64,000 bases of DNA from a candidate division WWE3 bacterium RAAC2_WWE3_1. GTDB lineage: Bacteria > Patescibacteriota > WWE3 > UBA101185 > UBA10185. Both the position numbers and the translations under genes were made by a program. The stretch is from contig CP006914.1 of the NCBI GenBank assembly GCA_000503835.1, positions 379,909 to 443,908 on the forward strand, in the 5' to 3' direction. Positions 1 to 64,000 of this stretch are shown here, one piece after another (position 1 is the first letter of the stretch; the number at the start of each line of letters is the position of its first letter). Under the pieces are notes generated by a model that did no database searches, was not told where the DNA came from, and saw only the letters and a list, made by a program, of their open reading frames with translations.

Positions 1-55
1 TACCTACACATAGCCAAAACTTCCCTTTTACCCAAAATAAATTATAGTTAAAAGT

Positions 56-2053
56 ATGAGCAAAGCTAAGCCGTACCTTCTCGCCGCATCACTTAGCCTG
101 ATACTGGTGTTTATTATCTTTCGCATATTTAACATAAACCCACTTTTGCCTCTCAATTACACCGGCGACGCCCTCGTCCATTACAACTTTGCAAAAAATA
201 TCGAAGCCACGGGATGGTGGGCGGTAAATCCGAGGTTCGGCGCACCGGTTGGACAAACACTCTACGATTTTCCACTTACCGAAAACACGCATCTTTTACT
301 CATAAAGCTTCTGATAATGTTGGGGCTTAACTGGTACGAAAGTGTGAATGTGTTTTTCATCCTATCTTTTCCTCTGGTCACCGTAGTTTCATTATTTGTA
401 ATGAAACAGTTCGGGTTAAAAACATATACCGCACTCCCGTTATCCATCGTGTATGCATTTTTACCGTACCACTTTCTACGGGGAGTAAATCACCTTTTTC
501 TCGCGGGTTACTTTGTTGTGCCGTTATCCATTTATTCGGCTTACCGTCTCGCGTCCAGCAATCCTATAAAACTAGCAGGAACTATCCTGCTCACACTGCT
601 AATTGCATCAAATGGCGCCTACTATACATTTCTTTCTCTCTTTTTTATAGTTTTGGGCGGTCTGTTCGGTTTATCAAAAGCGTGGAACAAAAAACTTCTG
701 TTTAACTTGATTGGATTCCTGGCAATAACCTCTTTTTTCTTTTTTATAAACTATCTTCCGACTCTATTGTACACACAAAAATACGGAATAAATTTGAACA
801 CTACTGTCAGACAGGCAAGCGATACCGAGGTGTTCGGGTTAAAGATTGCTCAGCTTGTCCTTCCCTTTGAAGATCACAACTTGAGCATTTTTAACAAGAT
901 ACAAAAACGTTATATGAACTACGGTTCGTCGGTAACAAATGAAAATCAGGATGCGGCCTTGGGTGTAACTGCCACGCTCGGTTTTATTTTTCTGATATTT
1001 TGGACCATTTTCAAACACCGACCGTTCAAATTAGAAGAAAATTCGGAGATGAAGCTGGACATACTGGGAGTTTTTAATCTAGCTTCTCTATTGTTCGCGA
1101 CGGTAGGCGGATTTGCCGTAATTTTGTCTACTTATATAAATCCGACTTTCAGATCTATGAATAGAATGAGCGTTTTTATTGCCTTTGTTTCACTTGTCGC
1201 CGTAGGTCTACTGATGCAACTCATTAAGTCACAAAAACTTGCGGTGTGGGCCTCTCTGCTAATTTTTCCGCTCGCACTTTTTGACCAGATTTCTCTTGGC
1301 GTAATGCAAAATTTTATCCGTGAACCTGCTGAATACCGCATGTTAGTAAAATACGCGGGTGAGATAAAAAGTAGGGTAGGGCAGAACGCAAAAATATACA
1401 CACTGCCGCTCGGACAATATCCTGAGGGCGGGGATAAAAAATTAATGCGCGTCGCCCTCCTCACCAACGGAATAGTATGGAGCACGGGAGCGGAAAAAAT
1501 GCGAGCGGGAAATTTTTGGCAGGAGCGTGTCGACCGACTTGAAATGAAACCTTTTCTGCGAAAAATTATCAGTGAAGGGTTTACCGGTTTACTGGTCAAC
1601 GTAAAGGAAATGAATCCAACAAAACTTGCGGAAATAGAAAAGGAACTTACCATAAAACCATTGCAGGACCAAAAAGGAGAGTATAGCTTTTACAATCTGA
1701 GAGCCTACGCCGTCTCTAATAAAATATCTTATGCACCTACAACTGTCTTTTATTATGTAGCCGGAAATTGTCTTTATGACACGGTGTCACTTTTTTATTG
1801 TGTGGACAAAGGAAGAGTTGAGTTTGAAAACATATCCGGCAATGAACAGGTCAGGATATTGAATCTGACATTAGAATTTCCTAAAGAAGAGGTAAAAAAG
1901 ATTAGCGAAAAAATAACGGTTCCGGCCGGCAAATCGCACTACTCTATAACCAAGGGCGCCGGAGATAGTGTTTTTCCGATTCCGACCGGTGTTGTATGGC
2001 CGATAAATATCGGCTACCCTAATTTTGTTATCCGGGAAATTGAATTGAAGTAA
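56..2053 (+). CDS. Polytopic integral membrane protein, possibly a glycosyltransferase-like (YfhO/PMT/ArnT-type topology); function not assignable
   Basis: 665-aa ORF with many hydrophobic helices in the N-terminal 400 aa and a soluble C-terminal domain; no catalytic motif recognised. Confidence 0.5.
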   Translation: MSKAKPYLLAASLSLILVFIIFRIFNINPLLPLNYTGDALVHYNFAKNIEATGWWAVNPRFGAPVGQTLYDFPLTENTHLLLIKLLIMLGLNWYESVNVFFILSFPLVTVVSLFVMKQFGLKTYTALPLSIVYAFLPYHFLRGVNHLFLAGYFVVPLSIYSAYRLASSNPIKLAGTILLTLLIASNGAYYTFLSLFFIVLGGLFGLSKAWNKKLLFNLIGFLAITSFFFFINYLPTLLYTQKYGINLNTTVRQASDTEVFGLKIAQLVLPFEDHNLSIFNKIQKRYMNYGSSVTNENQDAALGVTATLGFIFLIFWTIFKHRPFKLEENSEMKLDILGVFNLASLLFATVGGFAVILSTYINPTFRSMNRMSVFIAFVSLVAVGLLMQLIKSQKLAVWASLLIFPLALFDQISLGVMQNFIREPAEYRMLVKYAGEIKSRVGQNAKIYTLPLGQYPEGGDKKLMRVALLTNGIVWSTGAEKMRAGNFWQERVDRLEMKPFLRKIISEGFTGLLVNVKEMNPTKLAEIEKELTIKPLQDQKGEYSFYNLRAYAVSNKISYAPTTVFYYVAGNCLYDTVSLFYCVDKGRVEFENISGNEQVRILNLTLEFPKEEVKKISEKITVPAGKSHYSITKGAGDSVFPIPTGVVWPINIGYPNFVIREIELK

Positions 2054-2061
2054 TTTAGTCT

Positions 2062-2805
2062 TTAATTCTTCCTGGCAACTACATTTAGGGTAACACCGAA
2101 CGGTATGTGTGTTTTGAGCAGAATGCGGGTTTCAATCTTCAGCAGGGCGACAAAAAAATCGTTCAATTTTTTGGGTAACAACACATATGAAGTCTTGGGA
2201 TACGCAGACTTACCAAAAATATTTCCCCACATTCTGTACAGAATAATTAACGGGGAAATCACAGTAACAAAGTAGGAGTTAGAAACTATCTCAAAACCTG
2301 CGTCACTTAACTTTTTCGTTAACTCCACACGGTGGTAGCGGCGTTTATGTTCAAGCGCCTCATCATGCTCACTCCACAAGAATTTATGCGCCGGTACGTT
2401 TACAAAAAAGAGACCATCATCCGTTAGCATCTTGCGGATTTTTTGCATAACCAGTACGTCGTCCTGCACGTGTTCCAAAACATCCAGTGCAAGTATTAAA
2501 TTAAATTTTCGGGCGTACTGTTTTTCTTCAAGTTTAGAAACATCCTGAACGAAAACATTACCCAAGCCTTTGCTTTTGCAAAACGCGATTGCGTCCGATG
2601 ACACATCAAAACCTGTAACAGCCCCGAATTCTGTTAAGGCCCGCGCAAGCGCACCGGTGCCGCACCCGACATCAAGAATACTGAGATTTCTCTTGTCACC
2701 GAAATGCCGTTCGACCAGTGCCTTAACAAGGTGCCTTTTACCTATATGCCACCAGTACTCGTTTTCCATATCCGCCATTTTCTCGATCTCTGTAGAAGTC
2801 ACCAT
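2062..2805 (-). CDS. Class I SAM-dependent methyltransferase
   Basis: Motif I LDVGCGTGALARAL and downstream acidic-loop motif (LALDVLEH) typical of Rossmann-fold methyltransferases; convergent with upstream gene. Confidence 0.8.
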   Translation of the reverse strand: MVTSTEIEKMADMENEYWWHIGKRHLVKALVERHFGDKRNLSILDVGCGTGALARALTEFGAVTGFDVSSDAIAFCKSKGLGNVFVQDVSKLEEKQYARKFNLILALDVLEHVQDDVLVMQKIRKMLTDDGLFFVNVPAHKFLWSEHDEALEHKRRYHRVELTKKLSDAGFEIVSNSYFVTVISPLIILYRMWGNIFGKSAYPKTSYVLLPKKLNDFFVALLKIETRILLKTHIPFGVTLNVVARKN

Positions 2806-2892
2806 TCCATTTTCTCACATAAAAAATATATTTAAAGACGGTTCTGCGGCCATTGAGACCTCGATCTTACAATAACTGATACAATGTAGGCT

Positions 2893-3588
2893 ATGGAACT
2901 CAGAATAAACAAATACATGGCACTCTGCGGATTGGCATCACGCAGAAAAAGCGACGAGATACTTCTGAGCGGAGGGGTGCGGATAAACGGTCGTCCTGCA
3001 AAACCCGGGGATATCGTCAACACCGAAAAAGACACCGTTACTTACAAAGACATGCAATTGACCCCCGACAATAAGCTCGAATATTACGCTGTAAACAAGC
3101 CACTCGGTGTCATATCCTCAGCTAAAGATGAGTTCGGCAGGAAAAATGTCGTGGATATGGTCAAAACTGACCACAGACTTTTCCCTATAGGAAGATTGGA
3201 CCGAAATAGCACCGGACTTATCATACTAACTAACGACGGAGATCTTGCCCTTAAACTTACGCACCCCAGATATCATCTGCCAAAGGTTTACGAAGTTACA
3301 ACCGAAGAACCGGTTTCCGACGAACAGCTGGAAAAACTATCATCGGGAGTTTCCGTTTACCACGAAAAAACAATGCCTGCTGAAACCGAGCGTCTGGATT
3401 ATAACTTTTTCAAAATCACAATTTTTCAGGGTTTGAAGAGACAGATAAGGGAGATGTGTAAAAGTATAGGTCTTACAGTGCAGACACTTAACAGAACCGA
3501 AATCGGCCCGATAAAACTGGGAAATCTAAAAACCGGTTCATCCAGACCACTTTCCAAAGAGGAAGTAACGATGTTGAAATCCGACTAA
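2893..3588 (+). CDS. Pseudouridine synthase, RsuA/RluB family (S4 domain + PseudoU_synth_2)
   Basis: N-terminal S4-like RLNKYMALCGLASRR, catalytic-loop region FPIGRLDRNSTGLIILTNDGDL with conserved Asp (RLD). Confidence 0.85.
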   Translation: MELRINKYMALCGLASRRKSDEILLSGGVRINGRPAKPGDIVNTEKDTVTYKDMQLTPDNKLEYYAVNKPLGVISSAKDEFGRKNVVDMVKTDHRLFPIGRLDRNSTGLIILTNDGDLALKLTHPRYHLPKVYEVTTEEPVSDEQLEKLSSGVSVYHEKTMPAETERLDYNFFKITIFQGLKRQIREMCKSIGLTVQTLNRTEIGPIKLGNLKTGSSRPLSKEEVTMLKSD

Positions 3589-3642
3589 ACGTTCGGGAGT
3601 TGTTCATTAGCCAAACCGTCTTTCATTTTATATACTCATCAA

Positions 3643-4659
3643 GTGAAAAAGATATTTTTTATAACTATGGGGGCACTTTTGCTTGTTCTGGCTCCCATTT
3701 ATCTTTATATCAGGGTTTTTTCAAAAGAGAGCACGACACCCGCACAGCAACCTGAACAAAATGCAACTAAAGACAAAGAGTACATTTTTGAGGAACTTGG
3801 AATTTCTTTGGTCGTTCCGGAAGATCTGCACGTCATAAAATCTCCCGGTTTTAACGCAAGCACCGGAAAATTAGAATCTTACACTTTTTACATTCAAAAT
3901 TACGGAGACGAGAGCGGACCTGCGACAGGAGACTTTCAAATATACGGGCTATATCAACCTTCTCTGCCGGAAATTACTCCGGAAGATATTGCCGCAATAA
4001 AAGATGATGCCGAGAACTACGTCAATGTTAAGGAATTTTCGACAGGTGCGATACAGGGATACGAGGCCCGACAAAAAGGCGAACGTGCCAACTACGTTTA
4101 TTTCTTTCTTCTCAACGAGCGTATTTTGAAAATTGCCGTTTCTCAAGGAACCGAGATAAATAAGGCGGCGGCGGAAAAAATTTTAAAAACGCTCAAAGTC
4201 ATTGAAAAAATACAGACAATAGATGATACCGAAGCAACCGCGCCGGGGATGAGAAAGGAATATAATTTTTCCTACCCAAAAGGGTGGAAAGTGGCAAAAG
4301 TTAACAACGCCACCAGCGTAACCAGCCCCGATTATAAAATGTCAGGGGACGATACTGTTCTGGAGACAGGTATAGAACTGGCAGTTTATAAAAAGAGGGC
4401 CGATAGCGCTACCATCAACGAGGAATTGGCACTAAACCCGGTTACATTACAGATACCGAACAAAACTGACGCTGTTGTTGCGGGACAAAACGCAATAAGA
4501 TACGAGTACAGTTACGAAGGTGTAAATGCCATAATGACCGAATTTATTAAAGACGGCATGAGATATTCATTGAGATACAGGTTTACCGCTGAAGACAGCA
4601 AAAATATTTACATGGGTATTTACGAGGAAATGTTAAGGACTTTCGAATTTGTAAATTAG
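3643..4659 (+). CDS. Hypothetical membrane-anchored/secreted protein
   Basis: N-terminal TM/signal anchor (FFITMGALLLVLAPIYLYI), no recognisable motif. Confidence 0.5.
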   Translation: MKKIFFITMGALLLVLAPIYLYIRVFSKESTTPAQQPEQNATKDKEYIFEELGISLVVPEDLHVIKSPGFNASTGKLESYTFYIQNYGDESGPATGDFQIYGLYQPSLPEITPEDIAAIKDDAENYVNVKEFSTGAIQGYEARQKGERANYVYFFLLNERILKIAVSQGTEINKAAAEKILKTLKVIEKIQTIDDTEATAPGMRKEYNFSYPKGWKVAKVNNATSVTSPDYKMSGDDTVLETGIELAVYKKRADSATINEELALNPVTLQIPNKTDAVVAGQNAIRYEYSYEGVNAIMTEFIKDGMRYSLRYRFTAEDSKNIYMGIYEEMLRTFEFVN

Positions 4660-4763
4660 CATCGAGGAAAGCATTTTTAAGCCCTTCGGCATAGATTACT
4701 TTTTCGCAAAAATTAAAGATCCGATTCGGATAGAAATTCTGCAAAAATGATAAACTATATACC

Positions 4764-5945
4764 GTGACGATAACACAGACAGCAAGAACAGCTTTCCTGT
4801 CACTTCAAAAAAATAAACTCAGGAGCTTTCTGACCATGCTCGGTGTGATAATAGGCGTTTTTGCCGTAGCATCGCTGGTTTCGATAGTGAGAGGCTTCCA
4901 GAATTATGTAAAAAGCGAGTTTGATGCGTTAGGTTCCAATCTTATTTTCATAATGCCCGGAAAAATAGACTTTACCGGAGATCCTTCAAGGAATTTTACC
5001 GGGAACAAGCTCAAATACAACCATGTAGAAAGAATTCAGACGGATCTCGGAAACAAAATCAGCTCCATTTCGCCGTGGTACGAGCTCTCAAAAAATTTTA
5101 TTTATAAAACTAAATCATTTTACGGAGCGATTGGAGGAATAAACGATAGTGTTCTCAAGTTGTTTAACCTTAATGTGGCAAACGGGCGTTTTTTCACAAA
5201 AGCTGAGATGGACGCCAAAGCGAAAGTAGCGGTAATAGGATCAAAAGTTCTGGAGGAATTGTTCAATTCACGCAACCCCATCGGAGAAAAAATACAAATC
5301 GACGGAACATCGTATTTGATTTTAGGTGTGCTGGAAGAAAAGAGTCCTAATTACGATAATATTGTTTACATCCCATACACCACGGTTGAGTCCGAATTCA
5401 ACATTAAAAATATCGGCTCCATAGTTATAAAAGTCGGTAGCGGGGAGGATATAAACAGTGTAAAGAATGAGATCAGGCTCTCACTCTTGAAAGAACTAAA
5501 AGACGAAGAATTCTCGGTCTCAACACAGGAGGATCTTTTACAGAGAATAAACGATATTTTAAAGATAATAGAGAGCGGACTGACGGCAATTGCTGCTATC
5601 TCACTGCTTGTGGGCGGTATAGGGATTATGAACATCATGCTCGTCTCCGTTACCGAGAGAACCCGCGAAATAGGCCTTATCAAAGCATTGGGGGCGACCG
5701 GCAGGGACATAGCCCTCCAATTCCTATCCGAATCCGTATTTATAAGTTTCACCGGCGGATTAATAGGATTAGCGGCCGCGTGGATTGCCACACTTGTTGC
5801 AAAAACGTGGATACCTGCGGAGATACCTTTATGGGCAGTTGTGGTATCTTTGGGTTTTTCACTTCTTGTCGGAATCGGCTTCGGAACTTATCCTGCAATT
5901 AAGGCCGGAAAAAAGGACCCGATAGTTGCCCTTAGATATGAATAA
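4764..5945 (+). CDS. ABC transporter permease, MacB/FtsX family (MacB_PCD + FtsX domains)
   Basis: N-terminal TM, large periplasmic domain, three C-terminal TM helices with FtsX-type region (TERTREIGLIKALGATGRDI); no cognate ATPase gene adjacent. Confidence 0.8.
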   Translation: MTITQTARTAFLSLQKNKLRSFLTMLGVIIGVFAVASLVSIVRGFQNYVKSEFDALGSNLIFIMPGKIDFTGDPSRNFTGNKLKYNHVERIQTDLGNKISSISPWYELSKNFIYKTKSFYGAIGGINDSVLKLFNLNVANGRFFTKAEMDAKAKVAVIGSKVLEELFNSRNPIGEKIQIDGTSYLILGVLEEKSPNYDNIVYIPYTTVESEFNIKNIGSIVIKVGSGEDINSVKNEIRLSLLKELKDEEFSVSTQEDLLQRINDILKIIESGLTAIAAISLLVGGIGIMNIMLVSVTERTREIGLIKALGATGRDIALQFLSESVFISFTGGLIGLAAAWIATLVAKTWIPAEIPLWAVVVSLGFSLLVGIGFGTYPAIKAGKKDPIVALRYE

Positions 5946-7227
5946 AAATCTACAAAGCAAAATAATTGAAACTTTAGGCAACGGTCAGGTGGCTTTTTTC
6001 AAATCCGACACGATTTACGGATTACACGCAAAAGCGGACAACCAAAAAGCCGTAGAAAAGATCAATCAGCTAAAAGGGCGGGACATTAATAAACCCTTTA
6101 TTATACTAATCGGGAACATCGGGCAATTGGAAATATTCGGTGTTTCAATAAATAAAAATACCCGAAAATTAATTAAAAAACATTGGCCGGGGAAATTAAC
6201 ACTCGTGCTCAAAGCAAATTTAACCGAAACACTGAAATACTTAGGCCGGGGAGGCGAGACTCTCGCGTTCAGAATGCCTAAGGACAAAGATATTCAGAAC
6301 ATCATAAAGAGCACAGGACCGATAATAAGCACCTCCGCGAACCCTTCGGGAGAAGAACCCGCATCCACGGTAGAGGAAGCAAAAAAATATTTTGGGGACG
6401 GGGTAGATTTATACATTGATTCGGGAAATGTTGAAACCGGGCCTTCTACAGTAATAGATGCTACCGGAGAAGACATTAGGATTTTACGGGAAGGAGAAGT
6501 AAAGCTGTCGCCTATGCCCGCGAACAGCTATAATTCGGCTATGGGCAATAAGATTAATTACGCGGTTGCCACACTAATATTTTTAGCTATAGCTACCGGC
6601 GTTTGGCTTAACATTAAGGAACAAAAAAGCATCGACCATTCGAAATTGCCGGAAAAGGTCGAGCAAAGCAACGGGTTCCAAAGGTGGATCACAAATCTCA
6701 AGAACAAAGATATGGTAATAGAAGCTGACGAATTTACACTCAAAGAAGAGAATGAAATTTACAACACAAAATGGATGAAAGTTTACTCGATAGAAGAAGA
6801 GGGAATGAGAGAAAAATATAATGGGACAATTGAAAGTTTGCGCGGTGTAAAAAAAGTTGTTTTTTCCCCCAGCGAAAGAGAATTAATTGACTACCGCCCG
6901 GAATACAGAGACGGTTACGCACCGAACGAAGTTCATTTTTACGGATTGAAAGAGGATAAGATTATCGATGCGAGAATTTTGGACTGTTCCGCACATGCGA
7001 ATTGTTATTTCGACCGGGCATATTTTTTGGATAATGATGTTTTTGTTATTTCGGAATTTTCAAGAACGATTGATAAGAAGGATGAGGTCTCTGCTGTGTG
7101 CTCGGTGGAGGAAACGTGCGAGTATTCCGTAAAGGTTCACGTTATAGATTTAATAAACAATAAACGCCTGGTTTACGAATCCCGTCCTTTTCAGGCTGTT
7201 ATGACAGAATTGTTGCCGGAGTTGTGA
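5926..7227 (+). CDS. tsaC: L-threonylcarbamoyladenylate synthase (YrdC/TsaC domain) fused to a C-terminal TM helix + ~200-aa domain of unknown function
   Basis: N-terminal ~200 aa matches the YrdC fold (KSDTIYGL, KGR..NKPFIILI, PGKLTLVL, GPIISTSANPSG); TM helix INYAVATLIFLAIATGVWL follows, then an unknown Cys-containing domain; start overlaps upstream gene by 20 nt. Confidence 0.7.
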   Translation: MPLDMNKNLQSKIIETLGNGQVAFFKSDTIYGLHAKADNQKAVEKINQLKGRDINKPFIILIGNIGQLEIFGVSINKNTRKLIKKHWPGKLTLVLKANLTETLKYLGRGGETLAFRMPKDKDIQNIIKSTGPIISTSANPSGEEPASTVEEAKKYFGDGVDLYIDSGNVETGPSTVIDATGEDIRILREGEVKLSPMPANSYNSAMGNKINYAVATLIFLAIATGVWLNIKEQKSIDHSKLPEKVEQSNGFQRWITNLKNKDMVIEADEFTLKEENEIYNTKWMKVYSIEEEGMREKYNGTIESLRGVKKVVFSPSERELIDYRPEYRDGYAPNEVHFYGLKEDKIIDARILDCSAHANCYFDRAYFLDNDVFVISEFSRTIDKKDEVSAVCSVEETCEYSVKVHVIDLINNKRLVYESRPFQAVMTELLPEL

Positions 7228-7295
7228 GAGGGTAGGGGATAGGGTAAGATTCTCGCGGATATGTGCTTTTTCACGCCCTTGTCGCTTTCGTTCCT

Positions 7296-7372
7296 CGGGG
7301 TGTAGCTCAGTTGGCTAGAGTGCACGGTTTGGGACCGTGAGGCCGCAGGTTCGAGTCCTGTCACCCCGACCA
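7296..7372 (+). tRNA. tRNA-Pro (anticodon UGG), CCA encoded
   Basis: Hand-folded cloverleaf: acceptor CGGGGTG/CACCCCG, anticodon stem CACGG/CCGTG, loop TTTGGGA, T-loop TTCGAGT, 3' ACCA. Confidence 0.85.
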
Positions 7373-7502
7373 TTTTAAAAACCAATGACGCAAGTCATCG
7401 CTTAGAGACGTGGTTACACCAACTTCAACTAGCTCTTCCAATTCGAGTGGTACAAAAGAGGTATTAACAAATTCCTGATTATTAAATTCATATGGAGGTT
7501 AA

Positions 7503-7874
7503 ATGAAACCACAGAAAATATCCAACGGATTTTTAAGATTCCTGGTAGTGGTATTATCCCTAGTACTTTATTTCTTAAAGGTATCTCTTTCTGGTGCTTA
7601 CGCAGAAGAAATAGGGGCATTGCTCTTTGGGATATTGCTGTGTGGAGTAATTATATACTACCCAATAAGTTACAGATCAAAAGAAACTCCAAAAGAGACG
7701 CGGGTAAATAGACAGCTTAAAACCATGGTTTATGCTTCAGTGATATCCGTTGTCGACTTGTTTGTAGAAGGGAGCTACATAATACTCGGAATCATCGGGG
7801 TGATCTTACTCTACGTCAACATCCAGAAACAGAAACGGGAATTCGTAAATACAAATCCGATAAATAACAATTAG
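7503..7874 (+). CDS. Small 3-4 TM membrane protein (hypothetical; possible immunity/export partner of the adjacent RiPP-like pair)
   Basis: 123-aa ORF with GGAGG 5 nt upstream of ATG; hydrophobic helices FLRFLVVVLSLVLYFL, IGALLFGILLCGVIIYY, YIILGIIGVILLYV; convergent with peptide gene. Confidence 0.5.
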   Translation: MKPQKISNGFLRFLVVVLSLVLYFLKVSLSGAYAEEIGALLFGILLCGVIIYYPISYRSKETPKETRVNRQLKTMVYASVISVVDLFVEGSYIILGIIGVILLYVNIQKQKREFVNTNPINNN

Positions 7875-7951
7875 GTACATTAAAAAGAAAAGACCTGCCT
7901 ACAAGGATTGTGTCCCCATAAACAAGTCTTTCGTTGGTGTGCCCAGCTCGA

Positions 7952-8149
7952 CTAATTCTTACAGTCGGAACACTGGCACTGGCACTCGCAGTCACAGTCG
8001 TAGCAATCGCCGCCGCATTCGCAATCACAGTCTTTTTCGCACTGTTGGCTGCATTGCGTTGCGCAGTCATAATCGCATTCGCAATCCTTGCATTCGGCCT
8101 GGCTTCGGGAGCCCGCAACATGGATACCGAGAGCGCTCAGGGTAGTCAT
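7952..8149 (-). CDS. Cys-rich precursor-like peptide (65 aa; 19-aa leader + 46-aa core with 16 Cys and many Asp/Glu), putative RiPP precursor
   Basis: Sequence MTTLSALGIHVAGSRSQAE-CKDCECDYDCATQCSQQCEKDCDCECGGDCYDCDCECQCQCSDCKN; its start codon overlaps the stop of the upstream rSAM/SPASM gene (ATGA), so the two are translationally coupled. Confidence 0.6.
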   Translation of the reverse strand: MTTLSALGIHVAGSRSQAECKDCECDYDCATQCSQQCEKDCDCECGGDCYDCDCECQCQCSDCKN

Positions 8150-9489
8150 GTCTGCCTTACCTCCTTTCTTCGGATTTTTCTTCCCTCATACACGAGTATA
8201 GCGGGAAGTACGCCTTTCATCAGCTCGCACATAACTGATGGTTCTCCCAATGTGTTTGCGCTTAAAGCAAGCACGGCACATCCACCGCAGCACACATGTC
8301 GCCAAAGGCATTCGCCGCAAACCCCATCTCTACCTAAGGTTTCGACATGAGTTGCAAAAGGCAAGATGCCCCCTCTATCCAAAGCACGCCCCAGAGGCTT
8401 ATCAACGGTCATTTGGCAAAAGCAGACATTAGCTTCTGGGTCAACGGCGAAGTAGTTGCTACCCCCACCACAGATCCTTGTCCTGCTACCGTCAAACTGG
8501 ATACCGTTGAAGCTTAGTCTTGGAAGCTCGTTGTCAGGAAGTAGGCTGACTTGTTCCAAGAATGCAACCATCTTGCTAGTAACGTGGTCTACATTCATGG
8601 TCAAACCCACGCCGTGCTCGTAATCCCGGGACAGGCTTAGACTGAGTGTTAGACCTTTCCCTCTGACATACTGCATTAGCTCCCAAAGCCCGTCTACGTT
8701 CTTATCAGAAATCGTAGTTAGAATGGTTGGTTTAATCCCAGCCAATATCAAAGTTTCGATTCCTTGAAGAACGTGCTCCACACTTGGTCGGCCGTCTGCG
8801 TACTTTCGGGCATCGTTGTAGCTACCAAGCCCATCAAGCGATACCATCACGGAGAAGCCTTTCTCGTTTAGGAAGTGGGCTTTGGCCTCCGTAACCAATG
8901 TACCGTTGGTGATTATCGCCAACCGGACCTTGACACCCAAGGGCTCTAGTTTAGCCTTTGTTTGGTCTACCAAGTAAGCAATTATCTCCGTGTAAATAAG
9001 CGGTTCGCCACCAGCAAATTTCAACTCTACTTCTTTAACCTGTTGGGCCTCTACATCGTTGTGTAAAGCGGTAACGATTGCGTCGCACGCTTCCTTGGTC
9101 AGTCTGCGTTTGCCTTTATGCACATAGCAGTATTCGCACCGCAGATTACAGGCGTCCGTAACATGTATCCAGAGAGCCACGGACTTTGCACGTCTGGCCT
9201 TGGCTTTCTCCTGCTTAGGAACCTTCTTACCAAAAAGCCCCTCTTCCAGGAGAAACTGGATTATGGCGTGTAAAGACTCTTCCCAATCAGTATCATCTCT
9301 TGACTGGAGAATTTCCTGAAGGGTTAAACCGTTTGCCAGTTGTTCGTATACGTACAGAGCCGCGTCTGAAAGTACAAATGCCTTGCCGGAACCGTAAGGA
9401 CTGTAGATCACCGCCTCACCATTTTGTAGGTTTAGCTTAATGTGACCTGACATGTCCAATAACAGTCCCTGATACGTCAGGTCTGTCAT
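8146..9489 (-). CDS. Radical SAM/SPASM-domain peptide-modifying enzyme with N-terminal PqqD/RRE-like leader-binding domain
   Basis: CxxxCxxC at residues 114-121 (ACNLRCEYC); C-terminal auxiliary-cluster Cys pattern C-x16-CxC ... CGECLWRHVCCGGC (Cx2Cx5Cx3C) ... C typical of SPASM; ~100-aa N-terminal extension (SGKAFVLSDAALYVYEQLANGLTLQEILQ) resembles RRE; GGAGAG SD 7 nt upstream of ATG. Confidence 0.85.
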   Translation of the reverse strand: MTDLTYQGLLLDMSGHIKLNLQNGEAVIYSPYGSGKAFVLSDAALYVYEQLANGLTLQEILQSRDDTDWEESLHAIIQFLLEEGLFGKKVPKQEKAKARRAKSVALWIHVTDACNLRCEYCYVHKGKRRLTKEACDAIVTALHNDVEAQQVKEVELKFAGGEPLIYTEIIAYLVDQTKAKLEPLGVKVRLAIITNGTLVTEAKAHFLNEKGFSVMVSLDGLGSYNDARKYADGRPSVEHVLQGIETLILAGIKPTILTTISDKNVDGLWELMQYVRGKGLTLSLSLSRDYEHGVGLTMNVDHVTSKMVAFLEQVSLLPDNELPRLSFNGIQFDGSRTRICGGGSNYFAVDPEANVCFCQMTVDKPLGRALDRGGILPFATHVETLGRDGVCGECLWRHVCCGGCAVLALSANTLGEPSVMCELMKGVLPAILVYEGRKIRRKEVRQT

Positions 9490-9793
9490 GATGATCTCTC
9501 CTTTCAGTTGTATTTTGATTGTTGCCGTAGTTATAGCATAATTGTCGTATAGAGTAAAACCGAATTACCCACATGACTGCTGATTACTGTAGTATAATGA
9601 CCTCAACGATTCATCACTTCAAAGAAAGGAGTAGCACCGTGGGTAGACTTAGTGATTTAGGTATTTACGTATCCAAGTCTGAGGATCGGCATTAAGACTC
9701 AGATTGCCCGGCGGACTGCGAAATACCCGGTGACTGCGACGAAGGGCAGCACCCGCCCCAATCCTAACAGCCTAATAGAAAGAAGGAGCATTT
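9490..9793. promoter_or_regulatory. Divergent intergenic/promoter region of the rSAM operon and the 283-aa gene, containing a direct repeat GACTGCGA (x2, 18-bp spacing) and a small hairpin
   Basis: GACTGCGA at 9714..9721 and 9732..9739; hairpin TCTGAG(9677-9682)/CTCAGA(9698-9703); SD elements for both divergent genes at the edges. Confidence 0.3.
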
Positions 9794-10645
9794 GTGTTTG
9801 TTTTAATGCACATACGCCCCATTTCTCGATATATGTCAATAAGTCTTGGATTAATAAATAAAAATAAAAGAATAAGCGTCACCGAAATTATCGATAGCTA
9901 CGTTAATTCGCTGAACTCTGTTTTCGTTAATTCGGAGCTAGAATCTTTTGTCTACTCCAAAGAAAAAGGAGTTGTTTCATTGTTATTTGAGGGTAACGTT
10001 GAGAATTTCAATACTCAGGACGCAGGTCTACTAATCCAAACAGACAATATACTTGATAGAGAAATCACAACCATAAAAGTAGTTCATGAGAACTCATACA
10101 AATCCAGACAAAATTTATCAAATAGGCTCTCGTTTCTAAAGAGGCTAGAATGCGGTTTTGTACTCCTGGAACATACCGCACTGATAGACGATGTTTCTAA
10201 GAGACCTCCGAGAAAAACTACAAACGGCAACCTCTATTTGCCTGTTGGAGCCATTACAACGTATTTCAATCCCGATTCAACTGATTCGCGCTATGCAAAC
10301 GATAGACGTGGGGTTGATTTCCGAGAGTCAGTTGATTCTCCAGATATTATTACCACCACAGATTTGTATTATTCAAGTTTCATTGATAACAAAAATTTGG
10401 ATGGACTAACTGCTCCAGACCAATGCGGTTTGCAACACTTTACTACAGTAGTACATAATGTCGACGGTAAGCTTAATATATCATTTTTGCAGAATCAGAA
10501 TGCTAAGTTAGCCAGATACTTTTTCGAACCCGAAATTGTATTTTGCAGTAACGATTTTATCCTAAGAACATTTAGGGGTATTAGGTACCCACAGCAAGAG
10601 ATTTCCCTAAAAAATAATTTGCGAAAAGCATCTTTCGAGGTTTAA
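9794..10645 (+). CDS. Hypothetical protein (283 aa), divergent from rSAM gene
   Basis: GTG start with AAGGAG SD 6-7 nt upstream; no recognisable motif. Confidence 0.5.
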   Translation: MFVLMHIRPISRYMSISLGLINKNKRISVTEIIDSYVNSLNSVFVNSELESFVYSKEKGVVSLLFEGNVENFNTQDAGLLIQTDNILDREITTIKVVHENSYKSRQNLSNRLSFLKRLECGFVLLEHTALIDDVSKRPPRKTTNGNLYLPVGAITTYFNPDSTDSRYANDRRGVDFRESVDSPDIITTTDLYYSSFIDNKNLDGLTAPDQCGLQHFTTVVHNVDGKLNISFLQNQNAKLARYFFEPEIVFCSNDFILRTFRGIRYPQQEISLKNNLRKASFEV

Positions 10646-10750
10646 GTACCGGTTATACCTTCGCAAATTCCAGAATGTACATATAATCTGTATTTGTAAT
10701 AAAATAGTTGCAAACATCTTCTCGTGCAGTCGACCAGAAAAGTAAATATT

Positions 10751-11257
10751 ATGCCACGCAGAATATTCATCGGAATCAAACCCGACGACCACATAATCAG
10801 AGACATCAAATCCATGCACGAACAGCTAGCATTTCTGCCGGTGCACTGGGTTCCGCTCGAAAACCTGCACACAACCCTCATTCCTCCGTGGAAGCCGACA
10901 AACTACGAAAAAGATCTCGAAACGTTCAACTCGCTGAAAATAAAACAGCCATCGGCGCCCCTTACATTTACATCCGTTACATTTTTCAAACCAAAAAATA
11001 TGTTATGGGCAGTTGGACATAATTCTGAAACCCTATGCCCGATAATAGAAAACCTGCGTAACGCTTTTAATTTTGCTAAAGACGAAAGGGAATATTTGAT
11101 GCATATAACCCTGGCAAAACATGTTGCAGCCGAACTCAGCATTCCGGAAGTAAAAATACAGTGGCAGTTTGTCCCTACAGAACTAACTTTATTTGAGACT
11201 GTACAAACCAAAGGCGAAACACAATACAAAACCCTCTCTACTATAAGCATGACGTGA
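10751..11257 (+). CDS. ligT: RNA 2',3'-cyclic phosphodiesterase / 2'-5' RNA ligase family (2H phosphoesterase, LigT/ThpR)
   Basis: Two H-x-T/S-x motifs (HTTL and HITL) spaced ~80 aa, hallmark of the 2H superfamily; start taken at internal Met ([11 protein letters not shown]). Confidence 0.7.
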
Positions 11258-11270
11258 TATCATTGAACTT

Positions 11271-12212
11271 ATGAAAACAGTATTAGTAACAGGCGGCGCA
11301 GGATTTTTAGGAAGTCACCTTTGCGATTACTTAATTAATAAAGGTGAAAAAGTTATTTGCGTTGATAATCTTTTTACCGGAGATAAGAAAAATATTGAGC
11401 ATCTTTTGGAAAACCCCAATTTCAGATTTATAAACCACGACATCATTGATCCGTTGTATGTAGAGGACACAATCATCGATCAAATTTATAATCTCGCCTG
11501 TCCGGCATCACCGATTCACTATCAATTTAATCCAGTCAGAACTATTAAAGCTAACACCATCGGCGTTATAAATATGCTCGGTCTCGCCAAAACCCATAAA
11601 GCGAGGATATTGCAGGCTTCAACATCGGAAATTTATGGAGACCCCCTCGAACATCCTCAAAAAGAATCCTACCGCGGCAACGTAAACACAATCGGACCCA
11701 GAGCCTGTTACGACGAAGGCAAAAGGGTAGCAGAAACGCTTTTTTTCGACTACCACAGACAACACAATCTTGAAATTAAAGTCATTAGAATATTCAACAC
11801 ATACGGACCGCGTATGGCTCAAAACGACGGCAGGGTAGTATCGAATTTTATTTTGCAGGCACTGAGAAACGAACCTATCCAAATCTACGGTGACGGAAAA
11901 CAAACAAGATCATTTTGTTTCGTATCCGATCTAATAGAAGGAATGTATAGAATGATGAACACCGATGACTTTATAGGTCCCGTAAATATCGGAAATCCCG
12001 GAGAATTTACAATGCTCGAACTCGCAGAAAAAGTTATCGAGCTAACAGGTTCGAAATCGGAAATTATTCACAAACCGCTACCAACGGATGACCCTATGAA
12101 AAGAAAACCGGATATAACGCTGGCCAAAGAAAAATTAAAATGGGAACCTAAAGTACAACTGGCCGAGGGGTTAAAACAAACGATAGATTATTTTAGATTA
12201 GCCATCGAGTAA
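11271..12212 (+). CDS. UDP-glucuronate decarboxylase (UDP-xylose synthase), NAD-dependent SDR epimerase/dehydratase family
   Basis: [11 protein letters not shown] Rossmann motif, VDNLFTG, catalytic YDEGKR (YxxxK), strong resemblance to UXS enzymes. Confidence 0.85.
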
Positions 12213-12284
12213 ATCTCTAATCTCCTTAGAATCAATTTTTGTACATAGCAATTTTTTTATGTTATTCTTTTTGAGAATAGAAAT

Positions 12285-13085
12285 ATGAGTAGCTATCCCA
12301 AATTTTTTACAAAAGAAGGAAGAACTTTACGCCCTTTAAATATTCCCACGGTTGATGCTTCTTTTTCCAAAGAAAGAGGTCTTGATTCCATCAGTTCCTT
12401 GGTGTCGGAGAGCACCATTTTTCCGAATCATCCGCTAACACCGCGCAAAAACATACTTGAAACTATAAACACGAAGATAGAGCGTATGACAGCGGCCTTA
12501 CCCATTCAAAAATATGCGACCATGGGATTCGCAGTAGCATTAATAACGATTACCGGTATTACAGTTCACGCAGCAGTCGTCCCCCGAAAAATTTCTTTCA
12601 CGGAAGACGACGGTTACAACATTTATTCCTCCAAACCTCTTACCTACGATTACGCAGTTTCAAAGGTTAGCACGAAAGATTCAAGGGCAGAAAAGATCGA
12701 CGGCGTCTTTAACATTTATAAATGCCCTTTAGAAGGACTAGGCGGCAAGTTTGTAGAGGAAGCCGATAAATACGGTATCCCCTGGTGGTTAACAGCTTCC
12801 GTAGCGTTCAAAGAATCCAGCTGTGGCAAGAACACACCTACGGTAGACGGCCGGGAAAGCTACAACGCATGGGGTTGGGGAGTTTACGGTGATAACGTTC
12901 GTTCTTTCGACAACTTCGCCCGTGGTATTGAGACTGTGTCCAAGTACTTTTCCGACAAATTCTATTCGCGGGGTATTGAGGATCCCTGCGAGATTATGAA
13001 AGTGTATACTCCGCCCTCGGACGGTTCCTGGTGCCGCGATGTCGTTCACTTTTCGGAGGTTTTTGACCAGTACCGAACCCTTTAA
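12285..13085 (+). CDS. Membrane-anchored protein with C-terminal lysozyme-like (SLT/glucosaminidase-like) domain; paralog of next gene
   Basis: TM helix MGFAVALITITGITVHAAVV; C-terminal block YGIPWWLTASVAFKESSCGK...YNAWGWGVYGDN...YTPPSDGSW shared with 13152..13724. Confidence 0.5.
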   Translation: MSSYPKFFTKEGRTLRPLNIPTVDASFSKERGLDSISSLVSESTIFPNHPLTPRKNILETINTKIERMTAALPIQKYATMGFAVALITITGITVHAAVVPRKISFTEDDGYNIYSSKPLTYDYAVSKVSTKDSRAEKIDGVFNIYKCPLEGLGGKFVEEADKYGIPWWLTASVAFKESSCGKNTPTVDGRESYNAWGWGVYGDNVRSFDNFARGIETVSKYFSDKFYSRGIEDPCEIMKVYTPPSDGSWCRDVVHFSEVFDQYRTL

Positions 13086-13151
13086 TCTTTTCTAAAGAAT
13101 AACCCTATAGTATTTGACGGGTGAGCTAAATATGGTAGAATTAACGTTTGT

Positions 13152-13724
13152 ATGTGGAGAAAACCTCGGTTTAAACCGACGGTCATAGTCCTTTCCGCGC
13201 TAGTTTACGCTATTGCGGTACTAGGGGGAATGATCTCCACCAAAGCTGAGGCAAATGGAAAGATTTTAGCATCTTCCGGACAGGCCGAGACAGCTTTGGT
13301 TAAAGTAACTGTCGAGTATAAAAAGGTTAATAGGGAAGAGGTGCTAACAGCCTTCTTCGAAGACTTAAAGTCCCCTCTTAAACCTAATGCAAAGAAATTT
13401 ATCGAAGTTGCTGATAAATACGGGTTAGATTATCGTTTGCTGCCGGCCATTTCATGTATGGAGTCGACCTGCGGTAAGCGTATAATTCCCGAATCATATA
13501 ACCCTTTCGGGTGGGGCATTTACGGAAATACCCATATTGCTTTTGCTTCGTTTGACGAAGCAATCGAAACGGTGGGTAAAGGATTGGCTGAAAACTATGT
13601 TTCTAGGGGATTTGATACTCCCCGTGAAATAGCGCCGATCTACACCCCTCCCAACCACGTTAACTGGCTGAATGGAGTTAATTACTTCTATAGCAGGATG
13701 GAAACGCTGGAAGGACAAATTTAA
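13152..13724 (+). CDS. Membrane-anchored protein with lysozyme-like domain (paralog of 12285..13085)
   Basis: N-terminal TM TVIVLSALVYAIAVLGGMI; conserved block YGLDYRLLPAISCMESTCGK...YNPFGWGIYGNT...YTPPNHVNW. Confidence 0.5.
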   Translation: MWRKPRFKPTVIVLSALVYAIAVLGGMISTKAEANGKILASSGQAETALVKVTVEYKKVNREEVLTAFFEDLKSPLKPNAKKFIEVADKYGLDYRLLPAISCMESTCGKRIIPESYNPFGWGIYGNTHIAFASFDEAIETVGKGLAENYVSRGFDTPREIAPIYTPPNHVNWLNGVNYFYSRMETLEGQI

Positions 13725-13844
13725 TAGAAAAAACCGAATAGGGAAGGGCGGTTTAAGTACCGCCCTTTCTTTATGCTTTAATTAGGTGGTTTGGTTGGTA
13801 TAATATGGGAGCTAACTGGACTTAACTACGGGCTGGAAATATTT

Positions 13845-13878
13845 GGGCGAGTGGCGGAATGGCATACGCGCACGGCTT
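13845..13878 (+). repeat. 34-nt exact duplicate of the 5' half of tRNA-Leu (acceptor 5' strand through the 5' side of the anticodon loop), 98 nt upstream of the intact gene
   Basis: GGGCGAGTGGCGGAATGGCATACGCGCACGGCTT occurs at 13845..13878 and again at 13943..13976; first copy does not continue into a tRNA. Confidence 0.7.
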
Positions 13879-13942
13879 TAGTTTACTAACGTAAGCCGCC
13901 CAAGGATATAGTACTGAGAAACTTTAAAACTGAATAGTTCGG

Positions 13943-14026
13943 GGGCGAGTGGCGGAATGGCATACGCGCACGGCTTAGAACCGTGTTCCGAAAGGATTGG
14001 AGGTTCGAGTCCTCTCTCGCCCACCA
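13943..14026 (+). tRNA. tRNA-Leu (anticodon UAG), long variable arm, CCA encoded
   Basis: Acceptor GGGCGAG/CTCGCCC, anticodon stem CACGG/CCGTG, loop CTTAGAA, variable stem-loop TCCGAAAGGA, T-loop TTCGAGT, 3' ACCA. Confidence 0.85.
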
Positions 14027-14099
14027 TATTTTATGTTGGTTTAACAACCCCATTTTAACAAAACCCAAAAGGGACTCGAACTTTTGATACAATTAAGTT

Positions 14100-14720
14100 A
14101 TGGCAACACCTATCACTCACATAGTACTAACAGAAAAAGTTTTTAATAATCTATTTAATAATTTTAATAAAAAAGATTTTATAATCGGGACTAGTTTTCC
14201 AGATATAAGATACCTAGGAACAATAGGTAGAGAGAAAACTCATATTAATGTAAATAACCTTGTAGATCTAAGAGACAATAATCCATTCTTTGCAGGAATG
14301 AAGTTTCACACGTTAGTAGATAAAATCAGGGAAGATTTCTTACTTTCGAGAAATATCTATTCAAAATGTCCAGAATCCAAATACATAACTAAATCTATAA
14401 AGTTTGTTGAAGATAAAATTCTCTATGATAAAGTTACTAATTGGATTAGCTACCAAAATTATTTCGATAATTTACTACAGGAAGAGCTCGAATCAGGTGC
14501 AGGGAAAGAAGCTGTTTCTCAATGGCATGGCGTACTAAAGAAATATTTTGCAAAGAAACCAAACGAAGAAAGCATTCGTACTTTTGTTGCAGAAATCAAT
14601 TTACCAGAAAACGTAGCGACAGAGATACAAAATAACGTGAATGTGATTGAAAATATTCCAGAAATTAATATGTACGTAGAAGATTTATACAACACTTTTG
14701 AAGAGTTACTTAAAAAGTAA
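14100..14720 (+). CDS. Hypothetical protein (206 aa), strongly AT-rich coding sequence (islet gene)
   Basis: ORF immediately downstream of tRNA-Leu; composition visibly more AT-rich (~30% GC) than surrounding genes; no motif recognised. Confidence 0.5.
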   Translation: MATPITHIVLTEKVFNNLFNNFNKKDFIIGTSFPDIRYLGTIGREKTHINVNNLVDLRDNNPFFAGMKFHTLVDKIREDFLLSRNIYSKCPESKYITKSIKFVEDKILYDKVTNWISYQNYFDNLLQEELESGAGKEAVSQWHGVLKKYFAKKPNEESIRTFVAEINLPENVATEIQNNVNVIENIPEINMYVEDLYNTFEELLKK

Positions 14721-14821
14721 AATTAGTTCGCGCATCCTCACAAATGGTCCACCATATTTTCTGCATTGATACATCATCATATACAAAATAAAGATCGAAC
14801 TTTTTAAGCTATAATTAACAC

Positions 14822-15538
14822 ATGGTTACTAAAGGGATTACTGTACTGAAAAATATTATCGAAACTAATCCGCTATGGTATCAAGATGACCAAATAAAAT
14901 ACTTCATCAACTTATTCAATAAAAATACACTTACAAAGCGGGAAAAGTCAGATAAGAATAATTTTAAAACTTTATTGAAAGAGACTATCTTTTATATAGA
15001 TAGCAGTGGTTATAATTGGGATCAATGGCGACTGCCTATCGAGTATGCAGTAATACACCATACTTCAAGTTCACCAACAATAGGCTTGAAAGAACTAAAT
15101 GTGTTAGGACTGAGACTTTACATTCAACAGTATTTAACTGACAAAGATGTTAAAGATCAACCGCTTTATTCGGGACATTATTGGGTGGGACAACCCGAAA
15201 TTATAGAAAACATGACATTTGTTAGCTACCACTTTTTAGTAAGACCTAACGGTAAAATCATCCAGCTAACCGATACTTCTGCGTATCTATGGCATGCGGG
15301 AAATCTTGAAATAAATAGAAAATCTATAGGAATAGCGTTAGCTGGGAAATTTATAGATAAAGAACCAACTGCGGAAGCATTAATCTCAGCAGCAAGCATC
15401 ATAAAGAAATATAATATAGATGCGAATAAAGTCTTTGGTCACAAGGAGGTGATAAAGAAAGATCTACTTGGAGAGACAGAATGCCCGGGAAACTTATTTT
15501 CTGAAGGCTGGAAAAGTAAATTAATTTTCAATCTGTGA
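14822..15538 (+). CDS. N-acetylmuramoyl-L-alanine amidase (Amidase_2/PGRP-type, endolysin-like)
   Basis: Zn-ligand pattern AVIHHT ... WHAGN ... GHKEV ... ECPG characteristic of Amidase_2; AT-rich. Confidence 0.8.
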   Translation: MVTKGITVLKNIIETNPLWYQDDQIKYFINLFNKNTLTKREKSDKNNFKTLLKETIFYIDSSGYNWDQWRLPIEYAVIHHTSSSPTIGLKELNVLGLRLYIQQYLTDKDVKDQPLYSGHYWVGQPEIIENMTFVSYHFLVRPNGKIIQLTDTSAYLWHAGNLEINRKSIGIALAGKFIDKEPTAEALISAASIIKKYNIDANKVFGHKEVIKKDLLGETECPGNLFSEGWKSKLIFNL

Positions 15539-15641
15539 TAGCACAATAGTTCTCACTTGGTCGCTAGGAACCCACCACACATACTATCTATTCAGGTGAG
15601 TAATCCTGCCATCAAATCCGATTGACACTCTGTACATAGTA

Positions 15642-15911
15642 TTGTACATTCAAAACATGGACAAACTAATGTCGTTATCAAACGCCAGGGCATCTTTTCC
15701 CGAGATAGTCCGTAAAGTAAGCACTACTCTAAGTAGGGTAGTTATTACTGTAAACGGACAGCCAAAGGCTACACTGGTCAGCGCCGAAGAATTAGAATCT
15801 CTCGAAGAAACTGCAGAGGTTCTCTCAATTCCCGGAGCTAAAGACAGCATAATAAAAGGGTTGAAACAAGCTAAAAAGGGTACCGGAACCGCACTTTCTG
15901 ATATTGAGTAA
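15642..15911 (+). CDS. Type II antitoxin, Phd/YefM family
   Basis: Small acidic protein with Phd/YefM-like N-terminus (LSNARASFPEIVRKVSTTLSRVVITVNGQPKATLVS) immediately upstream (6-bp gap) of a RelE/ParE-like gene; true start may be ATG at 15657. Confidence 0.75.
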   Translation: MYIQNMDKLMSLSNARASFPEIVRKVSTTLSRVVITVNGQPKATLVSAEELESLEETAEVLSIPGAKDSIIKGLKQAKKGTGTALSDIE

Positions 15912-15917
15912 GACAAT

Positions 15918-16166
15918 ATGCAGGTAATTATTACCCCGACCGCATTAAAACAATATAAACACCTTCAAAAGTCCGACCAAACAAAAATTAAAAATAAAAT
16001 TCTTTTATTGGAAAAGCACCCCACGGAAGGAAAGAAACTAGCGGGAAAATTAGCTGAAGTAAGATCACTAAGAGCATGGCCCTACAGAATACTATATTAC
16101 GTGGGTAAAAAAGAAAGAAAAATATTTATCGTAACCATTGCGCACAGGCAGGGAGTGTATAAATAG
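15918..16166 (+). CDS. Type II toxin, RelE/ParE family
   Basis: 82-aa basic protein, C-terminal RelE-like region WPYRILYYVGKKERKIFIVTIAHRQ. Confidence 0.75.
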   Translation: MQVIITPTALKQYKHLQKSDQTKIKNKILLLEKHPTEGKKLAGKLAEVRSLRAWPYRILYYVGKKERKIFIVTIAHRQGVYK

Positions 16167-16223
16167 AGTAGGTGTTTTACGCTCACTGTTTCCTTCCCAC
16201 TAAATATCTCATACAATTAGCAT

Positions 16224-17498
16224 ATGAGATCTGCCACAAAACTTCCATCCATTTTAAAAAGCCCGGGATTGCCAAAAGCCGTCGTCAGCCCTTTCAACTC
16301 CTTCGCCATCTTAATAATGTTTATAACACTGGGTGATGCACTTATGGCGTACACAGTGCCGATATACTTAGACAGTGTCCTGCATAATACGTTTCTTATG
16401 GGATTAGTTATGGCTACGTCTTCCGCAGCCGGCCTACTGTTCGACTTTATAGTGAGCAAGAAATTCCGCACCAAAAATTACAAGTACTTTATGCACACCA
16501 CTTTTATTTTCGCCATATTATTTCCTGTGGCACTATTATTTTTCCCCCCGCACTTGGTATTTATTGTCATCGCTATGGCTCTTTGGGGAATATATTTCGA
16601 AACCAAGATATATGCCGAGTTTCATTTTATCGACCGACACGTACCTAAAGACGAGTACTCAAAATCGTGGGGACTAGTCAGCGTCCTTAATTCCTCGGCC
16701 TACTTTTTCGGATCATTAATTGCTACGTTAATAATCAGCATTTCGCTGAAATTCACATTCGCGACGGCACTTATACTATTCGGGTTGACTTACCTAATTT
16801 TTTCATTGCTGGCGATCAAAACAGAGTCTAATAAACCGGAAAACTTTGAAGAATCCTCCGGAATAACAAATTTATCTTTTAGACAGACGTTCCGGGTCTG
16901 GAGAACACTCCTAGGAAAAATTTGGCCGTTATGGACATTTAATTTTGTCATCACTTTAGTCGACGCCGCATTTTGGACCGTAGGTATAATTTTTTCCGAG
17001 CAAATGCGTGGCACCCATCCTGCAGGTGGTTTGATAATCACAGCCTACATGTTCCCACCTATTTTTATGGGATTCCTCTTGCCTAAAATAACGGCCAGAC
17101 TGGGTAAGAAAAAAACAGCTTTTATAAGCGCGCTCTTTGCTGCCACTTTTGTGCTGCTTTTTGGATTGGCTTCAAACGTCTACCTGCTTATCTTTCTGGT
17201 TTTTTCAGGGTCGGTTCTTCTTTCTATTGCAAACCCTGCCCTATACGCCGCCTACGAAGATTATGTTTCAAGACTGGGTAAATTTAATAACGACATGATA
17301 GGGCTGGAACAAACAGCGAGTAGTGTGGGTTACGTGGTCGGGCCGCTATTAGCCGGAGGGATTGCAGCAACGGCAGGTGTTCAGAATACTTTTGTTTTTA
17401 CCGGAGCGCTGCTGTTGGTAACCTCTTTGGTGTGCCTAGCCGTAGTCCCCAGAAAAATTAGAATGCCTCAGAAAGAGCTTGTCTCGGATTTGTATTAA
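16224..17498 (+). CDS. MFS transporter
   Basis: 424 aa, ~12 predicted TM helices in 6+6 arrangement with central loop (ESNKPENFEESSG). Confidence 0.75.
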   Translation: MRSATKLPSILKSPGLPKAVVSPFNSFAILIMFITLGDALMAYTVPIYLDSVLHNTFLMGLVMATSSAAGLLFDFIVSKKFRTKNYKYFMHTTFIFAILFPVALLFFPPHLVFIVIAMALWGIYFETKIYAEFHFIDRHVPKDEYSKSWGLVSVLNSSAYFFGSLIATLIISISLKFTFATALILFGLTYLIFSLLAIKTESNKPENFEESSGITNLSFRQTFRVWRTLLGKIWPLWTFNFVITLVDAAFWTVGIIFSEQMRGTHPAGGLIITAYMFPPIFMGFLLPKITARLGKKKTAFISALFAATFVLLFGLASNVYLLIFLVFSGSVLLSIANPALYAAYEDYVSRLGKFNNDMIGLEQTASSVGYVVGPLLAGGIAATAGVQNTFVFTGALLLVTSLVCLAVVPRKIRMPQKELVSDLY

Positions 17499-17584
17499 TA
17501 TATTTGACTGAAATACTAAAAATTCGTAGAATTCCATTGCACATTGATAACCTATAGAACACACATGAGAACACGGAGGACGAA

Positions 17585-18340
17585 ATGGATAACAAACCCG
17601 CAAAGCGCACCTCGACAACGGTTATTACCACTGGCAAAGGACAGAACAAGTCAATCGTTGCAAGTAAGCCGGTAATTACCAGTCAAACTGCTAAAATCGC
17701 CGGCGGTAACCAGGTAGACATTGTCTTTGTCTTTGACACCACTGGATCTATGGATGACGAAATTGACGGGCTGCTCTCGACCTGTACCCAATTCGTGAGC
17801 GAAACCCAAAGTATGGGATTGGACGCAAATTTTGAGCTTATCTCGTTTGGTGACATTTCGGTACCCGGAGGCGGCGACAAGATTGAAGTGGTAACCCCTC
17901 TTACGGGAGAAATTGAACGCATCAAATTCGGGTTAAGCCACATCCCGCGAAACAACGGGTTCGGCAATGTCGGGGAAACTTGTCTAGAAGCAATTCAAGA
18001 AGCCTTCAGGACACAATACCGACCAAAATCGGTAAAGGTGTTGATTTTGATTACCGACGAACCGGCCATCACCGAACGTTTCACTCCTGAACAAATCATC
18101 AGGGAACTCAAGCATCGGGAGTATCTGACTTTCGTTATAGCCATCGACACTCCGTACTACAGAGACATGGCCTTGAATAACGGAGGTATTTGGAAACAAA
18201 TAAGCTCCGACACCGACCTTTCCGAGATACTCAGGATATTCAACGAGATAGCAAAGAAGGTCTCCGTGGTAACAAAGCAAGTTCACCTTCTTGGAGGAAG
18301 TGTGAGCAAATACCTGGCACTCAATCCGCCAAAGCGCTGA
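17585..18340 (+). CDS. von Willebrand factor A (vWA) domain protein
   Basis: MIDAS motif DIVFVFDTTGSMDDE (DxTxS) plus downstream Thr/Asp ligand regions (LITDEP). Confidence 0.8.
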   Translation: MDNKPAKRTSTTVITTGKGQNKSIVASKPVITSQTAKIAGGNQVDIVFVFDTTGSMDDEIDGLLSTCTQFVSETQSMGLDANFELISFGDISVPGGGDKIEVVTPLTGEIERIKFGLSHIPRNNGFGNVGETCLEAIQEAFRTQYRPKSVKVLILITDEPAITERFTPEQIIRELKHREYLTFVIAIDTPYYRDMALNNGGIWKQISSDTDLSEILRIFNEIAKKVSVVTKQVHLLGGSVSKYLALNPPKR

Positions 18341-18425
18341 TTAAAAGGGGAGTGGGATTTTGAAACTCCCACTCTCAAATTCATGACTCGATTATTTTCA
18401 TGGCCGTATTCCTTAGGAGGAGAAC

Positions 18426-19226
18426 ATGCCCACAGACAGCTCTGACTACTATGCCATTCTTGGTGTAGCGAAGAACGCACCCCTTGACGAGATTAAGGCC
18501 CAATACAAAAAGCTGGTAAAGGAAAACCACCCTGATCAGTACAACGGCCTCAAGTCCAGGTATGAGCAAAATGGAGACAACGCTCTCTTAAAGCTTATAA
18601 AGGAAAAAATCCTGGAATCAGAGAGGTTTTGTAAACTCCTCAATGAGGCCTTCGGCATGCTATCGGATCCTGTTAAGAGGAAGCAGTACGATGCACATAT
18701 TTTTGAACCCGTAATTGAGGCACCAAGGGTAATCGTATTTCCGAGACGACTTTCATTCGGAAATTTGCTGGAAGGTCAAAAAAAATCTTCTTTCTTTACA
18801 ATCAAAAATGAGGAAGGTCGTGCAGCATCCATCGATATTAATTGGGAAGGGGAAAAACCCGATTGGGGTGATCTAGTCGTCGAGCCAGATGAGAGCGCTA
18901 CATTTCCCATCAAAATTACAGTGGCTGTCAACACTACAGGAATCCCATCCGGTCAGAAAAGCGACAGGGTAGTGGTCATCGTAGACGGCGTAACGTTTGG
19001 GGTTGAGGTACTATTGAACGTTGAGAAAAGAGTGGAACTGCGTACAACACCCCCAACATACAGACCTTCCATAGCCACGCCTGCTGCAAGTACATTGGGG
19101 TCTATGACAACGCCAAGGAAACCCTCGAGATGGGTGATACCACTTATCCTCCTTCTGATAATGATTTGTGGCGGAGCGCTTATTGCTGATGTGCAGAACG
19201 GAATTGTCCTCCTAACCAACTGGTAA
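18426..19226 (+). CDS. J-domain (DnaJ-like) protein with C-terminal membrane anchor
   Basis: N-terminal J-domain DYYAILGVAKNAPLDEIKAQYKKLVKENHPDQ with HPD tripeptide; C-terminal TM WVIPLILLLIMICGGALIA; no Zn-finger/CTD of canonical DnaJ. Confidence 0.75.
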   Translation: MPTDSSDYYAILGVAKNAPLDEIKAQYKKLVKENHPDQYNGLKSRYEQNGDNALLKLIKEKILESERFCKLLNEAFGMLSDPVKRKQYDAHIFEPVIEAPRVIVFPRRLSFGNLLEGQKKSSFFTIKNEEGRAASIDINWEGEKPDWGDLVVEPDESATFPIKITVAVNTTGIPSGQKSDRVVVIVDGVTFGVEVLLNVEKRVELRTTPPTYRPSIATPAASTLGSMTTPRKPSRWVIPLILLLIMICGGALIADVQNGIVLLTNW

Positions 19227-19324
19227 CAACGGGTGACTCGGTTGGATTTATCCAATTCACAATCCAAAACCAGACGGGTATACCGAAAGCCACACACAGT
19301 ATTGCGGAAGGAGGTTAAACCATA

Positions 19325-19366
19325 CCCCCGAAATTTTTTAACCATGAAAATTTCGGGGGATTTTTT
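19325..19366 (+). terminator. Rho-independent terminator (13-bp perfect stem + T6)
   Basis: CCCCCGAAATTTT-ttaaccatg-AAAATTTCGGGGG followed by ATTTTTT, ~100 nt downstream of the J-domain gene. Confidence 0.7.
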
Positions 19367-19531
19367 ATCACCCAGCAATTCCTGACCATCGGTAATCCCT
19401 CATACCCTAAATATTTTACTGACTACATCTGTGATGTGCCTTTTGGTAGTACCCTAAAAGAACTTACGAACTTACTTTTCTAACAAAAACCCTAGCATTC
19501 CAACCCCCTAATGTGCTAATATACTCAGGTC

Positions 19532-20431
19532 ATGCAAACAAAAATCGAAAAACTACCAAAGTCCACTATAAAAATTACCGTAACTGTTGACAATGACACC
19601 GTTAAAAAGGCGTACGAAAAAACTCTGGATAACGCCGTAAAAACAACAACCGTCGAGGGTTTTAGACCCGGAACAGCACCCAAAGACATGGTAAAAGAGA
19701 AGATAGGCCAGTCAAAACTCTATGGCGACACCATAAACGACATACTGGAGACTTACTACCCCCAGGCCCTGAAAGAGAATTTAATTAATCCTGTCTCCAA
19801 CCCGAAAGTTGAAATAAAAGAACTTGACCTCGAAAAAGACCTCGAATTTACCGCTACAGTGGCCGTCCGACCCGAAATGAAAATAGGGGAGTACAAGAAA
19901 AAACTTAAAGAAAAATTCGACCAGAAATGGGACGCCGCAGTAAAAGAATCGGAAAAGGCCAAAGCCGAAGGAAAAGAAGCTCACGAGCCTCATGTTCACA
20001 TGACAACAAACGATGTGCTGGAAACGTTGATGGCCGTAACCGACACCGAGATTTCCGAGATACTTCTGGAAGATGAAACCGATAGATTACTATCAAGATT
20101 TATGGATCAGGCACAATCAATCGGCCTGTCAGTTGAGCAGTATCTTAAATCCCAGAACAAAACAGGGGAACAGTTGAGAAGTGAGTACACAAAGATTGCC
20201 GAAAACAACATTAAAGCTGAATTCGTCCTCTCGGAATTAATAAAAATGGAAAACGTCGAGGTTTCGGATGAGGAAGTAGAAGATATGATAAAAGCAGCGG
20301 GAGATCCAAAACTGGTAAAAGCCGAGGATCCGATGCAGCGACTTTACATTAAGAGCATTTTGCAGAAAAATAAGCTTATTAGTAAGTTGGTTGAAGAAGC
20401 CGAAGGAAATAAACACCATGAGCATAAATAA
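19532..20431 (+). CDS. tig: Trigger factor (short form, ribosome-binding N-domain + C-domain; PPIase domain apparently absent/reduced)
   Basis: TF signature GFRPGTAPK in N-domain; 299 aa vs ~430 aa typical; immediately upstream of clpP (canonical tig-clpP synteny). Confidence 0.75.
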   Translation: MQTKIEKLPKSTIKITVTVDNDTVKKAYEKTLDNAVKTTTVEGFRPGTAPKDMVKEKIGQSKLYGDTINDILETYYPQALKENLINPVSNPKVEIKELDLEKDLEFTATVAVRPEMKIGEYKKKLKEKFDQKWDAAVKESEKAKAEGKEAHEPHVHMTTNDVLETLMAVTDTEISEILLEDETDRLLSRFMDQAQSIGLSVEQYLKSQNKTGEQLRSEYTKIAENNIKAEFVLSELIKMENVEVSDEEVEDMIKAAGDPKLVKAEDPMQRLYIKSILQKNKLISKLVEEAEGNKHHEHK

Positions 20432-21029
20432 TAATACTTTGGTTCCTATAGTTGTAGAAAAAGAACCGAACGGAATGGAACGTTCGTACGATATCTATTC
20501 CCGCTTATTGAAGGACTTTATCGTCTTTGTAACAGGCGCCATAGATATGGGAGTAGCCAACACTTTTATTGCCCAGCTCCTGTTCCTGGAAAATCAGGAC
20601 CCCGACAGAGACATAAAAATATACATTAATAGCCCGGGAGGAGAAGTCTACGCCGGAATCGCTATGTACGACACAATAAAACACGTTAAAAACGACATCG
20701 TTACTATCAATGTCGGTCTTTCCGCCAGCGCCGCATCTTTATTGCTGGTCAGCGGAACAAAAGGAAAAAGGTACGCCTTGCCTAATACCTACTCCATGAT
20801 TCACCAGCCCATTATTTCAGGAGGTATGCAGGGTCAAACTACCGACATCGAGATAGAGGCTAAACACATGGTAGAGCTGAAGCACAAATTAGCTCAGATT
20901 ACGGCAGATAACGTAGGAAAACCTCTCGACGACGTACTGAAGGACATGGAAAGAGATTACTGGATGGGAGCAGATGAGACCTTGAAATACGGCTTGATTG
21001 ATAAGATAATGCAGCCTAAGAAGAAATAA
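20418..21029 (+). CDS. clpP: ATP-dependent Clp protease proteolytic subunit
   Basis: Catalytic triad context GLSASAAS (Ser), MIHQP (His), conserved ClpP core; start taken at ATG with GAAGGAAAT SD, overlapping tig end. Confidence 0.9.
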   Translation: MSINNNTLVPIVVEKEPNGMERSYDIYSRLLKDFIVFVTGAIDMGVANTFIAQLLFLENQDPDRDIKIYINSPGGEVYAGIAMYDTIKHVKNDIVTINVGLSASAASLLLVSGTKGKRYALPNTYSMIHQPIISGGMQGQTTDIEIEAKHMVELKHKLAQITADNVGKPLDDVLKDMERDYWMGADETLKYGLIDKIMQPKKK

Positions 21030-21070
21030 TGGGTTTCTCAGGAGGAAGTAACTCCTTTTCTTAGCGATAT

Positions 21071-21147
21071 GGGCGGTTAGCTCAGCTGGTTAGAGCGCCA
21101 CATTGACATTGTGGAGGTCATTGGTTCGAGTCCATTACCGCCCACCA
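21071..21147 (+). tRNA. tRNA-Val (anticodon GAC), CCA encoded
   Basis: Acceptor GGGCGGT/ACCGCCC, D-arm GCTCAGCTGGTTAGAGC, anticodon loop TTGACAT, T-loop TTCGAGT. Confidence 0.85.
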
Positions 21148-21169
21148 GTAAAAAACAAACTTACTCAAA

Positions 21170-21583
21170 ATGCAGGAAGATTTTTCTAACAATCTAGTTA
21201 AAACATATAAGTATTGGGATGTTTACGTTCACCAAAATCAGGGCTATTTGGGACGATGCGTCATCTGGTGCAAACGGGAAAACTCTTTGGATTTAACTGA
21301 CGCGACACCTCCCGAACAAAAAGAACTTTATATAATTCTAAATAAGCTCAAAAAAGCTTCAACCAAAGTTTTTAAGCCGGATTGGTTCAATTACTCATTC
21401 CTTGGTAACGAGACACGCCATCTGCACGGACATTTTATTCCCCGTTACTCAGAACCAAAAACATTTATGGGCGTCGTGTTTGAAGACAAATTGTACGGAC
21501 ATAATTACAAAACCGACTATAATTTTAAAACCTCACGCGAAGTGCTAATCGGAATAAGAGATGGTTTGAAATCAGCTTTATAG
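21170..21583 (+). CDS. HIT (histidine triad) family protein
   Basis: HxHxHxx motif RHLHGHFIPR near C-terminus. Confidence 0.7.
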   Translation: MQEDFSNNLVKTYKYWDVYVHQNQGYLGRCVIWCKRENSLDLTDATPPEQKELYIILNKLKKASTKVFKPDWFNYSFLGNETRHLHGHFIPRYSEPKTFMGVVFEDKLYGHNYKTDYNFKTSREVLIGIRDGLKSAL

Positions 21584-21606
21584 ATAACAGGAACAAACCT
21601 AAGACA

Positions 21607-24126
21607 CTACCCATTAGTTCTCGTAAAATATGCCTTCTTAACAACTTCGGATACTACAAAATAGGCTACGACCAACACACCCACGACTGCCAAGTTGTAA
21701 TAAGTGGGGGCAACAAAGTTAAACGATACCTGCCCTAAGATAGAGAAGGGTAGTGCTACTGTAACTACCACAGCAGTGATAGACAACAACACGAGTCCGG
21801 CAGATGCTGCCTTGGCTTTAAAGAACCATCCCTTTGTCCTAATCGAATAAATAAATGCCAGCTCAGTAAGAACTGAGGCAATAAACCAGTACGTCTGCAA
21901 AGTGCGCTCGCCTTTCCCAAAAAATAAGCCGAATACGGTTAGGTCGAACACGGTGCTCACCAAACCCAGCAAACTTGCAAGAACCGCAAACTGTTTCAAA
22001 TTAAATTTGGACGGTTTAGTCAACTCATTAGAATCCACAGTATCGCCTGAAATAGCGATCATCGGAAAATCGCTCAACAAATTAAGAAGCAGGAGTTGGA
22101 CGGGCAGCATCGGTAGAAAATCGATAAACAAAGTAGAAATAGCCACGGCATAAAAATTTCCGAAATTAGATGCTAACGTTGCGCGAATATATTTAGAAAC
22201 ATTCGCAAATACTTTGCGACCCTCGTGCACACCGTCTACTAAAACTTCCAAGCCTTTGTTCAGCAAAATAATGTCGGCAGATTCACGGGCAATGTCGCTG
22301 GCGTCTTTAACAACTATCCCGACGTTCGCGGCTTTCAATGCGGGAGCATCGTTTATCCCTTCACCCAAATACCCGACGGAATAAAAATTTTTTAAGGTAT
22401 TAATAATTTTATGTTTTTGCTCAGGCGAAACTCTGGCGAATACTTTATATTTTAAACACGCTTCGGCCAGGTCATTTGCAGATAAACCTTCCAGTTCCGT
22501 ACCTGTTATAACATCTTCCGGGGAGCGGGTTAATCCTGCTGAGTAAGCTACGGCTCCTGCAATTTCACGGCTGTCACCGGTCAATATTTTAATTTCGACC
22601 CCGAGCTTTTGTGCCTTTCGTACCGCCGCGACAGTAGTCTTTTTCAGAGGGTCGCTAAAAGAAATTAGACCGATGATTTCGAGCCCTGTTTCTTCAAAAC
22701 GCGGTTTATAATCCGAAGGCTTTTTCAATTTCTTCGCCGCAACGGCCAACACGCGCTCTCCCAATCTTCCTCTTACAGCTACCCATTTTAAAATTTTCTC
22801 CCGATCGTCTGCACCAATAGGCGCGTAATTAATTAAAATCTCAGGCGCCCCCCTTACAATTAATTCGTAACTTCCGCCCAGTTGAACAAGTACGCTATTT
22901 CTACGTCGGTCGGGGTCGAACGGAAGTTCTAATATCTTTGGAACTTTCTTCATAAGCTCCCGAGCTTTATCAGTAAGTTTCATGTGAATTGCCATGTCGA
23001 AAGAATTGTTTGCATTTTTCTTGTCTATAATATCGGAACTGCAAATTCCTCCGTAAAAAAGTGTTTTACCCATATCCGCTGACAACACTTCGCGCACTTC
23101 TAATTTGTTTTCCGTTAAAGTGCCGGTTTTGTCGGAACACAGAACTTCAATCGAACCAAGGTCTTCAATCGAAGCCAATCTTTTCACAACAACTTGCTTT
23201 TTAGCCAAATTCAGCGCACCGGTAGATAACGCAAATGTTGCTACTACAGGCAAAGCCTCCGGAATAACTGACACCGCTAACGCAATAGAAAATAGAGTAA
23301 GTTTTATTAAATCGGTTCCGCCCGGTTTTACAAAAATATTCAGTATAAAAACAAGGAGTAGGGTAGAGAAGACCAATTTTAAAATGAACCCGCTCAGTTT
23401 TCTTAATTCTTTTTCAAAAGCTCCCTCTCTTACGGTGTTTATTGCTAGTTCGGAAATCCTGCCGATTTGAGTTTCTTTTCCTACAGCAATAACGACTCCA
23501 CGCGCCTGTCCGGAAACAACGTGCGTTCCCGAAAAGAGTATGTTTTCCGCGAGAAATATGTGTCCGACATTTTTTTTCAAAGCTGCGGTACGTTTTCTAA
23601 CACTGACAGACTCGCCACTCAAAGCAGACTCGTCGACAGCAAAGTCATTAAGTGAAACAAGACGCACGTCCGCTGGGACAACATCTCCCGCTTCTAATAC
23701 TACGAGGTCCCCAACTACCAGCTCCTTAGTGTCCAGAGTTTTTATTATTCCTCCCCTTATGACGTGGGACTCAGCCGCAACAAACTTTCTCAGGAGCTGA
23801 ATTGTTTTTTCACTCCTGTACTCATGAAAAAACCCCAACCCACAGTTTATGACCACAAATATAATAATGAAGAAAGCATCGGTTCTTTCACCCAGCACGA
23901 GCGATATCAACGCGGCAAATAATAATAAATATATGAAGGACGATTGAACTTGTTTAAGAAGTATCCGAACCCAAGAAACCGTATTTTCACGGAGAGTGTT
24001 CGCACCGTACTTGGATAAATTAAAGCTAACCTGCTTTTGAGTTAAACCTCTCGTAACATCGCATCCCAATAGGGACACGGTCTTTTCAGGCGTAAGGGCA
24101 GTGAACTTGGAAAAGCGCATATACAT
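21607..24126 (-). CDS. P-type cation-transporting ATPase (P2/P3-type; Mg2+/Ca2+-like)
   Basis: Phosphorylation motif CSDKTGTLT, hinge GEGINDAPALKAANVGI, TGD/…KILTGD, ~10 TM helices. Confidence 0.9.
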   Translation of the reverse strand: MYMRFSKFTALTPEKTVSLLGCDVTRGLTQKQVSFNLSKYGANTLRENTVSWVRILLKQVQSSFIYLLLFAALISLVLGERTDAFFIIIFVVINCGLGFFHEYRSEKTIQLLRKFVAAESHVIRGGIIKTLDTKELVVGDLVVLEAGDVVPADVRLVSLNDFAVDESALSGESVSVRKRTAALKKNVGHIFLAENILFSGTHVVSGQARGVVIAVGKETQIGRISELAINTVREGAFEKELRKLSGFILKLVFSTLLLVFILNIFVKPGGTDLIKLTLFSIALAVSVIPEALPVVATFALSTGALNLAKKQVVVKRLASIEDLGSIEVLCSDKTGTLTENKLEVREVLSADMGKTLFYGGICSSDIIDKKNANNSFDMAIHMKLTDKARELMKKVPKILELPFDPDRRRNSVLVQLGGSYELIVRGAPEILINYAPIGADDREKILKWVAVRGRLGERVLAVAAKKLKKPSDYKPRFEETGLEIIGLISFSDPLKKTTVAAVRKAQKLGVEIKILTGDSREIAGAVAYSAGLTRSPEDVITGTELEGLSANDLAEACLKYKVFARVSPEQKHKIINTLKNFYSVGYLGEGINDAPALKAANVGIVVKDASDIARESADIILLNKGLEVLVDGVHEGRKVFANVSKYIRATLASNFGNFYAVAISTLFIDFLPMLPVQLLLLNLLSDFPMIAISGDTVDSNELTKPSKFNLKQFAVLASLLGLVSTVFDLTVFGLFFGKGERTLQTYWFIASVLTELAFIYSIRTKGWFFKAKAASAGLVLLSITAVVVTVALPFSILGQVSFNFVAPTYYNLAVVGVLVVAYFVVSEVVKKAYFTRTNG

Positions 24127-24226
24127 ATATTACTTTGGACTTTGTCTTTCCTCAATCACATTCCGGAACTTGAACAATCTGTCTGTTAGCTTTAAAGTGT
24201 ATGTGTATAAATTTCCGGAGGAATAT

Positions 24227-24604
24227 ATGGCAAAATTTGTAGCTAACATAATGAACGAAACAATGAGTAATGAAAATTTCCGAAAAGTTCTCGCGACAAA
24301 TAAATTTAGTCAGTTGGTCGTGATGGCACTGCAGCCGGGGGAAAATATCGGAATGGAAGTGCACACTGATGTAGATCAGTTTATTAGAATAGAACAGGGC
24401 ACCGGACAGGCAATACTCGACGGAGAAGTTTCCAACATTTCCGATGATTTTGCAGTTGTAATTCCTGCAGGAACAGAGCACGACATTATAAATACTTCCG
24501 ACACCAAACTAATGAAACTTTACACGATTTACAGTCCTGCTGAACACCCTGATGGTGTTGTTTTCCGAACTAAAGCAGAAGCCGAAGCAGCTCATCACGC
24601 GTAA
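24227..24604 (+). CDS. Cupin-domain protein
   Basis: Cupin motifs G(X)5HXH-like (GMEVHTDVDQF) and PAGTEHDIIN; GGAGGAA SD 5 nt upstream of internal ATG chosen as start. Confidence 0.65.
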   Translation: MAKFVANIMNETMSNENFRKVLATNKFSQLVVMALQPGENIGMEVHTDVDQFIRIEQGTGQAILDGEVSNISDDFAVVIPAGTEHDIINTSDTKLMKLYTIYSPAEHPDGVVFRTKAEAEAAHHA

Positions 24605-24683
24605 GATCGGGGTTGCGGCAAAAATATAAACTGTCCCTTCAATATTTTGATACATATGACATTTCTATGTATCATTAAAAGGT

Positions 24684-25571
24684 ATGAAATCTGCATGGTA
24701 TTACGTAAAGCTCGGGGTATTGATGGTAGTGCTGTTCTCCGAGACTTTTTTACTCACTACGATTATCAACATTTTTGTAAGTAGGGGGGATTTTTTTAAT
24801 ATAAACATCCCCTTCAGTCTGCAGGTTGTCGGCCTGATGACTGCTATTATTCTAACGTTCGCTCTTACCGTCGGAGCCTGGGATGTTTGGTACTTCAACA
24901 TTCTGACGCCGCTCGCGATTGCCGCGGGTATTATGGTTCCGCTTTTATCTGCCAACACCACCTATGCTTTAATTGCTGCGGGGGTAGCATTTATTATAAT
25001 GGCTGCCGAATCTTTTAGAAGCTACAAAATAAAAGCTTTGCTAATCAAGTTTGATTCGCTACTTGTATTAAGATTTGCAGTCAAGGGCATCTTGCTCGTT
25101 TTCAGCATACTGGCGGGTCTCATAATTATCCTGGATGCCAGCAATGTTAAAGAAATAGATTTCGGAAAATTAATTGCCGAAGTCGCAGAAAAACCGATAA
25201 AAAGCACGGTTAACTCGCAGCTACAGCAAACAATCGAGAGGCAAACCATTTACTCCGGTTACTCCGCGGAGGAAGTTCAAAAACTACTTGATGAGTATGG
25301 AATAGAAACGGGCACAGGAACAGAGTTAATTACAAACGACCTGGATATCAAATCCATGATACAAACTCAGGTTAATGACTTGATTGCCCCCTACAAAGAA
25401 CTTGTTAGGCCATTGATAGCGGTACTGGTTTTCGGATTATTCCAGCTTTACGCAACGGTAAGTTACGCCATTTACAGCTTACTTGTAGGATTATTCATAG
25501 CGGCAGCGAAAAAAACCGGCTTGTTGAAAACCGTTACTACAACTGTTGAGAAACAAGATCTTCAATTTTAA
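24684..25571 (+). CDS. Hypothetical integral membrane protein
   Basis: 295 aa with ≥6 hydrophobic helices; no motif. Confidence 0.5.
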   Translation: MKSAWYYVKLGVLMVVLFSETFLLTTIINIFVSRGDFFNINIPFSLQVVGLMTAIILTFALTVGAWDVWYFNILTPLAIAAGIMVPLLSANTTYALIAAGVAFIIMAAESFRSYKIKALLIKFDSLLVLRFAVKGILLVFSILAGLIIILDASNVKEIDFGKLIAEVAEKPIKSTVNSQLQQTIERQTIYSGYSAEEVQKLLDEYGIETGTGTELITNDLDIKSMIQTQVNDLIAPYKELVRPLIAVLVFGLFQLYATVSYAIYSLLVGLFIAAAKKTGLLKTVTTTVEKQDLQF

Positions 25572-26232
25572 CTGAATCTTCGACTCTATATTGACCAATC
25601 GCACTTCTGATGAGTGATTTTAGTACGCCTCCCGTCTTCAATTTTTCACCGAGCTCGTGTGCCAGCGACCGGACAAATGTACCTGACGAGCATCTGATTT
25701 TCATTGTCACTGCGGGCAAAGAAATTAATCCGGCGTCGGTCTCCAGTTCTTTTGACCCCATTTCAAGTATGTCTATAGACCGGATGGTTACTTTTTTAGT
25801 CTGTCTCGGGACTTCCACGCCTTTACGTGCCAGCTTATACATTTCTTTTCCCTGAATTTTCTTAGCAGAGTATGGAGGTACAGATTGTTCAATCTCACCC
25901 GTAAACATGGGCAGTATTTCTCTTAATTTTTCGAACAGCTCTTCACTTTTAGGTTCGGTATTCAGATGCGGCAATATTTCCAGATCGTAGGTGGGAGTTT
26001 CAGCACCGAACGCAATTTCGGCAATATACTCTTTTTCCATCTCCATAAACTTGGCCTGTTTTTGGGTGTCGTCATTAGTTAGGACTATGAGTACGCCTTC
26101 GGCCATGGGGTCGAGCGTGCCCGCGTGGCCGGCCTTCTTAAGCCTGAGAACACCTCTGGCTTTAGCTACAACGTCAAAGCTCGTCCAATTCTTAGGTTTA
26201 TAAATGTTTATAATCATCTGCGTCCCGTTCAT
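25537..26232 (-). CDS. truB: tRNA pseudouridine(55) synthase
   Basis: TruB motif KAGHAGTLDPMAEGVLIV with catalytic Asp; start ambiguous (ATG at 26232 or 26217; ORF finder used TTG at 26259). Confidence 0.85.
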   Translation of the reverse strand: MNGTQMIINIYKPKNWTSFDVVAKARGVLRLKKAGHAGTLDPMAEGVLIVLTNDDTQKQAKFMEMEKEYIAEIAFGAETPTYDLEILPHLNTEPKSEELFEKLREILPMFTGEIEQSVPPYSAKKIQGKEMYKLARKGVEVPRQTKKVTIRSIDILEMGSKELETDAGLISLPAVTMKIRCSSGTFVRSLAHELGEKLKTGGVLKSLIRSAIGQYRVEDSVKIEDLVSQQL

Positions 26233-26333
26233 CTTTATACCACGACCGGGCTTTTGCAAGTAAGTCCAACCGCCAAACCATATATTTTTTGCTAAGATGT
26301 CTTATAATAGATTAATTGCTATAGGAGCAAGGT

Positions 26334-28133
26334 ATGGCTAAAGAAAAAGTAATAGACAAATTAAAAAATGATCCGCTGATGCCTTTGCGTCACTCCGCTG
26401 AGCATGTTCTTCATACAGCGGTGGAGAAGGTTTTCCCCGGAGCGAAAAAAGTCATGGGACCGCCTATTGAAAACGGTTTTTATTGCGACTTTGACTACGA
26501 CGGCAAGATAAACGAAGAAGACTTTCCAAAAATCGAGCAGGTAATGCAGGAAATTATCGACGCCGAACTCCCGGTTAAAAAACACACTTTATCTGCCGAC
26601 GAAGCAAAAAAAATATTTAAAGACAACCCTTTCAAACTGGAGCTTATTGAAGAACACTCTAAAGACAGTGAAAAGCTTACTTTCTATACATTCGGAGAAG
26701 AAGGAGATAAATATTACGATATCGACCTGTGCGCCGGGCCCCACGTGGACAATACAAGAGAAATAAAAGCATTCAAACTACTAAGCGTGGCCGGAGCCTA
26801 CTGGAGAGGGAACGAGAAAAATAAAATGCTTGTGAGAATTTACGCCACTGCCTTCGACACCAAAGAGAAATTAGACGCTTATCTTGAACTTTTGGAAGAA
26901 CAAAAAAGACGCGACCACAGAAAACTTGGAAAAGATCTTGAGATCTTCACTATCAGTGAAGAAGTAGGTCCCGGTCTCCCGTTATGGCTCCCGAATGGGG
27001 CAATAATGAAGGAAGAGCTCGAAAAGTGGGGGAAACAAACAGAGGATGACTGGGGATACAAAAGAGTATCCACACCCTTCATGACCAAACGTACTCTCTT
27101 CGAAATATCCGGTCACGTTCCTTACTTCGAAGAAGAAATGTATAAGGTGGAAATTCCCGGAGAAGGTGAAGAGGAGTATTTCATAAAACCCATGAACTGT
27201 CCCTTTCATCATTTAATCTACAAGTCGAAACCGCGCAGTTATAGAGACCTCCCATTAAGACTCGCCGAGTACGGGACAGTCGCGAGGTACGAAAACCGTG
27301 GTTCCCTTAACGGTATTTTAAGACCCAGGGTTTTTACTCAAAACGATGCGCATGTTTACTGCTCCGAAGAACAGGCAATTGACGTTTTTGTGGAGATAAT
27401 GGATCTGCACAGGTATTACTACGACAAACTCGGTTTAAAAGACTACCGCGTTGTCCTGGGACTTCCTGACCCCGAGATAAGGGGTAAGTATCACGGAGAC
27501 AAGGAGATGTGGGAAAAGGCCGAAAAAATGTCCAGGACGGCTCTGGAAAAAGCCGGAGTAGATTATGAGGAAGAGATTGGCGGTGCGGCTCACTACGGCC
27601 CCAAAATGGACTTAAAAATAAGGTCGGCGATAGGAAACGAGTACGCGATTTCCACTAATCAAATAGATTTGTACATGCCGGGAAGATTTGGCCTCACGTT
27701 CACCGACAAGGATGGAAAAGAGAAACCTGTAGTCGTTCAGCACCGCGCACCTTTGGGTTCCGACGAGCGTTTTATCGGGTTTCTGCTTGAACAGTTCGCC
27801 GGGAACATGCCTGTCTGGTTATCACCGGTCCAGATAGTAATAATACCCATCGGCGAAAAACACCACGAATACGCCGCCTCGCTTGAAAAAGTACTAAAAG
27901 AGGAGGGCTTGAGAGCTCAGACAGACAACAGAAGCGAACCCATGAACGCAAGGATTAGAGACGCACAGATGATGAAAATCCCTTACATGTTGATTGCAGG
28001 CGATAAAGAGGTAGAATCAGAAACGGCCAGTGTCCGCTTAAGGACGGGCGAAAACCTGGGTCCGGTCAAAACAAGCGAAATAATAAGCAAGGTCAAGGAA
28101 ATATATTTGACCAGAGACCTATCTTTATGGTAA
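26334..28133 (+). CDS. thrS: Threonyl-tRNA synthetase (lacking N-terminal TGS domain)
   Basis: Class II motifs (NCPFHHLIY..., FTQNDAHVY, HRAPLGSDERFIGFLLE), C-terminal anticodon-binding domain; followed by infC-rpmI-rplT as in most bacteria. Confidence 0.9.
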   Translation: MAKEKVIDKLKNDPLMPLRHSAEHVLHTAVEKVFPGAKKVMGPPIENGFYCDFDYDGKINEEDFPKIEQVMQEIIDAELPVKKHTLSADEAKKIFKDNPFKLELIEEHSKDSEKLTFYTFGEEGDKYYDIDLCAGPHVDNTREIKAFKLLSVAGAYWRGNEKNKMLVRIYATAFDTKEKLDAYLELLEEQKRRDHRKLGKDLEIFTISEEVGPGLPLWLPNGAIMKEELEKWGKQTEDDWGYKRVSTPFMTKRTLFEISGHVPYFEEEMYKVEIPGEGEEEYFIKPMNCPFHHLIYKSKPRSYRDLPLRLAEYGTVARYENRGSLNGILRPRVFTQNDAHVYCSEEQAIDVFVEIMDLHRYYYDKLGLKDYRVVLGLPDPEIRGKYHGDKEMWEKAEKMSRTALEKAGVDYEEEIGGAAHYGPKMDLKIRSAIGNEYAISTNQIDLYMPGRFGLTFTDKDGKEKPVVVQHRAPLGSDERFIGFLLEQFAGNMPVWLSPVQIVIIPIGEKHHEYAASLEKVLKEEGLRAQTDNRSEPMNARIRDAQMMKIPYMLIAGDKEVESETASVRLRTGENLGPVKTSEIISKVKEIYLTRDLSLW

Positions 28134-28162
28134 TTTATTGCAGTTATGGGAGGAAATAGGCT

Positions 28163-28669
28163 ATACAGAACCAACACATTTTAAACGATAGGATAAGAGT
28201 CCGACAGCTGGTGGTAATTGATGAGGAAGGCAAGAATTTAGGGGTTTTGGACACATTCAAAGCTTTAAATATTGCGAGAGAAAGGGAACTTGATTTGCTC
28301 TTGGTGGCTCCGAACGCGCAGATTCCGGTAGCCAAGATTGTGGACTACTCTAAGTTCCTCTACGAAGAAAGAAAGAAACTGAGCGCGGCAAGAGTGAAAA
28401 GCAAAAAAAGTGAGCTCAAAGAACTGAGGTTCGGTCCGCATACGGACGAAGGTGATCTGAACAGATACATCGAAAGAGCCAAAGAGTTTCTGAGCGACGG
28501 GAACAGGGTGAAGATAACGATAAAAATGCGGGGTAGGGAAGGCATATTTCCCGAAGTTGCGTTTGAAAAATTAAAAAAAGTAGAAGAAGGTTTGACTGAA
28601 AACGGAAAGATAGAATCTCCGCCCAAAAGGATGGGTCAAATGGTCTGGGAGATATTCATTCCTAGATGA
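28163..28669 (+). CDS. infC: Translation initiation factor IF-3, non-AUG start (AUA at 28163 or AUU at 28178)
   Basis: Conserved IF3 N-terminus ILNDRIRVRQLVVIDEEGKNLGV lies upstream of the first ATG/GTG; frame opens after TAG at 28157; GGAGG at 28149 is 9 nt upstream of ATA 28163. Confidence 0.8.
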   Translation: MQNQHILNDRIRVRQLVVIDEEGKNLGVLDTFKALNIARERELDLLLVAPNAQIPVAKIVDYSKFLYEERKKLSAARVKSKKSELKELRFGPHTDEGDLNRYIERAKEFLSDGNRVKITIKMRGREGIFPEVAFEKLKKVEEGLTENGKIESPPKRMGQMVWEIFIPR

Positions 28670-28696
28670 GTTTCGTTCCGAAAGAAGAAAGAAAAA

Positions 28697-28912
28697 ATGC
28701 CTAAGATAAAATCGAAAAAAACATTATTAAAAAGGGTAAAGGTTACCAAAACCGGCAAAATTATGAAAAAAAACGTGAGCACCGGACACCTGAAAAGGAA
28801 GTGGAGTGCAAGCTCGCAACACAGAAAAAAAGGCCGTGAAGAACAGCTTGACAGAGGCCACATTAAAATTATAAGGAACCTGTTGGTTAAGAAAGGTAAA
28901 GGAATAAAGTAA
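28697..28912 (+). CDS. rpmI: 50S ribosomal protein L35
   Basis: MPKIKSKKTLLKRVKVTKTGK... typical L35; synteny infC-rpmI-rplT. Confidence 0.85.
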   Translation: MPKIKSKKTLLKRVKVTKTGKIMKKNVSTGHLKRKWSASSQHRKKGREEQLDRGHIKIIRNLLVKKGKGIK

Positions 28913-29262
28913 TGGCTAGAGTAAAAGGCGGGCCAAGAGCCCACGCAAAACATAAAAAAGTATTAAAACTGGCAGAGGGCTATAGAGGCACCAGGAACAG
29001 GCTCTTCAGAAGAGCTCAGGAAGGTGTGATCAGAGCTGGAGAGCACGCATTCGAAGGAAGAAGACAAAGAAAAAGAGATATGAGAAGACTCTGGATAACC
29101 AGATTAAGCGCTGCTTTAATACAATACGACATGAAATATTCCAGATTTATCGCAGGCCTGAAGAAGAGCGACATACTCCTCAATAGAAAAACTCTTTCTG
29201 AGATGGCAATAAATGAACCCAAAGACTTTGAAAAGGTAGTCAACGCAGTAAAGAAAGGCTAA
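28912..29262 (+). CDS. rplT: 50S ribosomal protein L20
   Basis: MARVKGGPRAHAKHKKVLKLAEGYRG... typical L20. Confidence 0.9.
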   Translation: MARVKGGPRAHAKHKKVLKLAEGYRGTRNRLFRRAQEGVIRAGEHAFEGRRQRKRDMRRLWITRLSAALIQYDMKYSRFIAGLKKSDILLNRKTLSEMAINEPKDFEKVVNAVKKG

Positions 29263-29279
29263 CCCGAAAAGAAGTTTTT

Positions 29280-31112
29280 ATGGATACTGCCACAAACGTT
29301 TCCAGATACGAAGCAGATAAAGTAGATCTGAACGAATTTGTAAAAATAACCAAATGGGTTTTGGGACTTATTTACAACATTAGTCCGTTACACTTTATTC
29401 TCAATATTACGGCAACGATAATCTGGAAGTGGGAAGACCTTATTTATTCTTTTATTTACGCCAAAGCAATAGATGAACTTATTAAAGTCGCACAACTACC
29501 CGGCGCATCTCTCACATATCTATATCCATATTTAGGAATCTTATTAGCATACAATTTTTTCTCCACAATCATCTCCTTTATCAGATCATATTCCTCCCAG
29601 CACATACGCGTAGTAAGCCGTTATGCCATAAGAAAAAAAGAATACGACAAACTCAACTCTATAGGTATACAAACTCTGGAAATTCCTGAGGTAAACAACA
29701 AAATAAACAGAGCCAACGACTACCTTAATAATCTGATGCCTTATATGGAACAAACGGTGAATTTTATAGCGGACATCGTAAAGTTGGTTACGGCGGTTGG
29801 GCTGACTATAAAATTTATTCCCGCATTCGCCCCCCTGATATTAATCGCGTCTGTACCATATCTTCTTTTTGACAGATCAATGAGAAAAAAACTCTACAAG
29901 TTTGACTACGACAATACTGAGAAAGGACGTGTGGCAGGAAATGTCCACAGCGACCTAACGAATTCAGTTAAACTTCACGAGGTAAGCATTAACAACGCAT
30001 ACGCGTACCTGGACAAGAAATATACCGATATCCGGGATTTTTTTGTCAGCAATAGGCTGGAAATTTTCAAAAAATGGCGGTTAGGCGGCAGTTCGCTAGG
30101 ATTTTTAAACGACATTGTGATTTTATTCGGGTACACCCAAATCTTCCAAAAACTCATTAACAAAGTCATCTCTGTCGGAGATACGGTTTTTTGGATGAGA
30201 ACGTTGGGTATTTTTCAAAATTCTCTCCATAACGTTATACGCGGGTTAAACGACCTGTTTGAGTGGTCGTTACAACTAAAAGACACGTACCTGTTGTTCC
30301 AGACACAACCGGCCTTCGAAGACGGAAATATAAAGTTCCCTAAATTTACACAAGGCCCGGGAATAATTTTTAAAGACATTACCTTCACATATCCGAACAC
30401 TTCTAGACCTGTTATAGAAAATCTTAACCTGGAAATTAATCCAGGTGAAAAGATTGCGATAGTAGGTCAAAACGGAGCGGGAAAAACTACATTGATAAAA
30501 CTACTTTCCCGTTTTTACAAAGTAAATTCCGGTAAAATTTTAATAAACGATACGGATATCAATGCCCTCGAGATTAATACCTTATATCAAAATATGGGCG
30601 TCCTATTTCAGGATTTTAATACACACCAACACCTCACTGTTAAAGAAAATATATTTTTAGGAGCACCGGAGGGGGAAATTGATATGGACAAGATTAAAAT
30701 AGCCGCAGAAGCGGCGGATGCCGACAAGTTTATAGAAAAATACACTAATAAATACAATCAGGTGTTAAGTGAAAAATTTAAGGGCGGGATAAGACCGAGC
30801 ACGGGGCAATGGCAAAAACTTGCACTTGCCAGGTTCTTTTACAGGAACTCTCCAATTGTCATTTTTGATGAACCTACCGCCTCAATCGACCCGGTTTCCG
30901 AATACAACATCTTTAATAAAATTTACGAATTTTTCAAAAATAAGACGGTTATAATTGTTTCCCATAGATTTTCTACGGTGCGAAACGCCGACCGAATTGT
31001 TGTAATGGAAAATGGTCAGATAATTGAATCGGGTTCGCATGAGACTTTAATGTCTCAAAACGGGAATTATGCAAACGCATTTAAACTTCAGGCTCAGGGT
31101 TACACAGTTTAA
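29280..31112 (+). CDS. ABC exporter, fused transmembrane + ATP-binding domains (MsbA/type I exporter-like)
   Basis: Six N-terminal TM helices; Walker A GQNGAGKTT, degenerate signature STGQWQKLALAR, Walker B IVIFDEPTASID, H-loop VSHR. Confidence 0.85.
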   Translation: MDTATNVSRYEADKVDLNEFVKITKWVLGLIYNISPLHFILNITATIIWKWEDLIYSFIYAKAIDELIKVAQLPGASLTYLYPYLGILLAYNFFSTIISFIRSYSSQHIRVVSRYAIRKKEYDKLNSIGIQTLEIPEVNNKINRANDYLNNLMPYMEQTVNFIADIVKLVTAVGLTIKFIPAFAPLILIASVPYLLFDRSMRKKLYKFDYDNTEKGRVAGNVHSDLTNSVKLHEVSINNAYAYLDKKYTDIRDFFVSNRLEIFKKWRLGGSSLGFLNDIVILFGYTQIFQKLINKVISVGDTVFWMRTLGIFQNSLHNVIRGLNDLFEWSLQLKDTYLLFQTQPAFEDGNIKFPKFTQGPGIIFKDITFTYPNTSRPVIENLNLEINPGEKIAIVGQNGAGKTTLIKLLSRFYKVNSGKILINDTDINALEINTLYQNMGVLFQDFNTHQHLTVKENIFLGAPEGEIDMDKIKIAAEAADADKFIEKYTNKYNQVLSEKFKGGIRPSTGQWQKLALARFFYRNSPIVIFDEPTASIDPVSEYNIFNKIYEFFKNKTVIIVSHRFSTVRNADRIVVMENGQIIESGSHETLMSQNGNYANAFKLQAQGYTV

Positions 31113-31114
31113 CG

Positions 31115-32977
31115 TTAAACTTTCAATTTAATTCCGTACTTAGAATCCAGATTTTTTATTATTGCGTCCCTTATACCCTTTGTTTCTTCTGAAGTTATTT
31201 GTTTCGCCCGATCTAAAAATTCTATCGAGAGGGTTAGCGCATCTTCATACATATCCTTGAAGCCGACTTTATTGACCCGAACGTCAGTGCTACTTACTAC
31301 ACTTACTATTTCGGAAAAAGATGTGGCGTCCCCTACAATAATTGTTATGTCTTCTTTTATAGAATTGAATCCAGTCAGCGGCGAATACACCCTGCTACCC
31401 CCGGCTGAATCTACCATTTTATCGAAAGGTAACTCGCAGCTTATAATCGCGCCGGAGTGTTCAGTAATTTCATATGGAAAGTCTCCTGTAACACCCAACT
31501 CCTCAAAAAGAGCCTCCACAATCCCTTTAAATACAAGGAAATCGACGCCTCTTGCCACCATCCCCAGCATGTAAGGCTGCTCCGGCAAATCTCCTTTTTT
31601 AGCGAGATACACAGAGGAAAGTTCAAAAAGTTTTACAGTTTCGGAGTAACCTTTGTTCTTGTTTAGAACATCTAGAAGTTTGGGCGTTAAAGATGTTCTC
31701 AAAAATTCAAGGTCGGCATTAAGCGGATTTTTCACTTTCAGTGCTCCGTGCCCCGCCATACTACCCGGAACTGCAGAATAGTTGTAGCATTCGAAAAATC
31801 CCATATGTTTCAAGAAGTCTTTAGTCTTATCTTCAAGTGCGAAATTGTCGGTCTTAGTGTGATGGGGTAGGGTACCGCCGGGAAGTTCGTTGGGCAGTTC
31901 CTGGTAACCGTATATTCTTATTACTTCTTCAGCGAGATCTTCAATAATTTCGATGTCGTCGTATCTCCACGAAGGAACATAAACATCACTTCCTTTAATT
32001 ACAAAACCCAAAGAAGTAAGCGTCGAGTTTACAAAATCTTTTTTTATTTCGGTGCCCGCAATTTTGTTAATTTTTTCGTAATCAATCTTAATATGTTTTT
32101 TTGTATAGACAGTTCCTGTTAAATCTATAAGCTCTGAGGAAACTTCGCCCCCGCTCAGCTCAGTCAACATTCCCACCGCAGTTTGTAAGGAAGGAATAAC
32201 GCTCTCAAAATCCACGCCCTTTTCAAAACGGAGAGCCGCTTCAGTGCGGTGTCCCAGGCTCATTGATGATTTTCTTATTCTGACGGGGTCGTAAACCTGT
32301 ACAAATAAGAGAACTTTGGTGGTGTTTTCGTCCACCTCGCTGTTCAAACCTCCCATGATTCCGCAAAGATCTATTAGTCTGCCGTCGCCATCTTCGATTA
32401 CGATTACGCCTTCGGGCAAGACCCTTTTTACCCCGTCTAAAGTAACAATCTCTTCGCCCCTTTTGGATTCTCTGACTGTCATTTCGTGACCGGTAATCTT
32501 GTTGTAATCAAAAGCGTGCATCGGCTGACCAAGTTCTATCATGCAGTAATTTGTCACGTCCACAATATTGTTAATTGCCCTTATTCCAACCTTTGACAAT
32601 CTTTCTTTTACCAATGCGGGAGATTCTTTTACTTTAACTTTATCAATTACAACCGCGCTGAAACGCGGGACCAAAGAGTTGTCGGATATTTTTACCTTTA
32701 ATTTGTCCCTTCCGGAATATTTCTTTACGGGAAATGATTTTTTTACCCAATCCGCGGAAAAGCCCTTCACGGGAAGTACTGCCGCAAGTTCTCTGGCAAT
32801 ACCCAGCACTGAGAGACCATCGCCTCTGTTGGGAGTTACTTCGATTTCCAGTGTATCGTCGTCTATTATTTTCTCGACGCTGAAAGAGTGCTCCGATAAA
32901 GCTTTAGCAACATCACGGATACCCGCGTTCGTTTTCACATAATCTTTAAGCCATGAAAAAGGTATTAGCACATTCAT
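31115..32977 (-). CDS. pheT: Phenylalanyl-tRNA synthetase beta subunit (short form, 620 aa)
   Basis: B3/B4 and B5 region similarity (NRGDGLSVLGIARELAAV...), immediately downstream of pheS. Confidence 0.85.
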   Translation of the reverse strand: MNVLIPFSWLKDYVKTNAGIRDVAKALSEHSFSVEKIIDDDTLEIEVTPNRGDGLSVLGIARELAAVLPVKGFSADWVKKSFPVKKYSGRDKLKVKISDNSLVPRFSAVVIDKVKVKESPALVKERLSKVGIRAINNIVDVTNYCMIELGQPMHAFDYNKITGHEMTVRESKRGEEIVTLDGVKRVLPEGVIVIEDGDGRLIDLCGIMGGLNSEVDENTTKVLLFVQVYDPVRIRKSSMSLGHRTEAALRFEKGVDFESVIPSLQTAVGMLTELSGGEVSSELIDLTGTVYTKKHIKIDYEKINKIAGTEIKKDFVNSTLTSLGFVIKGSDVYVPSWRYDDIEIIEDLAEEVIRIYGYQELPNELPGGTLPHHTKTDNFALEDKTKDFLKHMGFFECYNYSAVPGSMAGHGALKVKNPLNADLEFLRTSLTPKLLDVLNKNKGYSETVKLFELSSVYLAKKGDLPEQPYMLGMVARGVDFLVFKGIVEALFEELGVTGDFPYEITEHSGAIISCELPFDKMVDSAGGSRVYSPLTGFNSIKEDITIIVGDATSFSEIVSVVSSTDVRVNKVGFKDMYEDALTLSIEFLDRAKQITSEETKGIRDAIIKNLDSKYGIKLKV

Positions 32978-32978
32978 T

Positions 32979-34013
32979 TTAAAATTGCTCCAAAAACTTT
33001 AAATTATTTTCAAAAAGGTAGCGTATATCGTCAATCTTTAATCCGGTTCTCATCATGAGAACCCTCTCAACGCCCCATCCGAAAGCAAATCCGGAGTAAA
33101 CCTCCGGGTCTATCCCACCCGCTCTTAAAACGTTGGGGTGCACCATTCCCGCGCCGCCAAGCTCGACCCATCCTTCTTTGCAGAAACGGCATCCTTTACC
33201 TCCGCATATCCCGCACGTGACGTCGACTTCAAAACTTGGCTCTGTGAACCTGAAATCATAGGGTCTTAAACGAAACTTGGTGTCCTTACCAAAAAAATTA
33301 TAAATCAGGTATTCAAGAACGCCTTTTAAATGGGTGATACTAATATCCTTATCTACAACAAACCCCTCGAATTGATAAAAGGTGGGGACGTGGTTAATGT
33401 CGCTTTGTCTTCTCCCGCAACGTGAAATATTAAGCATTCTTATAGGCAACCTGCCTTTCAGCATCTCGCGTATCTGCCCGTTGGACGTGTGTGGGGTAAT
33501 CACGACTTTCCCAAGTTTAGGGTCTTCCGGAAGATCTATAAAAAACGTTTCCCACTCATCGCGCGCCGGGTGCGTTTTGGGCATGTTTAAGGCTTCAAAA
33601 GAGTAGTAGTCCCATTCTACTTCCGGATATCTGACTCTTATAAAACCCAGCTTCGAGAACACCTCGTTTATTTCGCGTATTGCCTGGGTTATTAAGTGGA
33701 GATGGCCGATTTCGGGCTTCTTGCCGGGTAAGGTTTTGTAAAAATTCTCCAAGGACTTATCTTTTTTTATTGAAGTAACAGAGTTGAGACTGCTAGAGTA
33801 GATATCTTCTAAAAAGGATCTAAGTTCGTTCACCCCGCGACCCAGCTCTTTTTTTTCTTCCGGCGTTAACCCGGACACATCCGAGGTCAGCGACCTGAGA
33901 ACACCTTTTTTGCCCAGATATTTAGAATGCCACTCGGATAAACTCCTGAGGTCCGGTGTCTTTTCTAATTCATCTTTAGCTTCCGATTTAATGGATCGTA
34001 AATCTAATTTCAT
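32979..34013 (-). CDS. pheS: Phenylalanyl-tRNA synthetase alpha subunit
   Basis: Class II motifs: FRLRPYDFRFTEPSFEVDV (motif 2 region), GFAFGWGVERVLMM (motif 3). Confidence 0.9.
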   Translation of the reverse strand: MKLDLRSIKSEAKDELEKTPDLRSLSEWHSKYLGKKGVLRSLTSDVSGLTPEEKKELGRGVNELRSFLEDIYSSSLNSVTSIKKDKSLENFYKTLPGKKPEIGHLHLITQAIREINEVFSKLGFIRVRYPEVEWDYYSFEALNMPKTHPARDEWETFFIDLPEDPKLGKVVITPHTSNGQIREMLKGRLPIRMLNISRCGRRQSDINHVPTFYQFEGFVVDKDISITHLKGVLEYLIYNFFGKDTKFRLRPYDFRFTEPSFEVDVTCGICGGKGCRFCKEGWVELGGAGMVHPNVLRAGGIDPEVYSGFAFGWGVERVLMMRTGLKIDDIRYLFENNLKFLEQF

Positions 34014-34075
34014 AATCTCTAACCAAATATTGCAGGGCAGGGCAGTATTGTCAAGGGAAATGGTGCCTTTAATGC

Positions 34076-36796
34076 CTATTGCCTCGCGTAACCGACCACG
34101 TTAAGTCTAATCTTGGCACTTCCCTTATTATCATCGTCGTCGGTAACGGTAGCCTCAAATTCGTGGCTTCCGATTTTTGACGCATCGAGCTCAAAATTAT
34201 AGCCGTATGGACTTGCATCGTCTTCCGCCACTTTGTCCCCGTCCATATAGATACGTACTATTTTAATGTCGTTGTAGGCTGACACCTCCACGTTCAATCT
34301 GAAATTTAGCGGAACGTTTTGGCCTTCTTTCACACCGACTATCTCAACATTTACATCGTCTTTGTTTGAAACCTCATCTCCGTCGAACTCAAGCTTAGAC
34401 TGCATTAGTGGGGGAAAGAATCTATCATCCTCCTTGTATTTTTCTTTAACCCAGGCATCGACCGCCGGCTGCCACTCGCTATAAGGGGCAGTCACACGGA
34501 CAAAGCTTATTTCGTCGGTTTCGCCCGCATCTTTACAACCTTCGTTGGCAATCCTACCGTCTATTTTGCAGACCTCAAGTCTCTGAAACCAATCGCTCTT
34601 TGCCGTAGGCTCGGTGCCTTTTATAAACCATTCATTTCTTGTGTCAAAACCTTCGAAGGGCAAACCTCCGGTAAGCTTGTCCACCTCGAATTTTTCAACA
34701 TTCGACGGTGCTTTAAACTTTTCATCTGTTTTATCCTTCAGGTACTCTTTTACAAAAGAGTTCCAAATTGGGGAAGCTCCGGTAATACCCGATGCGATAT
34801 AAGGATTCATCTTCTCGTTGTTGCTGTTGCCGACCCACACTCCGACAACAACCGAAGGTGTGTATCCTATGGCGTAGTTATCTCTTTTGTCGTCGGTAGT
34901 TCCCGTTTTTACTGCAACGGTATGACCGGGAATATTCAATAAACTTCCGGTACCAAATACGTCAGAGCGTGCTCCATTATCCGATAAGATATCTGATATT
35001 AAAAATGCGGTTCCCTCTTCGAGTGCCCTAACCCCCTGCACCTGAGGTTTATAAACGACTTTGCCGTTGGAATCCTGAACTTCTATTATTGGTACGGGCT
35101 GATGGAACATTCCTCCGGCAGCAAATACTGAGTACGCCCCTGCAAGCTCCAGTAACTTGGTTTCACCTCCGCCCAAAGTCAGTGCCAATCCGTATCTTTG
35201 TCTATCCTTGAACGTTGTAATGCCCATCTTTTCCGCCAAGTCAATCATGTTATCTATTCCGCCGATTTTCAGGGCTTCAACTGCGGGAATGTTTAACGAG
35301 TTGCCCAAGGCACGTCTCAGCGGAACAACGCCTCTGAAAATACCGTCATAGTTCTCCGGAATATACGGCTTGTCGGGCGCGGATCCTTCAAAGGAAATAG
35401 GCATATCTAAGAGAGGGTAGGCTGCCGAGTATCCCTGAGCCAGCATATTTGCGTAGGTTATTGGTTTAATCGCCGAACCCGGCTGTCTGTCCGACACCGC
35501 TACATTTACATAAGGGTCGAATTTGCATGAATTTTCTCCGGAAGTTCCGGATATACAGCCTTCGGGCTGAGCATCCAGGTTGTACCCTTTAGAACCGACC
35601 ATCGCCAGTATTTGTCCTGTTTTAGGGTCCAGAACAACCATCGCCCCGTTCCAGACGTTAAGATTGACCGATTCCTCAAGTTCATTGGTAACTGTCTCCT
35701 GAGCCACCTTCTGCAAATCCAGATCGATCGAAGTTTTAACTTTCAAACCGCCTTTTTCTACCGCGTCCTCACCTAAGATATCTATCAGGTACTGCTTGGC
35801 GTAAAAAACGAAATGAGGTGCTTCCAATGGAACGCGTGCAGTCTCAAACTTTAATTCTTCGTTCCTGGCTGCATCATAGTCTTCCTGGCTGAGATAATGC
35901 CTCTTTCCGTCACCCGCAATCCAGCCCCTTTCACGCATTAAATAAAGGACGTAATCTTTCCTTTCAATCCCGGCCTCAGGATTAACCCCGAACTGCGAGT
36001 AATAGCTCGGTCTTTGGGGCAGTCCGGCAAGATAAGCCGATTCGGCTACAGTGAGATCTTTAGGTAATTTGTTGAAATAGGCTTTGGAGGCACTGTATAT
36101 CCCGTAGTTCTGTCCGCCATAGGGAGTTTCGTTTAAATACATCTGGATTATCTCATCTTTGCTGTAACGGTTCTCAAGCTGTAAAGAAAGAATCATTTCC
36201 TTGATTTTACGCACTAAAGTTCTATCCTGAGTTAAAAGAGTGTTCTTTATGACCTGCTGGGTTAATGTGGAGCCTCCCTGAAGACCTTCGCCCGTGAAAG
36301 TATTTACCAAAGCTCTCGCCATACCCCGCAACGAGTACCCCTGGTGCAAATAAAATTCAGCATCCTCGGTGGACAACGTGGCGTAGGTAACGTAGGGGTT
36401 TACATCTTCCATTTTAACGAGAGTCCTGTTCTTGTCACCGAACACTTCGTAGATGAGCTTGTCATTGCGGTCGTAAAACCTCGTGGAAAGCTCAAAGCTT
36501 CTTTCGAGCAGTTGCGTAGGATTGGGCAATTCTCTTGAAAAATAGGCAAAAACTACAACCGTCCCGAACAAACCTGCTACCATCAAGGTTAAAACTGCAG
36601 AAGCGATAACTGTATAAGTTTTGAGTTTTTTTGCACCCAAACCTGCAAGAGAAACGGTGTCGGGTTTGTTTTTCTTGTAGAAACCCGTTACAGCCTTTAC
36701 GCCCGAGAAATCGAAGATGCCCGACAATTTAAATTTCTTTAAAAAGTTATTTTTCGGTTTATACGTTCTGTATTTTCCCGTTTTCCTAACCGGCAT
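34076..36796 (-). CDS. Class A penicillin-binding protein (bifunctional GT51 transglycosylase / transpeptidase) with ~150-aa C-terminal extension
   Basis: N-terminal TM; GT51 motifs EDAEFYLHQGYSLRG, GGSTLTQQVIKN; TPase SxxK (SAIKP), SxN region, KTGTT. Confidence 0.9.
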   Translation of the reverse strand: MPVRKTGKYRTYKPKNNFLKKFKLSGIFDFSGVKAVTGFYKKNKPDTVSLAGLGAKKLKTYTVIASAVLTLMVAGLFGTVVVFAYFSRELPNPTQLLERSFELSTRFYDRNDKLIYEVFGDKNRTLVKMEDVNPYVTYATLSTEDAEFYLHQGYSLRGMARALVNTFTGEGLQGGSTLTQQVIKNTLLTQDRTLVRKIKEMILSLQLENRYSKDEIIQMYLNETPYGGQNYGIYSASKAYFNKLPKDLTVAESAYLAGLPQRPSYYSQFGVNPEAGIERKDYVLYLMRERGWIAGDGKRHYLSQEDYDAARNEELKFETARVPLEAPHFVFYAKQYLIDILGEDAVEKGGLKVKTSIDLDLQKVAQETVTNELEESVNLNVWNGAMVVLDPKTGQILAMVGSKGYNLDAQPEGCISGTSGENSCKFDPYVNVAVSDRQPGSAIKPITYANMLAQGYSAAYPLLDMPISFEGSAPDKPYIPENYDGIFRGVVPLRRALGNSLNIPAVEALKIGGIDNMIDLAEKMGITTFKDRQRYGLALTLGGGETKLLELAGAYSVFAAGGMFHQPVPIIEVQDSNGKVVYKPQVQGVRALEEGTAFLISDILSDNGARSDVFGTGSLLNIPGHTVAVKTGTTDDKRDNYAIGYTPSVVVGVWVGNSNNEKMNPYIASGITGASPIWNSFVKEYLKDKTDEKFKAPSNVEKFEVDKLTGGLPFEGFDTRNEWFIKGTEPTAKSDWFQRLEVCKIDGRIANEGCKDAGETDEISFVRVTAPYSEWQPAVDAWVKEKYKEDDRFFPPLMQSKLEFDGDEVSNKDDVNVEIVGVKEGQNVPLNFRLNVEVSAYNDIKIVRIYMDGDKVAEDDASPYGYNFELDASKIGSHEFEATVTDDDDNKGSAKIRLNVVGYARQ

Positions 36797-36906
36797 TACA
36801 AAATTATACCATTATGCTGCGGGTCGGGGGCAGTTTAAAAGCGGTTTGATTATTGCGTCTTTTTGCTGTAATATGGCGTGATTCCATAAGAGAGGAGAGC
36901 AACAAA

Positions 36907-37170
36907 TTGGACGTCAGGATAGCACTGGTACGGAACGGCGAGCCCGTTATCTTATGCAACGCGCAGATATTTAGGGAGAAAACCCGGTACAGCAAGGACT
37001 ATTTTGTAAAGACACCGACACTGCTCGGCGGAACGGGTCAGATAAAAGCGACCACGAGAGGCGGGGAGGAGTATATCCTCAGAATTAAATTCGACCGTCG
37101 CGATGATTCGGAAAAAGAGTTTCCCTGTATACACCGTATACTCTACGCAGAACCATCGCTGTCATTTTGA
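36907..37170 (+). CDS. Hypothetical small protein (~87 aa), TTG start
   Basis: GGAGAG SD ~8 nt upstream of TTG at 36907; ORF finder's ATG start at 36853 lacks SD; no homolog recognised. Confidence 0.3.
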   Translation: MDVRIALVRNGEPVILCNAQIFREKTRYSKDYFVKTPTLLGGTGQIKATTRGGEEYILRIKFDRRDDSEKEFPCIHRILYAEPSLSF

Positions 37171-37215
37171 TACAGTTGTACCAATCACAAATCTCTGACT
37201 GAAGGGAGCAAGAGA

Positions 37216-37359
37216 ATGGGTTGTCAAAAGCTGAAGGGGAAAGAAAAGGCAGAACTGCAGTGTCTGGAAAAGAAACTCGCAAAGGGTATCAAACTCTGCA
37301 AAGAAGAGACCGAGCGCCTTAAGGAACTGAGACGGAGATTGAGTAGTTACGGCAGTTAA
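37216..37359 (+). CDS. Small protein (47 aa, basic, helical; MGCQKLKGKEKAELQCLEKKLAKGIKLCKEETERLKELRRRLSSYGS)
   Basis: AAGGGAG SD 7-9 nt upstream of ATG; followed 33 nt later by stem + T8 terminator; not in the supplied ORF track (below length cutoff). Confidence 0.4.
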   Translation: MGCQKLKGKEKAELQCLEKKLAKGIKLCKEETERLKELRRRLSSYGS

Positions 37360-37391
37360 ATCGACGCCTGAAAACAAATAAATGGCATACC

Positions 37392-37435
37392 GCCGGGACA
37401 ACACCGAACAAATTCGATGCTCCCGGCTTTTTTTT
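37392..37435 (+). terminator. Putative rho-independent terminator (GCCGGGA ... TCCCGGC + T8)
   Basis: 7-bp GC-rich stem with large (22-nt) loop followed by TTTTTTTT. Confidence 0.45.
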
Positions 37436-37506
37436 ATCCTCTTTTTTTTATTCAACGGAAAATGTTAATCTCTTTTTCATATCAGAACTGGGAGGAGGGT
37501 AGAGAA

Positions 37507-37752
37507 GTGTACAGGAAAAATCTTACCCGCGTCAAAAAAAACGGTAAAAGTCCGCCCGGCAGCAGCGATAACCCGTTGGTTTTTAAGGGCACAGCTTCCT
37601 GCAGAAGCGAACTTCTTTCGGACCATGCTTATCCGAAAGGGGCTTTTATCCTTGTAGGAGAAAGGGCGGTGTACAGAATAACAGGACAGGCCGAAGAGTG
37701 CTCAGGTACCTACCGATATTCCTATCCTGCCAAACCAATCGGTTTTATCTAG
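37507..37752 (+). CDS. Hypothetical small protein (~81 aa), GTG start
   Basis: GGGAGGAGGG SD ~8 nt upstream of GTG 37507; ORF finder extended it to 37417. Confidence 0.35.
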   Translation: MYRKNLTRVKKNGKSPPGSSDNPLVFKGTASCRSELLSDHAYPKGAFILVGERAVYRITGQAEECSGTYRYSYPAKPIGFI

Positions 37753-37856
37753 ACCCACGGGGCCGCTTATACTTAAAAGGTATGGGTGGCTCTTTTTTTA
37801 CTCAAACTGTCCTTACCCATATAGTTTTCAGAATCGAATTATAATATACTTGTAAC

Positions 37857-39071
37857 ATGCCGAAAGTCAGTACTGACGAAAAATTAATCAACACTTTTCT
37901 TGAAAGAGGAGTTGACTCGATTTACCCCTCAAAAGACGCCCTAAAAAAGAAACTACTTTCCGGAGAAAGAATAAAAGCTTACCAGGGTTTTGATCCGTCC
38001 GGACCATACTTACATGTGGGACACGCCATGGGAATAAGAGCACTGAGAATATTGCAGCAGCTGGGGCACGAAGCCATATTTTTGGTCGGAGATTTTACAA
38101 CTTTGGTAGGTGATCCGGACAAAGACACCGCAAGGCCTCTTATGACCGAGGAGCAGATCCAGAAAAATATGGCGGGGTGGAAGGAGCAAGCCGCCCAGCT
38201 CATAGATTTTGAAGGTGAAAATCCGGTTAAGTTTATGCGCAACCACGAGTGGCTTTCAAAAATCGGACTGGCCGATCTTATTAAACTGTTGTCGAACGCC
38301 ACAGTTCAGCAAATGATCGAGCGCGACCTCTTTGCAAAAAGGCTCAAACGAAACAATCCTATCGGTTTACAGGAATTTATCTACCCCCTTATGCAAGGCT
38401 TTGACAGCGTAGCCATGGGCGTGGATCTCGAGATCGGCGGTACCGACCAAACCTTTAATATGCTTATGGGACGTGAACTGGTAAAAAGGTACCTTGGAAA
38501 AGATAAATATGTAAGAACAAACGAAATGATGGAAGCTCCGGACGCGCTGACCATGAGCAAGACCAAAGGCAACGGTATAAATCTCTCCGACAAATCCGAA
38601 GTTATGTACGGAAAGGCCATGTCTTACCCGGATGAGCTTATTACAAAGTGTCTGAGACTTTTGACGGACATGCCCATGGAAGAGATCTGGGAAATTAACA
38701 AGAAGATCCAGGACGGAGAAAATCCGATGATCTTTAAAAAACAAATGGCCCACGAAGTGGTAAAAGTTATCAAAGGAGCGGAAGAAGCAGAAAAAGCTCA
38801 AAAACACTTTGAGAGGACAGTTCAGAAAAAAGAAATTTCCGACGAGGACACTGAGGTTGTAAATATCTCGGGAATTATGCCTGTGCAGGAATTTTTAAAG
38901 AAAGCTTTAAAGAATTCGGAGTCGGCCAGCCACATAAAGAGAATAGTAGAGCAGGGTGGGGTAGAGGTGAATGGGAAAAAAGTGGCAACCACTCAAATAG
39001 AAATTGAATTTGCTCCCGGAACACTAGTAAAATTCGGCAAAAGAAAATATTTTAAAATAGAAGATAAATAA
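37857..39071 (+). CDS. tyrS: Tyrosyl-tRNA synthetase
   Basis: HIGH motif (PYLHVGHAM), KMSKS variant (TMSKTKGNG), C-terminal S4-like domain. Confidence 0.9.
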   Translation: MPKVSTDEKLINTFLERGVDSIYPSKDALKKKLLSGERIKAYQGFDPSGPYLHVGHAMGIRALRILQQLGHEAIFLVGDFTTLVGDPDKDTARPLMTEEQIQKNMAGWKEQAAQLIDFEGENPVKFMRNHEWLSKIGLADLIKLLSNATVQQMIERDLFAKRLKRNNPIGLQEFIYPLMQGFDSVAMGVDLEIGGTDQTFNMLMGRELVKRYLGKDKYVRTNEMMEAPDALTMSKTKGNGINLSDKSEVMYGKAMSYPDELITKCLRLLTDMPMEEIWEINKKIQDGENPMIFKKQMAHEVVKVIKGAEEAEKAQKHFERTVQKKEISDEDTEVVNISGIMPVQEFLKKALKNSESASHIKRIVEQGGVEVNGKKVATTQIEIEFAPGTLVKFGKRKYFKIEDK

Positions 39072-39196
39072 TGATCAGCAAAGAAATAAAGAAAAAAATA
39101 AAAAGAGCGTTCAGAAAAGATAACGTCTATAAAGCTGTCATAATCATAAGCACTTTGGCACTTATAGCAACATCGGTCCTTCCTTACGTCCTGTAA
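39071..39196 (+). CDS. Possible 41-aa single-TM micro-protein translationally coupled to tyrS (MISKEIKKKIKRAFRKDNVYKAVIIISTLALIATSVLPYVL)
   Basis: ATG overlaps tyrS TAA (TAATG); basic N-terminus + one hydrophobic helix; below ORF-track cutoff. Confidence 0.3.
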   Translation: MISKEIKKKIKRAFRKDNVYKAVIIISTLALIATSVLPYVL

Positions 39197-39201
39197 GAAA
39201 T

Positions 39202-39242
39202 GCCGGGCGTTTGATCCTTTAAGGGAAGCAAAAAAACCCGGC
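39202..39242. terminator. Intergenic hairpin between convergent genes (possible bidirectional terminator)
   Basis: GCCGGGCGTTT...AAAAAAACCCGGC: 6-bp GC stem extended by T/A pairs, flanked by T-run on + side and A-run (T-run on - strand). Confidence 0.35.
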
Positions 39243-39252
39243 TTACGTAATG

Positions 39253-39471
39253 TTAACCACCTGCAACTACCATGAAAGCAAAATCGAAGTTAGTATACTT
39301 TTCTTTAGGAACATTTATCACCACCGAAAAACCGTTTGCATCGCAGCACTTTTCAATCTCCGGCACGTAGTCGTCTTCGGGAAACAAATCCTTATATTCC
39401 TTAACGATCCTCGAGGCAATGTCGATGTCACTAAATCCGACAGGTAAGGTCTCACCGTTGAGTACGCTCAT
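39253..39471 (-). CDS. Hypothetical 72-aa protein
   Basis: Strong SD GAGGAGAG 5 nt upstream of ATG (minus strand); acidic, no TM, no motif. Confidence 0.45.
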   Translation of the reverse strand: MSVLNGETLPVGFSDIDIASRIVKEYKDLFPEDDYVPEIEKCCDANGFSVVINVPKEKYTNFDFAFMVVAGG

Positions 39472-39541
39472 TTTTACTCTCCTCTCATATGGCTAACCGA
39501 TAAATATTACGTTAATTCTAAAAACAAGTAAAATATATTTA

Positions 39542-41551
39542 ATGAAGCTGACTTCGCCCGTCGGAATTGTGCCAAAGATCGGGCCTAAATATAAAAAACT
39601 TTTGGAAAATTTAGAAATCAGGACGGTTCAGGATCTGGTGTATCACTTTCCTTTCAGATACGAAGATTATTCTAACGTAAAACACATTCGCAAATTACTG
39701 GAAAATGAAACAGCAACTGTTAAAGGAATTGTTGAATCGGTAACAAACATATTTACCCGAAACGGAAAAAGACTTACAAAAGTAGCCGTAAGCAACGGCA
39801 CTGAGAAAATCGATCTGATATTTTTCAATCAGCATTATTTAAAAACAACAATAAAAACTGGTCATGAGTATACGGTCAGCGGAAAAGTAGGAACCTTCGA
39901 CAGAAAACTTTCTTTTATAAGTCCCGAACTGGAAGAGAGTAGAGAAGTTAATTTGAACACCGGACGCCTGGTCCCGGTATATCCCGAGACTTATGGGGTA
40001 ACTTCCAAGTGGCTCCGGGCTAGAATTAACGACGTCGTGTCGGGGGAAATTGAACTTGAGGAATTTTTACCCGAAAATACGTTAAATAAACTTAATTTGA
40101 GTAATTTTAGTTGGGCACTTAACCAAATTCACTTTCCGGATATAGAAATTAACGCTCAAAAAGCTAAGATAAGGTTCCAATTCGAAGAGTTATTCCTTGA
40201 ACTTCTGAAAGTGGAAAAAAGACGCGTTCAGTGGGAATCTAAGCTTAAAAGTGTCGTAATGACGGTAAAAAATACTCAGATTGACTCTTTCATCCGTACG
40301 CTGCCCTTTAAACTCACAAATTCTCAGGAAAAAGCTATCAACGAGGTACTGAAAGACCAGACATTGGAACATCCTATGAACCGTTTACTGGAGGGGGATG
40401 TCGGCACAGGTAAAACGCTTGTTGCCCTGATTGCGGCCTACAACACGCACCTTAACGGGTTTAAAACTCTTTACATGGCTCCTACGGAGATACTTGCAAC
40501 CCAGCACTATGAAACTTTCACACGTCTTTTATCCCCACTGGGAGTAAAAATTGCCCTCATTACCGGATCCGTCAAGCCGGATGGCACCGACTTTGACATT
40601 CTTATAGGTACACACGCCCTCATCTATTCCAAAGAAAAATTTAAAAACGTAGAGCTGGTTGTTATAGACGAACAACACAGATTTGGCGTAGAGCAGAGGG
40701 GAAAAATCCTGGAAATGGCCAACGATGGAACAGTACCTCATCTACTTGCTATGACAGCCACGCCAATACCAAGAACACTTGCCCTTACCATTTACGGCGA
40801 CCTTTCAATATCGGTTTTAGATACTCATCCGAATAAGGAGAGGAAAATTTCCACAAAAGTGATACCCGAAAATGCGCGGGATAAGGCTTACCAATGGATA
40901 AGACAGAGAAACGAGCCCACTTTTATCGTCTGCCCTCTAATTGAAGAAAGCGAAACTCCGAGTTTTGAGAACGTAAAGGCCGCCGAAGCCGAATACGCCT
41001 TACTCAAAAAAACCTACTTTAAGGGCATCGAAATGGGTCTTCTCCACGGAAAAATGAAACCGAAAGAAAAAGAAGATGTTATTGAAAAGTTCAGAAAAGG
41101 CAAAATAAAGGTATTGGTGTCGACCCCGGTCATAGAAGTTGGGATAGACGTGCCTGAAGCCACCGTGATGGTCATAGAGAGCGCGGAAAGGTACGGACTG
41201 GCCAGTTTACATCAATTGCGGGGAAGAGTGGGCAGGGGGTCAGAAAAGGGCTACTGCTTTGCTTTTTTGAGTACTTATTCAAGAAACGCCTATACCAGAT
41301 TAAAAAACCTCGAAACCACAGACAACGGCATTGAACTTTCCGAGATAGACATGCAGGCAAGGGGACAAGGCGATATTTTCGGAGCAAGCCAGCACGGTTT
41401 CAAAAGATTTAAAATAGCCGACATGTTTAATGTCAAAATGCTCGAGGAAGCAAAACAGGAAGCTCAACAAATATACCCATTCTTGGACTATTACCCCCTA
41501 CTAAAGGAAAGGTTGACACAGGAAGCGGGAGAATATATACCTAACAACTAG
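39542..41551 (+). CDS. recG: ATP-dependent DNA helicase RecG
   Basis: N-terminal wedge/OB region, helicase motifs GDVGTGKT (I), DEQHRFGV (II), TATPIPRT (III), QLRGRVGRG (VI). Confidence 0.9.
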   Translation: MKLTSPVGIVPKIGPKYKKLLENLEIRTVQDLVYHFPFRYEDYSNVKHIRKLLENETATVKGIVESVTNIFTRNGKRLTKVAVSNGTEKIDLIFFNQHYLKTTIKTGHEYTVSGKVGTFDRKLSFISPELEESREVNLNTGRLVPVYPETYGVTSKWLRARINDVVSGEIELEEFLPENTLNKLNLSNFSWALNQIHFPDIEINAQKAKIRFQFEELFLELLKVEKRRVQWESKLKSVVMTVKNTQIDSFIRTLPFKLTNSQEKAINEVLKDQTLEHPMNRLLEGDVGTGKTLVALIAAYNTHLNGFKTLYMAPTEILATQHYETFTRLLSPLGVKIALITGSVKPDGTDFDILIGTHALIYSKEKFKNVELVVIDEQHRFGVEQRGKILEMANDGTVPHLLAMTATPIPRTLALTIYGDLSISVLDTHPNKERKISTKVIPENARDKAYQWIRQRNEPTFIVCPLIEESETPSFENVKAAEAEYALLKKTYFKGIEMGLLHGKMKPKEKEDVIEKFRKGKIKVLVSTPVIEVGIDVPEATVMVIESAERYGLASLHQLRGRVGRGSEKGYCFAFLSTYSRNAYTRLKNLETTDNGIELSEIDMQARGQGDIFGASQHGFKRFKIADMFNVKMLEEAKQEAQQIYPFLDYYPLLKERLTQEAGEYIPNN

Positions 41552-41552
41552 G

Positions 41553-42113
41553 ATGGAACTAAGAATCACAACAGGCTCCGCAAAAAATAAAAAGCTAGTA
41601 GCACCGGAATTACCCGGTTTCAGGGCAGTTCAGGAGATTGCCAAATCCTCAATGTTTTCTATTATCGGGGATCAGGTAGAGGGGGCTGTATGTTTGGATC
41701 TGTTCGCGGGAAGCGGAAATTTAGGTATTGAGGCTTTGAGCAGGGGCGCCGCCTGGTGCGATTTCGTGGATGGAAATAAGGAAAGCGTCGAAGCGATAAA
41801 GAAAAACGTGGAAAACTGCGGCTTTTTTGATAAGTCTTCGGTTTCCCTGAAAAACGCTGTTAAGTACGCCGCGGCTACCGACAAAAAGTACAATCTTATC
41901 TTTATGGATCCTTTCTACAACGACCTAAACCAGAGACACCTTCTCGGGCTACTTGCCGAAAGAATTAAGGAAAACGGTATTTTAGTGTATTTTCACTCTC
42001 CTGAATGCACCACAGAAGTGAACGACATGGTACAGAAAAGCGGACTTGTAATAACCGATAGTAGGGAATTTGGGGGAAGCGTTTTTGCCGTCATAACAAG
42101 GCTAGACAAATAA
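41553..42113 (+). CDS. rsmD: 16S rRNA (guanine966-N2)-methyltransferase
   Basis: LDLFAGSGNLGIEALSRGA SAM motif, DPFY motif (MDPFYND). Confidence 0.85.
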   Translation: MELRITTGSAKNKKLVAPELPGFRAVQEIAKSSMFSIIGDQVEGAVCLDLFAGSGNLGIEALSRGAAWCDFVDGNKESVEAIKKNVENCGFFDKSSVSLKNAVKYAAATDKKYNLIFMDPFYNDLNQRHLLGLLAERIKENGILVYFHSPECTTEVNDMVQKSGLVITDSREFGGSVFAVITRLDK

Positions 42114-42178
42114 TTAAGTAAATGGTATTATCCCTATAGTTTGTTTCCAAAAATCCGGTACTAAAAAGGAGTAGAGCG

Positions 42179-42514
42179 ATGACAGTTTTTGATAGGGCGT
42201 TTTCGTACAATAAGGATTTGCATTTCATCAAAGAATTGGAAGCGGGAAACATAAGAATAAAAATAAGAATCACCCCCTTCCAGGCAGAAACCATCCGTAT
42301 GGAAGCATTTAAGGATGGCAAGAAAGTCGATACTTATATCGGCAGAAACGAGCTCGGGAGACATGACTTCCCAATCGTCTGGTGGATAGAAAGAAACAGT
42401 AAGTCAGGAAACAACTGGAACACCCTATTGCTTACTTGGTGGCTTGATACGGTTGTTCCTGAGATAGAGAGGGAAACTCTCAAAAGGAACATGCTGTCTC
42501 CAAGCGCCCGTTAG
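42179..42514 (+). CDS. Hypothetical protein (111 aa)
   Basis: AAGGAG SD 8 nt upstream; followed by terminator hairpin. Confidence 0.5.
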   Translation: MTVFDRAFSYNKDLHFIKELEAGNIRIKIRITPFQAETIRMEAFKDGKKVDTYIGRNELGRHDFPIVWWIERNSKSGNNWNTLLLTWWLDTVVPEIERETLKRNMLSPSAR

Positions 42515-42520
42515 CAATAA

Positions 42521-42568
42521 AAAGCCGTTTGTATAACCTTAAAGGTTATCGGGCGGCTTTCTTTTTTG
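42521..42568 (+). terminator. Rho-independent terminator
   Basis: Imperfect long hairpin AAAGCCGTTTGTATAACC-ttaaa-GGTTATCGGGCGGCTTT followed by CTTTTTT. Confidence 0.55.
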
Positions 42569-42623
42569 CCTAAAACGGGTTCTATTTGACAGCAAAGCCT
42601 CAAACCTTTATATTTCACACTGT

Positions 42624-42770
42624 ATGGCAGTACCAAAAAGAAAACATTCTATATCAAGAACGAGACAGAAAAGGGACGCTCATTACAAAAGAGTGCGTGT
42701 CCATGCTGTAAAAACTTCGGACGACAAAGCTTATAAAAGACCTCACGTCGAAGAGTATATCGAGCTTTAA
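42624..42770 (+). CDS. rpmF: 50S ribosomal protein L32
   Basis: MAVPKRKHSISRTRQKRDAHYK... matches L32 N-terminal signature; 48 aa, below ORF-track cutoff. Confidence 0.8.
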   Translation: MAVPKRKHSISRTRQKRDAHYKRVRVHAVKTSDDKAYKRPHVEEYIEL

Positions 42771-42791
42771 GAATTCGGATATAATTACACA

Positions 42792-43229
42792 ATGAAATCT
42801 TTCGCGGATCCGAGGCACACTTCCAGAAAACTTGCTTTGACTTCTATTTTTTGCTGGCTTTTTACGGAAACGGATAAAAACGACGCGATTATGCTGTCAA
42901 AAGACCTTTTGGAAGAGCAACCCGGAGAACAGGATACCGAGCTTACCGAATACATTTTTGAGGGCGTCAAAACCCACATTAATGAGATAGACAAGGTAAT
43001 AGAGGAGAGCGCGCCGGAGTGGCCTATTGACAAAATAGCCAAAGTTGATTTAGTAGTACTCAGAATCGCGGTTTTTGAACTGCTGTTCGGTAAAAAGGCA
43101 CCGGCCAAGGTTGTGGTGGATGAAGCCGTTGAACTGGCCAAGGAGTTCGGAAACGATACTTCACATAAATTTGTGAACGGGGTTCTAGGCACAGTAATAG
43201 GAAATTATTTGGAGAAAAAAGATGACTAG
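42792..43229 (+). CDS. nusB: Transcription antitermination factor NusB
   Basis: C-terminal NusB signature PAKVVVDEAVELAKEFGNDTSHKFVNGVLG. Confidence 0.8.
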   Translation: MKSFADPRHTSRKLALTSIFCWLFTETDKNDAIMLSKDLLEEQPGEQDTELTEYIFEGVKTHINEIDKVIEESAPEWPIDKIAKVDLVVLRIAVFELLFGKKAPAKVVVDEAVELAKEFGNDTSHKFVNGVLGTVIGNYLEKKDD

Positions 43230-43458
43230 CGATTATTTTGCAAAAACTAAAAAGGTTATAGAAGAAAAAACAGGCGTTTCGCCCGCCGACATACACGAAA
43301 CCTCCTTTTTCGAGGATGATCTCAACGTCGGAGAAATGGAGCTTCTTGAAATACTGTCCGAGCTTGAAGAGATGTTCAAAGTAGACCTTGTTTCCGAACA
43401 GGAAAACATTGTAACCGTTCAGGACATACTGGACCTGCTCAGCGAAAAAATTGATTAG
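43222..43458 (+). CDS. Acyl carrier protein homolog lacking the 4'-phosphopantetheine attachment Ser (DSL replaced by GEM)
   Basis: Aligns with ACP helix II/[27 protein letters not shown] vs E. coli [34 protein letters not shown] vs ITTVQAAIDYI; no Ser at the acceptor position. Confidence 0.65.
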   Translation: [78 protein letters not shown]

Positions 43459-43527
43459 TATCCGGCCGTATTTTACCCATGACTTTTGTCGCGGAGAAAG
43501 TTCGGAACGGACACGGAAAAGTCGATA

Positions 43528-44226
43528 ATGGCCTTTGATTTCGTCAAAACAAAACAAATATTGGGCGAAGATTTGTCCGATGAGAATCTGTTTAAAACAG
43601 CTTTTACCCATCGTTCTTATCTGAATGAACACCACGAATACGCGAACCCCTCCAACGAAAGACTGGAGTTCCTTGGGGACGCCGTACTTCAGCTCCTTTC
43701 CAGCGAATTTCTTTATAATACCTATACCGACGCCCCGGAAGGCGACCTAACGAACTACCGCTCATCGGTAGTTTGCACGTCTTCGCTTGCCCGGGAAGCT
43801 AAAAGAATGGAATACGGCAGTCTACTGCTCCTTTCCAACGGCGAAGAGGCAACAGGAGGAAGAGACCGGGAATACATTCTTGCAAACACATTCGAGGCTG
43901 TACTGGGTGCCCTTTACCTTGATAGAGGCCTTGAAAAATGTAGGAAGTTCCTGGAGAAAGAGCTTTTTTTCAAAATAAGTGATATCGTTACCGATAACGT
44001 CTACAGAGACGCCAAGTCCCAGTTTCAGGAGATGGCCCAGGATAAATTCGGTGTAACCCCCGTATATCAGGTAATCGACTCATGGGGCCCCGATCATGAA
44101 AAAACCTTTAAAATGGGCGTTTTCATAGGCAAAGAGAATTGGGGAACCGGCGAGGGAAAAAGTAAACAGAGGGCAGAGCAGGCAGCGGCCGAAAATGGTT
44201 TAAAAAGAATGGAGAAAGGAGATTAA
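43528..44226 (+). CDS. rnc: Ribonuclease III
   Basis: RNase III signature NERLEFLGDAVLQL, catalytic E (TFEAVLGALYLD), C-terminal dsRBD; start at internal Met MAFDF. Confidence 0.9.
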   Translation: MAFDFVKTKQILGEDLSDENLFKTAFTHRSYLNEHHEYANPSNERLEFLGDAVLQLLSSEFLYNTYTDAPEGDLTNYRSSVVCTSSLAREAKRMEYGSLLLLSNGEEATGGRDREYILANTFEAVLGALYLDRGLEKCRKFLEKELFFKISDIVTDNVYRDAKSQFQEMAQDKFGVTPVYQVIDSWGPDHEKTFKMGVFIGKENWGTGEGKSKQRAEQAAAENGLKRMEKGD

Positions 44227-44281
44227 AGGTTACCGTGGGTGTATAGACAACCACAACCCCATCTGCTAAAATCAACCAGTT

Positions 44282-44602
44282 ATGTCGGTATCAATCAGAT
44301 TAACAAGAACAGGTAGAAAAAATCTGCCCTCCTACAGGGTGGTGGCTACGCAGACCAGAACCAAAAGGGATGGTAAATTTTTGGACATAATAGGTTTCTA
44401 CAATCCCTCAACAATCCCGGCTTCCTTTGATTACGACAAAAAAAAGTTCCAGGAATGGGTCTCAAAAGGTGCGATAGTCTCGGATGCGGTAAAGAAAATG
44501 GTAGAGGGCAAGTACGAATATACAAAATATAAACCCGGTAAAGAAGAAGTGACAAAAGAAGTCGCTCCTGCCAAAGAAGAAGCTCCGGAACAAACAGCCT
44601 AA
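44282..44602 (+). CDS. rpsP: 30S ribosomal protein S16
   Basis: MSVSIRLTRTGRKNLPSYRVVATQTRTKRDGKFLDIIGFYNP typical S16. Confidence 0.9.
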   Translation: MSVSIRLTRTGRKNLPSYRVVATQTRTKRDGKFLDIIGFYNPSTIPASFDYDKKKFQEWVSKGAIVSDAVKKMVEGKYEYTKYKPGKEEVTKEVAPAKEEAPEQTA

Positions 44603-44603
44603 C

Positions 44604-44846
44604 ATGAAAGAGTTCATAACATACATTGTTCAACAGATAGTTTCCCACCCCGAAGCAATTGAAGTTGAGGAAGTCACCGAGGAAGGGGTTTTCGTCTACA
44701 CGATATCTGCGGCTAAAGAAGATATGGGTACACTTATCGGCAAAGAAGGCAGGAACATCAAAAGCATCAGAAATATGGCCAAGGCCAAGGCTATAAAAGA
44801 CGACATAAGGATAAGTGTTAACATTAAAGAAGATGATCAGATTTAA
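44604..44846 (+). CDS. KH-domain RNA-binding protein (YlqC/UPF0109-like)
   Basis: GxxG-like KH loop LIGKEGRNIKSIR; conserved position between rpsP and trmD. Confidence 0.75.
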   Translation: MKEFITYIVQQIVSHPEAIEVEEVTEEGVFVYTISAAKEDMGTLIGKEGRNIKSIRNMAKAKAIKDDIRISVNIKEDDQI

Positions 44847-45501
44847 CGTCCTCACTTTATTTCCCGAACTAATACAACCTCATTTAGATTTTTTACCCTT
44901 TAAAAGGGCGGTTGAAAAAAAGGCGGCCGAGTATAGATTATGGAATCTAAGAAATTACGCTCTCGACAAAAGAGGAACTGTGGACGACAAGCCTTATGGA
45001 GGGGGCACCGGAATGTTGTTAATGCCCGAACCCATTTACGACGCCTTAAGCGACATCCACACCATGCCGCCGGAAGATGTTATAAAAAAGGACGGTGTGC
45101 GGGTAATACTGTTATCTCCGCGCGGTAAAAAATATGATCAAAAGTACGCGGAGGATCTATCAAAGGCACGGGAAATTACCTTGATTTGCGGAAGATACGA
45201 AGGTATTGACGCCAGAATAGAGGAAAATTACGTGACCGACGTTGTAAGCATAGGTGATTTCGTTCTTTCCGGCGGGGAAGTGCCGGTTTTAGCAATTTTA
45301 GAGAGCGTTACACGATTACTTCCACAGGTTATTGAAAAGGAAGACGCCGTAACCAATGAGTCATTCTCGAACGGCACCATTGAGTACCCGCAGTACACCA
45401 GACCCGAGGTCTTCAAAGGAAAAAAAGTGCCTGACGTTCTTCTTTCCGGCAACCATAAAGAAATAGAGAAGTGGAAAAGAGAGAATTCTCCGACAGTATA
45501 A
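44815..45501 (+). CDS. trmD: tRNA (guanine37-N1)-methyltransferase
   Basis: MIRFNVLTLFPEL N-terminus, SPOUT knot motifs (YGGGTGMLLMPEP, LICGRYEGIDAR). Confidence 0.9.
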   Translation: MLTLKKMIRFNVLTLFPELIQPHLDFLPFKRAVEKKAAEYRLWNLRNYALDKRGTVDDKPYGGGTGMLLMPEPIYDALSDIHTMPPEDVIKKDGVRVILLSPRGKKYDQKYAEDLSKAREITLICGRYEGIDARIEENYVTDVVSIGDFVLSGGEVPVLAILESVTRLLPQVIEKEDAVTNESFSNGTIEYPQYTRPEVFKGKKVPDVLLSGNHKEIEKWKRENSPTV

Positions 45502-45528
45502 AAAAGAAGTTTCCTCACCCGCAACTAA

Positions 45529-46392
45529 CTATAAATCGAAGGGCGTTTCCGGTGTTTCGGTGGCCCCCGCCGGTTGTTCTACAGGTACCTCTTCGGCAGC
45601 TTCCCCCGCAGGAGCGGGAGTTTCCGTACTCTCAACTACTTCGCTTTCTGCAATATCAGGATTAAGAAATTCGTAATATCTATAATCTTTTATGCTGTTT
45701 ATAAATGCGACAAAAGCCGGGGACGTAATATCCAAGGTGATGGGGTCATCCGTTACCGCAACAGATTGAACATACATATACGGAGAATCAACATTCACGT
45801 TAACATTCACCAAACCAGTTTCCTGCGTACTGGAATCCTCACCAAATCTGAATGTGGTTACATAGGCTATTCTTGCAGATTTTTCGATTTCCTGCATAAA
45901 CACTACCATTTGGTCATAAGAACCGGTCACGGTCGCCGCAACATTAACAATACCGCTTATATCTTCCTTCCTCTGGTCAGAGATAGCATCCGCGGCAGCT
46001 CCGGTTGCCCCCGAATAGGAGTAGTTCAAACGATCGACGGACATACCGGCGTTGGTCGCGATTTGGTGTATCTGGTCAAGAAGCTGTGGGACGTTAGATT
46101 CGGAAACGTACAGCTTCTCGACAAGATCGGCATTCTCCTGCAGAACGGTATTAAAATCTTTCATTTTAGAAAGAGCCGAAGCTTTGGTATTTAACACTTC
46201 CAGCACAGCGGTCTGTGAAGTAAGCTGTGTCTTAAGTTCGTTAACCTTGGTGTAGGTAGGTTTGATATATAAAAAGAACAATAAAGCGGTAACCGCCAAA
46301 CCAATGATAGGGAAGACAAAATCCACAATAATGTCTTTTATGGCACCTATGTTTATTTCTTTTATTTTATTTTCTATGTTCTCTTCGTTCAT
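45529..46392 (-). CDS. pilO: Type IV pilus assembly protein PilO-like (with acidic/Pro-rich C-terminal tail)
   Basis: Single N-terminal TM, coiled-coil, position directly downstream of pilM-pilN. Confidence 0.6.
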   Translation of the reverse strand: MNEENIENKIKEINIGAIKDIIVDFVFPIIGLAVTALLFFLYIKPTYTKVNELKTQLTSQTAVLEVLNTKASALSKMKDFNTVLQENADLVEKLYVSESNVPQLLDQIHQIATNAGMSVDRLNYSYSGATGAAADAISDQRKEDISGIVNVAATVTGSYDQMVVFMQEIEKSARIAYVTTFRFGEDSSTQETGLVNVNVNVDSPYMYVQSVAVTDDPITLDITSPAFVAFINSIKDYRYYEFLNPDIAESEVVESTETPAPAGEAAEEVPVEQPAGATETPETPFDL

Positions 46393-46402
46393 ATTTCTTC
46401 GT

Positions 46403-46978
46403 TTACAATTTTATTTTCGACGTATCGTAGTTAACCACAATAAAAAACCTGACCGTACTTTTATTTTGATCCAGTGTCACGGAATTAAGTTTTACTTCGG
46501 TAAAAAGTTCTTTTAGTTCTGCGTCACCCCCGGGAAAATCTTTGTTTAAAAGGCTGTTTATAAAATTGGCGATCAGAATATAATTGTCGGCGTCCCCCGT
46601 GTAATTTACGATTCCGTCCTTTATATCCATGGAGTCTATTCTTACACCCTCAGGCTGTCTCACTTTCAGTTCGGCCAATAAACGGGAGTAATGCGGTCTT
46701 TCGGCAATAACTTTGGAGATAGAATTATATTTCAGGTCCAAATTTCTCACAACTATCTCGGTGGCGGAAAGAGATTTTATTTTTGCTCGCTGACTTTCAA
46801 TCTGCGAATTTACGTCGTTTACCTTCGTGGATATCTCCGAATGTGCGTAGTAAAGATATCCGGAAACGCCCAGCGCCGCAACTGTCAACAGAATAAAAAG
46901 CACCGTAGTGCCCTTAACAGCCTTGCCTTTGGCTTGATACTGTATTTCTTCCTGCGGGATAAGGTTAATATTTTCCAT
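46403..46978 (-). CDS. pilN: Type IV pilus assembly protein PilN
   Basis: N-terminal INLIPQEE motif and single TM typical of PilN; follows pilM. Confidence 0.7.
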   Translation of the reverse strand: MENINLIPQEEIQYQAKGKAVKGTTVLFILLTVAALGVSGYLYYAHSEISTKVNDVNSQIESQRAKIKSLSATEIVVRNLDLKYNSISKVIAERPHYSRLLAELKVRQPEGVRIDSMDIKDGIVNYTGDADNYILIANFINSLLNKDFPGGDAELKELFTEVKLNSVTLDQNKSTVRFFIVVNYDTSKIKL

Positions 46979-48010
46979 TTAAACCTCTCTTAGAGCCAAA
47001 CCTACGGCGGTAGAATACATCGGACCGTCCTGGCTCAGATCCTTTCTTCGTGGCTCTAACTTTTGTGAAAACTGGAAATTGGCCAGCGGATTGGCAAGTT
47101 GTACCTCAAAATCAACATTTTTTGCTACATAAGTTAAAAGTTCAGGCATTAGGGCAGTACCTCCGGTTAGTATCAACCTCTTAATGTTAGCAGAGCTATT
47201 ATGCTTTGTGAAGAATACTGTTGCTCTTTTTATCTCAAGAATCAGGTTGTCCATTATAGGTCTTATTACGTTAAATATTTTGCCCTCGGCCTGCATGGGA
47301 TCCATTCCATAAACTTTTTTGTATTCTTCAGCCTGTTGAACATCCAAGTTCAGCTCCTGCTGGATTGCCTTTGTAATTATGTCCCCTCCCACCGGAATGC
47401 TTCTGGTAAAGCGTACCGCGCCGCCGTAGGTAACGACTATTATCGATCCCGAGAATCCCAAATCCATAACTATAGTCCCGAGAGGGGCGTCGGCCGAATC
47501 TCCTAAGACCCTGCCCAAAGCAAGAGTTTCGGGTTCTATTGCGTAAGGCACGAGCTTGGCTTTTTTAGCGATGGCAACATACCTTTCTAAAACATCTTTT
47601 TTGGCGGCGACTACCTGAACATTTATTTTATCTTTTTCGGTAAGATCGGGGTCGAGTCTTTGATATGAGAGGTTTATCTGGTCAAGTGGCAGGGGAATAT
47701 ATTGCTCAGCCTCATATCTCACGGCACTTCTCAGCTCCTTATCACTCATTGCGGGCACTTTTATAACGCGCATAAATACCTGACTCTCGTCCAAACCCAT
47801 TACAACATGGGAGGTTCCGAATCCCATTTCCTTGAAAAACTCGGCTATATGCTCGGCGATCAGATCCATATCTTCTCTTTTATCGGACAAAAAGTTGACC
47901 TTGGGATTTTCGTACGTGCCTATATTGGAAATTATCAACCCTTCTTTACGTTTATCCAGTTCTACGGCTCTAAATGTACTTCTGCCAAAATTTAAACCTA
48001 CAATGGGCAT
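46979..48010 (-). CDS. pilM: Type IV pilus assembly ATPase-like protein PilM (actin-like fold)
   Basis: N-terminal IGLNFGRSTFRAVEL and actin/FtsA-like phosphate motifs (IVMDLGFSGS). Confidence 0.85.
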   Translation of the reverse strand: MPIVGLNFGRSTFRAVELDKRKEGLIISNIGTYENPKVNFLSDKREDMDLIAEHIAEFFKEMGFGTSHVVMGLDESQVFMRVIKVPAMSDKELRSAVRYEAEQYIPLPLDQINLSYQRLDPDLTEKDKINVQVVAAKKDVLERYVAIAKKAKLVPYAIEPETLALGRVLGDSADAPLGTIVMDLGFSGSIIVVTYGGAVRFTRSIPVGGDIITKAIQQELNLDVQQAEEYKKVYGMDPMQAEGKIFNVIRPIMDNLILEIKRATVFFTKHNSSANIKRLILTGGTALMPELLTYVAKNVDFEVQLANPLANFQFSQKLEPRRKDLSQDGPMYSTAVGLALREV

Positions 48011-48078
48011 ACTAAAATTCTACTATCCTTTCAGGACTCAGACAAGACCGATTTTACGTTTATTCTGCGACTTTTAGG

Positions 48079-48900
48079 CTAAGGTCCGTAATTGTTGGTA
48101 AGATCCGAAACTTCGCTTGTCTGAAGTAGTGCATAATCGAAGAAAGCCGGAGCCATGGCATCTGTTTTAAGAACAGTTATATGCTTCACCGTTTCTCCGG
48201 AGTAACCGTGAGCGTCCATTATTATCCCCTGCCTTGGGATCGTCTGACCAATCGCAGGTACCGCATAAACGACCGCTCTTTCGTAATAGGGTCTGATACG
48301 GATATATTTAGGCGTCACCATAGTATTTATTGTGAAACAGTTTGGGTAGCCGTGGTTGGCCACGGCAGTATCAAATCCGTTGCCGCTGTAAGGAGAAGAC
48401 ACGGAATTTACGGCATAGGAATTTATTTTTGTGACCGCACTTTCTTCGTATATATACGCCGCATGTATTGAGGACGCACTTTGCCAGCAAACATCAAGGG
48501 AGGAACCTGATGTGTACCCCTGCAAACTTATTTGACCGGCCTCTCCCGGCTCGAGGCCTAGCGAAAAAGGATCGGTGGAATTTCCGGAATACTCTAAAGT
48601 AACATTGGCGCTGATAATATTTCCGTTGGGCTCCGTTATGCTGTAGGTGCAGGCACTTCCGCAGTTCCCGAACGCTATGTATCCTTCCAATGTTTCATTT
48701 GGAACCACCAGAAGACGCTCAATTATAGCCTCTGCGGCTCTGAGAGCTTTTGTACTGTCATCTGTCCTTACAAAACCTTTAAGTGTGCTCATGAAACGGT
48801 TCGATATGGTTACCCCGATTGTCGTGGCGACTATCATTAAGAAAACCATCACTACCAGGGTTTGCCCTGTCTGGTCTTTGATTTTTGACGGAATTCTCAT
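48079..48900 (-). CDS. PilX/ComGG-like pilus-associated protein (paralog of 52832..53710)
   Basis: Degenerate pilin-like N-terminal helix GQTLVVMVFLMIVATTIGV without G/E cleavage motif; shared motifs DDSTKALRAAEAIIERLL and C-terminal APAFFDYA with paralog. Confidence 0.45.
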   Translation of the reverse strand: MRIPSKIKDQTGQTLVVMVFLMIVATTIGVTISNRFMSTLKGFVRTDDSTKALRAAEAIIERLLVVPNETLEGYIAFGNCGSACTYSITEPNGNIISANVTLEYSGNSTDPFSLGLEPGEAGQISLQGYTSGSSLDVCWQSASSIHAAYIYEESAVTKINSYAVNSVSSPYSGNGFDTAVANHGYPNCFTINTMVTPKYIRIRPYYERAVVYAVPAIGQTIPRQGIIMDAHGYSGETVKHITVLKTDAMAPAFFDYALLQTSEVSDLTNNYGP

Positions 48901-48911
48901 ATCAATATGGC

Positions 48912-49436
48912 CTAATAGCTCCTGATAGTAACCGCGTTAAGTATATCCGAATACTCGCCGCTATTTCCTGACACCGGTGCAAATCTTATGTGCATCTTCA
49001 CCGTTTGTGGGGTAGTTCCCACAACGGAGAAACATGTGCTACCTGTCAACATACAGGAAACAGCCACGCCACCGGTACCAAAGCTGCTGGTCAGGTCCAC
49101 GGCGGCTGCACCGGTGGGGTTTTCTACCTGCAACTTATTTCCATTAAGTTTATAGGTGACGCTAGCACTTCCTTCTTTTGAAATAGTGAGAGTATTGGTG
49201 TATCCTACTGAGGTAATGCCCGTAGCGCTGCGTAACTCACGTTCAATCTTTAGTCCCACAAAATTTGCCTGCTGTTCAACTTCATTTTTTATCTGAGTCT
49301 TATTGTAACTGCGAACAAGGGAAACCAGTATATCGTTCGTCACCCCAATGGATATTCCCAAAAGAGCAATAACTACCAACAACTCCACAAGGGTAAATCC
49401 TTTATTTTCTTTTTCCAAAGTTGCCCTGATTTTCAT
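48912..49436 (-). CDS. Minor (pseudo)pilin, prepilin-type N-terminal methylation domain
   Basis: KGFTLVELLVVIALLGI class III signal; start at internal Met (ATGA overlap with upstream gene). Confidence 0.7.
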   Translation of the reverse strand: MKIRATLEKENKGFTLVELLVVIALLGISIGVTNDILVSLVRSYNKTQIKNEVEQQANFVGLKIERELRSATGITSVGYTNTLTISKEGSASVTYKLNGNKLQVENPTGAAAVDLTSSFGTGGVAVSCMLTGSTCFSVVGTTPQTVKMHIRFAPVSGNSGEYSDILNAVTIRSY

Positions 49437-49915
49437 TTTTGTTGCCAATTCGTAAAATCGGTATATACAAATGTTTCTTTGTTCTGACCGCCGACACTCC
49501 ACGCAGACTGCACTGTGACCTGGATGGCCGTGCTAACGGGCGCGGCGTAAAAACGTGTGAGGATGGGTGTGCCCCCGGCGGCTGTCGGTACACTTCCGGC
49601 TTTTACAACTAACGGATCCGCATTAATATCTATATAACACCCGCCCAACGCCGGCGTACATCCGGATGTCGTACTAACAAAAGTTGCCCAGCTGGTTGCT
49701 GATTGATCCCTGTAAGCCCGGACTAACTCCATTTGTGTATTGGCAGCTTTTGTACCTTCCATCAATAAAGTACTCTGCAACGATGTCCTTAACGAAAACA
49801 GGGTGAGGGAGAGTAGAGAAGTAATTACCACAACCGAAATACCCAACGCCGCTATTACTTCCACAAGTCCTATCCCTTTTTGTTCTTTCAAAAAATTTTT
49901 TAAAGTTTGCCGCAT
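49433..49915 (-). CDS. Minor (pseudo)pilin
   Basis: KGIGLVEVIAALGISVVV prepilin-like N-terminus (Glu5 present). Confidence 0.65.
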   Translation of the reverse strand: MRQTLKNFLKEQKGIGLVEVIAALGISVVVITSLLSLTLFSLRTSLQSTLLMEGTKAANTQMELVRAYRDQSATSWATFVSTTSGCTPALGGCYIDINADPLVVKAGSVPTAAGGTPILTRFYAAPVSTAIQVTVQSAWSVGGQNKETFVYTDFTNWQQK

Positions 49916-49920
49916 AGTTA

Positions 49921-50469
49921 CTAATTTGAATTGAATATCAACCCGGCTTTATTAATTAGTATGTTTTTGACTGTTGCTGTATCCGACGAATGCCGAAGGC
50001 TTATAGTGGTATCCGGTATAGGAACAGTTAATCCGGTAGTAGCATTTCTCTCAAAAACCGAACCGTCTTCTAAACTGAATAGGAGACAATGTGCGCCGGA
50101 TGAAACAATCGAAATGCCGGACGAAAGTGTTACTGTCTGCTGGAGTGTTGCGTTAACAGTACAGCTGTTGGAAGCAGTTAAGTAAAAGCTGTATGTTCCA
50201 TTAGAACCTGCTACGTCGGAATATAGAACAGCCCAATAAAGAGCGGGGTTGCCGTTTATCAAAGTGTCTGCCCCTGTTCCCGTCAGCGCCCTATTTTGTG
50301 CACTCCTCAAGTCGCTTTTCAAATTTTCCTGCGCCTGCTTTAAAGTTTGGTTTCTGGTGTAACCGGAAAAAGAGGGAATCATTATCCCTGAAACTACCGC
50401 AAGAATACCTACAACAATCATTAACTCCACCAATGTAAATCCTTTACTAGCCGAGCGGGGCAGTTTCAT
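49921..50469 (-). CDS. Minor (pseudo)pilin (GspH/FimT-like)
   Basis: KGFTLVELMIVVGILAVV class III signal. Confidence 0.7.
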   Translation of the reverse strand: MKLPRSASKGFTLVELMIVVGILAVVSGIMIPSFSGYTRNQTLKQAQENLKSDLRSAQNRALTGTGADTLINGNPALYWAVLYSDVAGSNGTYSFYLTASNSCTVNATLQQTVTLSSGISIVSSGAHCLLFSLEDGSVFERNATTGLTVPIPDTTISLRHSSDTATVKNILINKAGLIFNSN

Positions 50470-50490
50470 ATATAAATACTAGCACAAAAA

Positions 50491-50982
50491 TTATGGTGTA
50501 ATCAGCAGTAAGTTGACGCCCATCTCATATTTTGCGGGATCGTTGCCGCCGTCGGAAGAAGCTTCCTCGGTTAATTGCTCTAAACGGGTGCTGATCTCGT
50601 AGCCTGCAGTGTTGTGGATATACTCATAATGGTATGTCGTATCATTTATAGGATCGGTGGGATATTTTGATATGTAATCGGAGAGATCTACCGGAATCCA
50701 ACCCGCCACAGCCGAGTATATATTCGGCGATCCTGTGGGAACTATATCGCTCGTGTACAAAAAACTTTCCTGCCCGGGATATTGACCGTAATCAAGTTTG
50801 TATTCATTAACGGCCCTGTCTAAAGTTGAGACGTCTGATAATCTTTTGTTATCACGGGCTTTGCCTTTTGAAGAAGCCGGGGATATAAGTGAAATGACGG
50901 TACCCATGAGTACCAGTAAGACTGCCGTAACGATGGCTATCTCCAGAAGAGTGAATGCGTTTGTATCAACGAACCTTTTCAT
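50491..50982 (-). CDS. Type IV pilin / GspG-like pseudopilin
   Basis: NAFTLLEIAIVTAVLLVL (Ala at -1) followed by GspG-type KARDNKRLSD. Confidence 0.65.
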   Translation of the reverse strand: MKRFVDTNAFTLLEIAIVTAVLLVLMGTVISLISPASSKGKARDNKRLSDVSTLDRAVNEYKLDYGQYPGQESFLYTSDIVPTGSPNIYSAVAGWIPVDLSDYISKYPTDPINDTTYHYEYIHNTAGYEISTRLEQLTEEASSDGGNDPAKYEMGVNLLLITP

Positions 50983-50984
50983 GA

Positions 50985-51512
50985 TTAAAAAGGGTTTTGG
51001 ACGGCGTAACAGTTAGTATTGGTACCACAATTACACCATGACGCAAAAGTACAGGCAGAAACAGCACTGCATCTTGAAGTGATGGATGCATCTATTTCCA
51101 TACGGGCTATTAAAGCATATCTCGAGGCAGTTGCTCTATAACTGTAGCCATAGGCAGCATCTGCGCAACCCGCAAAAACATCGGTACCCTGAGACGGGTC
51201 CACAGGTAATTGACTTATATAACTTGTAGGGGATATGAGAGCTCCTAAACCTGTGGTTGCATTATTGACACTTGCCGAAACGAAGGCTGCACTTGGGACC
51301 GGATAACTACGTTTGTCCGTAAAATATAACTCTAAGGCTGTTTGTATCCTTTTTAAATCAGATACCCTCTGCGAGTCACGGGACTTCTGCCTGACACCCT
51401 GAACATTTATTGCATTTAAAACAACACCACTTAGAATACCTATTACGCTTATAACTATTAGAAGCTCTATTAAGGTGAATCCTAAATTGGTTTTTTTGTT
51501 TTTAAAATTCAT
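50985..51512 (-). CDS. Type IV pilin / GspG-like
   Basis: LGFTLIELLIVISVIGILSG ... KSRDSQRVSDL. Confidence 0.75.
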   Translation of the reverse strand: MNFKNKKTNLGFTLIELLIVISVIGILSGVVLNAINVQGVRQKSRDSQRVSDLKRIQTALELYFTDKRSYPVPSAAFVSASVNNATTGLGALISPTSYISQLPVDPSQGTDVFAGCADAAYGYSYRATASRYALIARMEIDASITSRCSAVSACTFASWCNCGTNTNCYAVQNPF

Positions 51513-51524
51513 GGTGTTGCAAAA

Positions 51525-52067
51525 TTAAAGACAAGACGCCCCTGTCGAAGCCAGGTTACATACCTGTCCCCCCGCACCAAGGTCATTTCCAGTTGCAGAA
51601 CCGTTGCAGGTAGCTGCGATCGGACAATCCAATACAACCCCGCCACACTCAGGTTTGCCGCCGGTATACGAAGCGTTATGGGGAGACACAAATTTGTAAA
51701 GCCTGCTCTGTGAATTTAAAACGCCCACGCAGAAGAAATTTATATTACCCTCCGTCATCGTATAGTAAACATACTGAGAACCGGGCCAGGAGTTTAGATA
51801 AGTCGACAGCATAGGATTGACAAGAACATTTGTATCAGGAACACCCGCACTACTGACGGGATACTTACCCTCACCGGCATAGTAAGCTTCGATTGCGGCA
51901 GCAACATTCTGTAAGTTCGATATCTTTACACCATCCTGAGCCCTTTCCCTTTGTTTTGTAGGATTTATAACTGCCACAGTTATACCAGCCAATATCCCTA
52001 TAATAGAAATTACTAAGAGTAATTCAACTAAAGTGAGTCCCTGATTTTTATAATTGTAATTTTTCAC
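51525..52067 (-). CDS. Type IV pilin / GspG-like
   Basis: QGLTLVELLLVISIIGILAG ... RERAQDGVKISNL. Confidence 0.75.
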   Translation of the reverse strand: MKNYNYKNQGLTLVELLLVISIIGILAGITVAVINPTKQRERAQDGVKISNLQNVAAAIEAYYAGEGKYPVSSAGVPDTNVLVNPMLSTYLNSWPGSQYVYYTMTEGNINFFCVGVLNSQSRLYKFVSPHNASYTGGKPECGGVVLDCPIAATCNGSATGNDLGAGGQVCNLASTGASCL

Positions 52068-52121
52068 GATATTTTAAAAACTTACCGGGCTCAATAAAGA
52101 GCCCGGAAGTATATAACCTAA

Positions 52122-52685
52122 CTAAGGCGTCACACAGTTCGCGGGAGGCGATGCGGTATCACAATGCTGGATTTGTCCTGCTGCAGTACCATTGTTCATG
52201 TATCTGAACACAGTAGTTCCGGCACCAAACGATTTAGCGTAAATCGTAAAATTGGGGCTCGAGGCGGTCCCCATGTAGCGGTACAAACACGTGTTACCGG
52301 AACCCGGAGCTGTTGAACCCGTGTACCCGTTCACCGCACCGCAAGTATCTGGTAGTTGATTTCCCGTAACAATAAAGTCACAAGTGTAATCCGCACCACC
52401 GGCAGCACAGCTGGCATTAGGCGAAGAGGCTGAGGCCGAAAGTCCGGAAATAAACTGTACATCGTTAGGAGAGTTACCATACGCTGAAATATACCCCTGC
52501 GTAGCAAGAGCCACTTTGTTTATTGTAGCCTTAACATTGGCATCCCTGGCCTTACTTTGTTGGGCTTGGGGATCTATAACAGCAATCAAAACACCGGCTA
52601 AAATACCGATGATAACGATAACCAATAAAAGCTCGATAAGTGTAAAACCCGAAGCAGAAATCATTCTCTTTCTCAATTCTTTCAT
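52122..52685 (-). CDS. Type IV pilin / GspG-like
   Basis: SGFTLIELLLVIVIIGILAG ... KARDANVKATIN. Confidence 0.75.
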   Translation of the reverse strand: MKELRKRMISASGFTLIELLLVIVIIGILAGVLIAVIDPQAQQSKARDANVKATINKVALATQGYISAYGNSPNDVQFISGLSASASSPNASCAAGGADYTCDFIVTGNQLPDTCGAVNGYTGSTAPGSGNTCLYRYMGTASSPNFTIYAKSFGAGTTVFRYMNNGTAAGQIQHCDTASPPANCVTP

Positions 52686-52831
52686 CTGCTTCTCACCCCC
52701 CTCCTTCTATCTAATCCAATTCCAGATTTTAAAATTAACTTGGGCAGTTTATACATCTCTTCTTAAATTATGACTTCGCCCATAATGAGTGTCAATACGA
52801 TTCCGCCTTTATCGGGCAGGCTTTGAATAAA

Positions 52832-53710
52832 CTAGGGCACATCGTTGTTCGAAAATATTGCGTAGTCAAAAAATGCAGGGGCTGTATTGTAAGATCTGTA
52901 GACCACGATTGCCTTTGTGGTTTTAATGTCTCCATCCTGAACAAGCTCTCCCCTTGAATACAATCTGTACCCCTGAGCCGGTAGAGAAGAGGGGCTCACG
53001 GGGACGACTGCAACTTTTGAACCCTGAAAGATACTCCTGACTCTGAGCCCGGTCATGCCTGTAACCGACACATTGTGACAATAGGGAAGGGGATACCCCT
53101 CGCGGATAGCCTCGCCTTTGGCATCCGTAAAACCGGTTGAGGATATGTCGGTGCTAAAAACCAAATTTCCCGAAGCTTTTAAAAAATTTCGGGTCGTCGT
53201 AACCGGTCCGTACAAAATATATTCTATTGCGGAGCTGCTATTCTGCCAGCACAGTCTTATCGAGTTCATGCCGGTCAACTCGATATTCTTGGTCTGACCT
53301 GACGGAATATCGGTTTCGTAGTATGCGGTGCTACCCATAATATCCGTGTGGCTGAAAGTTTTAGCGCTCAACACCGCTCTTGACTCAGCGTTGTCGGACA
53401 CGGCTTTTTGATAATTCAGGACACATCTGGTTGTATCGCCGGGGATTGAAGAAAAACCCATTTCCTGACAATTTGGGTTTTTAGCTGAAAGCCTGTCTAA
53501 AAGCTGTTCGGACTGCGCAAGTAGTCTGTCTATACCGCCTTCGGCGGCAGCGAACACTCTGGCGGATGTGTCAGACCTGGAGACCCGTGAAGACACCTGC
53601 AGCGTTCGACTGCTCACTGCAACTCCCACGGACAGAGCTATGGTCATCGCAACAACAACGAATAATAGAGCCTGACCATTGTTATTTAATTTCCTAAATT
53701 GTCCTTTCAT
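52832..53710 (-). CDS. PilX/ComGG-like pilus-associated protein (paralog of 48079..48900)
   Basis: GQALLFVVVAMTIALSVGV N-helix, DTSARVFAAAEGGIDRLL, C-terminal APAFFDYAIF; start at internal Met overlapping upstream stop. Confidence 0.45.
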   Translation of the reverse strand: MKGQFRKLNNNGQALLFVVVAMTIALSVGVAVSSRTLQVSSRVSRSDTSARVFAAAEGGIDRLLAQSEQLLDRLSAKNPNCQEMGFSSIPGDTTRCVLNYQKAVSDNAESRAVLSAKTFSHTDIMGSTAYYETDIPSGQTKNIELTGMNSIRLCWQNSSSAIEYILYGPVTTTRNFLKASGNLVFSTDISSTGFTDAKGEAIREGYPLPYCHNVSVTGMTGLRVRSIFQGSKVAVVPVSPSSLPAQGYRLYSRGELVQDGDIKTTKAIVVYRSYNTAPAFFDYAIFSNNDVP

Positions 53711-53711
53711 A

Positions 53712-55850
53712 TTAATTTTCCGTCTCACGCACGTTTTCAAATTCGTACCTGACATCGAAAACTTCAAGCCCGGTCTTTATGCCTCTTTCCGAATTGTATT
53801 TTATAAATTTTGTAACCTTGTCCAGAAGATCCAAAGGATAATTGACCGCCGTGGCAGGATGTGTATTGTTGCCAAGCCCCAGGTCGCGCAGCATCTGCAG
53901 TCCTTTGTTCAACGAACCGCCCGGTTTGGTGTTTATCAAAGATCCGTTAAAGACGATCGGATCGTCAGGAGAGACCTCAGTATAATCACTGCCTACCTCG
54001 ATACCGGTAGAAGAAATAATAACCGCCTCGACCTGTGGGGGAGTATCGGGGTTAAATGTGGAAAGGGGAGTGGAAAGCGACGGGTCTATCTTTACATGAG
54101 CTTTGGTTATGATTACGACATTTCCGGGCGCAGTTGTGACACCCAGGGGAGCGGCGGTACTTTTGATAGGGCTGTCTATAATAAGGGTATCCGACGGGTT
54201 CCCTTCTACGTAAACAAACGCTACGGCGGGGGAATTGCTTACTCTATAACCTCCGGTGAATTGTCTCGGGGAGTCGTAGGGCGATGGTATGGGTGTTAAG
54301 TAACTGGTTCCGGTCAAGGGAAAATAGTAAAGACCCGAGCTGCCGTTAAAATCAGCAACACTCATTTTATGTACACCCGGCCTTATCTGGCCACCCAGGT
54401 TCGTCAGGGTTCGGGCGGTGTCCGGTATCTTTATGTCCAATCTTTCGGAAACAACCTCTTCCTCCCCGATATTTTTAGCATACCCGCCGCCGGTGCCCTC
54501 AGAAATGTCCGGGGGAAACGGGGAGTTACGCATGGACAATGCGTAGATATTACTTCCTAAACTGAGTTTGTTAAGGTTCAGCATACCGCCGTAGAACTTT
54601 TTTTCCTTCGTTTGGGTCATTGCGGTCTCGGAAGAACACGGACCGGGGTTTGTGAAAGTTCTTGAAAAGGCATCACCGTCTACAACGGCAACCCAGGGAT
54701 CTTTTTTAATCTTGGACATCTGCAGGGTAGTAGTTTGCGTTGTCAAAGTGGTGGTTTGATTAATCGTAATGCAGTTCTGTTGAGTGTCGTATTTTGTACT
54801 ATCTGCACACCGAACACTATATGTCTGACACATATCTTCTGAATAAGACGGACATAGCTGGATTGTTTTCGACGGAGAATAACTAAGGGTCATCTTAACC
54901 TGACCGTTCGCGTCCGTAATATAAGATAAATTTGTGGTGGGCTCGTACACAGATGCTTTGGGCAATACTCTAATAGATGTGCCCGGACATGCGTTGGTGT
55001 CATATAATGTTTCCTTGACGGTAACGGTCAGTTCCATTTTAGTTACGTTCGTAAAAATGTAAGTAGCAGAGGTGTTGGTTTCTGTCCCATTATCAGAAAT
55101 AACATACCAGCTATATGTTCTATTCACAGAAGTATCCAGTGCATAGGTAATTTCCGTCGTAGGGTCCAAAATATTTCCCCCTTGTTGGACAAAACCGACC
55201 CCGTCCCCCTTATCGACATACACCCTATAAATTTTTGACTCATCTCCTGTGCAATTTTCGCCCCAACCTGCAATAGCATTCCAGTCTAAAACTACCGTTC
55301 CGGCGTTTTGAAAAGAAGTTCCGTTTGCGGGACTCTGCAGAGTAACCTGATCGGGAGCGGTGTCTGTACAGATAGAACCACCTGCGCAGTATTCGCATTT
55401 GTCGTCCGGATTAATATAAATACGGTTGTTTATGGCATTTTCAGGACACGTCGGGCTGAGTCTCTCCTTGCATTTCGGGGAGAACCAACATAAACCCTCA
55501 TCCAAACACTCAGTCCTCGTCCTAGGCCAGGCATCGTCCGTTTCAGTAGATGTTTTAGGGCATGCGCCCGGAGTCTTCTCGGTGCATACCCCCACCGCCC
55601 CATACCAACACCCGTTATTGGATTTCTGACAATCATCGCTCGGACAGCCATTAGCATAACAGCACATGTCATCGTACCCTCCTGTTAGCGGGGAAGAGTC
55701 ACAAACCCACCAACCGGAGCGGCATTCTCCGACAGAACAGGTGGCTGCATAGGTTTTATTAGAGTAGAGTGCACCAAAAAATATAACAAACGCCGTAACT
55801 AACAGGGCTGTGGTTTTTAGGTTGTACTTAAATATGCTCAGGTTTTTCAT
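53712..55850 (-). CDS. Large secreted Cys-rich protein (putative pilus-associated adhesin/tip protein)
   Basis: Signal peptide MKNLSIFKYNLKTTALLVTAFVIFFGALYS; N-terminal module with ~30 Cys in 200 aa (CSVGECRSGWWVC...CCYANGC...), then beta-rich repeats. Confidence 0.55.
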   Translation of the reverse strand: MKNLSIFKYNLKTTALLVTAFVIFFGALYSNKTYAATCSVGECRSGWWVCDSSPLTGGYDDMCCYANGCPSDDCQKSNNGCWYGAVGVCTEKTPGACPKTSTETDDAWPRTRTECLDEGLCWFSPKCKERLSPTCPENAINNRIYINPDDKCEYCAGGSICTDTAPDQVTLQSPANGTSFQNAGTVVLDWNAIAGWGENCTGDESKIYRVYVDKGDGVGFVQQGGNILDPTTEITYALDTSVNRTYSWYVISDNGTETNTSATYIFTNVTKMELTVTVKETLYDTNACPGTSIRVLPKASVYEPTTNLSYITDANGQVKMTLSYSPSKTIQLCPSYSEDMCQTYSVRCADSTKYDTQQNCITINQTTTLTTQTTTLQMSKIKKDPWVAVVDGDAFSRTFTNPGPCSSETAMTQTKEKKFYGGMLNLNKLSLGSNIYALSMRNSPFPPDISEGTGGGYAKNIGEEEVVSERLDIKIPDTARTLTNLGGQIRPGVHKMSVADFNGSSGLYYFPLTGTSYLTPIPSPYDSPRQFTGGYRVSNSPAVAFVYVEGNPSDTLIIDSPIKSTAAPLGVTTAPGNVVIITKAHVKIDPSLSTPLSTFNPDTPPQVEAVIISSTGIEVGSDYTEVSPDDPIVFNGSLINTKPGGSLNKGLQMLRDLGLGNNTHPATAVNYPLDLLDKVTKFIKYNSERGIKTGLEVFDVRYEFENVRETEN

Positions 55851-56377
55851 GGCCGTTCTTTCACAATGATACAGTCCGGTCCAAGAATACTGCAATCATC
55901 ATTCTTACATTTTGTAAACACCATATCTCCGACTATAGCTGTCTTCATAAAATCAAATCCGGAAGATATAAATATCTGGTTTATATTTGTAAATGCTGCA
56001 GTTCTGTCGGAAGAACATTCAAAAGACCGGTCCGACTTGATTCCTGAATCCGTAACGGTAACTCGGCCTGTGTTTAAATCCAAAATATTATCTATAACAA
56101 AAAGCTTGTAGTTATTAAAAATTTCTGCCCGTTTCTCAGGATTGCTGTTGTAATCACTAAATTCTTCAGACCCTTTGTTTTGCTTGTTTACACCGGGATA
56201 CCGCCCGACATTGGGATCTACCACATACGACTCGTCAAAATATATGGAAAATCGGGAATCTTCCCGGGTCCCGGCACTTTTTCGGACAAGGCTGTTCTCA
56301 AAGAAACGGCTCACAAAATACATTCCCAAGCCTATGAGAATCAAAATCATGAGCAGCAAGATCTTTTCTCTCTTCAC
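55847..56377 (-). CDS. Membrane-anchored hypothetical protein
   Basis: N-terminal TM KILLLMILILIGLGMYFV, 176 aa. Confidence 0.5.
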   Translation of the reverse strand: MKREKILLLMILILIGLGMYFVSRFFENSLVRKSAGTREDSRFSIYFDESYVVDPNVGRYPGVNKQNKGSEEFSDYNSNPEKRAEIFNNYKLFVIDNILDLNTGRVTVTDSGIKSDRSFECSSDRTAAFTNINQIFISSGFDFMKTAIVGDMVFTKCKNDDCSILGPDCIIVKERP

Positions 56378-56476
56378 TAGTTAATTATATGAAGATTATC
56401 AAGGTTAGGTCAATGAAAAAGAAGGGGGTCGGTTAAAGTTACATTTAAACCGACCCTTAAGTAAAAGTTCCTTAAA

Positions 56477-57238
56477 CTACTTGTGACTTTCTACCCAACC
56501 GGGAAAGATATCGGGGCGGGACAGGATGAGCGAATACTCTTCCGCGGTAACCGGTATGATCTTCAGAGGATCGGGCGGTAAATCATCCGGAAAATTAAGC
56601 CCGTATTCCGAAGCCACGTTCTGCATGAACTTTGTTTCGTGCACCCACTCCCAAACAGAAGTCGGGTTGTACACCGACCAGTTAACGTCCGGGTCTATGA
56701 ACGGGCCGTTGTACGGGTAGAGCATGTATGCGTAGGACGTAGACACGTTTGAACCCTTTGCAAATTTATAGAAATTTGCAAGAAACAAGTAGTTACCGGG
56801 GGTTACGGTTCTCTTAGGCTGGTAAATTCCGATAACACATGAATCGGGTTTGTTTACAACAGCGTTCGCCACACCGTTCAAGCCGTTCCCGCAGACGGAG
56901 GTCTCGTAGTTCCATCCCAGGTTTATCCGCAAAAACTCGAGCTGTGAACCGTAAAATGTATACCCACTTAGCGGTGTAGCAGACAGTACCGGAGTCCGGG
57001 TTGCTGTCGATGTGGCGGTACTGGAAGGAACTGGTGTACTTGAGGGAACCTGCGTACCCGTCGGAACCGGAGTAAATTCTATCGTATTTGTTGCACTAGC
57101 AACTAAAGTCACACCCGTGACCTCTACAGCTTCCGGCTTCGGAAGAGTCCCCGATATCCCCGACCACGCTACCACACCAATGACTACAGCAACGAGCAAA
57201 ACAGCAACTCCAACCGGAAAGAACCGTTTTTTGTCCAT
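56477..57238 (-). CDS. Secreted/membrane-anchored protein with Thr/Pro/Ser-rich linker
   Basis: N-terminal anchor FFPVGVAVLLVAVVIGVVAW followed by low-complexity TPVPSSTPVPSSTATSTATRTPV. Confidence 0.5.
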   Translation of the reverse strand: MDKKRFFPVGVAVLLVAVVIGVVAWSGISGTLPKPEAVEVTGVTLVASATNTIEFTPVPTGTQVPSSTPVPSSTATSTATRTPVLSATPLSGYTFYGSQLEFLRINLGWNYETSVCGNGLNGVANAVVNKPDSCVIGIYQPKRTVTPGNYLFLANFYKFAKGSNVSTSYAYMLYPYNGPFIDPDVNWSVYNPTSVWEWVHETKFMQNVASEYGLNFPDDLPPDPLKIIPVTAEEYSLILSRPDIFPGWVESHK

Positions 57239-57392
57239 CTCCTCGCCTCCTTTTCTCTCTCAGATTATTTGACTTTATTTGGGATAATTGCTCTTAAAGA
57301 CTAACTGCAAAATAGCATAAAAAGGCCTGCGGTACAACTTAAGGCACATTAATTGAAAATACCGGTCGAGCAAAACGGAGTCTTATTTTAGA

Positions 57393-57776
57393 TTAAACGC
57401 CCGAAAACCTTCCCACTTCCTCAACAACCTTATCGGGATTCACTTCGGATTTTATCAGGTAGCCGTCGGCGCCAAGCTTAAAAGCTTCCTGAATAATGTG
57501 CTCACTGTTCAGGTTGGTAAGAACAACCACAGGGCCTTTTTTCAACTCCGGTGTTTCCTTAAGGTCCTTCAATATCTTAAGACCGTCCTTACCCGGAAGC
57601 ATTATATCCAGGAGCAGTATGCTCCAGTCGGAATTTTTAATCTTGTCTCCTCCAATCTCCCCGTTAGGAGCTTGGTCAACCACATAACCCGCATTTTGCA
57701 GGACTTCCGCATAGATGGTTCTAATATCCTGCTCGTCCTCAATTATTAGTACTTTGTTTTTTGTTTTATCAGGCAT
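57393..57776 (-). CDS. Stand-alone response regulator receiver (CheY-like)
   Basis: KVLIIEDE...LLLDIMLPGKDG (phospho-acceptor Asp), T and K positions conserved (LTNL ... K). Confidence 0.8.
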   Translation of the reverse strand: MPDKTKNKVLIIEDEQDIRTIYAEVLQNAGYVVDQAPNGEIGGDKIKNSDWSILLLDIMLPGKDGLKILKDLKETPELKKGPVVVLTNLNSEHIIQEAFKLGADGYLIKSEVNPDKVVEEVGRFSGV

Positions 57777-57837
57777 AAGTTATTTATAACACACCCTGCT
57801 ATAGTCAACAAACAAATTTTCTAGTTTAATATACATA

Positions 57838-59232
57838 ATGCCCGATAGAATAGTAGAGATAAAAGAGAGTGAAATATTCAAACTCATTGATAAGAACCGT
57901 GCGCTTGACGCCACATATAAATTAGTCGAAACAATTTTAGAGACCACTGAATTTGACGAACTCACACAAAAAATAGCCGACATAATACCTAACGCCCTCG
58001 GATATGAATTGGGGATTCTGGCGTTGATAGACCATAAAAGTAACGTCCTAAGAAAAATCTCTCTCTCAAAGGGCATGGGGGACACAGAAAAACAGGTGCA
58101 ATTAGAGGAATTTTTCGGAGAGCTGACGATACCTTTCGGCTACGCGGACAACATTTGTATACAATCTATAGAAACCAAAAAACAGGTGGTCAGTCCTTAC
58201 ATATGGGATGTTTTCAAACCGACTTTAACCAGACAACAGGCAGAAAGCATCCAGGAAATAACAGGAACAAGATCACATATTGTAACCCCGCTGTTCTCGC
58301 ATGATAGGGTTATCGGTGCAATCATAGTAAGCCTCGCCAAAGAGGTTGATAAAGTAACTGATTTCGAAAAAGAAATGCTGAAAAAATTCTCCGAAAGTGC
58401 GGGTGTCGCAGTAGAGAACTCAAAACTTTACACAAACCTAAAAAGGGCCAAAGAAGATTTGCACAAAGCGTACGAAAATATGAAAGTGTTAAACACCCTG
58501 AAAGATGAGTTTCTCTCCGTGGCTTCTCATGAACTTAGAACTCCCATGACAATAGTAAAAAGCTATCTTTGGATGCTGGAAAAACAAAAAGCCGGAAAAT
58601 TGAACCAAAAACAACTTGAATATCTTAATAAAGCTTTGGTAGGTACCCAGAGAATGATTTCCCTTATAAACGATATGCTGGACATTTCCAAGTTCGAGAG
58701 GAAGAAGGTTTCGTTCTCTATTACTCAAATCAACCTTGTCAATGTCATTAAAGACGTACTCTCTAACTTTGACGTCAGGGTAGGGGAGAAGGGTTTAAAG
58801 TTAGAATTCAATTCTCCGACGGATGAGGTTCTGGTCGACGCTGATCCTGAAAAGCTGAGAGATGTGTTCACAAATCTGGTGGAAAACGCAGTGAAGTTCA
58901 CGAAGGAAGGTACCATATCCATATCGATAGAGGAGTACGAAGAGTTTTACAGAATTTCCATAAAGGACACCGGGGCGGGTGTGGACAAAAAAGACCTTCC
59001 CAAGCTTTTCCATAAGTTCGGGAGGATAGACAACAGCTACACTATCGCCACCGATTCGGGAGGCACGGGCCTGGGATTGTACATTGTAAAGCTCTACATT
59101 CACGGTATGGGTGGGATGGTAGGAGCCGATTCAGAAGGTATCGGAATGGGAAGCACTTTTTGGATTACTCTTCCGAAAAACAAAATTAAAAAGTTCGGTG
59201 TCAGTTTAAGACAGGTTGAGATACCAGTTTAA
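57838..59232 (+). CDS. Cytoplasmic sensor histidine kinase with GAF domain
   Basis: H-box FLSVASHELRTPM; HATPase N (LVENAVKFT), G1 DTGAGV, G2 GGTGLGLYIVK; no TM helices; 3' end overlaps pilD by 27 nt. Confidence 0.85.
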   Translation: MPDRIVEIKESEIFKLIDKNRALDATYKLVETILETTEFDELTQKIADIIPNALGYELGILALIDHKSNVLRKISLSKGMGDTEKQVQLEEFFGELTIPFGYADNICIQSIETKKQVVSPYIWDVFKPTLTRQQAESIQEITGTRSHIVTPLFSHDRVIGAIIVSLAKEVDKVTDFEKEMLKKFSESAGVAVENSKLYTNLKRAKEDLHKAYENMKVLNTLKDEFLSVASHELRTPMTIVKSYLWMLEKQKAGKLNQKQLEYLNKALVGTQRMISLINDMLDISKFERKKVSFSITQINLVNVIKDVLSNFDVRVGEKGLKLEFNSPTDEVLVDADPEKLRDVFTNLVENAVKFTKEGTISISIEEYEEFYRISIKDTGAGVDKKDLPKLFHKFGRIDNSYTIATDSGGTGLGLYIVKLYIHGMGGMVGADSEGIGMGSTFWITLPKNKIKKFGVSLRQVEIPV

Positions 59233-60096
59233 TATTTCAATACCCCAGACAAAAGCAACCAGACTTCCCAGAATCAGGAACGGGCCGAACGGTACAACAC
59301 TTTTTAGTGTTTTTTTGCGGGACAGAACAAGCCCGATACTTACAACCGCTCCTATAAAAAATCCCAGAAATACTGCTAACAAATTGTACGGAAAACCATT
59401 CACCAGTCCGACAAGTAACCCAAGCCTTATGTCTCCGCCACCCATACCTCTTCCGCGCGTTACCCAAACAATAAAGAAAAAGAATAAGGCGATAGCTATA
59501 GCAGAAACAAAATTAAAACCGAGAGAACGCACCGCTGTCTCAACCTGACTCTCAAAAAATCCTGCTTTTAACAGATAGCGCCCGAAGTCATCATTCTGCA
59601 GTCTGTCTCGATACTCGTACAGATTGATTACCGTTGTTGATAAATTAAAAAGCGCAACAAAAATTATGGCGGGAACTACTATTTTATCGGGAACAAGTAA
59701 ATATTTAAGATCCGTGAGCAATAGAATCTCAAAAAATGAAAATACTACGGCCAAAAAGAGAAACCCTACTAAAGTAGAGACGGAAAAGGGTTCGAAAAAA
59801 GAAAACTTTGACAGAGTCGCGGCAAGAACCAAAAACAGCCCGGCGAGTACTTCGGAAAAAGGGTGGTACCACGAAAGACCGGTCTTACAATACGAACACT
59901 TTCCTTTCTGCACCAAGAATGAAATAACCGGAATAAGGTTGAGGGGTTTTAATTCCTCTCCGCACTTATCGCATTTCGAATGATCGGCGACGATTTTTCC
60001 GCCCTTTACAACACGGTCCGAAACAAGATTTAAAAAAGAACCCAGAGCGGTTCCGAAAATAAAAATAAGACCAAGATTGATATAACTTAACACCAT
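59206..60096 (-). CDS. pilD: Prepilin peptidase (A24 family)
   Basis: N-terminal CxxC...CxxC Zn motif (CDKCGEEL...CSYCKTGL), catalytic Asp-containing helices, 8 TM. Confidence 0.85.
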   Translation of the reverse strand: MVLSYINLGLIFIFGTALGSFLNLVSDRVVKGGKIVADHSKCDKCGEELKPLNLIPVISFLVQKGKCSYCKTGLSWYHPFSEVLAGLFLVLAATLSKFSFFEPFSVSTLVGFLFLAVVFSFFEILLLTDLKYLLVPDKIVVPAIIFVALFNLSTTVINLYEYRDRLQNDDFGRYLLKAGFFESQVETAVRSLGFNFVSAIAIALFFFFIVWVTRGRGMGGGDIRLGLLVGLVNGFPYNLLAVFLGFFIGAVVSIGLVLSRKKTLKSVVPFGPFLILGSLVAFVWGIEILNWYLNLS

Positions 60097-60129
60097 ATAG
60101 CAGATTCTCGCACCTTTTTAAAAATTGCA

Positions 60130-60156
60130 CAACAAAAAAGGCCCCCGTTAGAGAGC
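60130..60156 (-). terminator. Possible intrinsic terminator/attenuator after major pilin gene (minus strand)
   Basis: Minus-strand GGCTC-tctaacg-GGGGCC followed by TTTTTTGTTG between pilin stop and pilD start. Confidence 0.4.
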
Positions 60157-60182
60157 CTTTCTCGCTGATTGCCGGCAACCAA

Positions 60183-60695
60183 CTAAGGAAGTATCAAAAG
60201 ACTTGTACCAGCTTCATATGCTGCTGCATTATTTCCTCCGTCCGTAGTCATCTTCGCTGTGTTGTCCGCGTGTTCTAGCACAACATTGACCTCGAAATCA
60301 GTTGCTGTGGATCCGAATGTGTATACGTGCGTGCCCACTGCAGATACTGTGCCGTTAATAGGATCTATCGGCAAAACAGGAACGAACTTCGAAAGCCCTG
60401 TCTTTCCTGTCGGGATCGAGAACTTTACCCAACCCGTACCGTCCAGACCTCTGTTCGTTTCGGTACTTGTACAGCTCGCGCAGACACCTGTCGGACTGAG
60501 AGTAATCTCAGTATCGGTAAGAGCCAAGTTAATAGCTTTGGTTAATGAGTCAATGTCGGACAGTCTTTTCGCATCTCTTGATTTCTGGATCATCGACTGA
60601 GGATTAATAGCAACTAACAGAGCACCTGCTAAGATACCTACGATGGCAATAACCACCAAAAGCTCGACTAATGTAAAACCTTTTTGTTTTCTCAT
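60183..60695 (-). CDS. pilA: Type IV major pilin candidate (PilA/GspG-like)
   Basis: KGFTLVELLVVIAIVGILAGALLVAI class III signal, SRDAKRLSDI; positioned between pilC and pilD. Confidence 0.8.
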   Translation of the reverse strand: MRKQKGFTLVELLVVIAIVGILAGALLVAINPQSMIQKSRDAKRLSDIDSLTKAINLALTDTEITLSPTGVCASCTSTETNRGLDGTGWVKFSIPTGKTGLSKFVPVLPIDPINGTVSAVGTHVYTFGSTATDFEVNVVLEHADNTAKMTTDGGNNAAAYEAGTSLLILP

Positions 60696-60740
60696 AGTAG
60701 TTCTATCTTTTTCACCTCCTCGCTCAATAAAATCTTTTAA

Positions 60741-61943
60741 CTAGATTGACTGTGTAATTTTGTAAATAGGTGTAATGATCGAGATGATTAAAAATCCTAC
60801 CATAACACCCAATATAATGAGTATGATAGGTTCGAGCGCGGCTGACAAGCCTTTTACTTTATTATCCACTTCGCCCTCATAATATATGGCAACACGATCC
60901 AGTACCTCATCCATCTTTCCTGTTTCTTCCCCGACATTTGCCATTTGCGAGAGAAGGGGAGGGAATTGTTCTGAAGATTTAAAAAAGCTGGAGAGTGATG
61001 TTCCTTTTTCAACCTGTCTTGCCGCGTTCAGCACGGCCATTCTGAATGTGGGGCTGGACATGACGGTCGAAACTATTCCCAGTGCCTCAACTATAGGGAC
61101 TGCCGAGTTTATGAGCAAGGCCAGGGTTTTGCTGAATTGCGCAAAATCCTTGTCCTTGTTTATTTTCCCAAAAACAGGGAGCCTCATTGTTACTTCCGCG
61201 ATATAATATTTCCCTTTGTCACTTTTTGCGTAATACCTGATCGCAAGCACCAGCGCGGCGGCAATGATGGATATCACAACTATATTTTTGACCATAAAAT
61301 CCGAGGTTGAGATCATCACGCGCGTCACTATAGGAAGCTCGACATCCATACTTTTGTACATGTCCGCAAGTTTGGGGACGACAAAAACCATAAGTACCAC
61401 GAATACACCGATCATTGCTATCATGACAACAATGGGATATATCATCGCACCTTTGAACCTGGAATTCAGATCCCTCTGGGCTTCCATATTGTCAGCCAAT
61501 CTTTTTAAAATAATATCCATTTTGCCTGAAGATTCTCCGGCTTTCACAAGTGCCTGATAAGTAACCGAAAATACTTCCGGGTATCTTCCGAGTGCCGTAG
61601 AAAGCGAGGCGCCCCCTTCAACATTTCTTAGAATATCGTAGATGATCTTTTTAAAATTCTGGCTTTGAGTTTGAGCGGCCAGCACTTCCAGGGCACGGGA
61701 AATAGGCAGTCCTGCCGAAATCATGGTAGAAAACTGTCTCGTAAATGTGACAACATCCCCTTGGGAAACTCCGCGAAAATTCAAAAACGTATCGAAAATG
61801 GTTTCTCTCTTCTCCTGGATGGAAATAACATACATCCCCTGGCCTTTTAACAAGGACACCGCAAGATCTTTGGTCCGTGCGTCGACAGATCCGCCGACCG
61901 TCTTTCCTGCCATGTTCTTAGCTGTATACGTGTATATCGCCAT
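60741..61943 (-). CDS. pilC: Type IV pilus inner-membrane platform protein PilC (GspF family)
   Basis: Two GspF repeats, 400 aa, three TM segments; downstream of pilT. Confidence 0.9.
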   Translation of the reverse strand: MAIYTYTAKNMAGKTVGGSVDARTKDLAVSLLKGQGMYVISIQEKRETIFDTFLNFRGVSQGDVVTFTRQFSTMISAGLPISRALEVLAAQTQSQNFKKIIYDILRNVEGGASLSTALGRYPEVFSVTYQALVKAGESSGKMDIILKRLADNMEAQRDLNSRFKGAMIYPIVVMIAMIGVFVVLMVFVVPKLADMYKSMDVELPIVTRVMISTSDFMVKNIVVISIIAAALVLAIRYYAKSDKGKYYIAEVTMRLPVFGKINKDKDFAQFSKTLALLINSAVPIVEALGIVSTVMSSPTFRMAVLNAARQVEKGTSLSSFFKSSEQFPPLLSQMANVGEETGKMDEVLDRVAIYYEGEVDNKVKGLSAALEPIILIILGVMVGFLIISIITPIYKITQSI

Positions 61944-61945
61944 AC

Positions 61946-63019
61946 CTATTTCACCATTTTAGAATCTATTAAGCGTCTAAAATCTTCGGGTCTTAAGGTG
62001 TACTTTATACCTTCCTGGAAATCGACAAGTCCGTTATTCACCAGATAAGCTATTGATCTGTCTAAACTCACCATTCCCACCTGAGAACTGGTATTAATGA
62101 CGTTGTCTATCATGTGAGCTTTACCTTCGCGGATCAAATTCTTCACGGCGTCACTTCCCAGCATTATTTCCACGGCCGGGACTACACCTTTAGTGGGGGA
62201 GGGTATTAATCTTTGTGAAATGACTACTTCCAGCACTTGCGATAGCTGAACCCTTACTTCATTCTGCTTTTCCGAAGGGAAGGACGAAACTATTCTTTCG
62301 ACGGTCTGCGAAGCAGAATTGGTGTGTAAGGTGGCAAAAACCAAATGTCCTGTTTCGGCAATTTCCAGCGCGGAAGAGATTGTTTCCGAATCCCTCATTT
62401 CACCGACGAGAATGACATTGGGATCCTGTCGGAGCATGGATTTTAAGGCAACGGTCCAGTCGTGTGTGTCCAGAAACATTTCTCTTTGCTCAACTAAAGA
62501 TTTTTTATTGGCGAAAATGTATTCGATAGGGTCTTCGACCGTCAGTATGTGCTCGGGACGGTCTTCGTTTATTTTATCTATCATCGATGCTATGGTGGTC
62601 GATTTACCGTGACCGGTAGGTCCCACGACCAATATCAACCCCGACTTTATCCTGCATAGATTCACCAAGTAAGGAGGAAGGTTTAGGGCCTCAAGGGAGG
62701 GTATCGACATAGGTATGTGACGTAGAGCCGCCGAAGGGTATCCTTTTTGAAAAAACGCGTTGACCCTAAACCTGGCCTTGCCACCGAGCGCAACCGAAAA
62801 ATCCAGCTCTTTATTAACTTCCAGTACTTCTCTTTGCTGAGTGTCCAGTATTTGTGAGAGGAAGTATTCGACGTCATCGACCGTAAGTACATCAAAATCT
62901 TCGAGCGTGGAAAGGACGGTCTTGATCCTAACATAAGGCTTACTTCCCACAGAAACGTGCAGATCCGACGCATTCAGCGAAACGACCCTTTCTAATAGTT
63001 GTGTTGCATTAAGTTTCAT
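61946..63019 (-). CDS. pilT: Twitching-motility retraction ATPase PilT
   Basis: Walker A GPTGHGKSTT, Asp box, Walker B ILVGEMRD, His box, 357 aa without N-terminal extension. Confidence 0.9.
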   Translation of the reverse strand: MKLNATQLLERVVSLNASDLHVSVGSKPYVRIKTVLSTLEDFDVLTVDDVEYFLSQILDTQQREVLEVNKELDFSVALGGKARFRVNAFFQKGYPSAALRHIPMSIPSLEALNLPPYLVNLCRIKSGLILVVGPTGHGKSTTIASMIDKINEDRPEHILTVEDPIEYIFANKKSLVEQREMFLDTHDWTVALKSMLRQDPNVILVGEMRDSETISSALEIAETGHLVFATLHTNSASQTVERIVSSFPSEKQNEVRVQLSQVLEVVISQRLIPSPTKGVVPAVEIMLGSDAVKNLIREGKAHMIDNVINTSSQVGMVSLDRSIAYLVNNGLVDFQEGIKYTLRPEDFRRLIDSKMVK

Positions 63020-63043
63020 AATTTTATCCTCTCCTTATCTTAT

Positions 63044-64000
63044 TTACTTGGCGACCCTCAATACCTCTTCGAGCGTTGTCATACCTTCAACAATGCGAAG
63101 GTAACCGTCCTGAAGCAAGGTCAACATGCCAAGTTTTACCGCAGTTTCGTGAATCTTGCTTGATGGGGCGTTCTCAAGGATAAGGTGTGATATTTCTTCG
63201 GACATGTAGAGAAGTTCAAAAATTCCCAGTCGTCCTCTGTAACCGACGTTGCCGCATTTCGGACAACCTTTTCCGCGCCATAACATGAGTTTTTCTTTAC
63301 CGCTCACATTTTTCAAGATCTTTGAAATCTCAGGGTCTCTGGCTAATAACACTTTGTTCTCAGCAACTTCCGCCATTATTTTCTTTACACTTTCCTGTAC
63401 CTCTTCGGGAGGTTCGTATTCTTCTTTGCAGTCCACACAAATCTTTCGGACCAATCGTTGGGCAAGAATGGCATTAACAGTAGAGGCAAGTAAGAAATTC
63501 TCGACTCCCATGTCAAGCAGCCTGGGCAACGCACCTGCCGCTGAATTGGTGTGAAGAGTAGACAGGACCAAGTGTCCTGTAAGAGCGGCATGAACCGCGA
63601 GCTCTGCCGTATCTCCGTCGCGTATCTCACCGACCATGATAATGTTGGGGTCCTGTCTTAAAAATGATCTCAACCCGTCGGCAAAATTTAACCCCGCCTG
63701 AGGATTGACTTGTACCTGATTTACCCCCGGCACCCGTATTTCTACCGGGTCTTCCAGTGTGACGATGTTAACGCGAATAGTGTTCAATTTACTCAAAGCG
63801 GACGCCAAAGTTACGGTTTTCCCTGAACCTGTAGGACCTGTTACCAGAAGCATTCCGTTCGGCTTTAATGAAGCCTCTTCAAATCTTTTTAAAGTAGAAC
63901 CGCGCATACCGAGGTCGCGGAATGAAAAAACCGTACCTTCTTCTTTGAGCAACCTGATAACAACTTTTTCACCGTAAATAGTGGGCAGGGTAGAGATTCT
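63044..64000 (-). CDS. pilB: Type IV pilus assembly ATPase PilB/GspE (5'-truncated by window edge)
   Basis: Walker A GPTGSGKTVT, Walker B IMVGEIRD, tetracysteine CVDC...CPKC; reading frame stays open to position 64000 (…RISTLPTIYGEKVVIRLLKEEG…). Confidence 0.85.
   Translation of the reverse strand, partial: RISTLPTIYGEKVVIRLLKEEGTVFSFRDLGMRGSTLKRFEEASLKPNGMLLVTGPTGSGKTVTLASALSKLNTIRVNIVTLEDPVEIRVPGVNQVQVNPQAGLNFADGLRSFLRQDPNIIMVGEIRDGDTAELAVHAALTGHLVLSTLHTNSAAGALPRLLDMGVENFLLASTVNAILAQRLVRKICVDCKEEYEPPEEVQESVKKIMAEVAENKVLLARDPEISKILKNVSGKEKLMLWRGKGCPKCGNVGYRGRLGIFELLYMSEEISHLILENAPSSKIHETAVKLGMLTLLQDGYLRIVEGMTTLEEVLRVAK

Follow-up and report, generated by a model that had tools for sequence, protein, structure and literature searches.

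A putative stop-loss fusion of a single-domain TsaC with an orphan membrane protein family in a subclade of WWE3 bacteria

Enzymes of the TsaC family convert threonine, bicarbonate, and ATP into threonylcarbamoyl-AMP (TC-AMP). In the E. coli YrdC/TsaC type, the protein is a full-length YrdC domain with KxR, SxN, and PST motifs, while in the Sua5/TsaC2 type (e.g. PDB 6f87 and 2eqa) the YrdC domain is followed by a linker and then by a second domain. The window analyzed in this study, a stretch of 64,000 nucleotides from the candidate division WWE3 bacterium RAAC2_WWE3_1, encodes a protein that shares features with both. It contains a full-length YrdC domain with the three motifs, and a linker connects this domain to a second one. 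Unlike the E. coli type, it has no stop after the YrdC domain, and the C-terminus runs into a transmembrane helix and a predicted extracytoplasmic domain. Unlike in Sua5/TsaC2, this second domain is something other than the Sua5 domain, lies past a transmembrane helix, and has another, beta-rich predicted fold. The protein combines a known enzyme with an orphan WWE3 family (named X here) in a new architecture; the known chemistry of TsaC is unchanged by this finding.

A single open frame was present at 5926..7227 on the forward strand (433 aa counted from its TTG), composed of the YrdC/TsaC domain, a linker of ~10-12 aa, a hydrophobic helix, and the Cys-bearing domain X of ~200 aa. This continuous ORF agrees with the initial annotation, which had described one frame joining both parts through a transmembrane helix. 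The true coding region almost certainly extends from the ATG at 5938 to the stop at 7227 (429 aa), since all homologues open with MNK and the ftsX-like gene upstream ends at a stop that overlaps this ATG. The upstream gene (4764..5945, forward strand, 393 aa) encodes an ABC permease of the MacB/FtsX type, with Pfam matches to MacB_PCD (E 2.5e-43) and FtsX (E 6.9e-21), and the 8 nt at its stop also form the start of tsaC (ATGAATAA). The permease gene was found directly 5' of tsaC in all fused loci, whereas no standalone-X locus had it, and the stop/start overlap was likewise kept in every fused locus. The tsaC gene appears to be translationally coupled to this ftsX/macB-type permease gene. In public records, the fused ORFs carry the labels "threonylcarbamoyl-AMP synthase" (P0004, P0005) or "hypothetical protein" (P0003, P0010).

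The TsaC half, a YrdC-only L-threonylcarbamoyl-AMP synthase domain (aa 1-191; 5938..6510, forward strand), was matched by Pfam PF01300 at aa 12-186 with an E-value of 2.6e-46 and 157.8 bits against a gathering cutoff of 25.1, covering positions 2-178 of the 178 in the profile. The NCBIfam equivalog for L-threonylcarbamoyladenylate synthase, TIGR00057, scored 165.1 bits, above its cutoff of 123.2, and the YrdC fold earlier assigned to the N-terminal ~200 aa is thus borne out by both families. The score for the E. coli-type TsaC equivalog NF007919 was 88.2 bits, below the cutoff of 175, and the half appears to be a single-YrdC-domain enzyme outside this narrow equivalog. In size it matches the standalone TsaC relatives of 186-200 aa. 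Its best match among solved structures was the YrdC domain of Pyrococcus abyssi Sua5 (6f87, E 1e-22), with which the KGR, S(T)SAN-SG, and PSTVID segments aligned; these were kept in all intact fused homologues, and they contain KxR, SxN, and PST, which we take to be the substrate-binding and catalytic motifs of Sua5/YrdC structures. Within the fused clade, the dN/dS of the TsaC half was ~0.13-0.17 and that of X and FtsX 0.03-0.08, as calculated from pairs with dS near saturation (1.0-1.75), dS being saturated in more distant pairs. At these values the TsaC half evolves ~3 times faster than X and FtsX. The family scores, the motifs, and a dN/dS of ~0.15 nevertheless suggest that it is under constraint. 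A second tsaC copy was absent from the 64-kb window.

The remainder of the protein begins with a single transmembrane helix, a predicted signal anchor (aa 206-227; 6553..6618, forward strand). This hydrophobic segment (INYAVATLIFLAIATGVWLNI) had a Kyte-Doolittle 19-residue mean of 1.88 and was the only one above the threshold of 1.6, and AlphaFold predicted one long helix at aa 203-231. An N-in/C-out (type II) single-pass topology is predicted, because standalone X has an MKK-type N-terminus and TsaC needs cytoplasmic substrates; the TsaC half would accordingly lie in the cytoplasm. A cleavable signal peptide was provisionally rejected, as the family consensus shows no conserved AxA and the hydrophobic stretch measures ~20 residues; the helix in the window itself holds A-I-A. 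The ectodomain of X (aa 232-429 and the stop; 6631..7227, forward strand) is beta-rich and includes two CX5C pairs, where C350, C356, C388, and C394 were invariant or nearly so among 107 homologues. The Cys motifs reported earlier from this part are present in the sequence.

No known family was identified for X. The last 243 aa, scanned with Pfam and NCBIfam, matched nothing at E<=1, and the Sua5-domain family was not among the Pfam matches listed, consistent with the earlier statements that the C-terminal ~200 aa are not the Sua5 domain and have no known family. For all 107 members of the X family, Pfam returned only scattered chance matches (E>=0.01). A search of the X profile against PDB sequences yielded nothing credible (the best match was to TIR-APAZ over 45 aa, E 0.04), and a profile search run exhaustively over 1.84 billion representatives recovered the family itself and no remote relatives. 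Judged by these searches, X is an orphan, WWE3-restricted, and highly conserved family. When modelled alone, X reached a pLDDT of 90.9, while the full-length model had a pTM of 0.43; TsaC and X are modelled as independent domains, and packing between them is not predicted. The predicted sheets of X resemble blades when set beside the beta-propeller blades of TolB, DPP4, acylaminoacyl-peptidase, and Trilobed-protease. However, neither a ring closed by four or more blades nor a sequence match to a repeat family, as in the PD40/TolB, DPP4, and WD40 propellers, was found. X is, with low confidence, best explained as an extracytoplasmic module for binding or scaffolding, built of disulfide-stapled, propeller-blade-like sheets, which may oligomerize. 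Its four Cys could form two local disulfides or, alternatively, a four-Cys metal site.

The fusion had a restricted distribution. X occurred as a standalone gene of ~228 aa in 59 of the 67 WWE3 species, while the same continuous frame as in the window was found in six other species-level WWE3 genomes (L005, L007, L009, L030, L050, and L054), where the X part was 51-91% identical to that of the window, and in the metagenome proteins P0001, P0002, P0004-P0007, P0009, and P0012. By sequence, the nearest relatives of the TsaC half were single-domain TsaC proteins of ~186-200 aa. Relatives were thus found both with the same fusion, for which the initial annotation had suggested a search, and with the parts encoded separately, an outcome that it had named as refuting its reading. 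Varied contexts surrounded the standalone X genes, with tRNA genes but no conserved protein-coding partner; those of the nearest standalone TsaC genes were also varied, and uninformative except for a natural C-terminus in L075. For CPR bacteria, a full-text literature search turned up nothing about t6A or TsaC fusions.

All fused loci formed one clade in a neighbor-joining tree of X, a tree without support values in which the standalone locus L026 branches close to where the fused clade begins. The fusion appears to have arisen once, given this single clade and the ftsX neighbor and ATGAATAA overlap common to all of its loci. Subsequent losses were observed within the clade. In L001/L008, an intact X that starts at the retained ATG is preceded by a tsaC pseudogene, colinear but broken by stops and indels, and the old linker (SGAVKLSQNLHSSYNRIM) has stayed in the reading frame of X. 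In L006/P0003, an internal deletion has removed the KxR region of the TsaC part. TsaC was thus, as far as the sequences indicate, secondarily lost in two lineages of the fused clade, while X was lost in none. An intact TsaC frame of 190 codons was retained in seven lineages with a dN/dS well below 1, and the fusion was kept across lineages as divergent as ~45-51% identity. Taken together, the ORF appears to be a young, clade-specific stop-loss fusion of two neighboring genes. The fused architecture proposed earlier therefore stands. It does not argue for a separate, membrane-bound type of TsaC. Start signals of the downstream gene persist within the fused frame.

These signals lie in the linker (6511..6540, forward strand), a stretch of former intergenic DNA read as a stop-free run-on of the TsaC tail EGEVKLS; the junction-spanning sequence specific to the fused protein is LSPMPANSYNSAMGNK. 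At the equivalent place, the standalone TsaC relative L075 ends with QGSVKISSI and two stops, where the fused proteins read on. In an alignment of homologues, the linker was little conserved except for Y-N and M, and its length and sequence varied (L030, L050) while the frame was kept. Its pLDDT was below 50 at aa 192-203 of the full-length AlphaFold model, and it is predicted to be disordered. The linker contains a TATAAT hexamer similar to a -10 box (6529..6534, forward strand), a putative leaderless promoter of X, which is separated by a 6-nt spacer from an ATG (6541..6543, forward strand) corresponding to Met202 of the fusion. This ATG was identified as the retained start codon of X by alignment with standalone X: Met202 does not vary among the fused proteins and coincides in the alignment with the first residue of the ~228-aa orthologues, and X begun there would open with MGNKINY.

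In leaderless bacterial genes, described in Actinobacteria and Deinococcus-Thermus, the -10 box is located ~7 nt before the start codon. A similar arrangement, with a TATAAT-like hexamer 6-7 nt before the ATG, was found in the sequence for X and for many other genes of the window; for X, it sits inside a longer ORF. The hexamer is placed such that transcription would start at the start codon of X. TANNNT with the exact 6-nt spacer occurred at 41 of the 68 X loci, among them every fused locus, compared with ~2.4 expected per position. Within the window, this same signature preceded 14 of 83 first start codons but only four of 423 internal in-frame ATG or GTG codons. A full-text literature search yielded only two papers naming both "leaderless" and "Patescibacteria", one of which brings up leaderless mRNA solely in relation to YchF.

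Start signals of X thus appear to be still present inside the fused frame, and their arrangement suggests leaderless transcription of X. Because the hexamer and the ATG have been kept in this arrangement, X is probably still made alone, beside a membrane-tethered TsaC-X protein. The fused polypeptide might instead be the sole product, with the TATAAT and ATG of the linker as inactive relics and X no longer expressed alone. Such a state would fit the two-hexamer sigma-70 scan, which did not flag the junction and found no good -35 hexamer before the TATAAT, as well as the persistence of the fusion through a deep clade. It is rather unlikely, however, as each of the nine fused or ex-fused lineages has preserved the hexamer, the exact 6-nt spacing, and the Met, whereas the remaining linker has diverged, a comparison among phylogenetically related sequences. 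Furthermore, the intact X of L001/L008 begins at the retained ATG after the decay of TsaC, and therefore the site can still act as a gene start. A constraint at the protein level might conceivably account for the conserved Y-N instead.

The account favored here, a real lineage-specific fusion in a WWE3 subclade with X also made alone and a nearly neutral tether, is considered fairly probable as a whole. A single-domain tsaC without a stop of its own runs through ~10 codons of ex-intergenic DNA into X, a predicted single-pass membrane protein conserved across WWE3 with a beta-rich domain of ~200 aa. From an ftsX-tsaC transcript, ribosomes would make TsaC-linker-TM-X, of which TsaC would produce threonylcarbamoyl-AMP for t6A37 on the cytoplasmic face while X would be displayed outside the membrane. 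X would also be made from an internal transcript, which perhaps extends into tRNA-Pro. Rather than serving a new function, the tether is probably near-neutral. In the sister lineages, TsaC evolves faster than its neighbors and was lost twice, while X was never lost. The fusion was probably an evolutionary accident, and its retention over lineages of ~45-51% identity could reflect an advantage.

An adaptive bifunctional protein, in which t6A synthesis is coupled to a cue or ligand outside the cell or X needs the cytoplasmic domain, would agree with that retention, with purifying selection on both halves, and with the adjacency of X to tRNA genes. It is quite improbable, since X works without a fused TsaC in 59 of the 67 species, two lineages of the clade dropped TsaC and kept X, the short, unconserved linker is predicted to be disordered with no packing between domains at a pTM of 0.43, and a lone transmembrane helix is a poor signal conduit without dimerization. 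Alternatively, the TsaC part may be a decaying, non-functional 5' extension, with TC-AMP supplied by a Sua5/TsaC elsewhere in the genome. Its ~3-fold faster evolution, its loss in L008 and L006, and its NF007919 score of 88 point in this direction. The intact 190-codon frame in seven lineages at a dN/dS well below 1, the TIGR00057 score above cutoff, the kept KGR, SAN, and PST, and the single copy in the 64-kb window render it distinctly unlikely. Even less probable is a functional fusion in which the amount, stability, or activity of anchored TsaC is tied through the helix to the WWE3-specific, possibly oligomerizing, extracytoplasmic domain; if true, synthesis of the universal t6A tRNA modification in an episymbiotic bacterium would be linked to its envelope state or to its contact with the host. 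An assembly or sequencing error that merged two genes in this window through a base lost or miscalled at the junction, as the initial annotation had also considered and as the separate X of most relatives might suggest, can practically be dismissed, since the same stop-free in-frame junction was found in independent assemblies of at least six other species-level genomes and in several metagenome contigs with differing nucleotide sequences, and the frame was held despite the variation of the linker in L030 and L050.

For annotation, half of each fused protein is a separate, unannotated WWE3-wide family that deserves its own entry. For evolution, the locus displays several stages next to one another, from separate genes to a stop-loss fusion that trapped a putative promoter and a start codon in a coding linker, and a reversion to one gene where the upstream half decayed. 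The loss of this TsaC copy in two lineages also raises the question of whether some WWE3 have a second TsaC/Sua5 or live without t6A. Additionally, the leaderless-type start signal at many genes of the window could be useful for gene calling in Patescibacteria.

Downstream of X, a tRNA-Pro(UGG) gene was identified by ARAGORN and Rfam at a distance of 68 nt (7296..7372, forward strand). No terminator-like sites were found on the forward strand between 4500 and 7600, and the tRNA-Pro is possibly co-transcribed with X. In a lesser reading, X would be a near-essential WWE3 surface protein of a new fold, whose leaderless mRNA also includes tRNA-Pro. A same-strand tRNA-Pro was found 3' of X in 56 of the 67 species loci, with a distance of at most 150 nt in 34 of them, and X adjoined tRNA genes almost everywhere.

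An uninterrupted frame spanning 5926..7227 on the plus strand (433 aa counted from TTG in the ORF listing) encodes a TsaC domain joined to a C-terminal domain of about 228 aa, here called X. Since the N-terminus MNK... is common to all homologues, and the ATG at 5938 overlaps the stop codon of the upstream MacB/FtsX-type ABC permease gene ftsX (4764..5945, +) within ATGAATAA, an 8-nt overlap (5938-5945) that is kept in every related fused locus, the start of tsaC was taken as 5938, giving a protein of 429 aa. The conserved overlap implies that a tRNA-modification enzyme may be translationally coupled to an ABC permease gene.

The domain order described in the initial annotation, in which a YrdC/TsaC domain is followed in the same frame by a hydrophobic helix, was borne out. 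The Pfam family PF01300 (Sua5_yciO_yrdC) spans aa 12-186 with an E-value of 2.6e-46, and the score for the NCBIfam equivalog TIGR00057 (L-threonylcarbamoyladenylate synthase), 165.1 bits, exceeded the cutoff of 123.2, while the narrower E. coli-type model NF007919 remained below its cutoff (88 vs. 175). Among solved structures, the best match was to the Pyrococcus abyssi Sua5 YrdC domain (6f87, E-value 1e-22), with which the conserved KGR, SAN-SG, and PSTVID motifs align. By every available sequence test except the narrow E. coli equivalog, the N-terminal half is thus predicted to be a TsaC-type enzyme. Since it lacks the second domain that defines Sua5, it does not belong to that type. The sole segment above a Kyte-Doolittle threshold of 1.6 was found at aa 206-227, and an HMM scan of the C-terminal 243 aa returned no Pfam or NCBIfam match at an E-value of 1 or below.

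A search of a large protein collection with these 243 aa returned 394 matches. The nearest (63-90% identity) are 412-426 aa long, contain PF01300, and represent the same fusion. By far the most common matches are proteins of about 228 aa that lack a Pfam domain and begin at a Met just before the hydrophobic helix. When one genome per species was considered, X was found at 67 loci, of which almost all carried a WWE3 or Patescibacteria label, and these were classified by tblastn with the TsaC part and by tracing the frame upstream of X. A continuous TsaC-X frame was present in L005, L007, L009, L030, L050, and L054. L006 contained a shortened fused frame, L008 a decayed tsaC beside an intact X, and 59 loci a standalone X with tsaC absent within 4 kb upstream. 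The suggestion that two genes had been merged by a sequencing error was ruled out, as the same fused frame occurs in independent assemblies of different species, at six loci besides the window. The observation was confirmed, while its interpretation was supported in part: the frame is real, but relatives encode separate genes, a finding that the initial annotation had named as refuting, with X standing alone at the 59 loci. TsaC-X is a clade-specific fusion of TsaC to an unannotated WWE3 family.

X belongs to no described family. A search of 1.84 billion cluster representatives with the X profile yielded no more than 36 clusters, every one belonging to the X family itself. Among 107 members, the mean column identity was 62%, 32 positions were invariant, and the cysteines formed two CX5C pairs, with three of the four invariant. 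A model of X alone, built from the 107 sequences (pLDDT 90.9, pTM 0.82), placed a short alpha/beta part after the transmembrane helix, followed by antiparallel sheets of about eleven strands that resemble blades, and had no Foldseek match at an E-value of 0.001 or below. X could tentatively be an extracytoplasmic binding or scaffold module with local disulfide staples, perhaps a propeller completed by oligomerising.

The start signals of X were revealed by an alignment of the 50 nt 5' of its start codon at 68 loci, where a -10-like hexamer occupied a fixed position. TANNNT with a spacer of exactly 6 nt was present at 41 of the 68 loci, against about 2.4 expected per position from base composition, and at 53 loci when spacers of 5-9 nt were allowed. 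All fused loci retained the signature; in the window, TATAAT (6529-6534, +), the spacer tcggct, and the ATG at 6541 lie inside the fused ORF. The linker of the fused proteins is otherwise unconserved, while the Met and the Y-N encoded by TATAAT are kept (Y-H, from TATCAT, in L030). Transcription from sigma-70-type promoters usually begins about 7 nt after the -10 element, so a 6-nt spacer places the A of the ATG of X at the expected transcription start, the probable signature of a leaderless mRNA. Against this reading, a two-hexamer consensus promoter scan did not flag this site because it has no good -35 element. Among ORFs of at least 100 codons in the window, a hexamer with at least five of six matches to TATAAT was found 6-7 nt upstream of 14 of 83 first start codons (56, 2893, 3643, 11271, 14100, 14822, 16224, 19532, 36796(-), 37857, 39542, 42792, 48010(-), and 56377(-)) vs. 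four of 423 later in-frame ATG or GTG codons, one of the four being ATG 6541. This suggests that leaderless transcripts may be common in the RAAC2_WWE3_1 genome. X would accordingly be transcribed and translated alone from the retained internal signals, and ribosomes starting at tsaC on a longer transcript would be unable to stop before the end of X.

The origin of the fusion could be traced through its neighbors. A MacB_PCD/FtsX permease gene (53-86% identical) lies directly upstream in all fused loci and only in those. In a neighbor-joining tree of the X domain, built without support values, the fused, deleted, and pseudogene loci formed a single clade, with the standalone X of L026 near its base. 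The standalone TsaC of L075 (47% identical) ends in ..ILRQGSVKISSI followed by two stops, where the corresponding stretch of the window protein is ..ILREGEVKLSPMPANSYNSAMGNK. This places the junction at the natural end of TsaC, and the loss behind the fusion was probably in essence that of the TsaC stop codon.

Subsequent decay of TsaC was observed in two lineages. In L001 and L008, the interval between ftsX and X is colinear with the tsaC DNA of the window but contains indels and in-frame stops. This pseudogene (L001 5425-6000, equivalent in L002, which shares a genome with L008, and in L008 itself; KatS3mg101, JGI Ga0246236_1000002) is flanked by intact ftsX and X genes, and no gene was called in the L001 interval. 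The former linker, SGAVKLSQNLHSSYNRIM, has stayed in the reading frame of X, pointing to a fused ancestor that returned to a single gene once its TsaC half had decayed. L006 (P0003; WWE3 RIFOXYB1_FULL_43_24 / GW2011_GWF1_42_14) encodes a truncated fused ORF of 332 aa (3692-4690), in which an in-frame deletion removed about 95 TsaC residues including the KxR motif and the rest of TsaC looks degenerate, a second, independent loss. Ratios of dN/dS, calculated from the closest pairs only and at dS values of 1.0-1.75 that are close to saturation, were about 0.13-0.17 for the TsaC part, 0.03-0.05 in most pairs and up to 0.09 for X, and 0.03-0.08 for FtsX. The TsaC part is thus coding sequence under constraint, though less so than X or FtsX, in line with its loss in two lineages.

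In a full-length AlphaFold model from a shallow alignment of 19 sequences, the protein formed two separately folded parts (pTM 0.43), with a linker at aa 192-203 of pLDDT below 50 and a helix at aa 203-231. Standalone X proteins have an MKK-type N-terminus before the helix, as is typical of N-in signal anchors, and TsaC uses ATP, threonine, and bicarbonate and passes TC-AMP to TsaD in the cytoplasm. Both lead to the same predicted topology, with TsaC inside and X outside. Searches of the full-text literature found no description of a YrdC domain with a transmembrane helix and an ectodomain, and nothing relevant to t6A or to fusions of TsaC in CPR bacteria. A reading in which t6A synthesis is functionally tied to a domain outside the cell is judged very improbable. 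The architecture is instead read as a tolerated accident and not a new functional class, because X is usually separate with its own start signals and TsaC was repeatedly lost.

No conserved protein-coding neighbor of X was found among the contexts examined. In L026, the standalone locus closest to the fused clade, the gene immediately before X (3539-3982) encodes a protein of 147 aa whose N-terminus resembles that of type IV pilins (..GFTLVELLVVISILAI..). In the window, tRNA-Pro(UGG) lies just downstream of X (7296-7372, +), and among the 67 WWE3 species, 56 have tRNA-Pro(UGG) downstream of X on its strand, 34 of them at a distance of no more than 150 nt, whether X is fused or not. A scan of the plus strand between 4500 and 7600 revealed no terminator-like site, so X and tRNA-Pro(UGG) may be co-transcribed. 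A cluster of tRNA-Gly(UCC), tRNA-Arg(UCU), and tRNA-Leu(UAA) often occurs 0.1-3 kb upstream of standalone X (L010, L011, L020, L025, L057, L060, L070, and others), so that X lies in a syntenic region of WWE3 genomes that is rich in tRNA genes.

Further along the window, a 447-aa radical SAM protein (8146-9489, -; PF04055 and Fer4_12) overlaps by 4 nt a downstream ORF of 65 aa on that strand (7952-8149, -), in which Cys makes up about 40% of the C-terminal 45 residues (..CKDCECDYDCATQCSQQCEKDCDCECGGDCYDCDCECQCQCSDCKN). The two look like a RiPP-like pair, in which a putative radical-SAM maturase would act on a precursor peptide rich in Cys. Upstream of ftsX, a protein of 338 aa (3643-4659) that has a hydrophobic segment near its N-terminus had a weak, sub-threshold match to PsbP_2 (E-value 2.8e-4), and four related loci (L001, L006, L007, and L002/L008) have related sequences in their upstream flanks.

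What the first reader, a model, noticed from the sequence alone, without database searches (positions are those of the whole stretch)
7373..10700. The RiPP-like pair sits in a small tRNA-Pro-adjacent block with atypical composition and two orphan genes
Four genes lie between tRNA-Pro (7296..7372) and ligT (10751): a 3-4 TM small membrane protein (convergent with the peptide gene), the peptide, the maturase, and a divergently transcribed 283-aa protein with no recognisable motifs. The maturase/peptide DNA looks more GC-rich (roughly high-40s %) than neighbouring housekeeping genes. Adjacency to a tRNA and composition shift suggest horizontal acquisition. The small membrane protein is a plausible immunity/export component.
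Basis: partly seen in the sequence, partly recalled or inferred. Interest (0 to 1): 0.55.

Follow-up and report, generated by a model that had tools for sequence, protein, structure and literature searches.

The report
Mobile peptide-modifying cassette in a tRNA-Pro variable slot
In this tiny-genome groundwater bacterium (candidate division WWE3), the stretch between a proline tRNA gene and the ligT gene is a slot whose contents differ in every related species; here it holds a small, laterally moving gene set for a cysteine-rich modified peptide, which is an ordinary kind of genomic island carrying a little-known cargo.

Summary
tRNA-Pro(UGG) is at 7296-7372 and ligT starts at ATG 10751. Between them lie a 123-aa 3-4-TM protein, a 65-aa Cys/Asp/Glu-rich peptide, a 447-aa radical-SAM/SPASM maturase and a "283-aa" ORF. 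The peptide/maturase DNA is 49-55% GC against a 43% background and is the second most atypical tetranucleotide segment of the window.

Comparative data support lateral acquisition:
- In the five closest species representatives the flanks are syntenic, but the slot holds 1.7-8.0 kb of unrelated cargo.
- Homology breaks exactly at the tRNA 3' end and at the ligT start.
- A 91%-identical maturase/peptide pair sits beside tRNA-Glu in an unrelated context.
- Five relatives carry att-like duplicates of the tRNA-Pro 3' end, and one slot holds a serine recombinase.
- The window itself has no integrase and no att repeat.

- The 283-aa ORF is really about 270 aa, starting at 9833. It follows homologous maturase/peptide pairs in three other CPR contigs and has a confidently predicted Ntn-hydrolase (class-II amidotransferase-like) fold.
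- A second precursor gene, interrupted by a stop codon, lies at 9639-9767.
- The membrane protein has no homologues, so an immunity or export role is unsupported.

Overall this is an ordinary island with a moderately novel cargo.

The parts
7296..7372 (+). tRNA-Pro(UGG). It is the left boundary of the variable slot. Synteny with relatives ends within 0-9 nt of its 3' end.
   Evidence: ARAGORN; Rfam tRNA, 67 bits; blastn breakpoints at 7372-7381.
7503..7874 (+). A 123-aa small membrane protein with 3-4 TM segments, specific to this species. GGAGG lies 5 nt upstream of the ATG. Only codons 86-123 (7758-7874) are shared with the 91% cassette locus L052.
   Evidence: No homologues other than itself. 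Partial tblastn/blastn match to L051/L052. The weak AgrB hit is sub-threshold and the protein has no His.
7888..7932 (-). A terminator-like hairpin (20 pairs followed by a T-run) just downstream of the peptide gene. It is conserved in L052 and L054.
7952..8149 (-). Precursor peptide A, 65 aa. The leader is MTTLSALGIHVAGS. The core is built of (D/E/Q)-C repeats and has 16 Cys. The ORF overlaps the maturase stop codon by 4 nt.
   Evidence: Orthologous peptides follow every homologous maturase and share the leader motif L-x-x-LGI[HYT][VY].
8146..9489 (-). Radical-SAM/SPASM peptide maturase, 447 aa. It has the CNLRCEYC motif and a C-terminal CGECLWRHVCCGGC motif.
   Evidence: Pfam Radical_SAM 1e-17. 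The best NCBIfam hit is PapB, at 124 bits against a cutoff of 340, so no curated family is reached. The best PDB hit is CteB 5wgg, E 1e-19. Homologues run from 91% to 37% identity within CPR.
7758..9541 (.). The DNA segment shared at 86% identity with the tRNA-Glu-adjacent cassette of L051/L052. This is the minimal co-transferred module.
   Evidence: blastn. Tetranucleotide z = +3.2.
9639..9767 (+). A second precursor-like gene, peptide B, divergent from the maturase, with RBS AAAGGAG at 9624-9630. It reads MGRLSDLGIYVSKSEDRH-TAA-DSDCPADCEIPGDCDEGQHPPQS. An in-frame stop at 9693 separates the leader from the core, so it is probably a pseudogene.
   Evidence: Sequence and motif scan. An intact counterpart occupies the same position in L004 at 7748-7909. 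The sequence is identical, including the stop, in 7 public contigs.
9833..10645 (+). A cassette accessory protein of 270 aa from MSISL. The longest ORF starts at GTG 9794 and gives 283 aa. It has an Ntn-hydrolase / class-II amidotransferase-like fold, and Ser/Thr follows Met1 throughout the family.
10751..11257 (+). ligT (RNA 2',3'-cyclic phosphodiesterase). It is the right boundary of the slot, where synteny with relatives resumes.

Best explanation
The interval between the 3' end of tRNA-Pro(UGG) and ligT is a hypervariable flexible-genome slot in the WWE3 lineage.

In this species the slot holds a reduced RiPP cassette that moves laterally among CPR genomes and tends to land beside tRNA genes. 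The cassette has four parts:
- precursor peptide A, with a conserved leader L-x-x-LGI(H/Y)V and a core of (D/E/Q)-C repeats;
- an rSAM/SPASM maturase;
- a decayed second precursor gene;
- an Ntn-hydrolase-fold accessory protein.

The slot also holds one species-specific small membrane ORF.

Inferred mechanism (not shown):
- The maturase binds the leader through its N-terminal domain and installs radical-mediated cross-links in the core. Thioethers between Cys and Asp/Glu, of the ranthipeptide type made by CteB and PapB, are the most likely product.
- The 270-aa Ntn-like protein hydrolyses an amide bond. Leader removal is the most likely reaction, because it occupies the one-accessory-per-pair position that a ~210-aa HExxH protein holds in most sister cassettes.

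How the cassette arrived is unresolved. The window has no integrase and no att repeat. Candidate routes are an old, decayed integration or recombination in the slot.
For: Variable slot:
- 44 TsaC-anchored loci from GTDB species representatives were collected and mapped with tblastn and ARAGORN.
- The five closest species keep the order macB-tsaC-tRNA-Pro ... ligT-epimerase-orf266-orf190. The gap between tRNA-Pro and ligT is 1.66, 7.2, 8.0, 6.4 and 3.85 kb, against 3.35 kb here.
- None of the five has a homologue of any of the four genes.
- Their cargo is unrelated: a HigB/M78 toxin-antitoxin pair and 'Beta protein'; a large serine recombinase with an AAA_13 protein and an ABC transporter; glycosyltransferases.
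- Across 19 loci the distance from tRNA-Pro to orf266 ranges from 346 to 9559 nt.
- Homology breaks at 7372-7381 and resumes at 10751.
- att-like second copies of the last 21 nt of tRNA-Pro lie 68-723 nt downstream in L008, L017, L025, L029 and L031.

Mobile cassette:
- Ten independent maturase loci all sit in different neighbourhoods.
- The 91% relative shares 86% DNA identity over window 7758-9541 only, and that homology ends 40 nt from tRNA-Glu(CUC).
- A tRNA lies within 600 nt of the cassette in 4 of 10 loci: Pro, Glu, Leu-UAA and Gly-CCC. A rough chance estimate is P about 0.001.
- The cassette is more GC-rich than its flanks in all 7 loci measured.

Accessory protein:
- Linkage to rSAM+peptide pairs is shown.
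- L060 reads rSAM2-pep2-HExxH followed by rSAM-pep-orf283 homologue, which fits one accessory per pair.
- The fold assignment rests.

Maturase chemistry lead:
- The best PDB hit is CteB and the best NCBIfam hit is PapB.
- PapB links Cys to Asp/Glu (PMC9413430, abstract).
Against: - The window has no integrase, no recombinase remnant and no direct repeat of the tRNA 3' end.
- All 23 contigs read that carry the identical TsaC also carry the block, so no empty-site strain of this species was seen.
- The compositional signal is moderate (GC3 z = +1.2; codon-usage distance 0.305, against 0.21-0.27 for the six other ORFs of 393-464 aa). Because the cassette is GC-richer than its host everywhere, the shift may be intrinsic to these genes rather than a mark of recent transfer.
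- orf270 and the membrane ORF have the opposite (low) GC and are not covered by the DNA homology to L052. The slot content may therefore have been assembled in more than one event.
- The chemistry of the maturase and the activity of the Ntn-like protein are inferred, not shown.
Confidence: 0.75

Rival explanations
1. Classic integrase-delivered genomic island. In this view the whole four-gene block, from the membrane protein to the 283-aa ORF, arrived as one integrative element. A site-specific recombinase inserted it into the 3' end of tRNA-Pro, and the recombinase gene and the att repeat have since been lost.
For: - The insertion begins exactly at the tRNA 3' end.
- att-like duplicates of the tRNA-Pro 3' end occur in five relatives.
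- A large serine recombinase lies next to tRNA-Pro in the same slot of L009.
Against: - The window has no recombinase and no att repeat.
- DNA homology with the nearest cassette covers only 7758-9541.
- The parts differ in GC: 49-55% for the peptide and maturase against 37% for the two outer ORFs.
- None of the ten cassette loci examined carries an integrase next to the cassette.
Confidence: 0.13
2. Vertical inheritance with differential loss. In this view the cassette is ancestral to WWE3/CPR and has been lost or relocated by rearrangement in most lineages. The GC excess would simply reflect the amino-acid and codon needs of a Cys/Asp-rich peptide and an Fe-S enzyme.
For: - Maturase identities form a graded series from 91% to 37%, confined to CPR-like contigs.
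- Cassette GC tracks host GC, from 41% to 50%.
- The block is fixed in all contigs read for this species.
- Codon usage is only mildly deviant.
Against: - Five syntenic sister species have precise replacement by unrelated cargo at the same two breakpoints.
- A 91%-identical cassette sits at a different tRNA with no shared flanking genes.
- All ten loci are in different contexts.
Confidence: 0.1

Closest known systems
Ranthipeptide / SCIFF systems (CteB-CteA, PapB-PapA freyrasin)
   Same: - An rSAM enzyme with a SPASM-type C-terminal Cys motif is encoded next to a short Cys-rich precursor rich in Asp/Glu.
- The best PDB hit is CteB, E 1e-19, and the best NCBIfam hit is PapB.
- PapB makes Cys-Asp/Glu thioethers (PMC9413430).
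   Different: - Scores are far below the curated cutoffs: PapB 124 against 340 bits, and the SCIFF maturase 91 against 425.
- The precursor matches no Pfam or NCBIfam family.
- The core is made of (D/E/Q)-C dyads, with 16 Cys in 65 aa, rather than CX3D or six-Cys-in-45 spacing.
- The leader LGI(H/Y)V is distinct.
- Homologues down to 37% identity come only from CPR-like contigs.
tRNA-linked genomic islands / integrative elements
   Same: - The insert begins at the 3' end of a tRNA gene.
- It is absent from syntenic relatives.
- Its composition is atypical.
- The same slot in relatives carries toxin-antitoxin genes, defence-like genes and a recombinase.
- att-like tRNA-end duplicates occur in relatives.
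   Different: - This copy has no integrase and no flanking direct repeats.
- It is only 3.4 kb long.
Ntn-hydrolase class-II glutamine amidotransferase domains (PurF, GlmS, GltS, AsnB; stand-alone EgtC)
   Same: - The first beta-strand starts at residue 2.
- A potential nucleophile directly follows Met1.
   Different: - Sequence identity is 7-11%, and there is no Pfam hit for any of 17 family members.
- The residue after Met1 is Ser/Thr, not the Cys that defines class-II amidotransferases.
- No paper in the held library combines 'Ntn hydrolase', 'RiPP' and 'leader peptide'.

Membership tests
tRNA-associated integrative genomic island | Insertion directly at the 3' side of a tRNA gene | tested here: met
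   Synteny with five relatives ends at 7372-7381, which is the tRNA-Pro 3' end.
tRNA-associated integrative genomic island | Absent from the same site in close relatives that have conserved flanks | tested here: met
   L007-L011 keep both flanks but carry unrelated cargo of 1.7-8.0 kb. In L031 the distance from tRNA-Pro to orf266 is only 346 nt.
tRNA-associated integrative genomic island | Integrase or recombinase gene inside the island | tested here: not met
   There are no Pfam, NCBIfam or PHROG recombinase hits for any ORF in 7373-10750. A serine recombinase is present only in the L009 slot.
tRNA-associated integrative genomic island | Flanking direct repeat (att) that copies the tRNA 3' end | tested here: not met
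   The window has no second copy with 3 or fewer mismatches in 21 nt, and no direct repeat of 12 nt or more involving the tRNA. Such copies exist in five relatives.
tRNA-associated integrative genomic island | Composition different from the host genome | tested here: inconclusive
   The 7758-9541 module has tetranucleotide z = +3.2 and the highest GC in the window. At gene level GC3 z is only +1.2. The cassette is GC-richer than its host in all 7 loci, so the shift may be intrinsic.
rSAM/SPASM RiPP cluster (ranthipeptide/SCIFF type) | Radical-SAM CX3CX2C cluster motif and Radical_SAM domain | tested here: met
   The CNLRCEYC motif is present, and Pfam PF04055 scores 1e-17.
rSAM/SPASM RiPP cluster (ranthipeptide/SCIFF type) | SPASM auxiliary-cluster Cys motif (CX2CX5CX3C) | tested here: met
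   CGECLWRHVCCGGC lies near the C terminus (sequence). The Pfam SPASM HMM itself did not hit.
rSAM/SPASM RiPP cluster (ranthipeptide/SCIFF type) | Adjacent short Cys-rich precursor that co-varies with the enzyme | tested here: met
   In nine of the ten independent maturase loci a peptide with the shared leader motif and a (D/E/Q)-C core follows the maturase. The motif scan found none in L067, and that locus was not examined further.
rSAM/SPASM RiPP cluster (ranthipeptide/SCIFF type) | Score above the curated cutoff of a named maturase family (PapB, SCIFF/ScfB, CcpM, CefB and others) | tested here: not met
   The best hit is 124 bits against a cutoff of 340 (PapB). All 82 NCBIfam hits are below their cutoffs.
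rSAM/SPASM RiPP cluster (ranthipeptide/SCIFF type) | Thioether (Cys S to non-alpha carbon) cross-links in the product | not testable with these tools
   This needs expression and mass spectrometry or NMR.
Ntn hydrolase / class-II glutamine amidotransferase | Four-layer alpha-beta-beta-alpha Ntn fold | tested here: met
   [not shown]
Ntn hydrolase / class-II glutamine amidotransferase | Nucleophile (Cys, Ser or Thr) as the first residue after Met or propeptide removal, at the start of a beta-strand | tested here: met
   Ser or Thr follows Met1 in all full-length family members. The strand starts at residue 2 of the model. Catalysis itself was not tested.
Ntn hydrolase / class-II glutamine amidotransferase | N-terminal Cys, specific to class-II amidotransferases, and a match to the GATase sequence profiles | tested here: not met
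   The residue is Ser/Thr, not Cys. None of 17 members gives a GATase Pfam hit at E <= 1.

The most novel reading that the evidence does not exclude
The cassette may represent an undescribed RiPP family restricted to CPR bacteria. Its features would be:
- precursors with an LGI(H/Y)V leader and a core of (D/E/Q)-C dyads;
- a dedicated rSAM/SPASM maturase;
- interchangeable accessory hydrolases, one per maturase/peptide pair.

One of those accessories would be a previously unrecognised Ntn-hydrolase-fold family with a Ser/Thr N-terminal nucleophile, acting as a new type of RiPP leader peptidase or amidohydrolase.

The cassette would spread between tRNA-flanked slots of reduced genomes without carrying its own integrase.
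Probability: 0.4. Interest if true: 0.6.

Novelty: new variant of a known kind. Interest (0 to 1): 0.45.

Why it matters
CPR bacteria have genomes of about 1 Mb and are thought to live as episymbionts, so any secondary-metabolite cassette they keep and exchange probably matters for host or competitor interactions.

This locus contributes three things:
- a precisely bounded flexible slot, from the tRNA-Pro 3' end to the ligT start, that can be used to study gene flux in WWE3;
- a compact, experimentally tractable RiPP set of peptide, maturase and one accessory, about 2.7 kb in all;
- a fold-level function for an 'orphan' family, which could add an Ntn-type hydrolase to the RiPP toolbox.

The island phenomenon itself is ordinary.

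Tried and rejected
- **att repeats.** A direct/inverted repeat search of 7200-10800 and a fuzzy search for the last 21 nt of tRNA-Pro found no att repeat in the window. The 14-nt inverted match 7361-7374 / 7790-7803 is treated as chance.
- **AgrB-like peptidase.** The membrane protein gave a weak Pfam hit to AgrB (E 0.009, 15.8 bits against a cutoff of 23). The hit covers only the non-catalytic half of the profile, and the protein has no His. Rejected.
- **Phage or defence origin.** PHROGs and PADLOC gave only generic radical-SAM/viperin similarity. A scan of viral contigs with the maturase found nothing.
- **Non-coding RNA.** Rfam found only the tRNA.
- **HExxH peptidase.** tblastn for the ~210-aa partner protein found nothing in the whole 64-kb window.
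- **Metagenome scan for orf283 relatives.** The 4-sequence alignment returned only two copies of this species and one copy of the Collierbacteria locus.
- **L065 as a variant lacking the maturase.** It looked like one, but its junction lies inside orf283 at an A/T-rich run (window 9848), and the first 990 nt are unrelated AT-rich DNA. It is judged an assembly chimera.
- **afdb50 fold library.** It was unavailable.
- **Literature.** Searches found no description of this family.
- **Host divergence.** The divergence between the window genome and the L051 genome could not be measured, because the loci share no genes outside the cassette.
Full report
**What is there**

ARAGORN and Rfam place tRNA-Pro(UGG) at 7296-7372. 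Downstream lie the following features.
- A 123-aa ORF at 7503-7874 on the + strand. GGAGG lies 5 nt before the ATG, and the protein has 3-4 hydrophobic segments.
- A terminator-like hairpin at 7888-7932.
- A 65-aa peptide gene at 7952-8149 on the - strand.
- A 447-aa radical-SAM gene at 8146-9489 on the - strand, whose stop codon overlaps the peptide start.
- A 283-aa longest ORF at 9794-10645 on the + strand.
- ligT, identified as LigT_PEase / TIGR02258. Its conserved start is ATG 10751.

The source is a candidate division WWE3 (CPR) bacterium. Identical DNA occurs in GCA_000995235.1, GCA_003449455.1, GCA_000999505.1 and JGI 3300025011.

**Composition**

- The window averages 42.9% GC, and 1-kb windows have sd 2.9%. 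The peptide is 54.5% GC and the maturase 48.7%. The 1-kb window starting at 8001 is the GC maximum of the 64 kb.
- Among 66 long ORFs the maturase is only z = +1.6 for GC and +1.2 for GC3. Its codon-usage distance (0.305) is the highest among the seven ORFs of 393-464 aa, the others being 0.21-0.27.
- The tetranucleotide distance of 7758-9541 is z = +3.2. Only 2.2% of random equal-length segments reach it, and it is second only to 13.8-15.5 kb.
- The two outer ORFs are AT-rich instead, at 37.6% and 36.6% GC.
- The homologous cassette is GC-richer than its flanks in all seven loci measured, by 2 to 11 points. The shift is therefore real, but on its own it is weak evidence of recent transfer.

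**Synteny**

I used TsaC as an anchor and retrieved 44 loci from GTDB species representatives. I then mapped window proteins and tRNAs onto them.
- The five closest species have TsaC identities of 62-79%. They keep the order macB-tsaC-tRNA-Pro ... ligT-epimerase-orf266-orf190.
- Their interval from tRNA-Pro to ligT is 1.66, 7.2, 8.0, 6.4 and 3.85 kb.
- None of these intervals contains a homologue of the four genes.
- The contents are mutually unrelated. They include a HigB/Peptidase_M78 toxin-antitoxin pair with 'Beta protein'; a large serine recombinase with an AAA_13 ATPase and an ABC transporter; and glycosyltransferases.
- Nucleotide homology to the window stops at 7372-7381 and resumes at 10751.
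- Across 19 WWE3-like loci the distance from tRNA-Pro to orf266 ranges from 346 to 9559 nt.
- Five relatives (L008, L017, L025, L029, L031) carry a second copy of the last 21 nt of their tRNA-Pro, 68-723 nt downstream. This is the signature of past site-specific integration.
- The window has no such copy and no recombinase.
- All 23 contigs read that carry the identical TsaC also carry the block.

**The cassette moves**

- Maturase homologues form a series from 91% down to 37% identity, after which identity drops to 30% or less.
- I examined ten independent loci: the window, L051-53, L004, L054, L055/56, L067, L005, L060/66, L068 and L069/70. All lie in different neighbourhoods.
- The 91% relative shares 86% DNA identity with the window only over 7758-9541. 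This span covers the last 38 codons of the membrane ORF, the hairpin, the peptide, the maturase and 52 nt upstream of it. Its homology ends 40 nt from the 3' end of tRNA-Glu(CUC).
- A tRNA lies within 600 nt of the cassette in 4 of 10 loci: Pro, Glu, Leu-UAA and Gly-CCC. In L004 the cassette lies in a block that starts after tRNA-His.
- My rough chance estimate for 4 of 10 is about 0.001. It assumes 45 tRNAs per Mb and independent loci.

**Peptides**

- In nine of the ten loci the maturase is followed by a peptide with the leader M-x-x-L-x-x-LGI(H/Y/T)(V/Y) and a core of (D/E/Q)-C dyads. The window peptide has 16 Cys and 14 Asp+Glu. The motif scan found no such peptide in L067, and I did not examine that locus further.
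- In the maturase/orf283 intergenic region I found a second precursor-like gene at 9639-9767 on the + strand, with a good RBS and the same leader motif. An in-frame TAA at 9693 separates its leader from its core.
- An intact counterpart sits in the same divergent position in L004.
- The stop codon is present in all seven public copies. I read this gene as a pseudogene.

**The '283-aa orphan'**

- It has no Pfam, NCBIfam, PHROG or convincing PADLOC hit.
- Its family is tiny: 4 clusters among 5.8 billion proteins and 21 representatives among 1.84 billion.
- The family alignment places the true start at MSISL, which is ATG 9833 and gives 270 aa.
- Homologues directly follow a homologous maturase+peptide pair in a Collierbacteria contig (L060/L066, maturase 43% identical), in L068 (43%, between uvrB and lexA) and on the P0123 contig.
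- Most other cassettes have a ~210-aa HExxH protein instead (L004 twice, L005, L051-53, L054, L060, L069). That protein has a weak Peptidase_MA_2 match. Two cassettes have a third, 204-aa type.
- L060 reads rSAM2-pep2-HExxH followed by rSAM-pep-orf283 homologue, which fits one accessory per pair.
- The HExxH protein is absent from the whole window.
- An AlphaFold2 model built from 17 sequences has pLDDT 93.7 and pTM 0.92, and a beta-strand starts at residue 2.
- The residue after Met1 is Ser or Thr in every full-length member. This fits an Ntn nucleophile but not a class-II amidotransferase, which uses Cys.
- My inference is that the protein is an amide-bond hydrolase serving the cassette. It is most likely the leader peptidase. 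A side-chain amidohydrolase acting on the Gln-rich core is an alternative.

**The membrane ORF**

It has no homologue anywhere other than itself and is absent from the other cassette loci. Only its C-terminal 38 codons recur in L052, inside a 58-aa ORF that overlaps tRNA-Glu. Either the ancestral cassette carried such a gene and L052 truncated it, or the window ORF is a chimera. An immunity or export role has no support. The sub-threshold AgrB hit is rejected.

**Maturase**

- It has CX3CX2C and CX2CX5CX3C motifs.
- Its best NCBIfam hits are PapB, the nif11-type maturase, CefB and the SCIFF maturase, all far below their cutoffs.
- Its best solved relative is the SCIFF/ranthipeptide maturase CteB, E 1e-19, in an alignment that begins at residue 33 and so includes the N-terminal region.
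- PapB links Cys to Asp/Glu (PMC9413430). Thioether formation on the (D/E)-C core is therefore the leading hypothesis, but it is untested.

**Verdict**

The interpretation of lateral acquisition at a tRNA-adjacent site is supported by synteny, although this copy carries no mobility machinery. The 'two orphan genes' reading is half wrong, and the membrane-protein role is unsupported. The island itself is an ordinary phenomenon. The cargo is a rSAM-RiPP cassette, so far seen only on CPR-like contigs, with an Ntn-fold accessory, and it is moderately novel. I found no description of it in the searchable literature.

Noticed in passing
window 13800-15600 (after tRNA-Leu(tag) at 13943-14026): This is the strongest compositional outlier of the window. 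GC is 30-34% (gene z = -3.9 and -2.6) and tetranucleotide z is +4.5. It covers a 206-aa unknown protein and a 238-aa Amidase_2 protein, followed by a PhdYeFM/ParE toxin-antitoxin pair in the public annotation (L001). It looks like a second tRNA-adjacent island.
   Followed up: partly
window 9639-9767 (+): A second precursor-peptide gene carries an in-frame TAA at 9693 between its leader and its Cys/Asp core. An intact homologue lies in L004 at 7748-7909. The stop codon is identical in seven public assemblies.
   Followed up: yes
L005 700-2100; L009 2372-3440; L025 476-2211: The tRNA-Gly/Arg/Leu(taa) cluster upstream of tsaC is another variable site. It repeatedly holds different, distantly related rSAM/SPASM genes (24-29% identity to the window maturase), and in L005 it holds the cassette itself.
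   Followed up: partly
L004 4613-6085; L060 2022-3522: A second, different rSAM/SPASM gene (431-433 aa) with its own Cys/Asp-rich peptide accompanies the cassette in a WWE3 genome and in a Collierbacteria genome. In L060 ATP-grasp (RimK-like) genes and a 7TM-transglutaminase gene also lie alongside.
   Followed up: no
window 5926-7227 (tsaC): TsaC (Sua5/YrdC domain, residues ~16-190) is fused to a C-terminal region of about 230 aa. In most of the more distant WWE3-like loci only that C-terminal part (query residues ~203-433) is found upstream of tRNA-Pro. The fusion may therefore be specific to a subclade.
   Followed up: no
window 12285-13085 and 13152-13724: orf266 and orf190 are paralogues (34% identity) with a weak Glucosaminidase match. 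The pair is the most widely conserved downstream neighbour of tRNA-Pro across the WWE3-like loci.
   Followed up: no
L065 1-990 (Ga0209619_10016368): This metagenome contig joins window 9848-13815 to 990 nt of unrelated, very AT-rich DNA. The junction is an A/T-rich run inside the accessory gene, so the contig is probably an assembly chimera rather than a strain variant.
   Followed up: partly
L007 12597-12944, L008 18102-18470, L010 15123-15470 (all - strand): A conserved 115-122-aa protein without a Pfam match lies immediately upstream of ligT in three sister species (67-76% identity to each other). It is missing from the window, where the Ntn-like gene occupies that position.
   Followed up: no

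Follow-up and report, generated by a model that had tools for sequence, protein, structure and literature searches.

The window (the whole 64-kb stretch of DNA that was analyzed) carries on its minus strand a gene for a 447-aa radical SAM enzyme, followed directly by one for a 65-aa Cys-rich peptide (Table 1). The stop and start codons of the two overlap, as the initial annotation had proposed: the tetranucleotide ATGA at 8146-8149, read on the minus strand, contains both the TGA of the enzyme and the ATG of the peptide. The peptide also has a Shine-Dalgarno sequence of its own, AAAGGAGGT, and the identical sequence is found in two related loci (L090 and L092). Together, the overlap and this Shine-Dalgarno sequence show that enzyme and peptide should be translated from one mRNA, and the hairpin and T-run downstream of the peptide mark the end of the two-gene operon. 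The operon lies within a sharply bounded cassette, in which GC is ~0.50 versus 0.38-0.42 in the flanks; blastn similarity to loci L090, L092, L007 and L001 begins and ends at 7877 and 9543, and the flanking sequences are unrelated.

Table 1 Features of the cassette and its surroundings in the window.
Feature	Position	Strand	Description and basis
Predicted RiPP cassette enzyme gene	8146..9489	minus	447-aa radical SAM/SPASM peptide maturase; ORF list
Enzyme domains	residues 1-~90; ~105-330; ~335-425		RRE-like; radical SAM barrel; SPASM-type region with 7 Cys
Putative precursor peptide gene	7952..8149	minus	65 aa; ORF list
Shine-Dalgarno sequence of the peptide	8159-8167	minus	in the enzyme gene, at its 3' end; read from sequence
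Terminator-like hairpin and T-run	7888..7932	minus	20 nt past the peptide stop
Conserved enzyme and peptide cassette	7877..9543	.	1.66 kb; blastn borders and composition profile
tRNA-Pro(tgg)	7296..7372	plus	context only; 580 bp from the peptide stop, with the gene of a 123-aa membrane protein between
Second precursor-like ORF	9639..9764	plus	divergent from the enzyme gene; in-frame TAA at 9693-9695; sequence
Partner gene (family C)	9833..10645	plus	270 aa; predicted Ntn-hydrolase / class-II amidotransferase fold

The enzyme belongs to the radical SAM superfamily: the Pfam Radical_SAM model (PF04055; E = 1e-17) scores 65.3 bits, above its cutoff of 29.5. Both Cys motifs recognized earlier are borne out, namely the CxxxCxxC of the radical SAM core at residues 114-121 (C114/C118/C121) and the C-terminal Cx2Cx5Cx3C (C391/C394/C400/C404), and in an alignment of 18 family members all of these Cys are invariant, as are C340, C358 and C421. 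The seven C-terminal Cys follow the SPASM pattern C-x9-17-G-x4-C ... C-x2-C-x5-C-x3-C ... C, which in SPASM enzymes binds two auxiliary [4Fe-4S] clusters. The Pfam SPASM model (PF13186) finds nothing in the window enzyme at E ≤ 1 and matches the relatives P0019, P0021 and P0033; in the predicted structure the C-terminal region superposes on the SPASM domains of CteB and anSME. The AlphaFold (AF2) model (pLDDT 82.6) has CteB as its top Foldseek match, aligned over its full length (5wgg; E = 1e-19, TM 0.73, 449 columns), followed by TigE, anSME, ChlB, SkfB and SuiB; the superposition on anSME covers ~370-380 columns, ~75 fewer than that on CteB. A profile search of the PDB ranks the two in the same order (CteB, E = 4.5e-32; anSME, E = 8e-26). 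Among NCBIfam profiles the best is PapB (NF047865), which spans residues 105-409. Its score, 123.6 bits, falls far short of the cutoff (340), and the window enzyme is therefore not a member of the PapB family. The ranks below PapB are mostly peptide maturases, including those for nif11, CefB, DynA and SCIFF peptides (SCIFF maturase TIGR03974, 91.1 bits versus a cutoff of 425), and the enzyme reaches the cutoff of no curated NCBIfam equivalog.

What is the substrate of such an enzyme? One hypothesis is that no free peptide product is made and that the enzyme instead acts on a protein or on the precursor of a cofactor, in the manner of anSME, QhpD and MftC. The profiles of these three enzymes score 66-80 bits, anSME is a good structural match with the same radical SAM and SPASM fold and 7-Cys pattern, and QhpD also forms Cys-Asp/Glu thioethers. 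However, the 7-Cys pattern is common to RiPP maturases and anSME and therefore does not discriminate. The initial annotation had singled out an anSME-like Cys pattern as a check on its reading; the pattern is indeed shared with anSME, but the anSME profile (TIGR03942) reaches 80.4 bits against its cutoff of 349, below the 123.6 bits of PapB, and anSME acts on sulfatase proteins, whereas no sulfatase gene lies near the cassette. Amine dehydrogenase and mycofactocin genes are likewise absent, both from the window neighborhood and from the related loci. Moreover, the enzyme has an extra RRE-like N-terminal domain that anSME lacks, cofactor precursors keep their reactive residues whereas the core described below is hypervariable, and the gene immediately downstream is always the peptide. 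On this evidence we consider a protein or cofactor substrate very improbable.

The N-terminal region had been annotated as PqqD/RRE-like, a claim that has support from the predicted fold and not from the PqqD profile. In the AF2 model, strands at residues 17-20, 26-29 and 37-40 precede helices at 42-52, 57-61 and 67-82, and this three-strand, three-helix order is the canonical RRE layout; the full-length superposition on CteB also takes in the RRE of that protein. The Pfam PqqD model stays sub-threshold on the window enzyme (E = 0.14), and on the N-termini of the family its best E is 0.0025, with matches in three of 14, below the cutoff. An hhalign comparison of the N-terminal alignment with the PqqD-positive N-termini of distant relatives gave no match, the N-terminal domain alone, used as a profile against the PDB, returned only noise, and the full-length hhalign alignment of the enzyme family to P0033 begins only at residue 73. 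Based on the RRE layout of the model and the superposition on CteB, with PqqD sub-threshold, the presence of an RRE is supported by the predicted fold and not by HMM.

The peptide consists of a 19-residue leader, MTTLSALGIHVAGSRSQAE, with an LxxLGI motif, and a 46-residue core with 16 Cys. The earlier count of 14 acidic residues in this core was essentially right: there are 13 Asp/Glu, or 14 if the Glu just ahead of the first Cys is included, together with five Gln. The core spacing includes CxC and CxxxC, and every one of the 16 Cys stands directly after Asp, Glu or Gln. No other ORF in the 64 kb has as many as four such [DEQ]-Cys pairs; the peptide is the only one with at least that number. 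Searches for the peptide family in databases were uninformative. Pfam and NCBIfam models, including that of the SCIFF peptide, gave no match at E ≤ 1, a word-indexed search of 5.8 billion clusters found no homologue, and phmmer, run exhaustively against 1.84 billion representatives, returned only two long, compositionally biased proteins. Since nothing usable came from these searches, conservation was established by reading the loci in six frames.

This reading placed precursor peptides downstream of the enzyme in 15 distinct loci. A peptide is present for every family member that was examined with a long enough contig and a close reading, except L105, to which none was assigned, and it is kept even in L108, where the enzyme is 30% identical, and in the Collierbacteria locus L111. 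Over a range of 30-91% enzyme identity, the position of the gene, the leader motif, which begins at residue 4, and the composition rule are all retained, which settles in its favor the conservation test that had been proposed for the peptide. The rule holds for 172 of 178 core Cys across the family, with P < 0.0005 against shuffles for most peptides, and the first Cys is preceded by Asp, Glu or Gln in all 15 peptides. In contrast to the leader, the core is hypervariable: peptides differ widely in core length and in the number of core Cys (7-17). Compared with the peptide of L001, nucleotide differences number 5, 6 and 30 at codon positions 1, 2 and 3 (24 synonymous and 11 non-synonymous codons), and this points to an ORF that is under purifying selection in its frame. 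As judged from sequence, the peptide has what generally identifies a RiPP precursor: a small adjoining gene, a kept leader, a variable core and co-conservation with the enzyme. Could the small ORF instead be a chance ORF or a GC-rich, repeat-like artifact beside an orphan enzyme? It is mostly missed by gene callers, and neither of the two large database searches above yielded a homologue. However, its position is conserved along with the Shine-Dalgarno sequence and ATGA overlap, and its codon changes are mostly synonymous. Peptides from the full range of enzyme identity have the leader motif in common, and the [DEQ]-Cys rule goes far beyond shuffles. By the conserved loci, the composition rule and the synonymous bias, such an origin is effectively refuted.

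The cassette occurs in WWE3 and Collierbacteria, that is, in genomes of the candidate phyla radiation (CPR). A profile scan of genome contigs with the full-length enzyme alignment relied on generic radical SAM patterns; among the matches listed, relatives had ≤36% identity in the best segment and 23-30% when aligned over most of the enzyme, and vaguely similar peptides were seen in two of 17 examined distant relatives from that scan. A search with a C-terminal sub-alignment brought out the true family, in metagenomes. The flanks differ from genome to genome, often with a tRNA gene close by. In the window, Rfam models detect three tRNAs and nothing else; the pair does adjoin tRNA-Pro as first described, with one gene between, and tRNA-Pro is one of several tRNA genes found beside the cassette in different genomes. 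There are no direct or inverted repeats or att-like sites at the borders, and no integrase was seen. The cassette is apparently mobile.

The initial annotation saw no obvious protease partner in the operon. This view does not stand, as a conserved gene for a protein of predicted hydrolase fold adjoins the cassette and an HExxH peptidase is encoded at many other loci. The adjoining gene belongs to a family (family C) that lies beside the cassette in six loci, the window included. Ntn hydrolases are defined by four alpha-beta-beta-alpha layers and a Cys, Ser or Thr nucleophile at the N-terminus. Homologues of the window protein begin M-[S/T]-[I/V/L]-S, and the window gene has an alternative GTG start at 9794 with a good Shine-Dalgarno sequence. 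From its fold and gene position, the protein is a candidate leader peptidase or amidohydrolase. In nine loci there is an HExxH...E peptidase, with H98, E99, H102 and E120 invariant in nine sequences; with an HExxH motif and a downstream Glu it counts as a gluzincin (MA clan), and the Peptidase_MA_2 model scores above its cutoff on the L001 copy (3193-3825; 37.8 bits). No copy of this peptidase was found in the 64-kb window by tblastn. A relationship between the two partner families was rejected by hhalign, and neither the 204-aa gene after the L008 peptide nor the 269-aa gene in L002 belongs to either family. The idea that an Ntn/glutaminase-fold partner deamidates core Gln to Glu was also dismissed, as Gln-Cys content is equal in loci of the two kinds. 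No transporter or immunity gene is conserved beside the cassette across the compared loci. Two candidates in the window, a MacB/FtsX permease (4764-5945) and the 123-aa membrane protein (7503-7874), which has a sub-threshold match to AgrB, were rejected as parts of the system since neither is conserved beside the cassette elsewhere.

Between the enzyme and its hydrolase-fold neighbor lies a second precursor-like ORF, with a Shine-Dalgarno sequence at 9625-9631, that reads MGRLSDLGIYVSKSEDRH, a stop, DSDCPADCEIPGDCDEGQHPPQS and a final stop. An intact 41-aa homologue is found at the equivalent place in WWE3 loci L001 and L093, and the in-frame TAA recurs in the independent contig L091. This ORF would be either a decayed second precursor or the source of a leader-only product.

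What modification does the enzyme install? In ranthipeptides, a thioether joins the sulfur of Cys to a non-alpha carbon of the acceptor residue, and several systems of this kind resemble the window cassette. The PapB/PapA system of Paenibacillus, which makes freyrasin, also pairs a radical SAM/SPASM maturase with a Cys- and acid-rich precursor, in which repeated Cys-to-Asp/Glu thioethers are formed. PapB joins Cys to Asp or Glu and takes Cys-Xn-Asp with n = 0-6 (PMC9413430), by way of a radical that arises alpha to the side-chain carboxylate (PMC10739248). PapA differs in having six C-X3-D motifs with the donor Cys upstream, whereas in the window family the acidic residue is directly upstream of Cys, Gln shares the putative acceptor position, and up to 17 Cys often occupy alternate residues; leader and lineage also differ. 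CteB, which matures the SCIFF peptide CteA (thermocellin), is the best full-length structure, including its N-terminal RRE, and the best PDB sequence match, and it has two auxiliary clusters in its SPASM domain. In contrast, SCIFF peptides have six Cys and a Cys-Thr gamma-thioether (PMC9389541), and their maturase model scores 91 bits versus 425. The polarity of the [DEQ]-Cys rule is that of the streptococcal beta-thioether RiPP NxxcA, whose short repeated motif has the acceptor ahead of the donor Cys; NxxcB joins Cys to an upstream Asn and tolerates Gln and Asp (PMC9389541). The likeness is one of motif polarity alone, as the spacing there is N-x-x-C rather than adjacent, and host and cluster context differ. 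The CefB 'Cys-every-fifth', CcpM and TIGR04463 families are also radical SAM/SPASM maturases with periodic Cys-rich precursors. However, their scores are 103 (for CefB, over residues 102-429), 83 and 75 bits versus 600, 500 and 525, and periodicity and residue rule differ. To our knowledge, the chemistry of these three types of family is itself uncharacterized.

These comparisons allow for three readings of the chemistry. We hypothesize that the cassette is a ranthipeptide-like RiPP system whose radical SAM enzyme makes many Cys-to-Asp/Glu/Gln thioethers, a reading by analogy to which we give somewhat better than an even chance. The ranthipeptide- or sactipeptide-type architecture proposed from the outset finds support in the PapB profile, the CteB fold and the conserved peptide. 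An alternative hypothesis is that the same pair makes sactionine bridges, from Cys sulfur to an alpha-carbon. The RRE-rSAM-SPASM architecture is common to sactisynthases, SkfB and StsB appear among the structural and profile matches, respectively, and alpha versus beta/gamma regiochemistry is poorly predicted by sequence similarity (PMC10288494). However, a strict Asp/Glu/Gln-before-Cys rule would have no obvious reason if any alpha-carbon could accept, the core is not divided into a donor half and an acceptor half as is usual in sactipeptides, and the nearest profile and the nearest structure, PapB and CteB, are ranthipeptide enzymes; sactionine chemistry is unlikely on these grounds. A third hypothesis is that the peptide binds metal or Fe-S through free thiols and carboxylates, as metallothioneins or metallophores do, with few or other radical SAM modifications. 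With 16 Cys, spaced as CxC and CxxxC, and 13 acidic residues among its 46 positions, the core offers an obvious set of metal ligands, no exporter is conserved, and the chemistry is left open by an enzyme that matches no equivalog. However, metal binding does not call for a leader, for a maturase with an RRE or for a peptidase that removes the leader, the core varies too much in length and in its count of Cys (7-17) for a defined metal site, and the nearest characterized enzymes use up Cys thiols in thioethers. We regard this reading, too, as having a low probability.

How would the ranthipeptide-like system work? The leader, with its LxxLGI motif probably forming a beta-strand, would dock onto the N-terminal RRE-like domain. 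At the cluster held by C114/C118/C121, SAM would be cleaved to a 5'-deoxyadenosyl radical, which may take a hydrogen from the side-chain carbon adjacent to the carbonyl (C-beta in Asp, C-gamma in Glu and Gln). The resulting carbon radical could then be trapped as a thioether by a Cys thiolate bound to a SPASM auxiliary [4Fe-4S] cluster. Because [Asp/Glu/Gln]-Cys is the invariant unit, the acceptor is most likely the residue directly before a Cys, and its partner would be either that same Cys or the preceding one. After up to 16 rounds of reaction, the acidic core would have become a ranthipeptide-like product dense in cross-links, and the leader would presumably be removed by the hydrolase encoded beside the cassette, the Ntn-fold protein here (9833-10645) and the HExxH gluzincin in many other genomes. 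A role of the peptide in competition or signaling is suggested by the combination of a hypervariable core with a conserved leader in an apparently mobile cassette. A bolder proposal is a new RiPP class in which each Cys closes onto the side chain of the preceding Asp, Glu or Gln, giving up to 16-17 tiny 7- or 8-membered rings in ~46 residues. A stand-alone Ntn-hydrolase-fold enzyme would remove the leader, and the system would spread among CPR genomes as a mobile unit of 1.66 kb, inserting next to tRNA genes; we entertain this as a doubtful but conceivable extension.

The overall architecture of the system is textbook. No description of this enzyme and peptide family was found in the literature by topic or by protein accession, and since no curated cutoff is reached and the peptide is missed by gene callers, it is fair to speak, as the initial annotation did of a candidate system, of a so far undescribed family in a class of peptide-modifying systems that is itself known. 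Neither gene callers nor curated models pick up the precursor family, so counts of such systems from genome mining are too low. Within a hypervariable core, the near-absolute [Asp/Glu/Gln]-Cys rule provides a sharp hypothesis of donor-acceptor pairing; if the enzyme does install ~16 cross-links in 46 residues, this density would rank with the highest known, and the enzyme would be of use in peptide stapling. We know of no Ntn-hydrolase-fold stand-alone leader peptidase in RiPP pathways, and if the Ntn-fold partner is the leader peptidase, it would be a new type of protease for RiPP biosynthesis. CPR bacteria, with their tiny genomes, are generally regarded as producers of few specialized metabolites. 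The presence of a conserved, apparently mobile cassette in WWE3 and Collierbacteria suggests that they do devote resources to modified peptides, which might serve in contacts with hosts or competitors.

The radical SAM enzyme gene and the peptide gene do overlap as the initial annotation had claimed, the enzyme stop and the peptide start sharing one ATGA (see the table of coordinates). Since this overlap is accompanied by a Shine-Dalgarno sequence inside the enzyme gene and by a hairpin with a T-run after the peptide, the two genes appear to form a compact operon. The multi-pass membrane protein that separates it from tRNA-Pro has a sub-threshold match to AgrB, a peptide-processing membrane protein (E 0.009, 15.8 bits versus a cutoff of 23), and its gene is not kept beside the cassette in other genomes.

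Coordinates of the cassette, its neighbours and related features in compared loci (L numbers denote contigs or loci from other genomes)
Feature	Sequence	Position	Strand	Remark
Enzyme ORF	window	8146..9489	minus	447 aa
Peptide ORF	window	7952..8149	minus	65 aa
ATGA	window	8146-8149		enzyme TGA and peptide ATG
Shine-Dalgarno AAAGGAGGT	window	8159-8167		within 3' end of enzyme gene
Long hairpin, then T-run	window	7932..7888		20 nt past peptide stop
Module borders	window	7877 and 9543		1.66 kb
tRNA-Pro(tgg)	window	7296-7372		
Membrane protein	window	7503-7874	plus	123 aa
Second precursor-like ORF	window	9639-9764	plus	GTG start at 9639, own SD, divergent from enzyme gene
TAA in second ORF	window	9693-9695		
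Upstream GTG extension	window	9794-9832	plus	13 codons, SD AAGGAG
Ntn-fold gene (family C)	window	9833-10645	plus	divergent, adjoining enzyme gene
Variable spot after tRNA-Leu	window	14100-16166	plus	
Small gene pair	window	15642-15911, 15918-16166		
tRNA-His	L001	1336-1412		
tRNA-Leu/Arg	L002	6713-6891		
tRNA-Gly	L004	4685-4759		
tRNA-Leu	L094	3772-3855		
tRNA-Leu	L104	953-1037		
KKS31541.1/peptide overlap	L001	6274-6329		56 nt
Second radical SAM/SPASM enzyme locus	L001	1613-3825		
Second radical SAM/SPASM enzyme locus	L111	22-2218		
Two RimK-like ATP-grasp genes	L111	4861-6762		after Ntn-fold gene

The radical SAM core and SPASM-type cysteine cluster originally proposed for the enzyme are borne out. 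Pfam places Radical_SAM at residues 109-273 (E 1e-17), together with Fer4_12, and gives no SPASM or PqqD match at E ≤ 1. In an 18-protein alignment C114/C118/C121 are invariant, as are C340, C358, C391, C394, C400, C404 and C421, which form the seven-cysteine SPASM pattern. All 88 NCBIfam matches are sub-threshold; PapB, a ranthipeptide maturase, scores highest (123.6 bits across residues 105-409; its cutoff is 340), followed in order by the nif11-peptide maturase, CefB (‘Cys-every-fifth’), DynA, the SCIFF maturase, CcpM, AmcB, anSME and QhpD. For this reason the enzyme is classed, by sequence, as a radical SAM/SPASM peptide-maturase relative outside all curated families. Among 5.8 billion protein clusters only ~18 close relatives were found (37-100% identity, the next ones at ≤31%), and all those with names come from candidate division WWE3 (Katanobacteria).

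The N-terminal PqqD-like RiPP recognition element (RRE) of the original description fared differently by fold and by profile. An AlphaFold model computed from the 18-protein alignment (pLDDT 82.6) has strands at 17-20, 26-29 and 37-40 followed by helices at 42-52, 57-61 and 67-82, and this modelled three-strand, three-helix arrangement is the RRE layout. Foldseek against the PDB ranks the thioether-forming maturase CteB first (5wgg; E 1e-19, TM 0.73, 449 aligned columns), with an alignment that spans the full length and includes the RRE of CteB; TigE, anSME, ChlB, SkfB and SuiB rank lower, and anSME, which has no RRE, aligns over about 370-380 columns. PDB sequences searched by profile give the same order (CteB 4.5e-32, anSME 8e-26). 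PqqD, however, reaches only E 0.14 on the window enzyme, with a best E of 0.0025 in three of 14 family N-termini, and profile comparisons of the family with PqqD-positive relatives were negative. The predicted fold thus supports an RRE that the HMM leaves unproven and at which the sequence only hints.

The peptide begins with a 19-residue leader, MTTLSALGIHVAGSRSQAE; the 46 residues of its core include the 16 Cys first reported, 13 Asp/Glu (14 when the Glu just ahead of the first Cys is added, so the initial count is essentially right) and 5 Gln. Gene callers mostly overlook this ORF and two very large protein searches returned no homologue of it, and its conservation was assessed by six-frame reading of loci encoding enzyme homologues. 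Peptides lie directly downstream of the enzyme, many overlapping its stop, in WWE3 L001/L093, in L007, L090, L092, L094, L008, L002, L006, L004/L107, L099, L103 and L104, in L108 (enzyme 30% identical) and in the Collierbacteria locus L111. All share the leader motif L-x-x-L-G-I-[H/Y/T/L/D] from about residue 4. When the window peptide is aligned codon by codon with four homologues, most differences fall at third positions; against L001 the changes number 5, 6 and 30 at the three positions in turn, and 24 codons differ synonymously and 11 non-synonymously. This bias indicates, at the sequence level, purifying selection on the reading frame, and the peptide is conserved in homologous loci. The annotated enzyme of L001 (KKS31541.1, WWE3 assembly GCA_000997905) ends in an aberrant C-terminus reaching into the peptide start; since sister sequences end like the window enzyme, a frameshift in the assembly is the probable cause.

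How might the enzyme act on such peptides? The cores vary from 7 to 17 Cys and from 26 to 62 residues, and Asp, Glu or Gln immediately precedes 172 of 178 core Cys. Shuffled cores reach about 40% of this value (P<0.0005 for most peptides), and no other ORF of the 64-kb window has the property. PapB joins Cys to Asp/Glu, accepting spacings of n=0-6 (PMC9413430), by a radical that arises alpha to the carboxylate (PMC10739248). With NxxcB the acceptor lies upstream of the Cys, and Asn, Gln and Asp are all tolerated there (PMC9389541). Because PapB and CteB are the nearest characterised enzymes, and given the PapB links and the upstream NxxcB acceptor, we infer that the leader would dock on the RRE-like domain, that the enzyme would form thioethers from Cys to the carbon beside the side-chain carbonyl of Asp, Glu or Gln, and that a neighbouring hydrolase would remove the leader. 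The PapB repeat is ‘Cys-X3-Asp’, whereas here D/E/Q stands directly before Cys; the presence of one such residue per Cys, always before the first (15 of 15 peptides) and sometimes with no D/E/Q/N beyond the last (3 of 15), favours ‘[D/E/Q]-Cys’ as the likely unit. No exporter is conserved around the cassette among the loci compared.

A second precursor-like ORF reads MGRLSDLGIYVSKSEDRH, meets an in-frame TAA after 18 codons and continues in frame as DSDCPADCEIPGDCDEGQHPPQS, in which the remains of a Cys/Asp core can be recognised. WWE3 L001/L093 have an intact 41-aa homologue at the equivalent position, and the TAA recurs in the independent contig L091. This ORF represents either a second precursor that was inactivated recently or the source of a leader-only product.

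The initial annotation saw no protease partner, which proved incorrect, since clustering of neighbouring ORFs revealed two recurrent families that show no relationship to each other. Family B (205-215 aa, invariant HExxH plus a downstream Glu, matching Peptidase_MA_2) occurs in L001 (two copies), L002, L004/L107, L007, L090, L092, L099 and L103, and tblastn found none in the window. Family C, of about 270 aa with a putative Ntn-hydrolase fold, immediately follows the peptide in L006, L094, L104, L105 and L111, and the window has a member. The system is thus an enzyme, a precursor and one of two kinds of putative hydrolase. Homologues of the Ntn-fold gene all start at its ATG (M-S-I-S); the in-frame upstream GTG, if used, would place a 13-residue propeptide ahead of the N-terminal Ser, the putative nucleophile, an arrangement seen in autoprocessing Ntn hydrolases. 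The RimK-like ATP-grasp proteins of L111 might add residues (e.g. Glu) to the acidic peptide or be unrelated neighbours. Directly upstream in L001 and L111 lies a second, unrelated radical SAM/SPASM enzyme (431-433 aa, N-terminal cluster motif) with its own Cys-containing acidic peptide and HExxH peptidase, making two RiPP-like modules in tandem.

Similarity of the window DNA to L090 (88%), L092 (80%), and L007 and L001 (about 68%) is sharply bounded, with unrelated flanks, and GC is about 0.50 within the borders versus 0.38-0.42 outside. L094 is syntenic, with flanks that match window 10751-13777 and 15621-21152 at 78-87% identity, but the identity of its cassette falls to 68%, the core differs markedly and the neighbouring tRNA gene is tRNA-Leu, not tRNA-Pro. 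Borders, flanks and this different site indicate that the cassette behaves like a small exchangeable module. At the corresponding spot the window has instead two unrelated genes, together with a small gene pair resembling Phd/YefM and RelE/ParE. In six examined loci (window, L001, L002, L004, L094, L104) a tRNA gene, differing between loci, lies about 200-600 bp from the cluster; this adjacency, far above expectation from tRNA density, suggests that the cluster inserts beside tRNA genes as islands do. A search for an integrase or flanking repeats at the cassette found none.

The system was first put forward as undescribed, and this holds with one restriction: in architecture it follows known RRE-rSAM-SPASM RiPP systems (ranthipeptides, sactipeptides). 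The enzyme falls far short of every curated cutoff and the searches made gave no match to the peptide, which on sequence criteria places the system outside every defined family; no published description of the family was found in the literature. By analogy its overall logic is textbook, with thioether chemistry predicted. What sets it apart is the [D/E/Q]-Cys rule, a core exceptionally dense in Cys, a partner with the putative Ntn fold, the cassette-like behaviour and an occurrence so far only in WWE3 and Collierbacteria. A hypervariable core behind a conserved leader points to a product of natural-product type rather than a cofactor.
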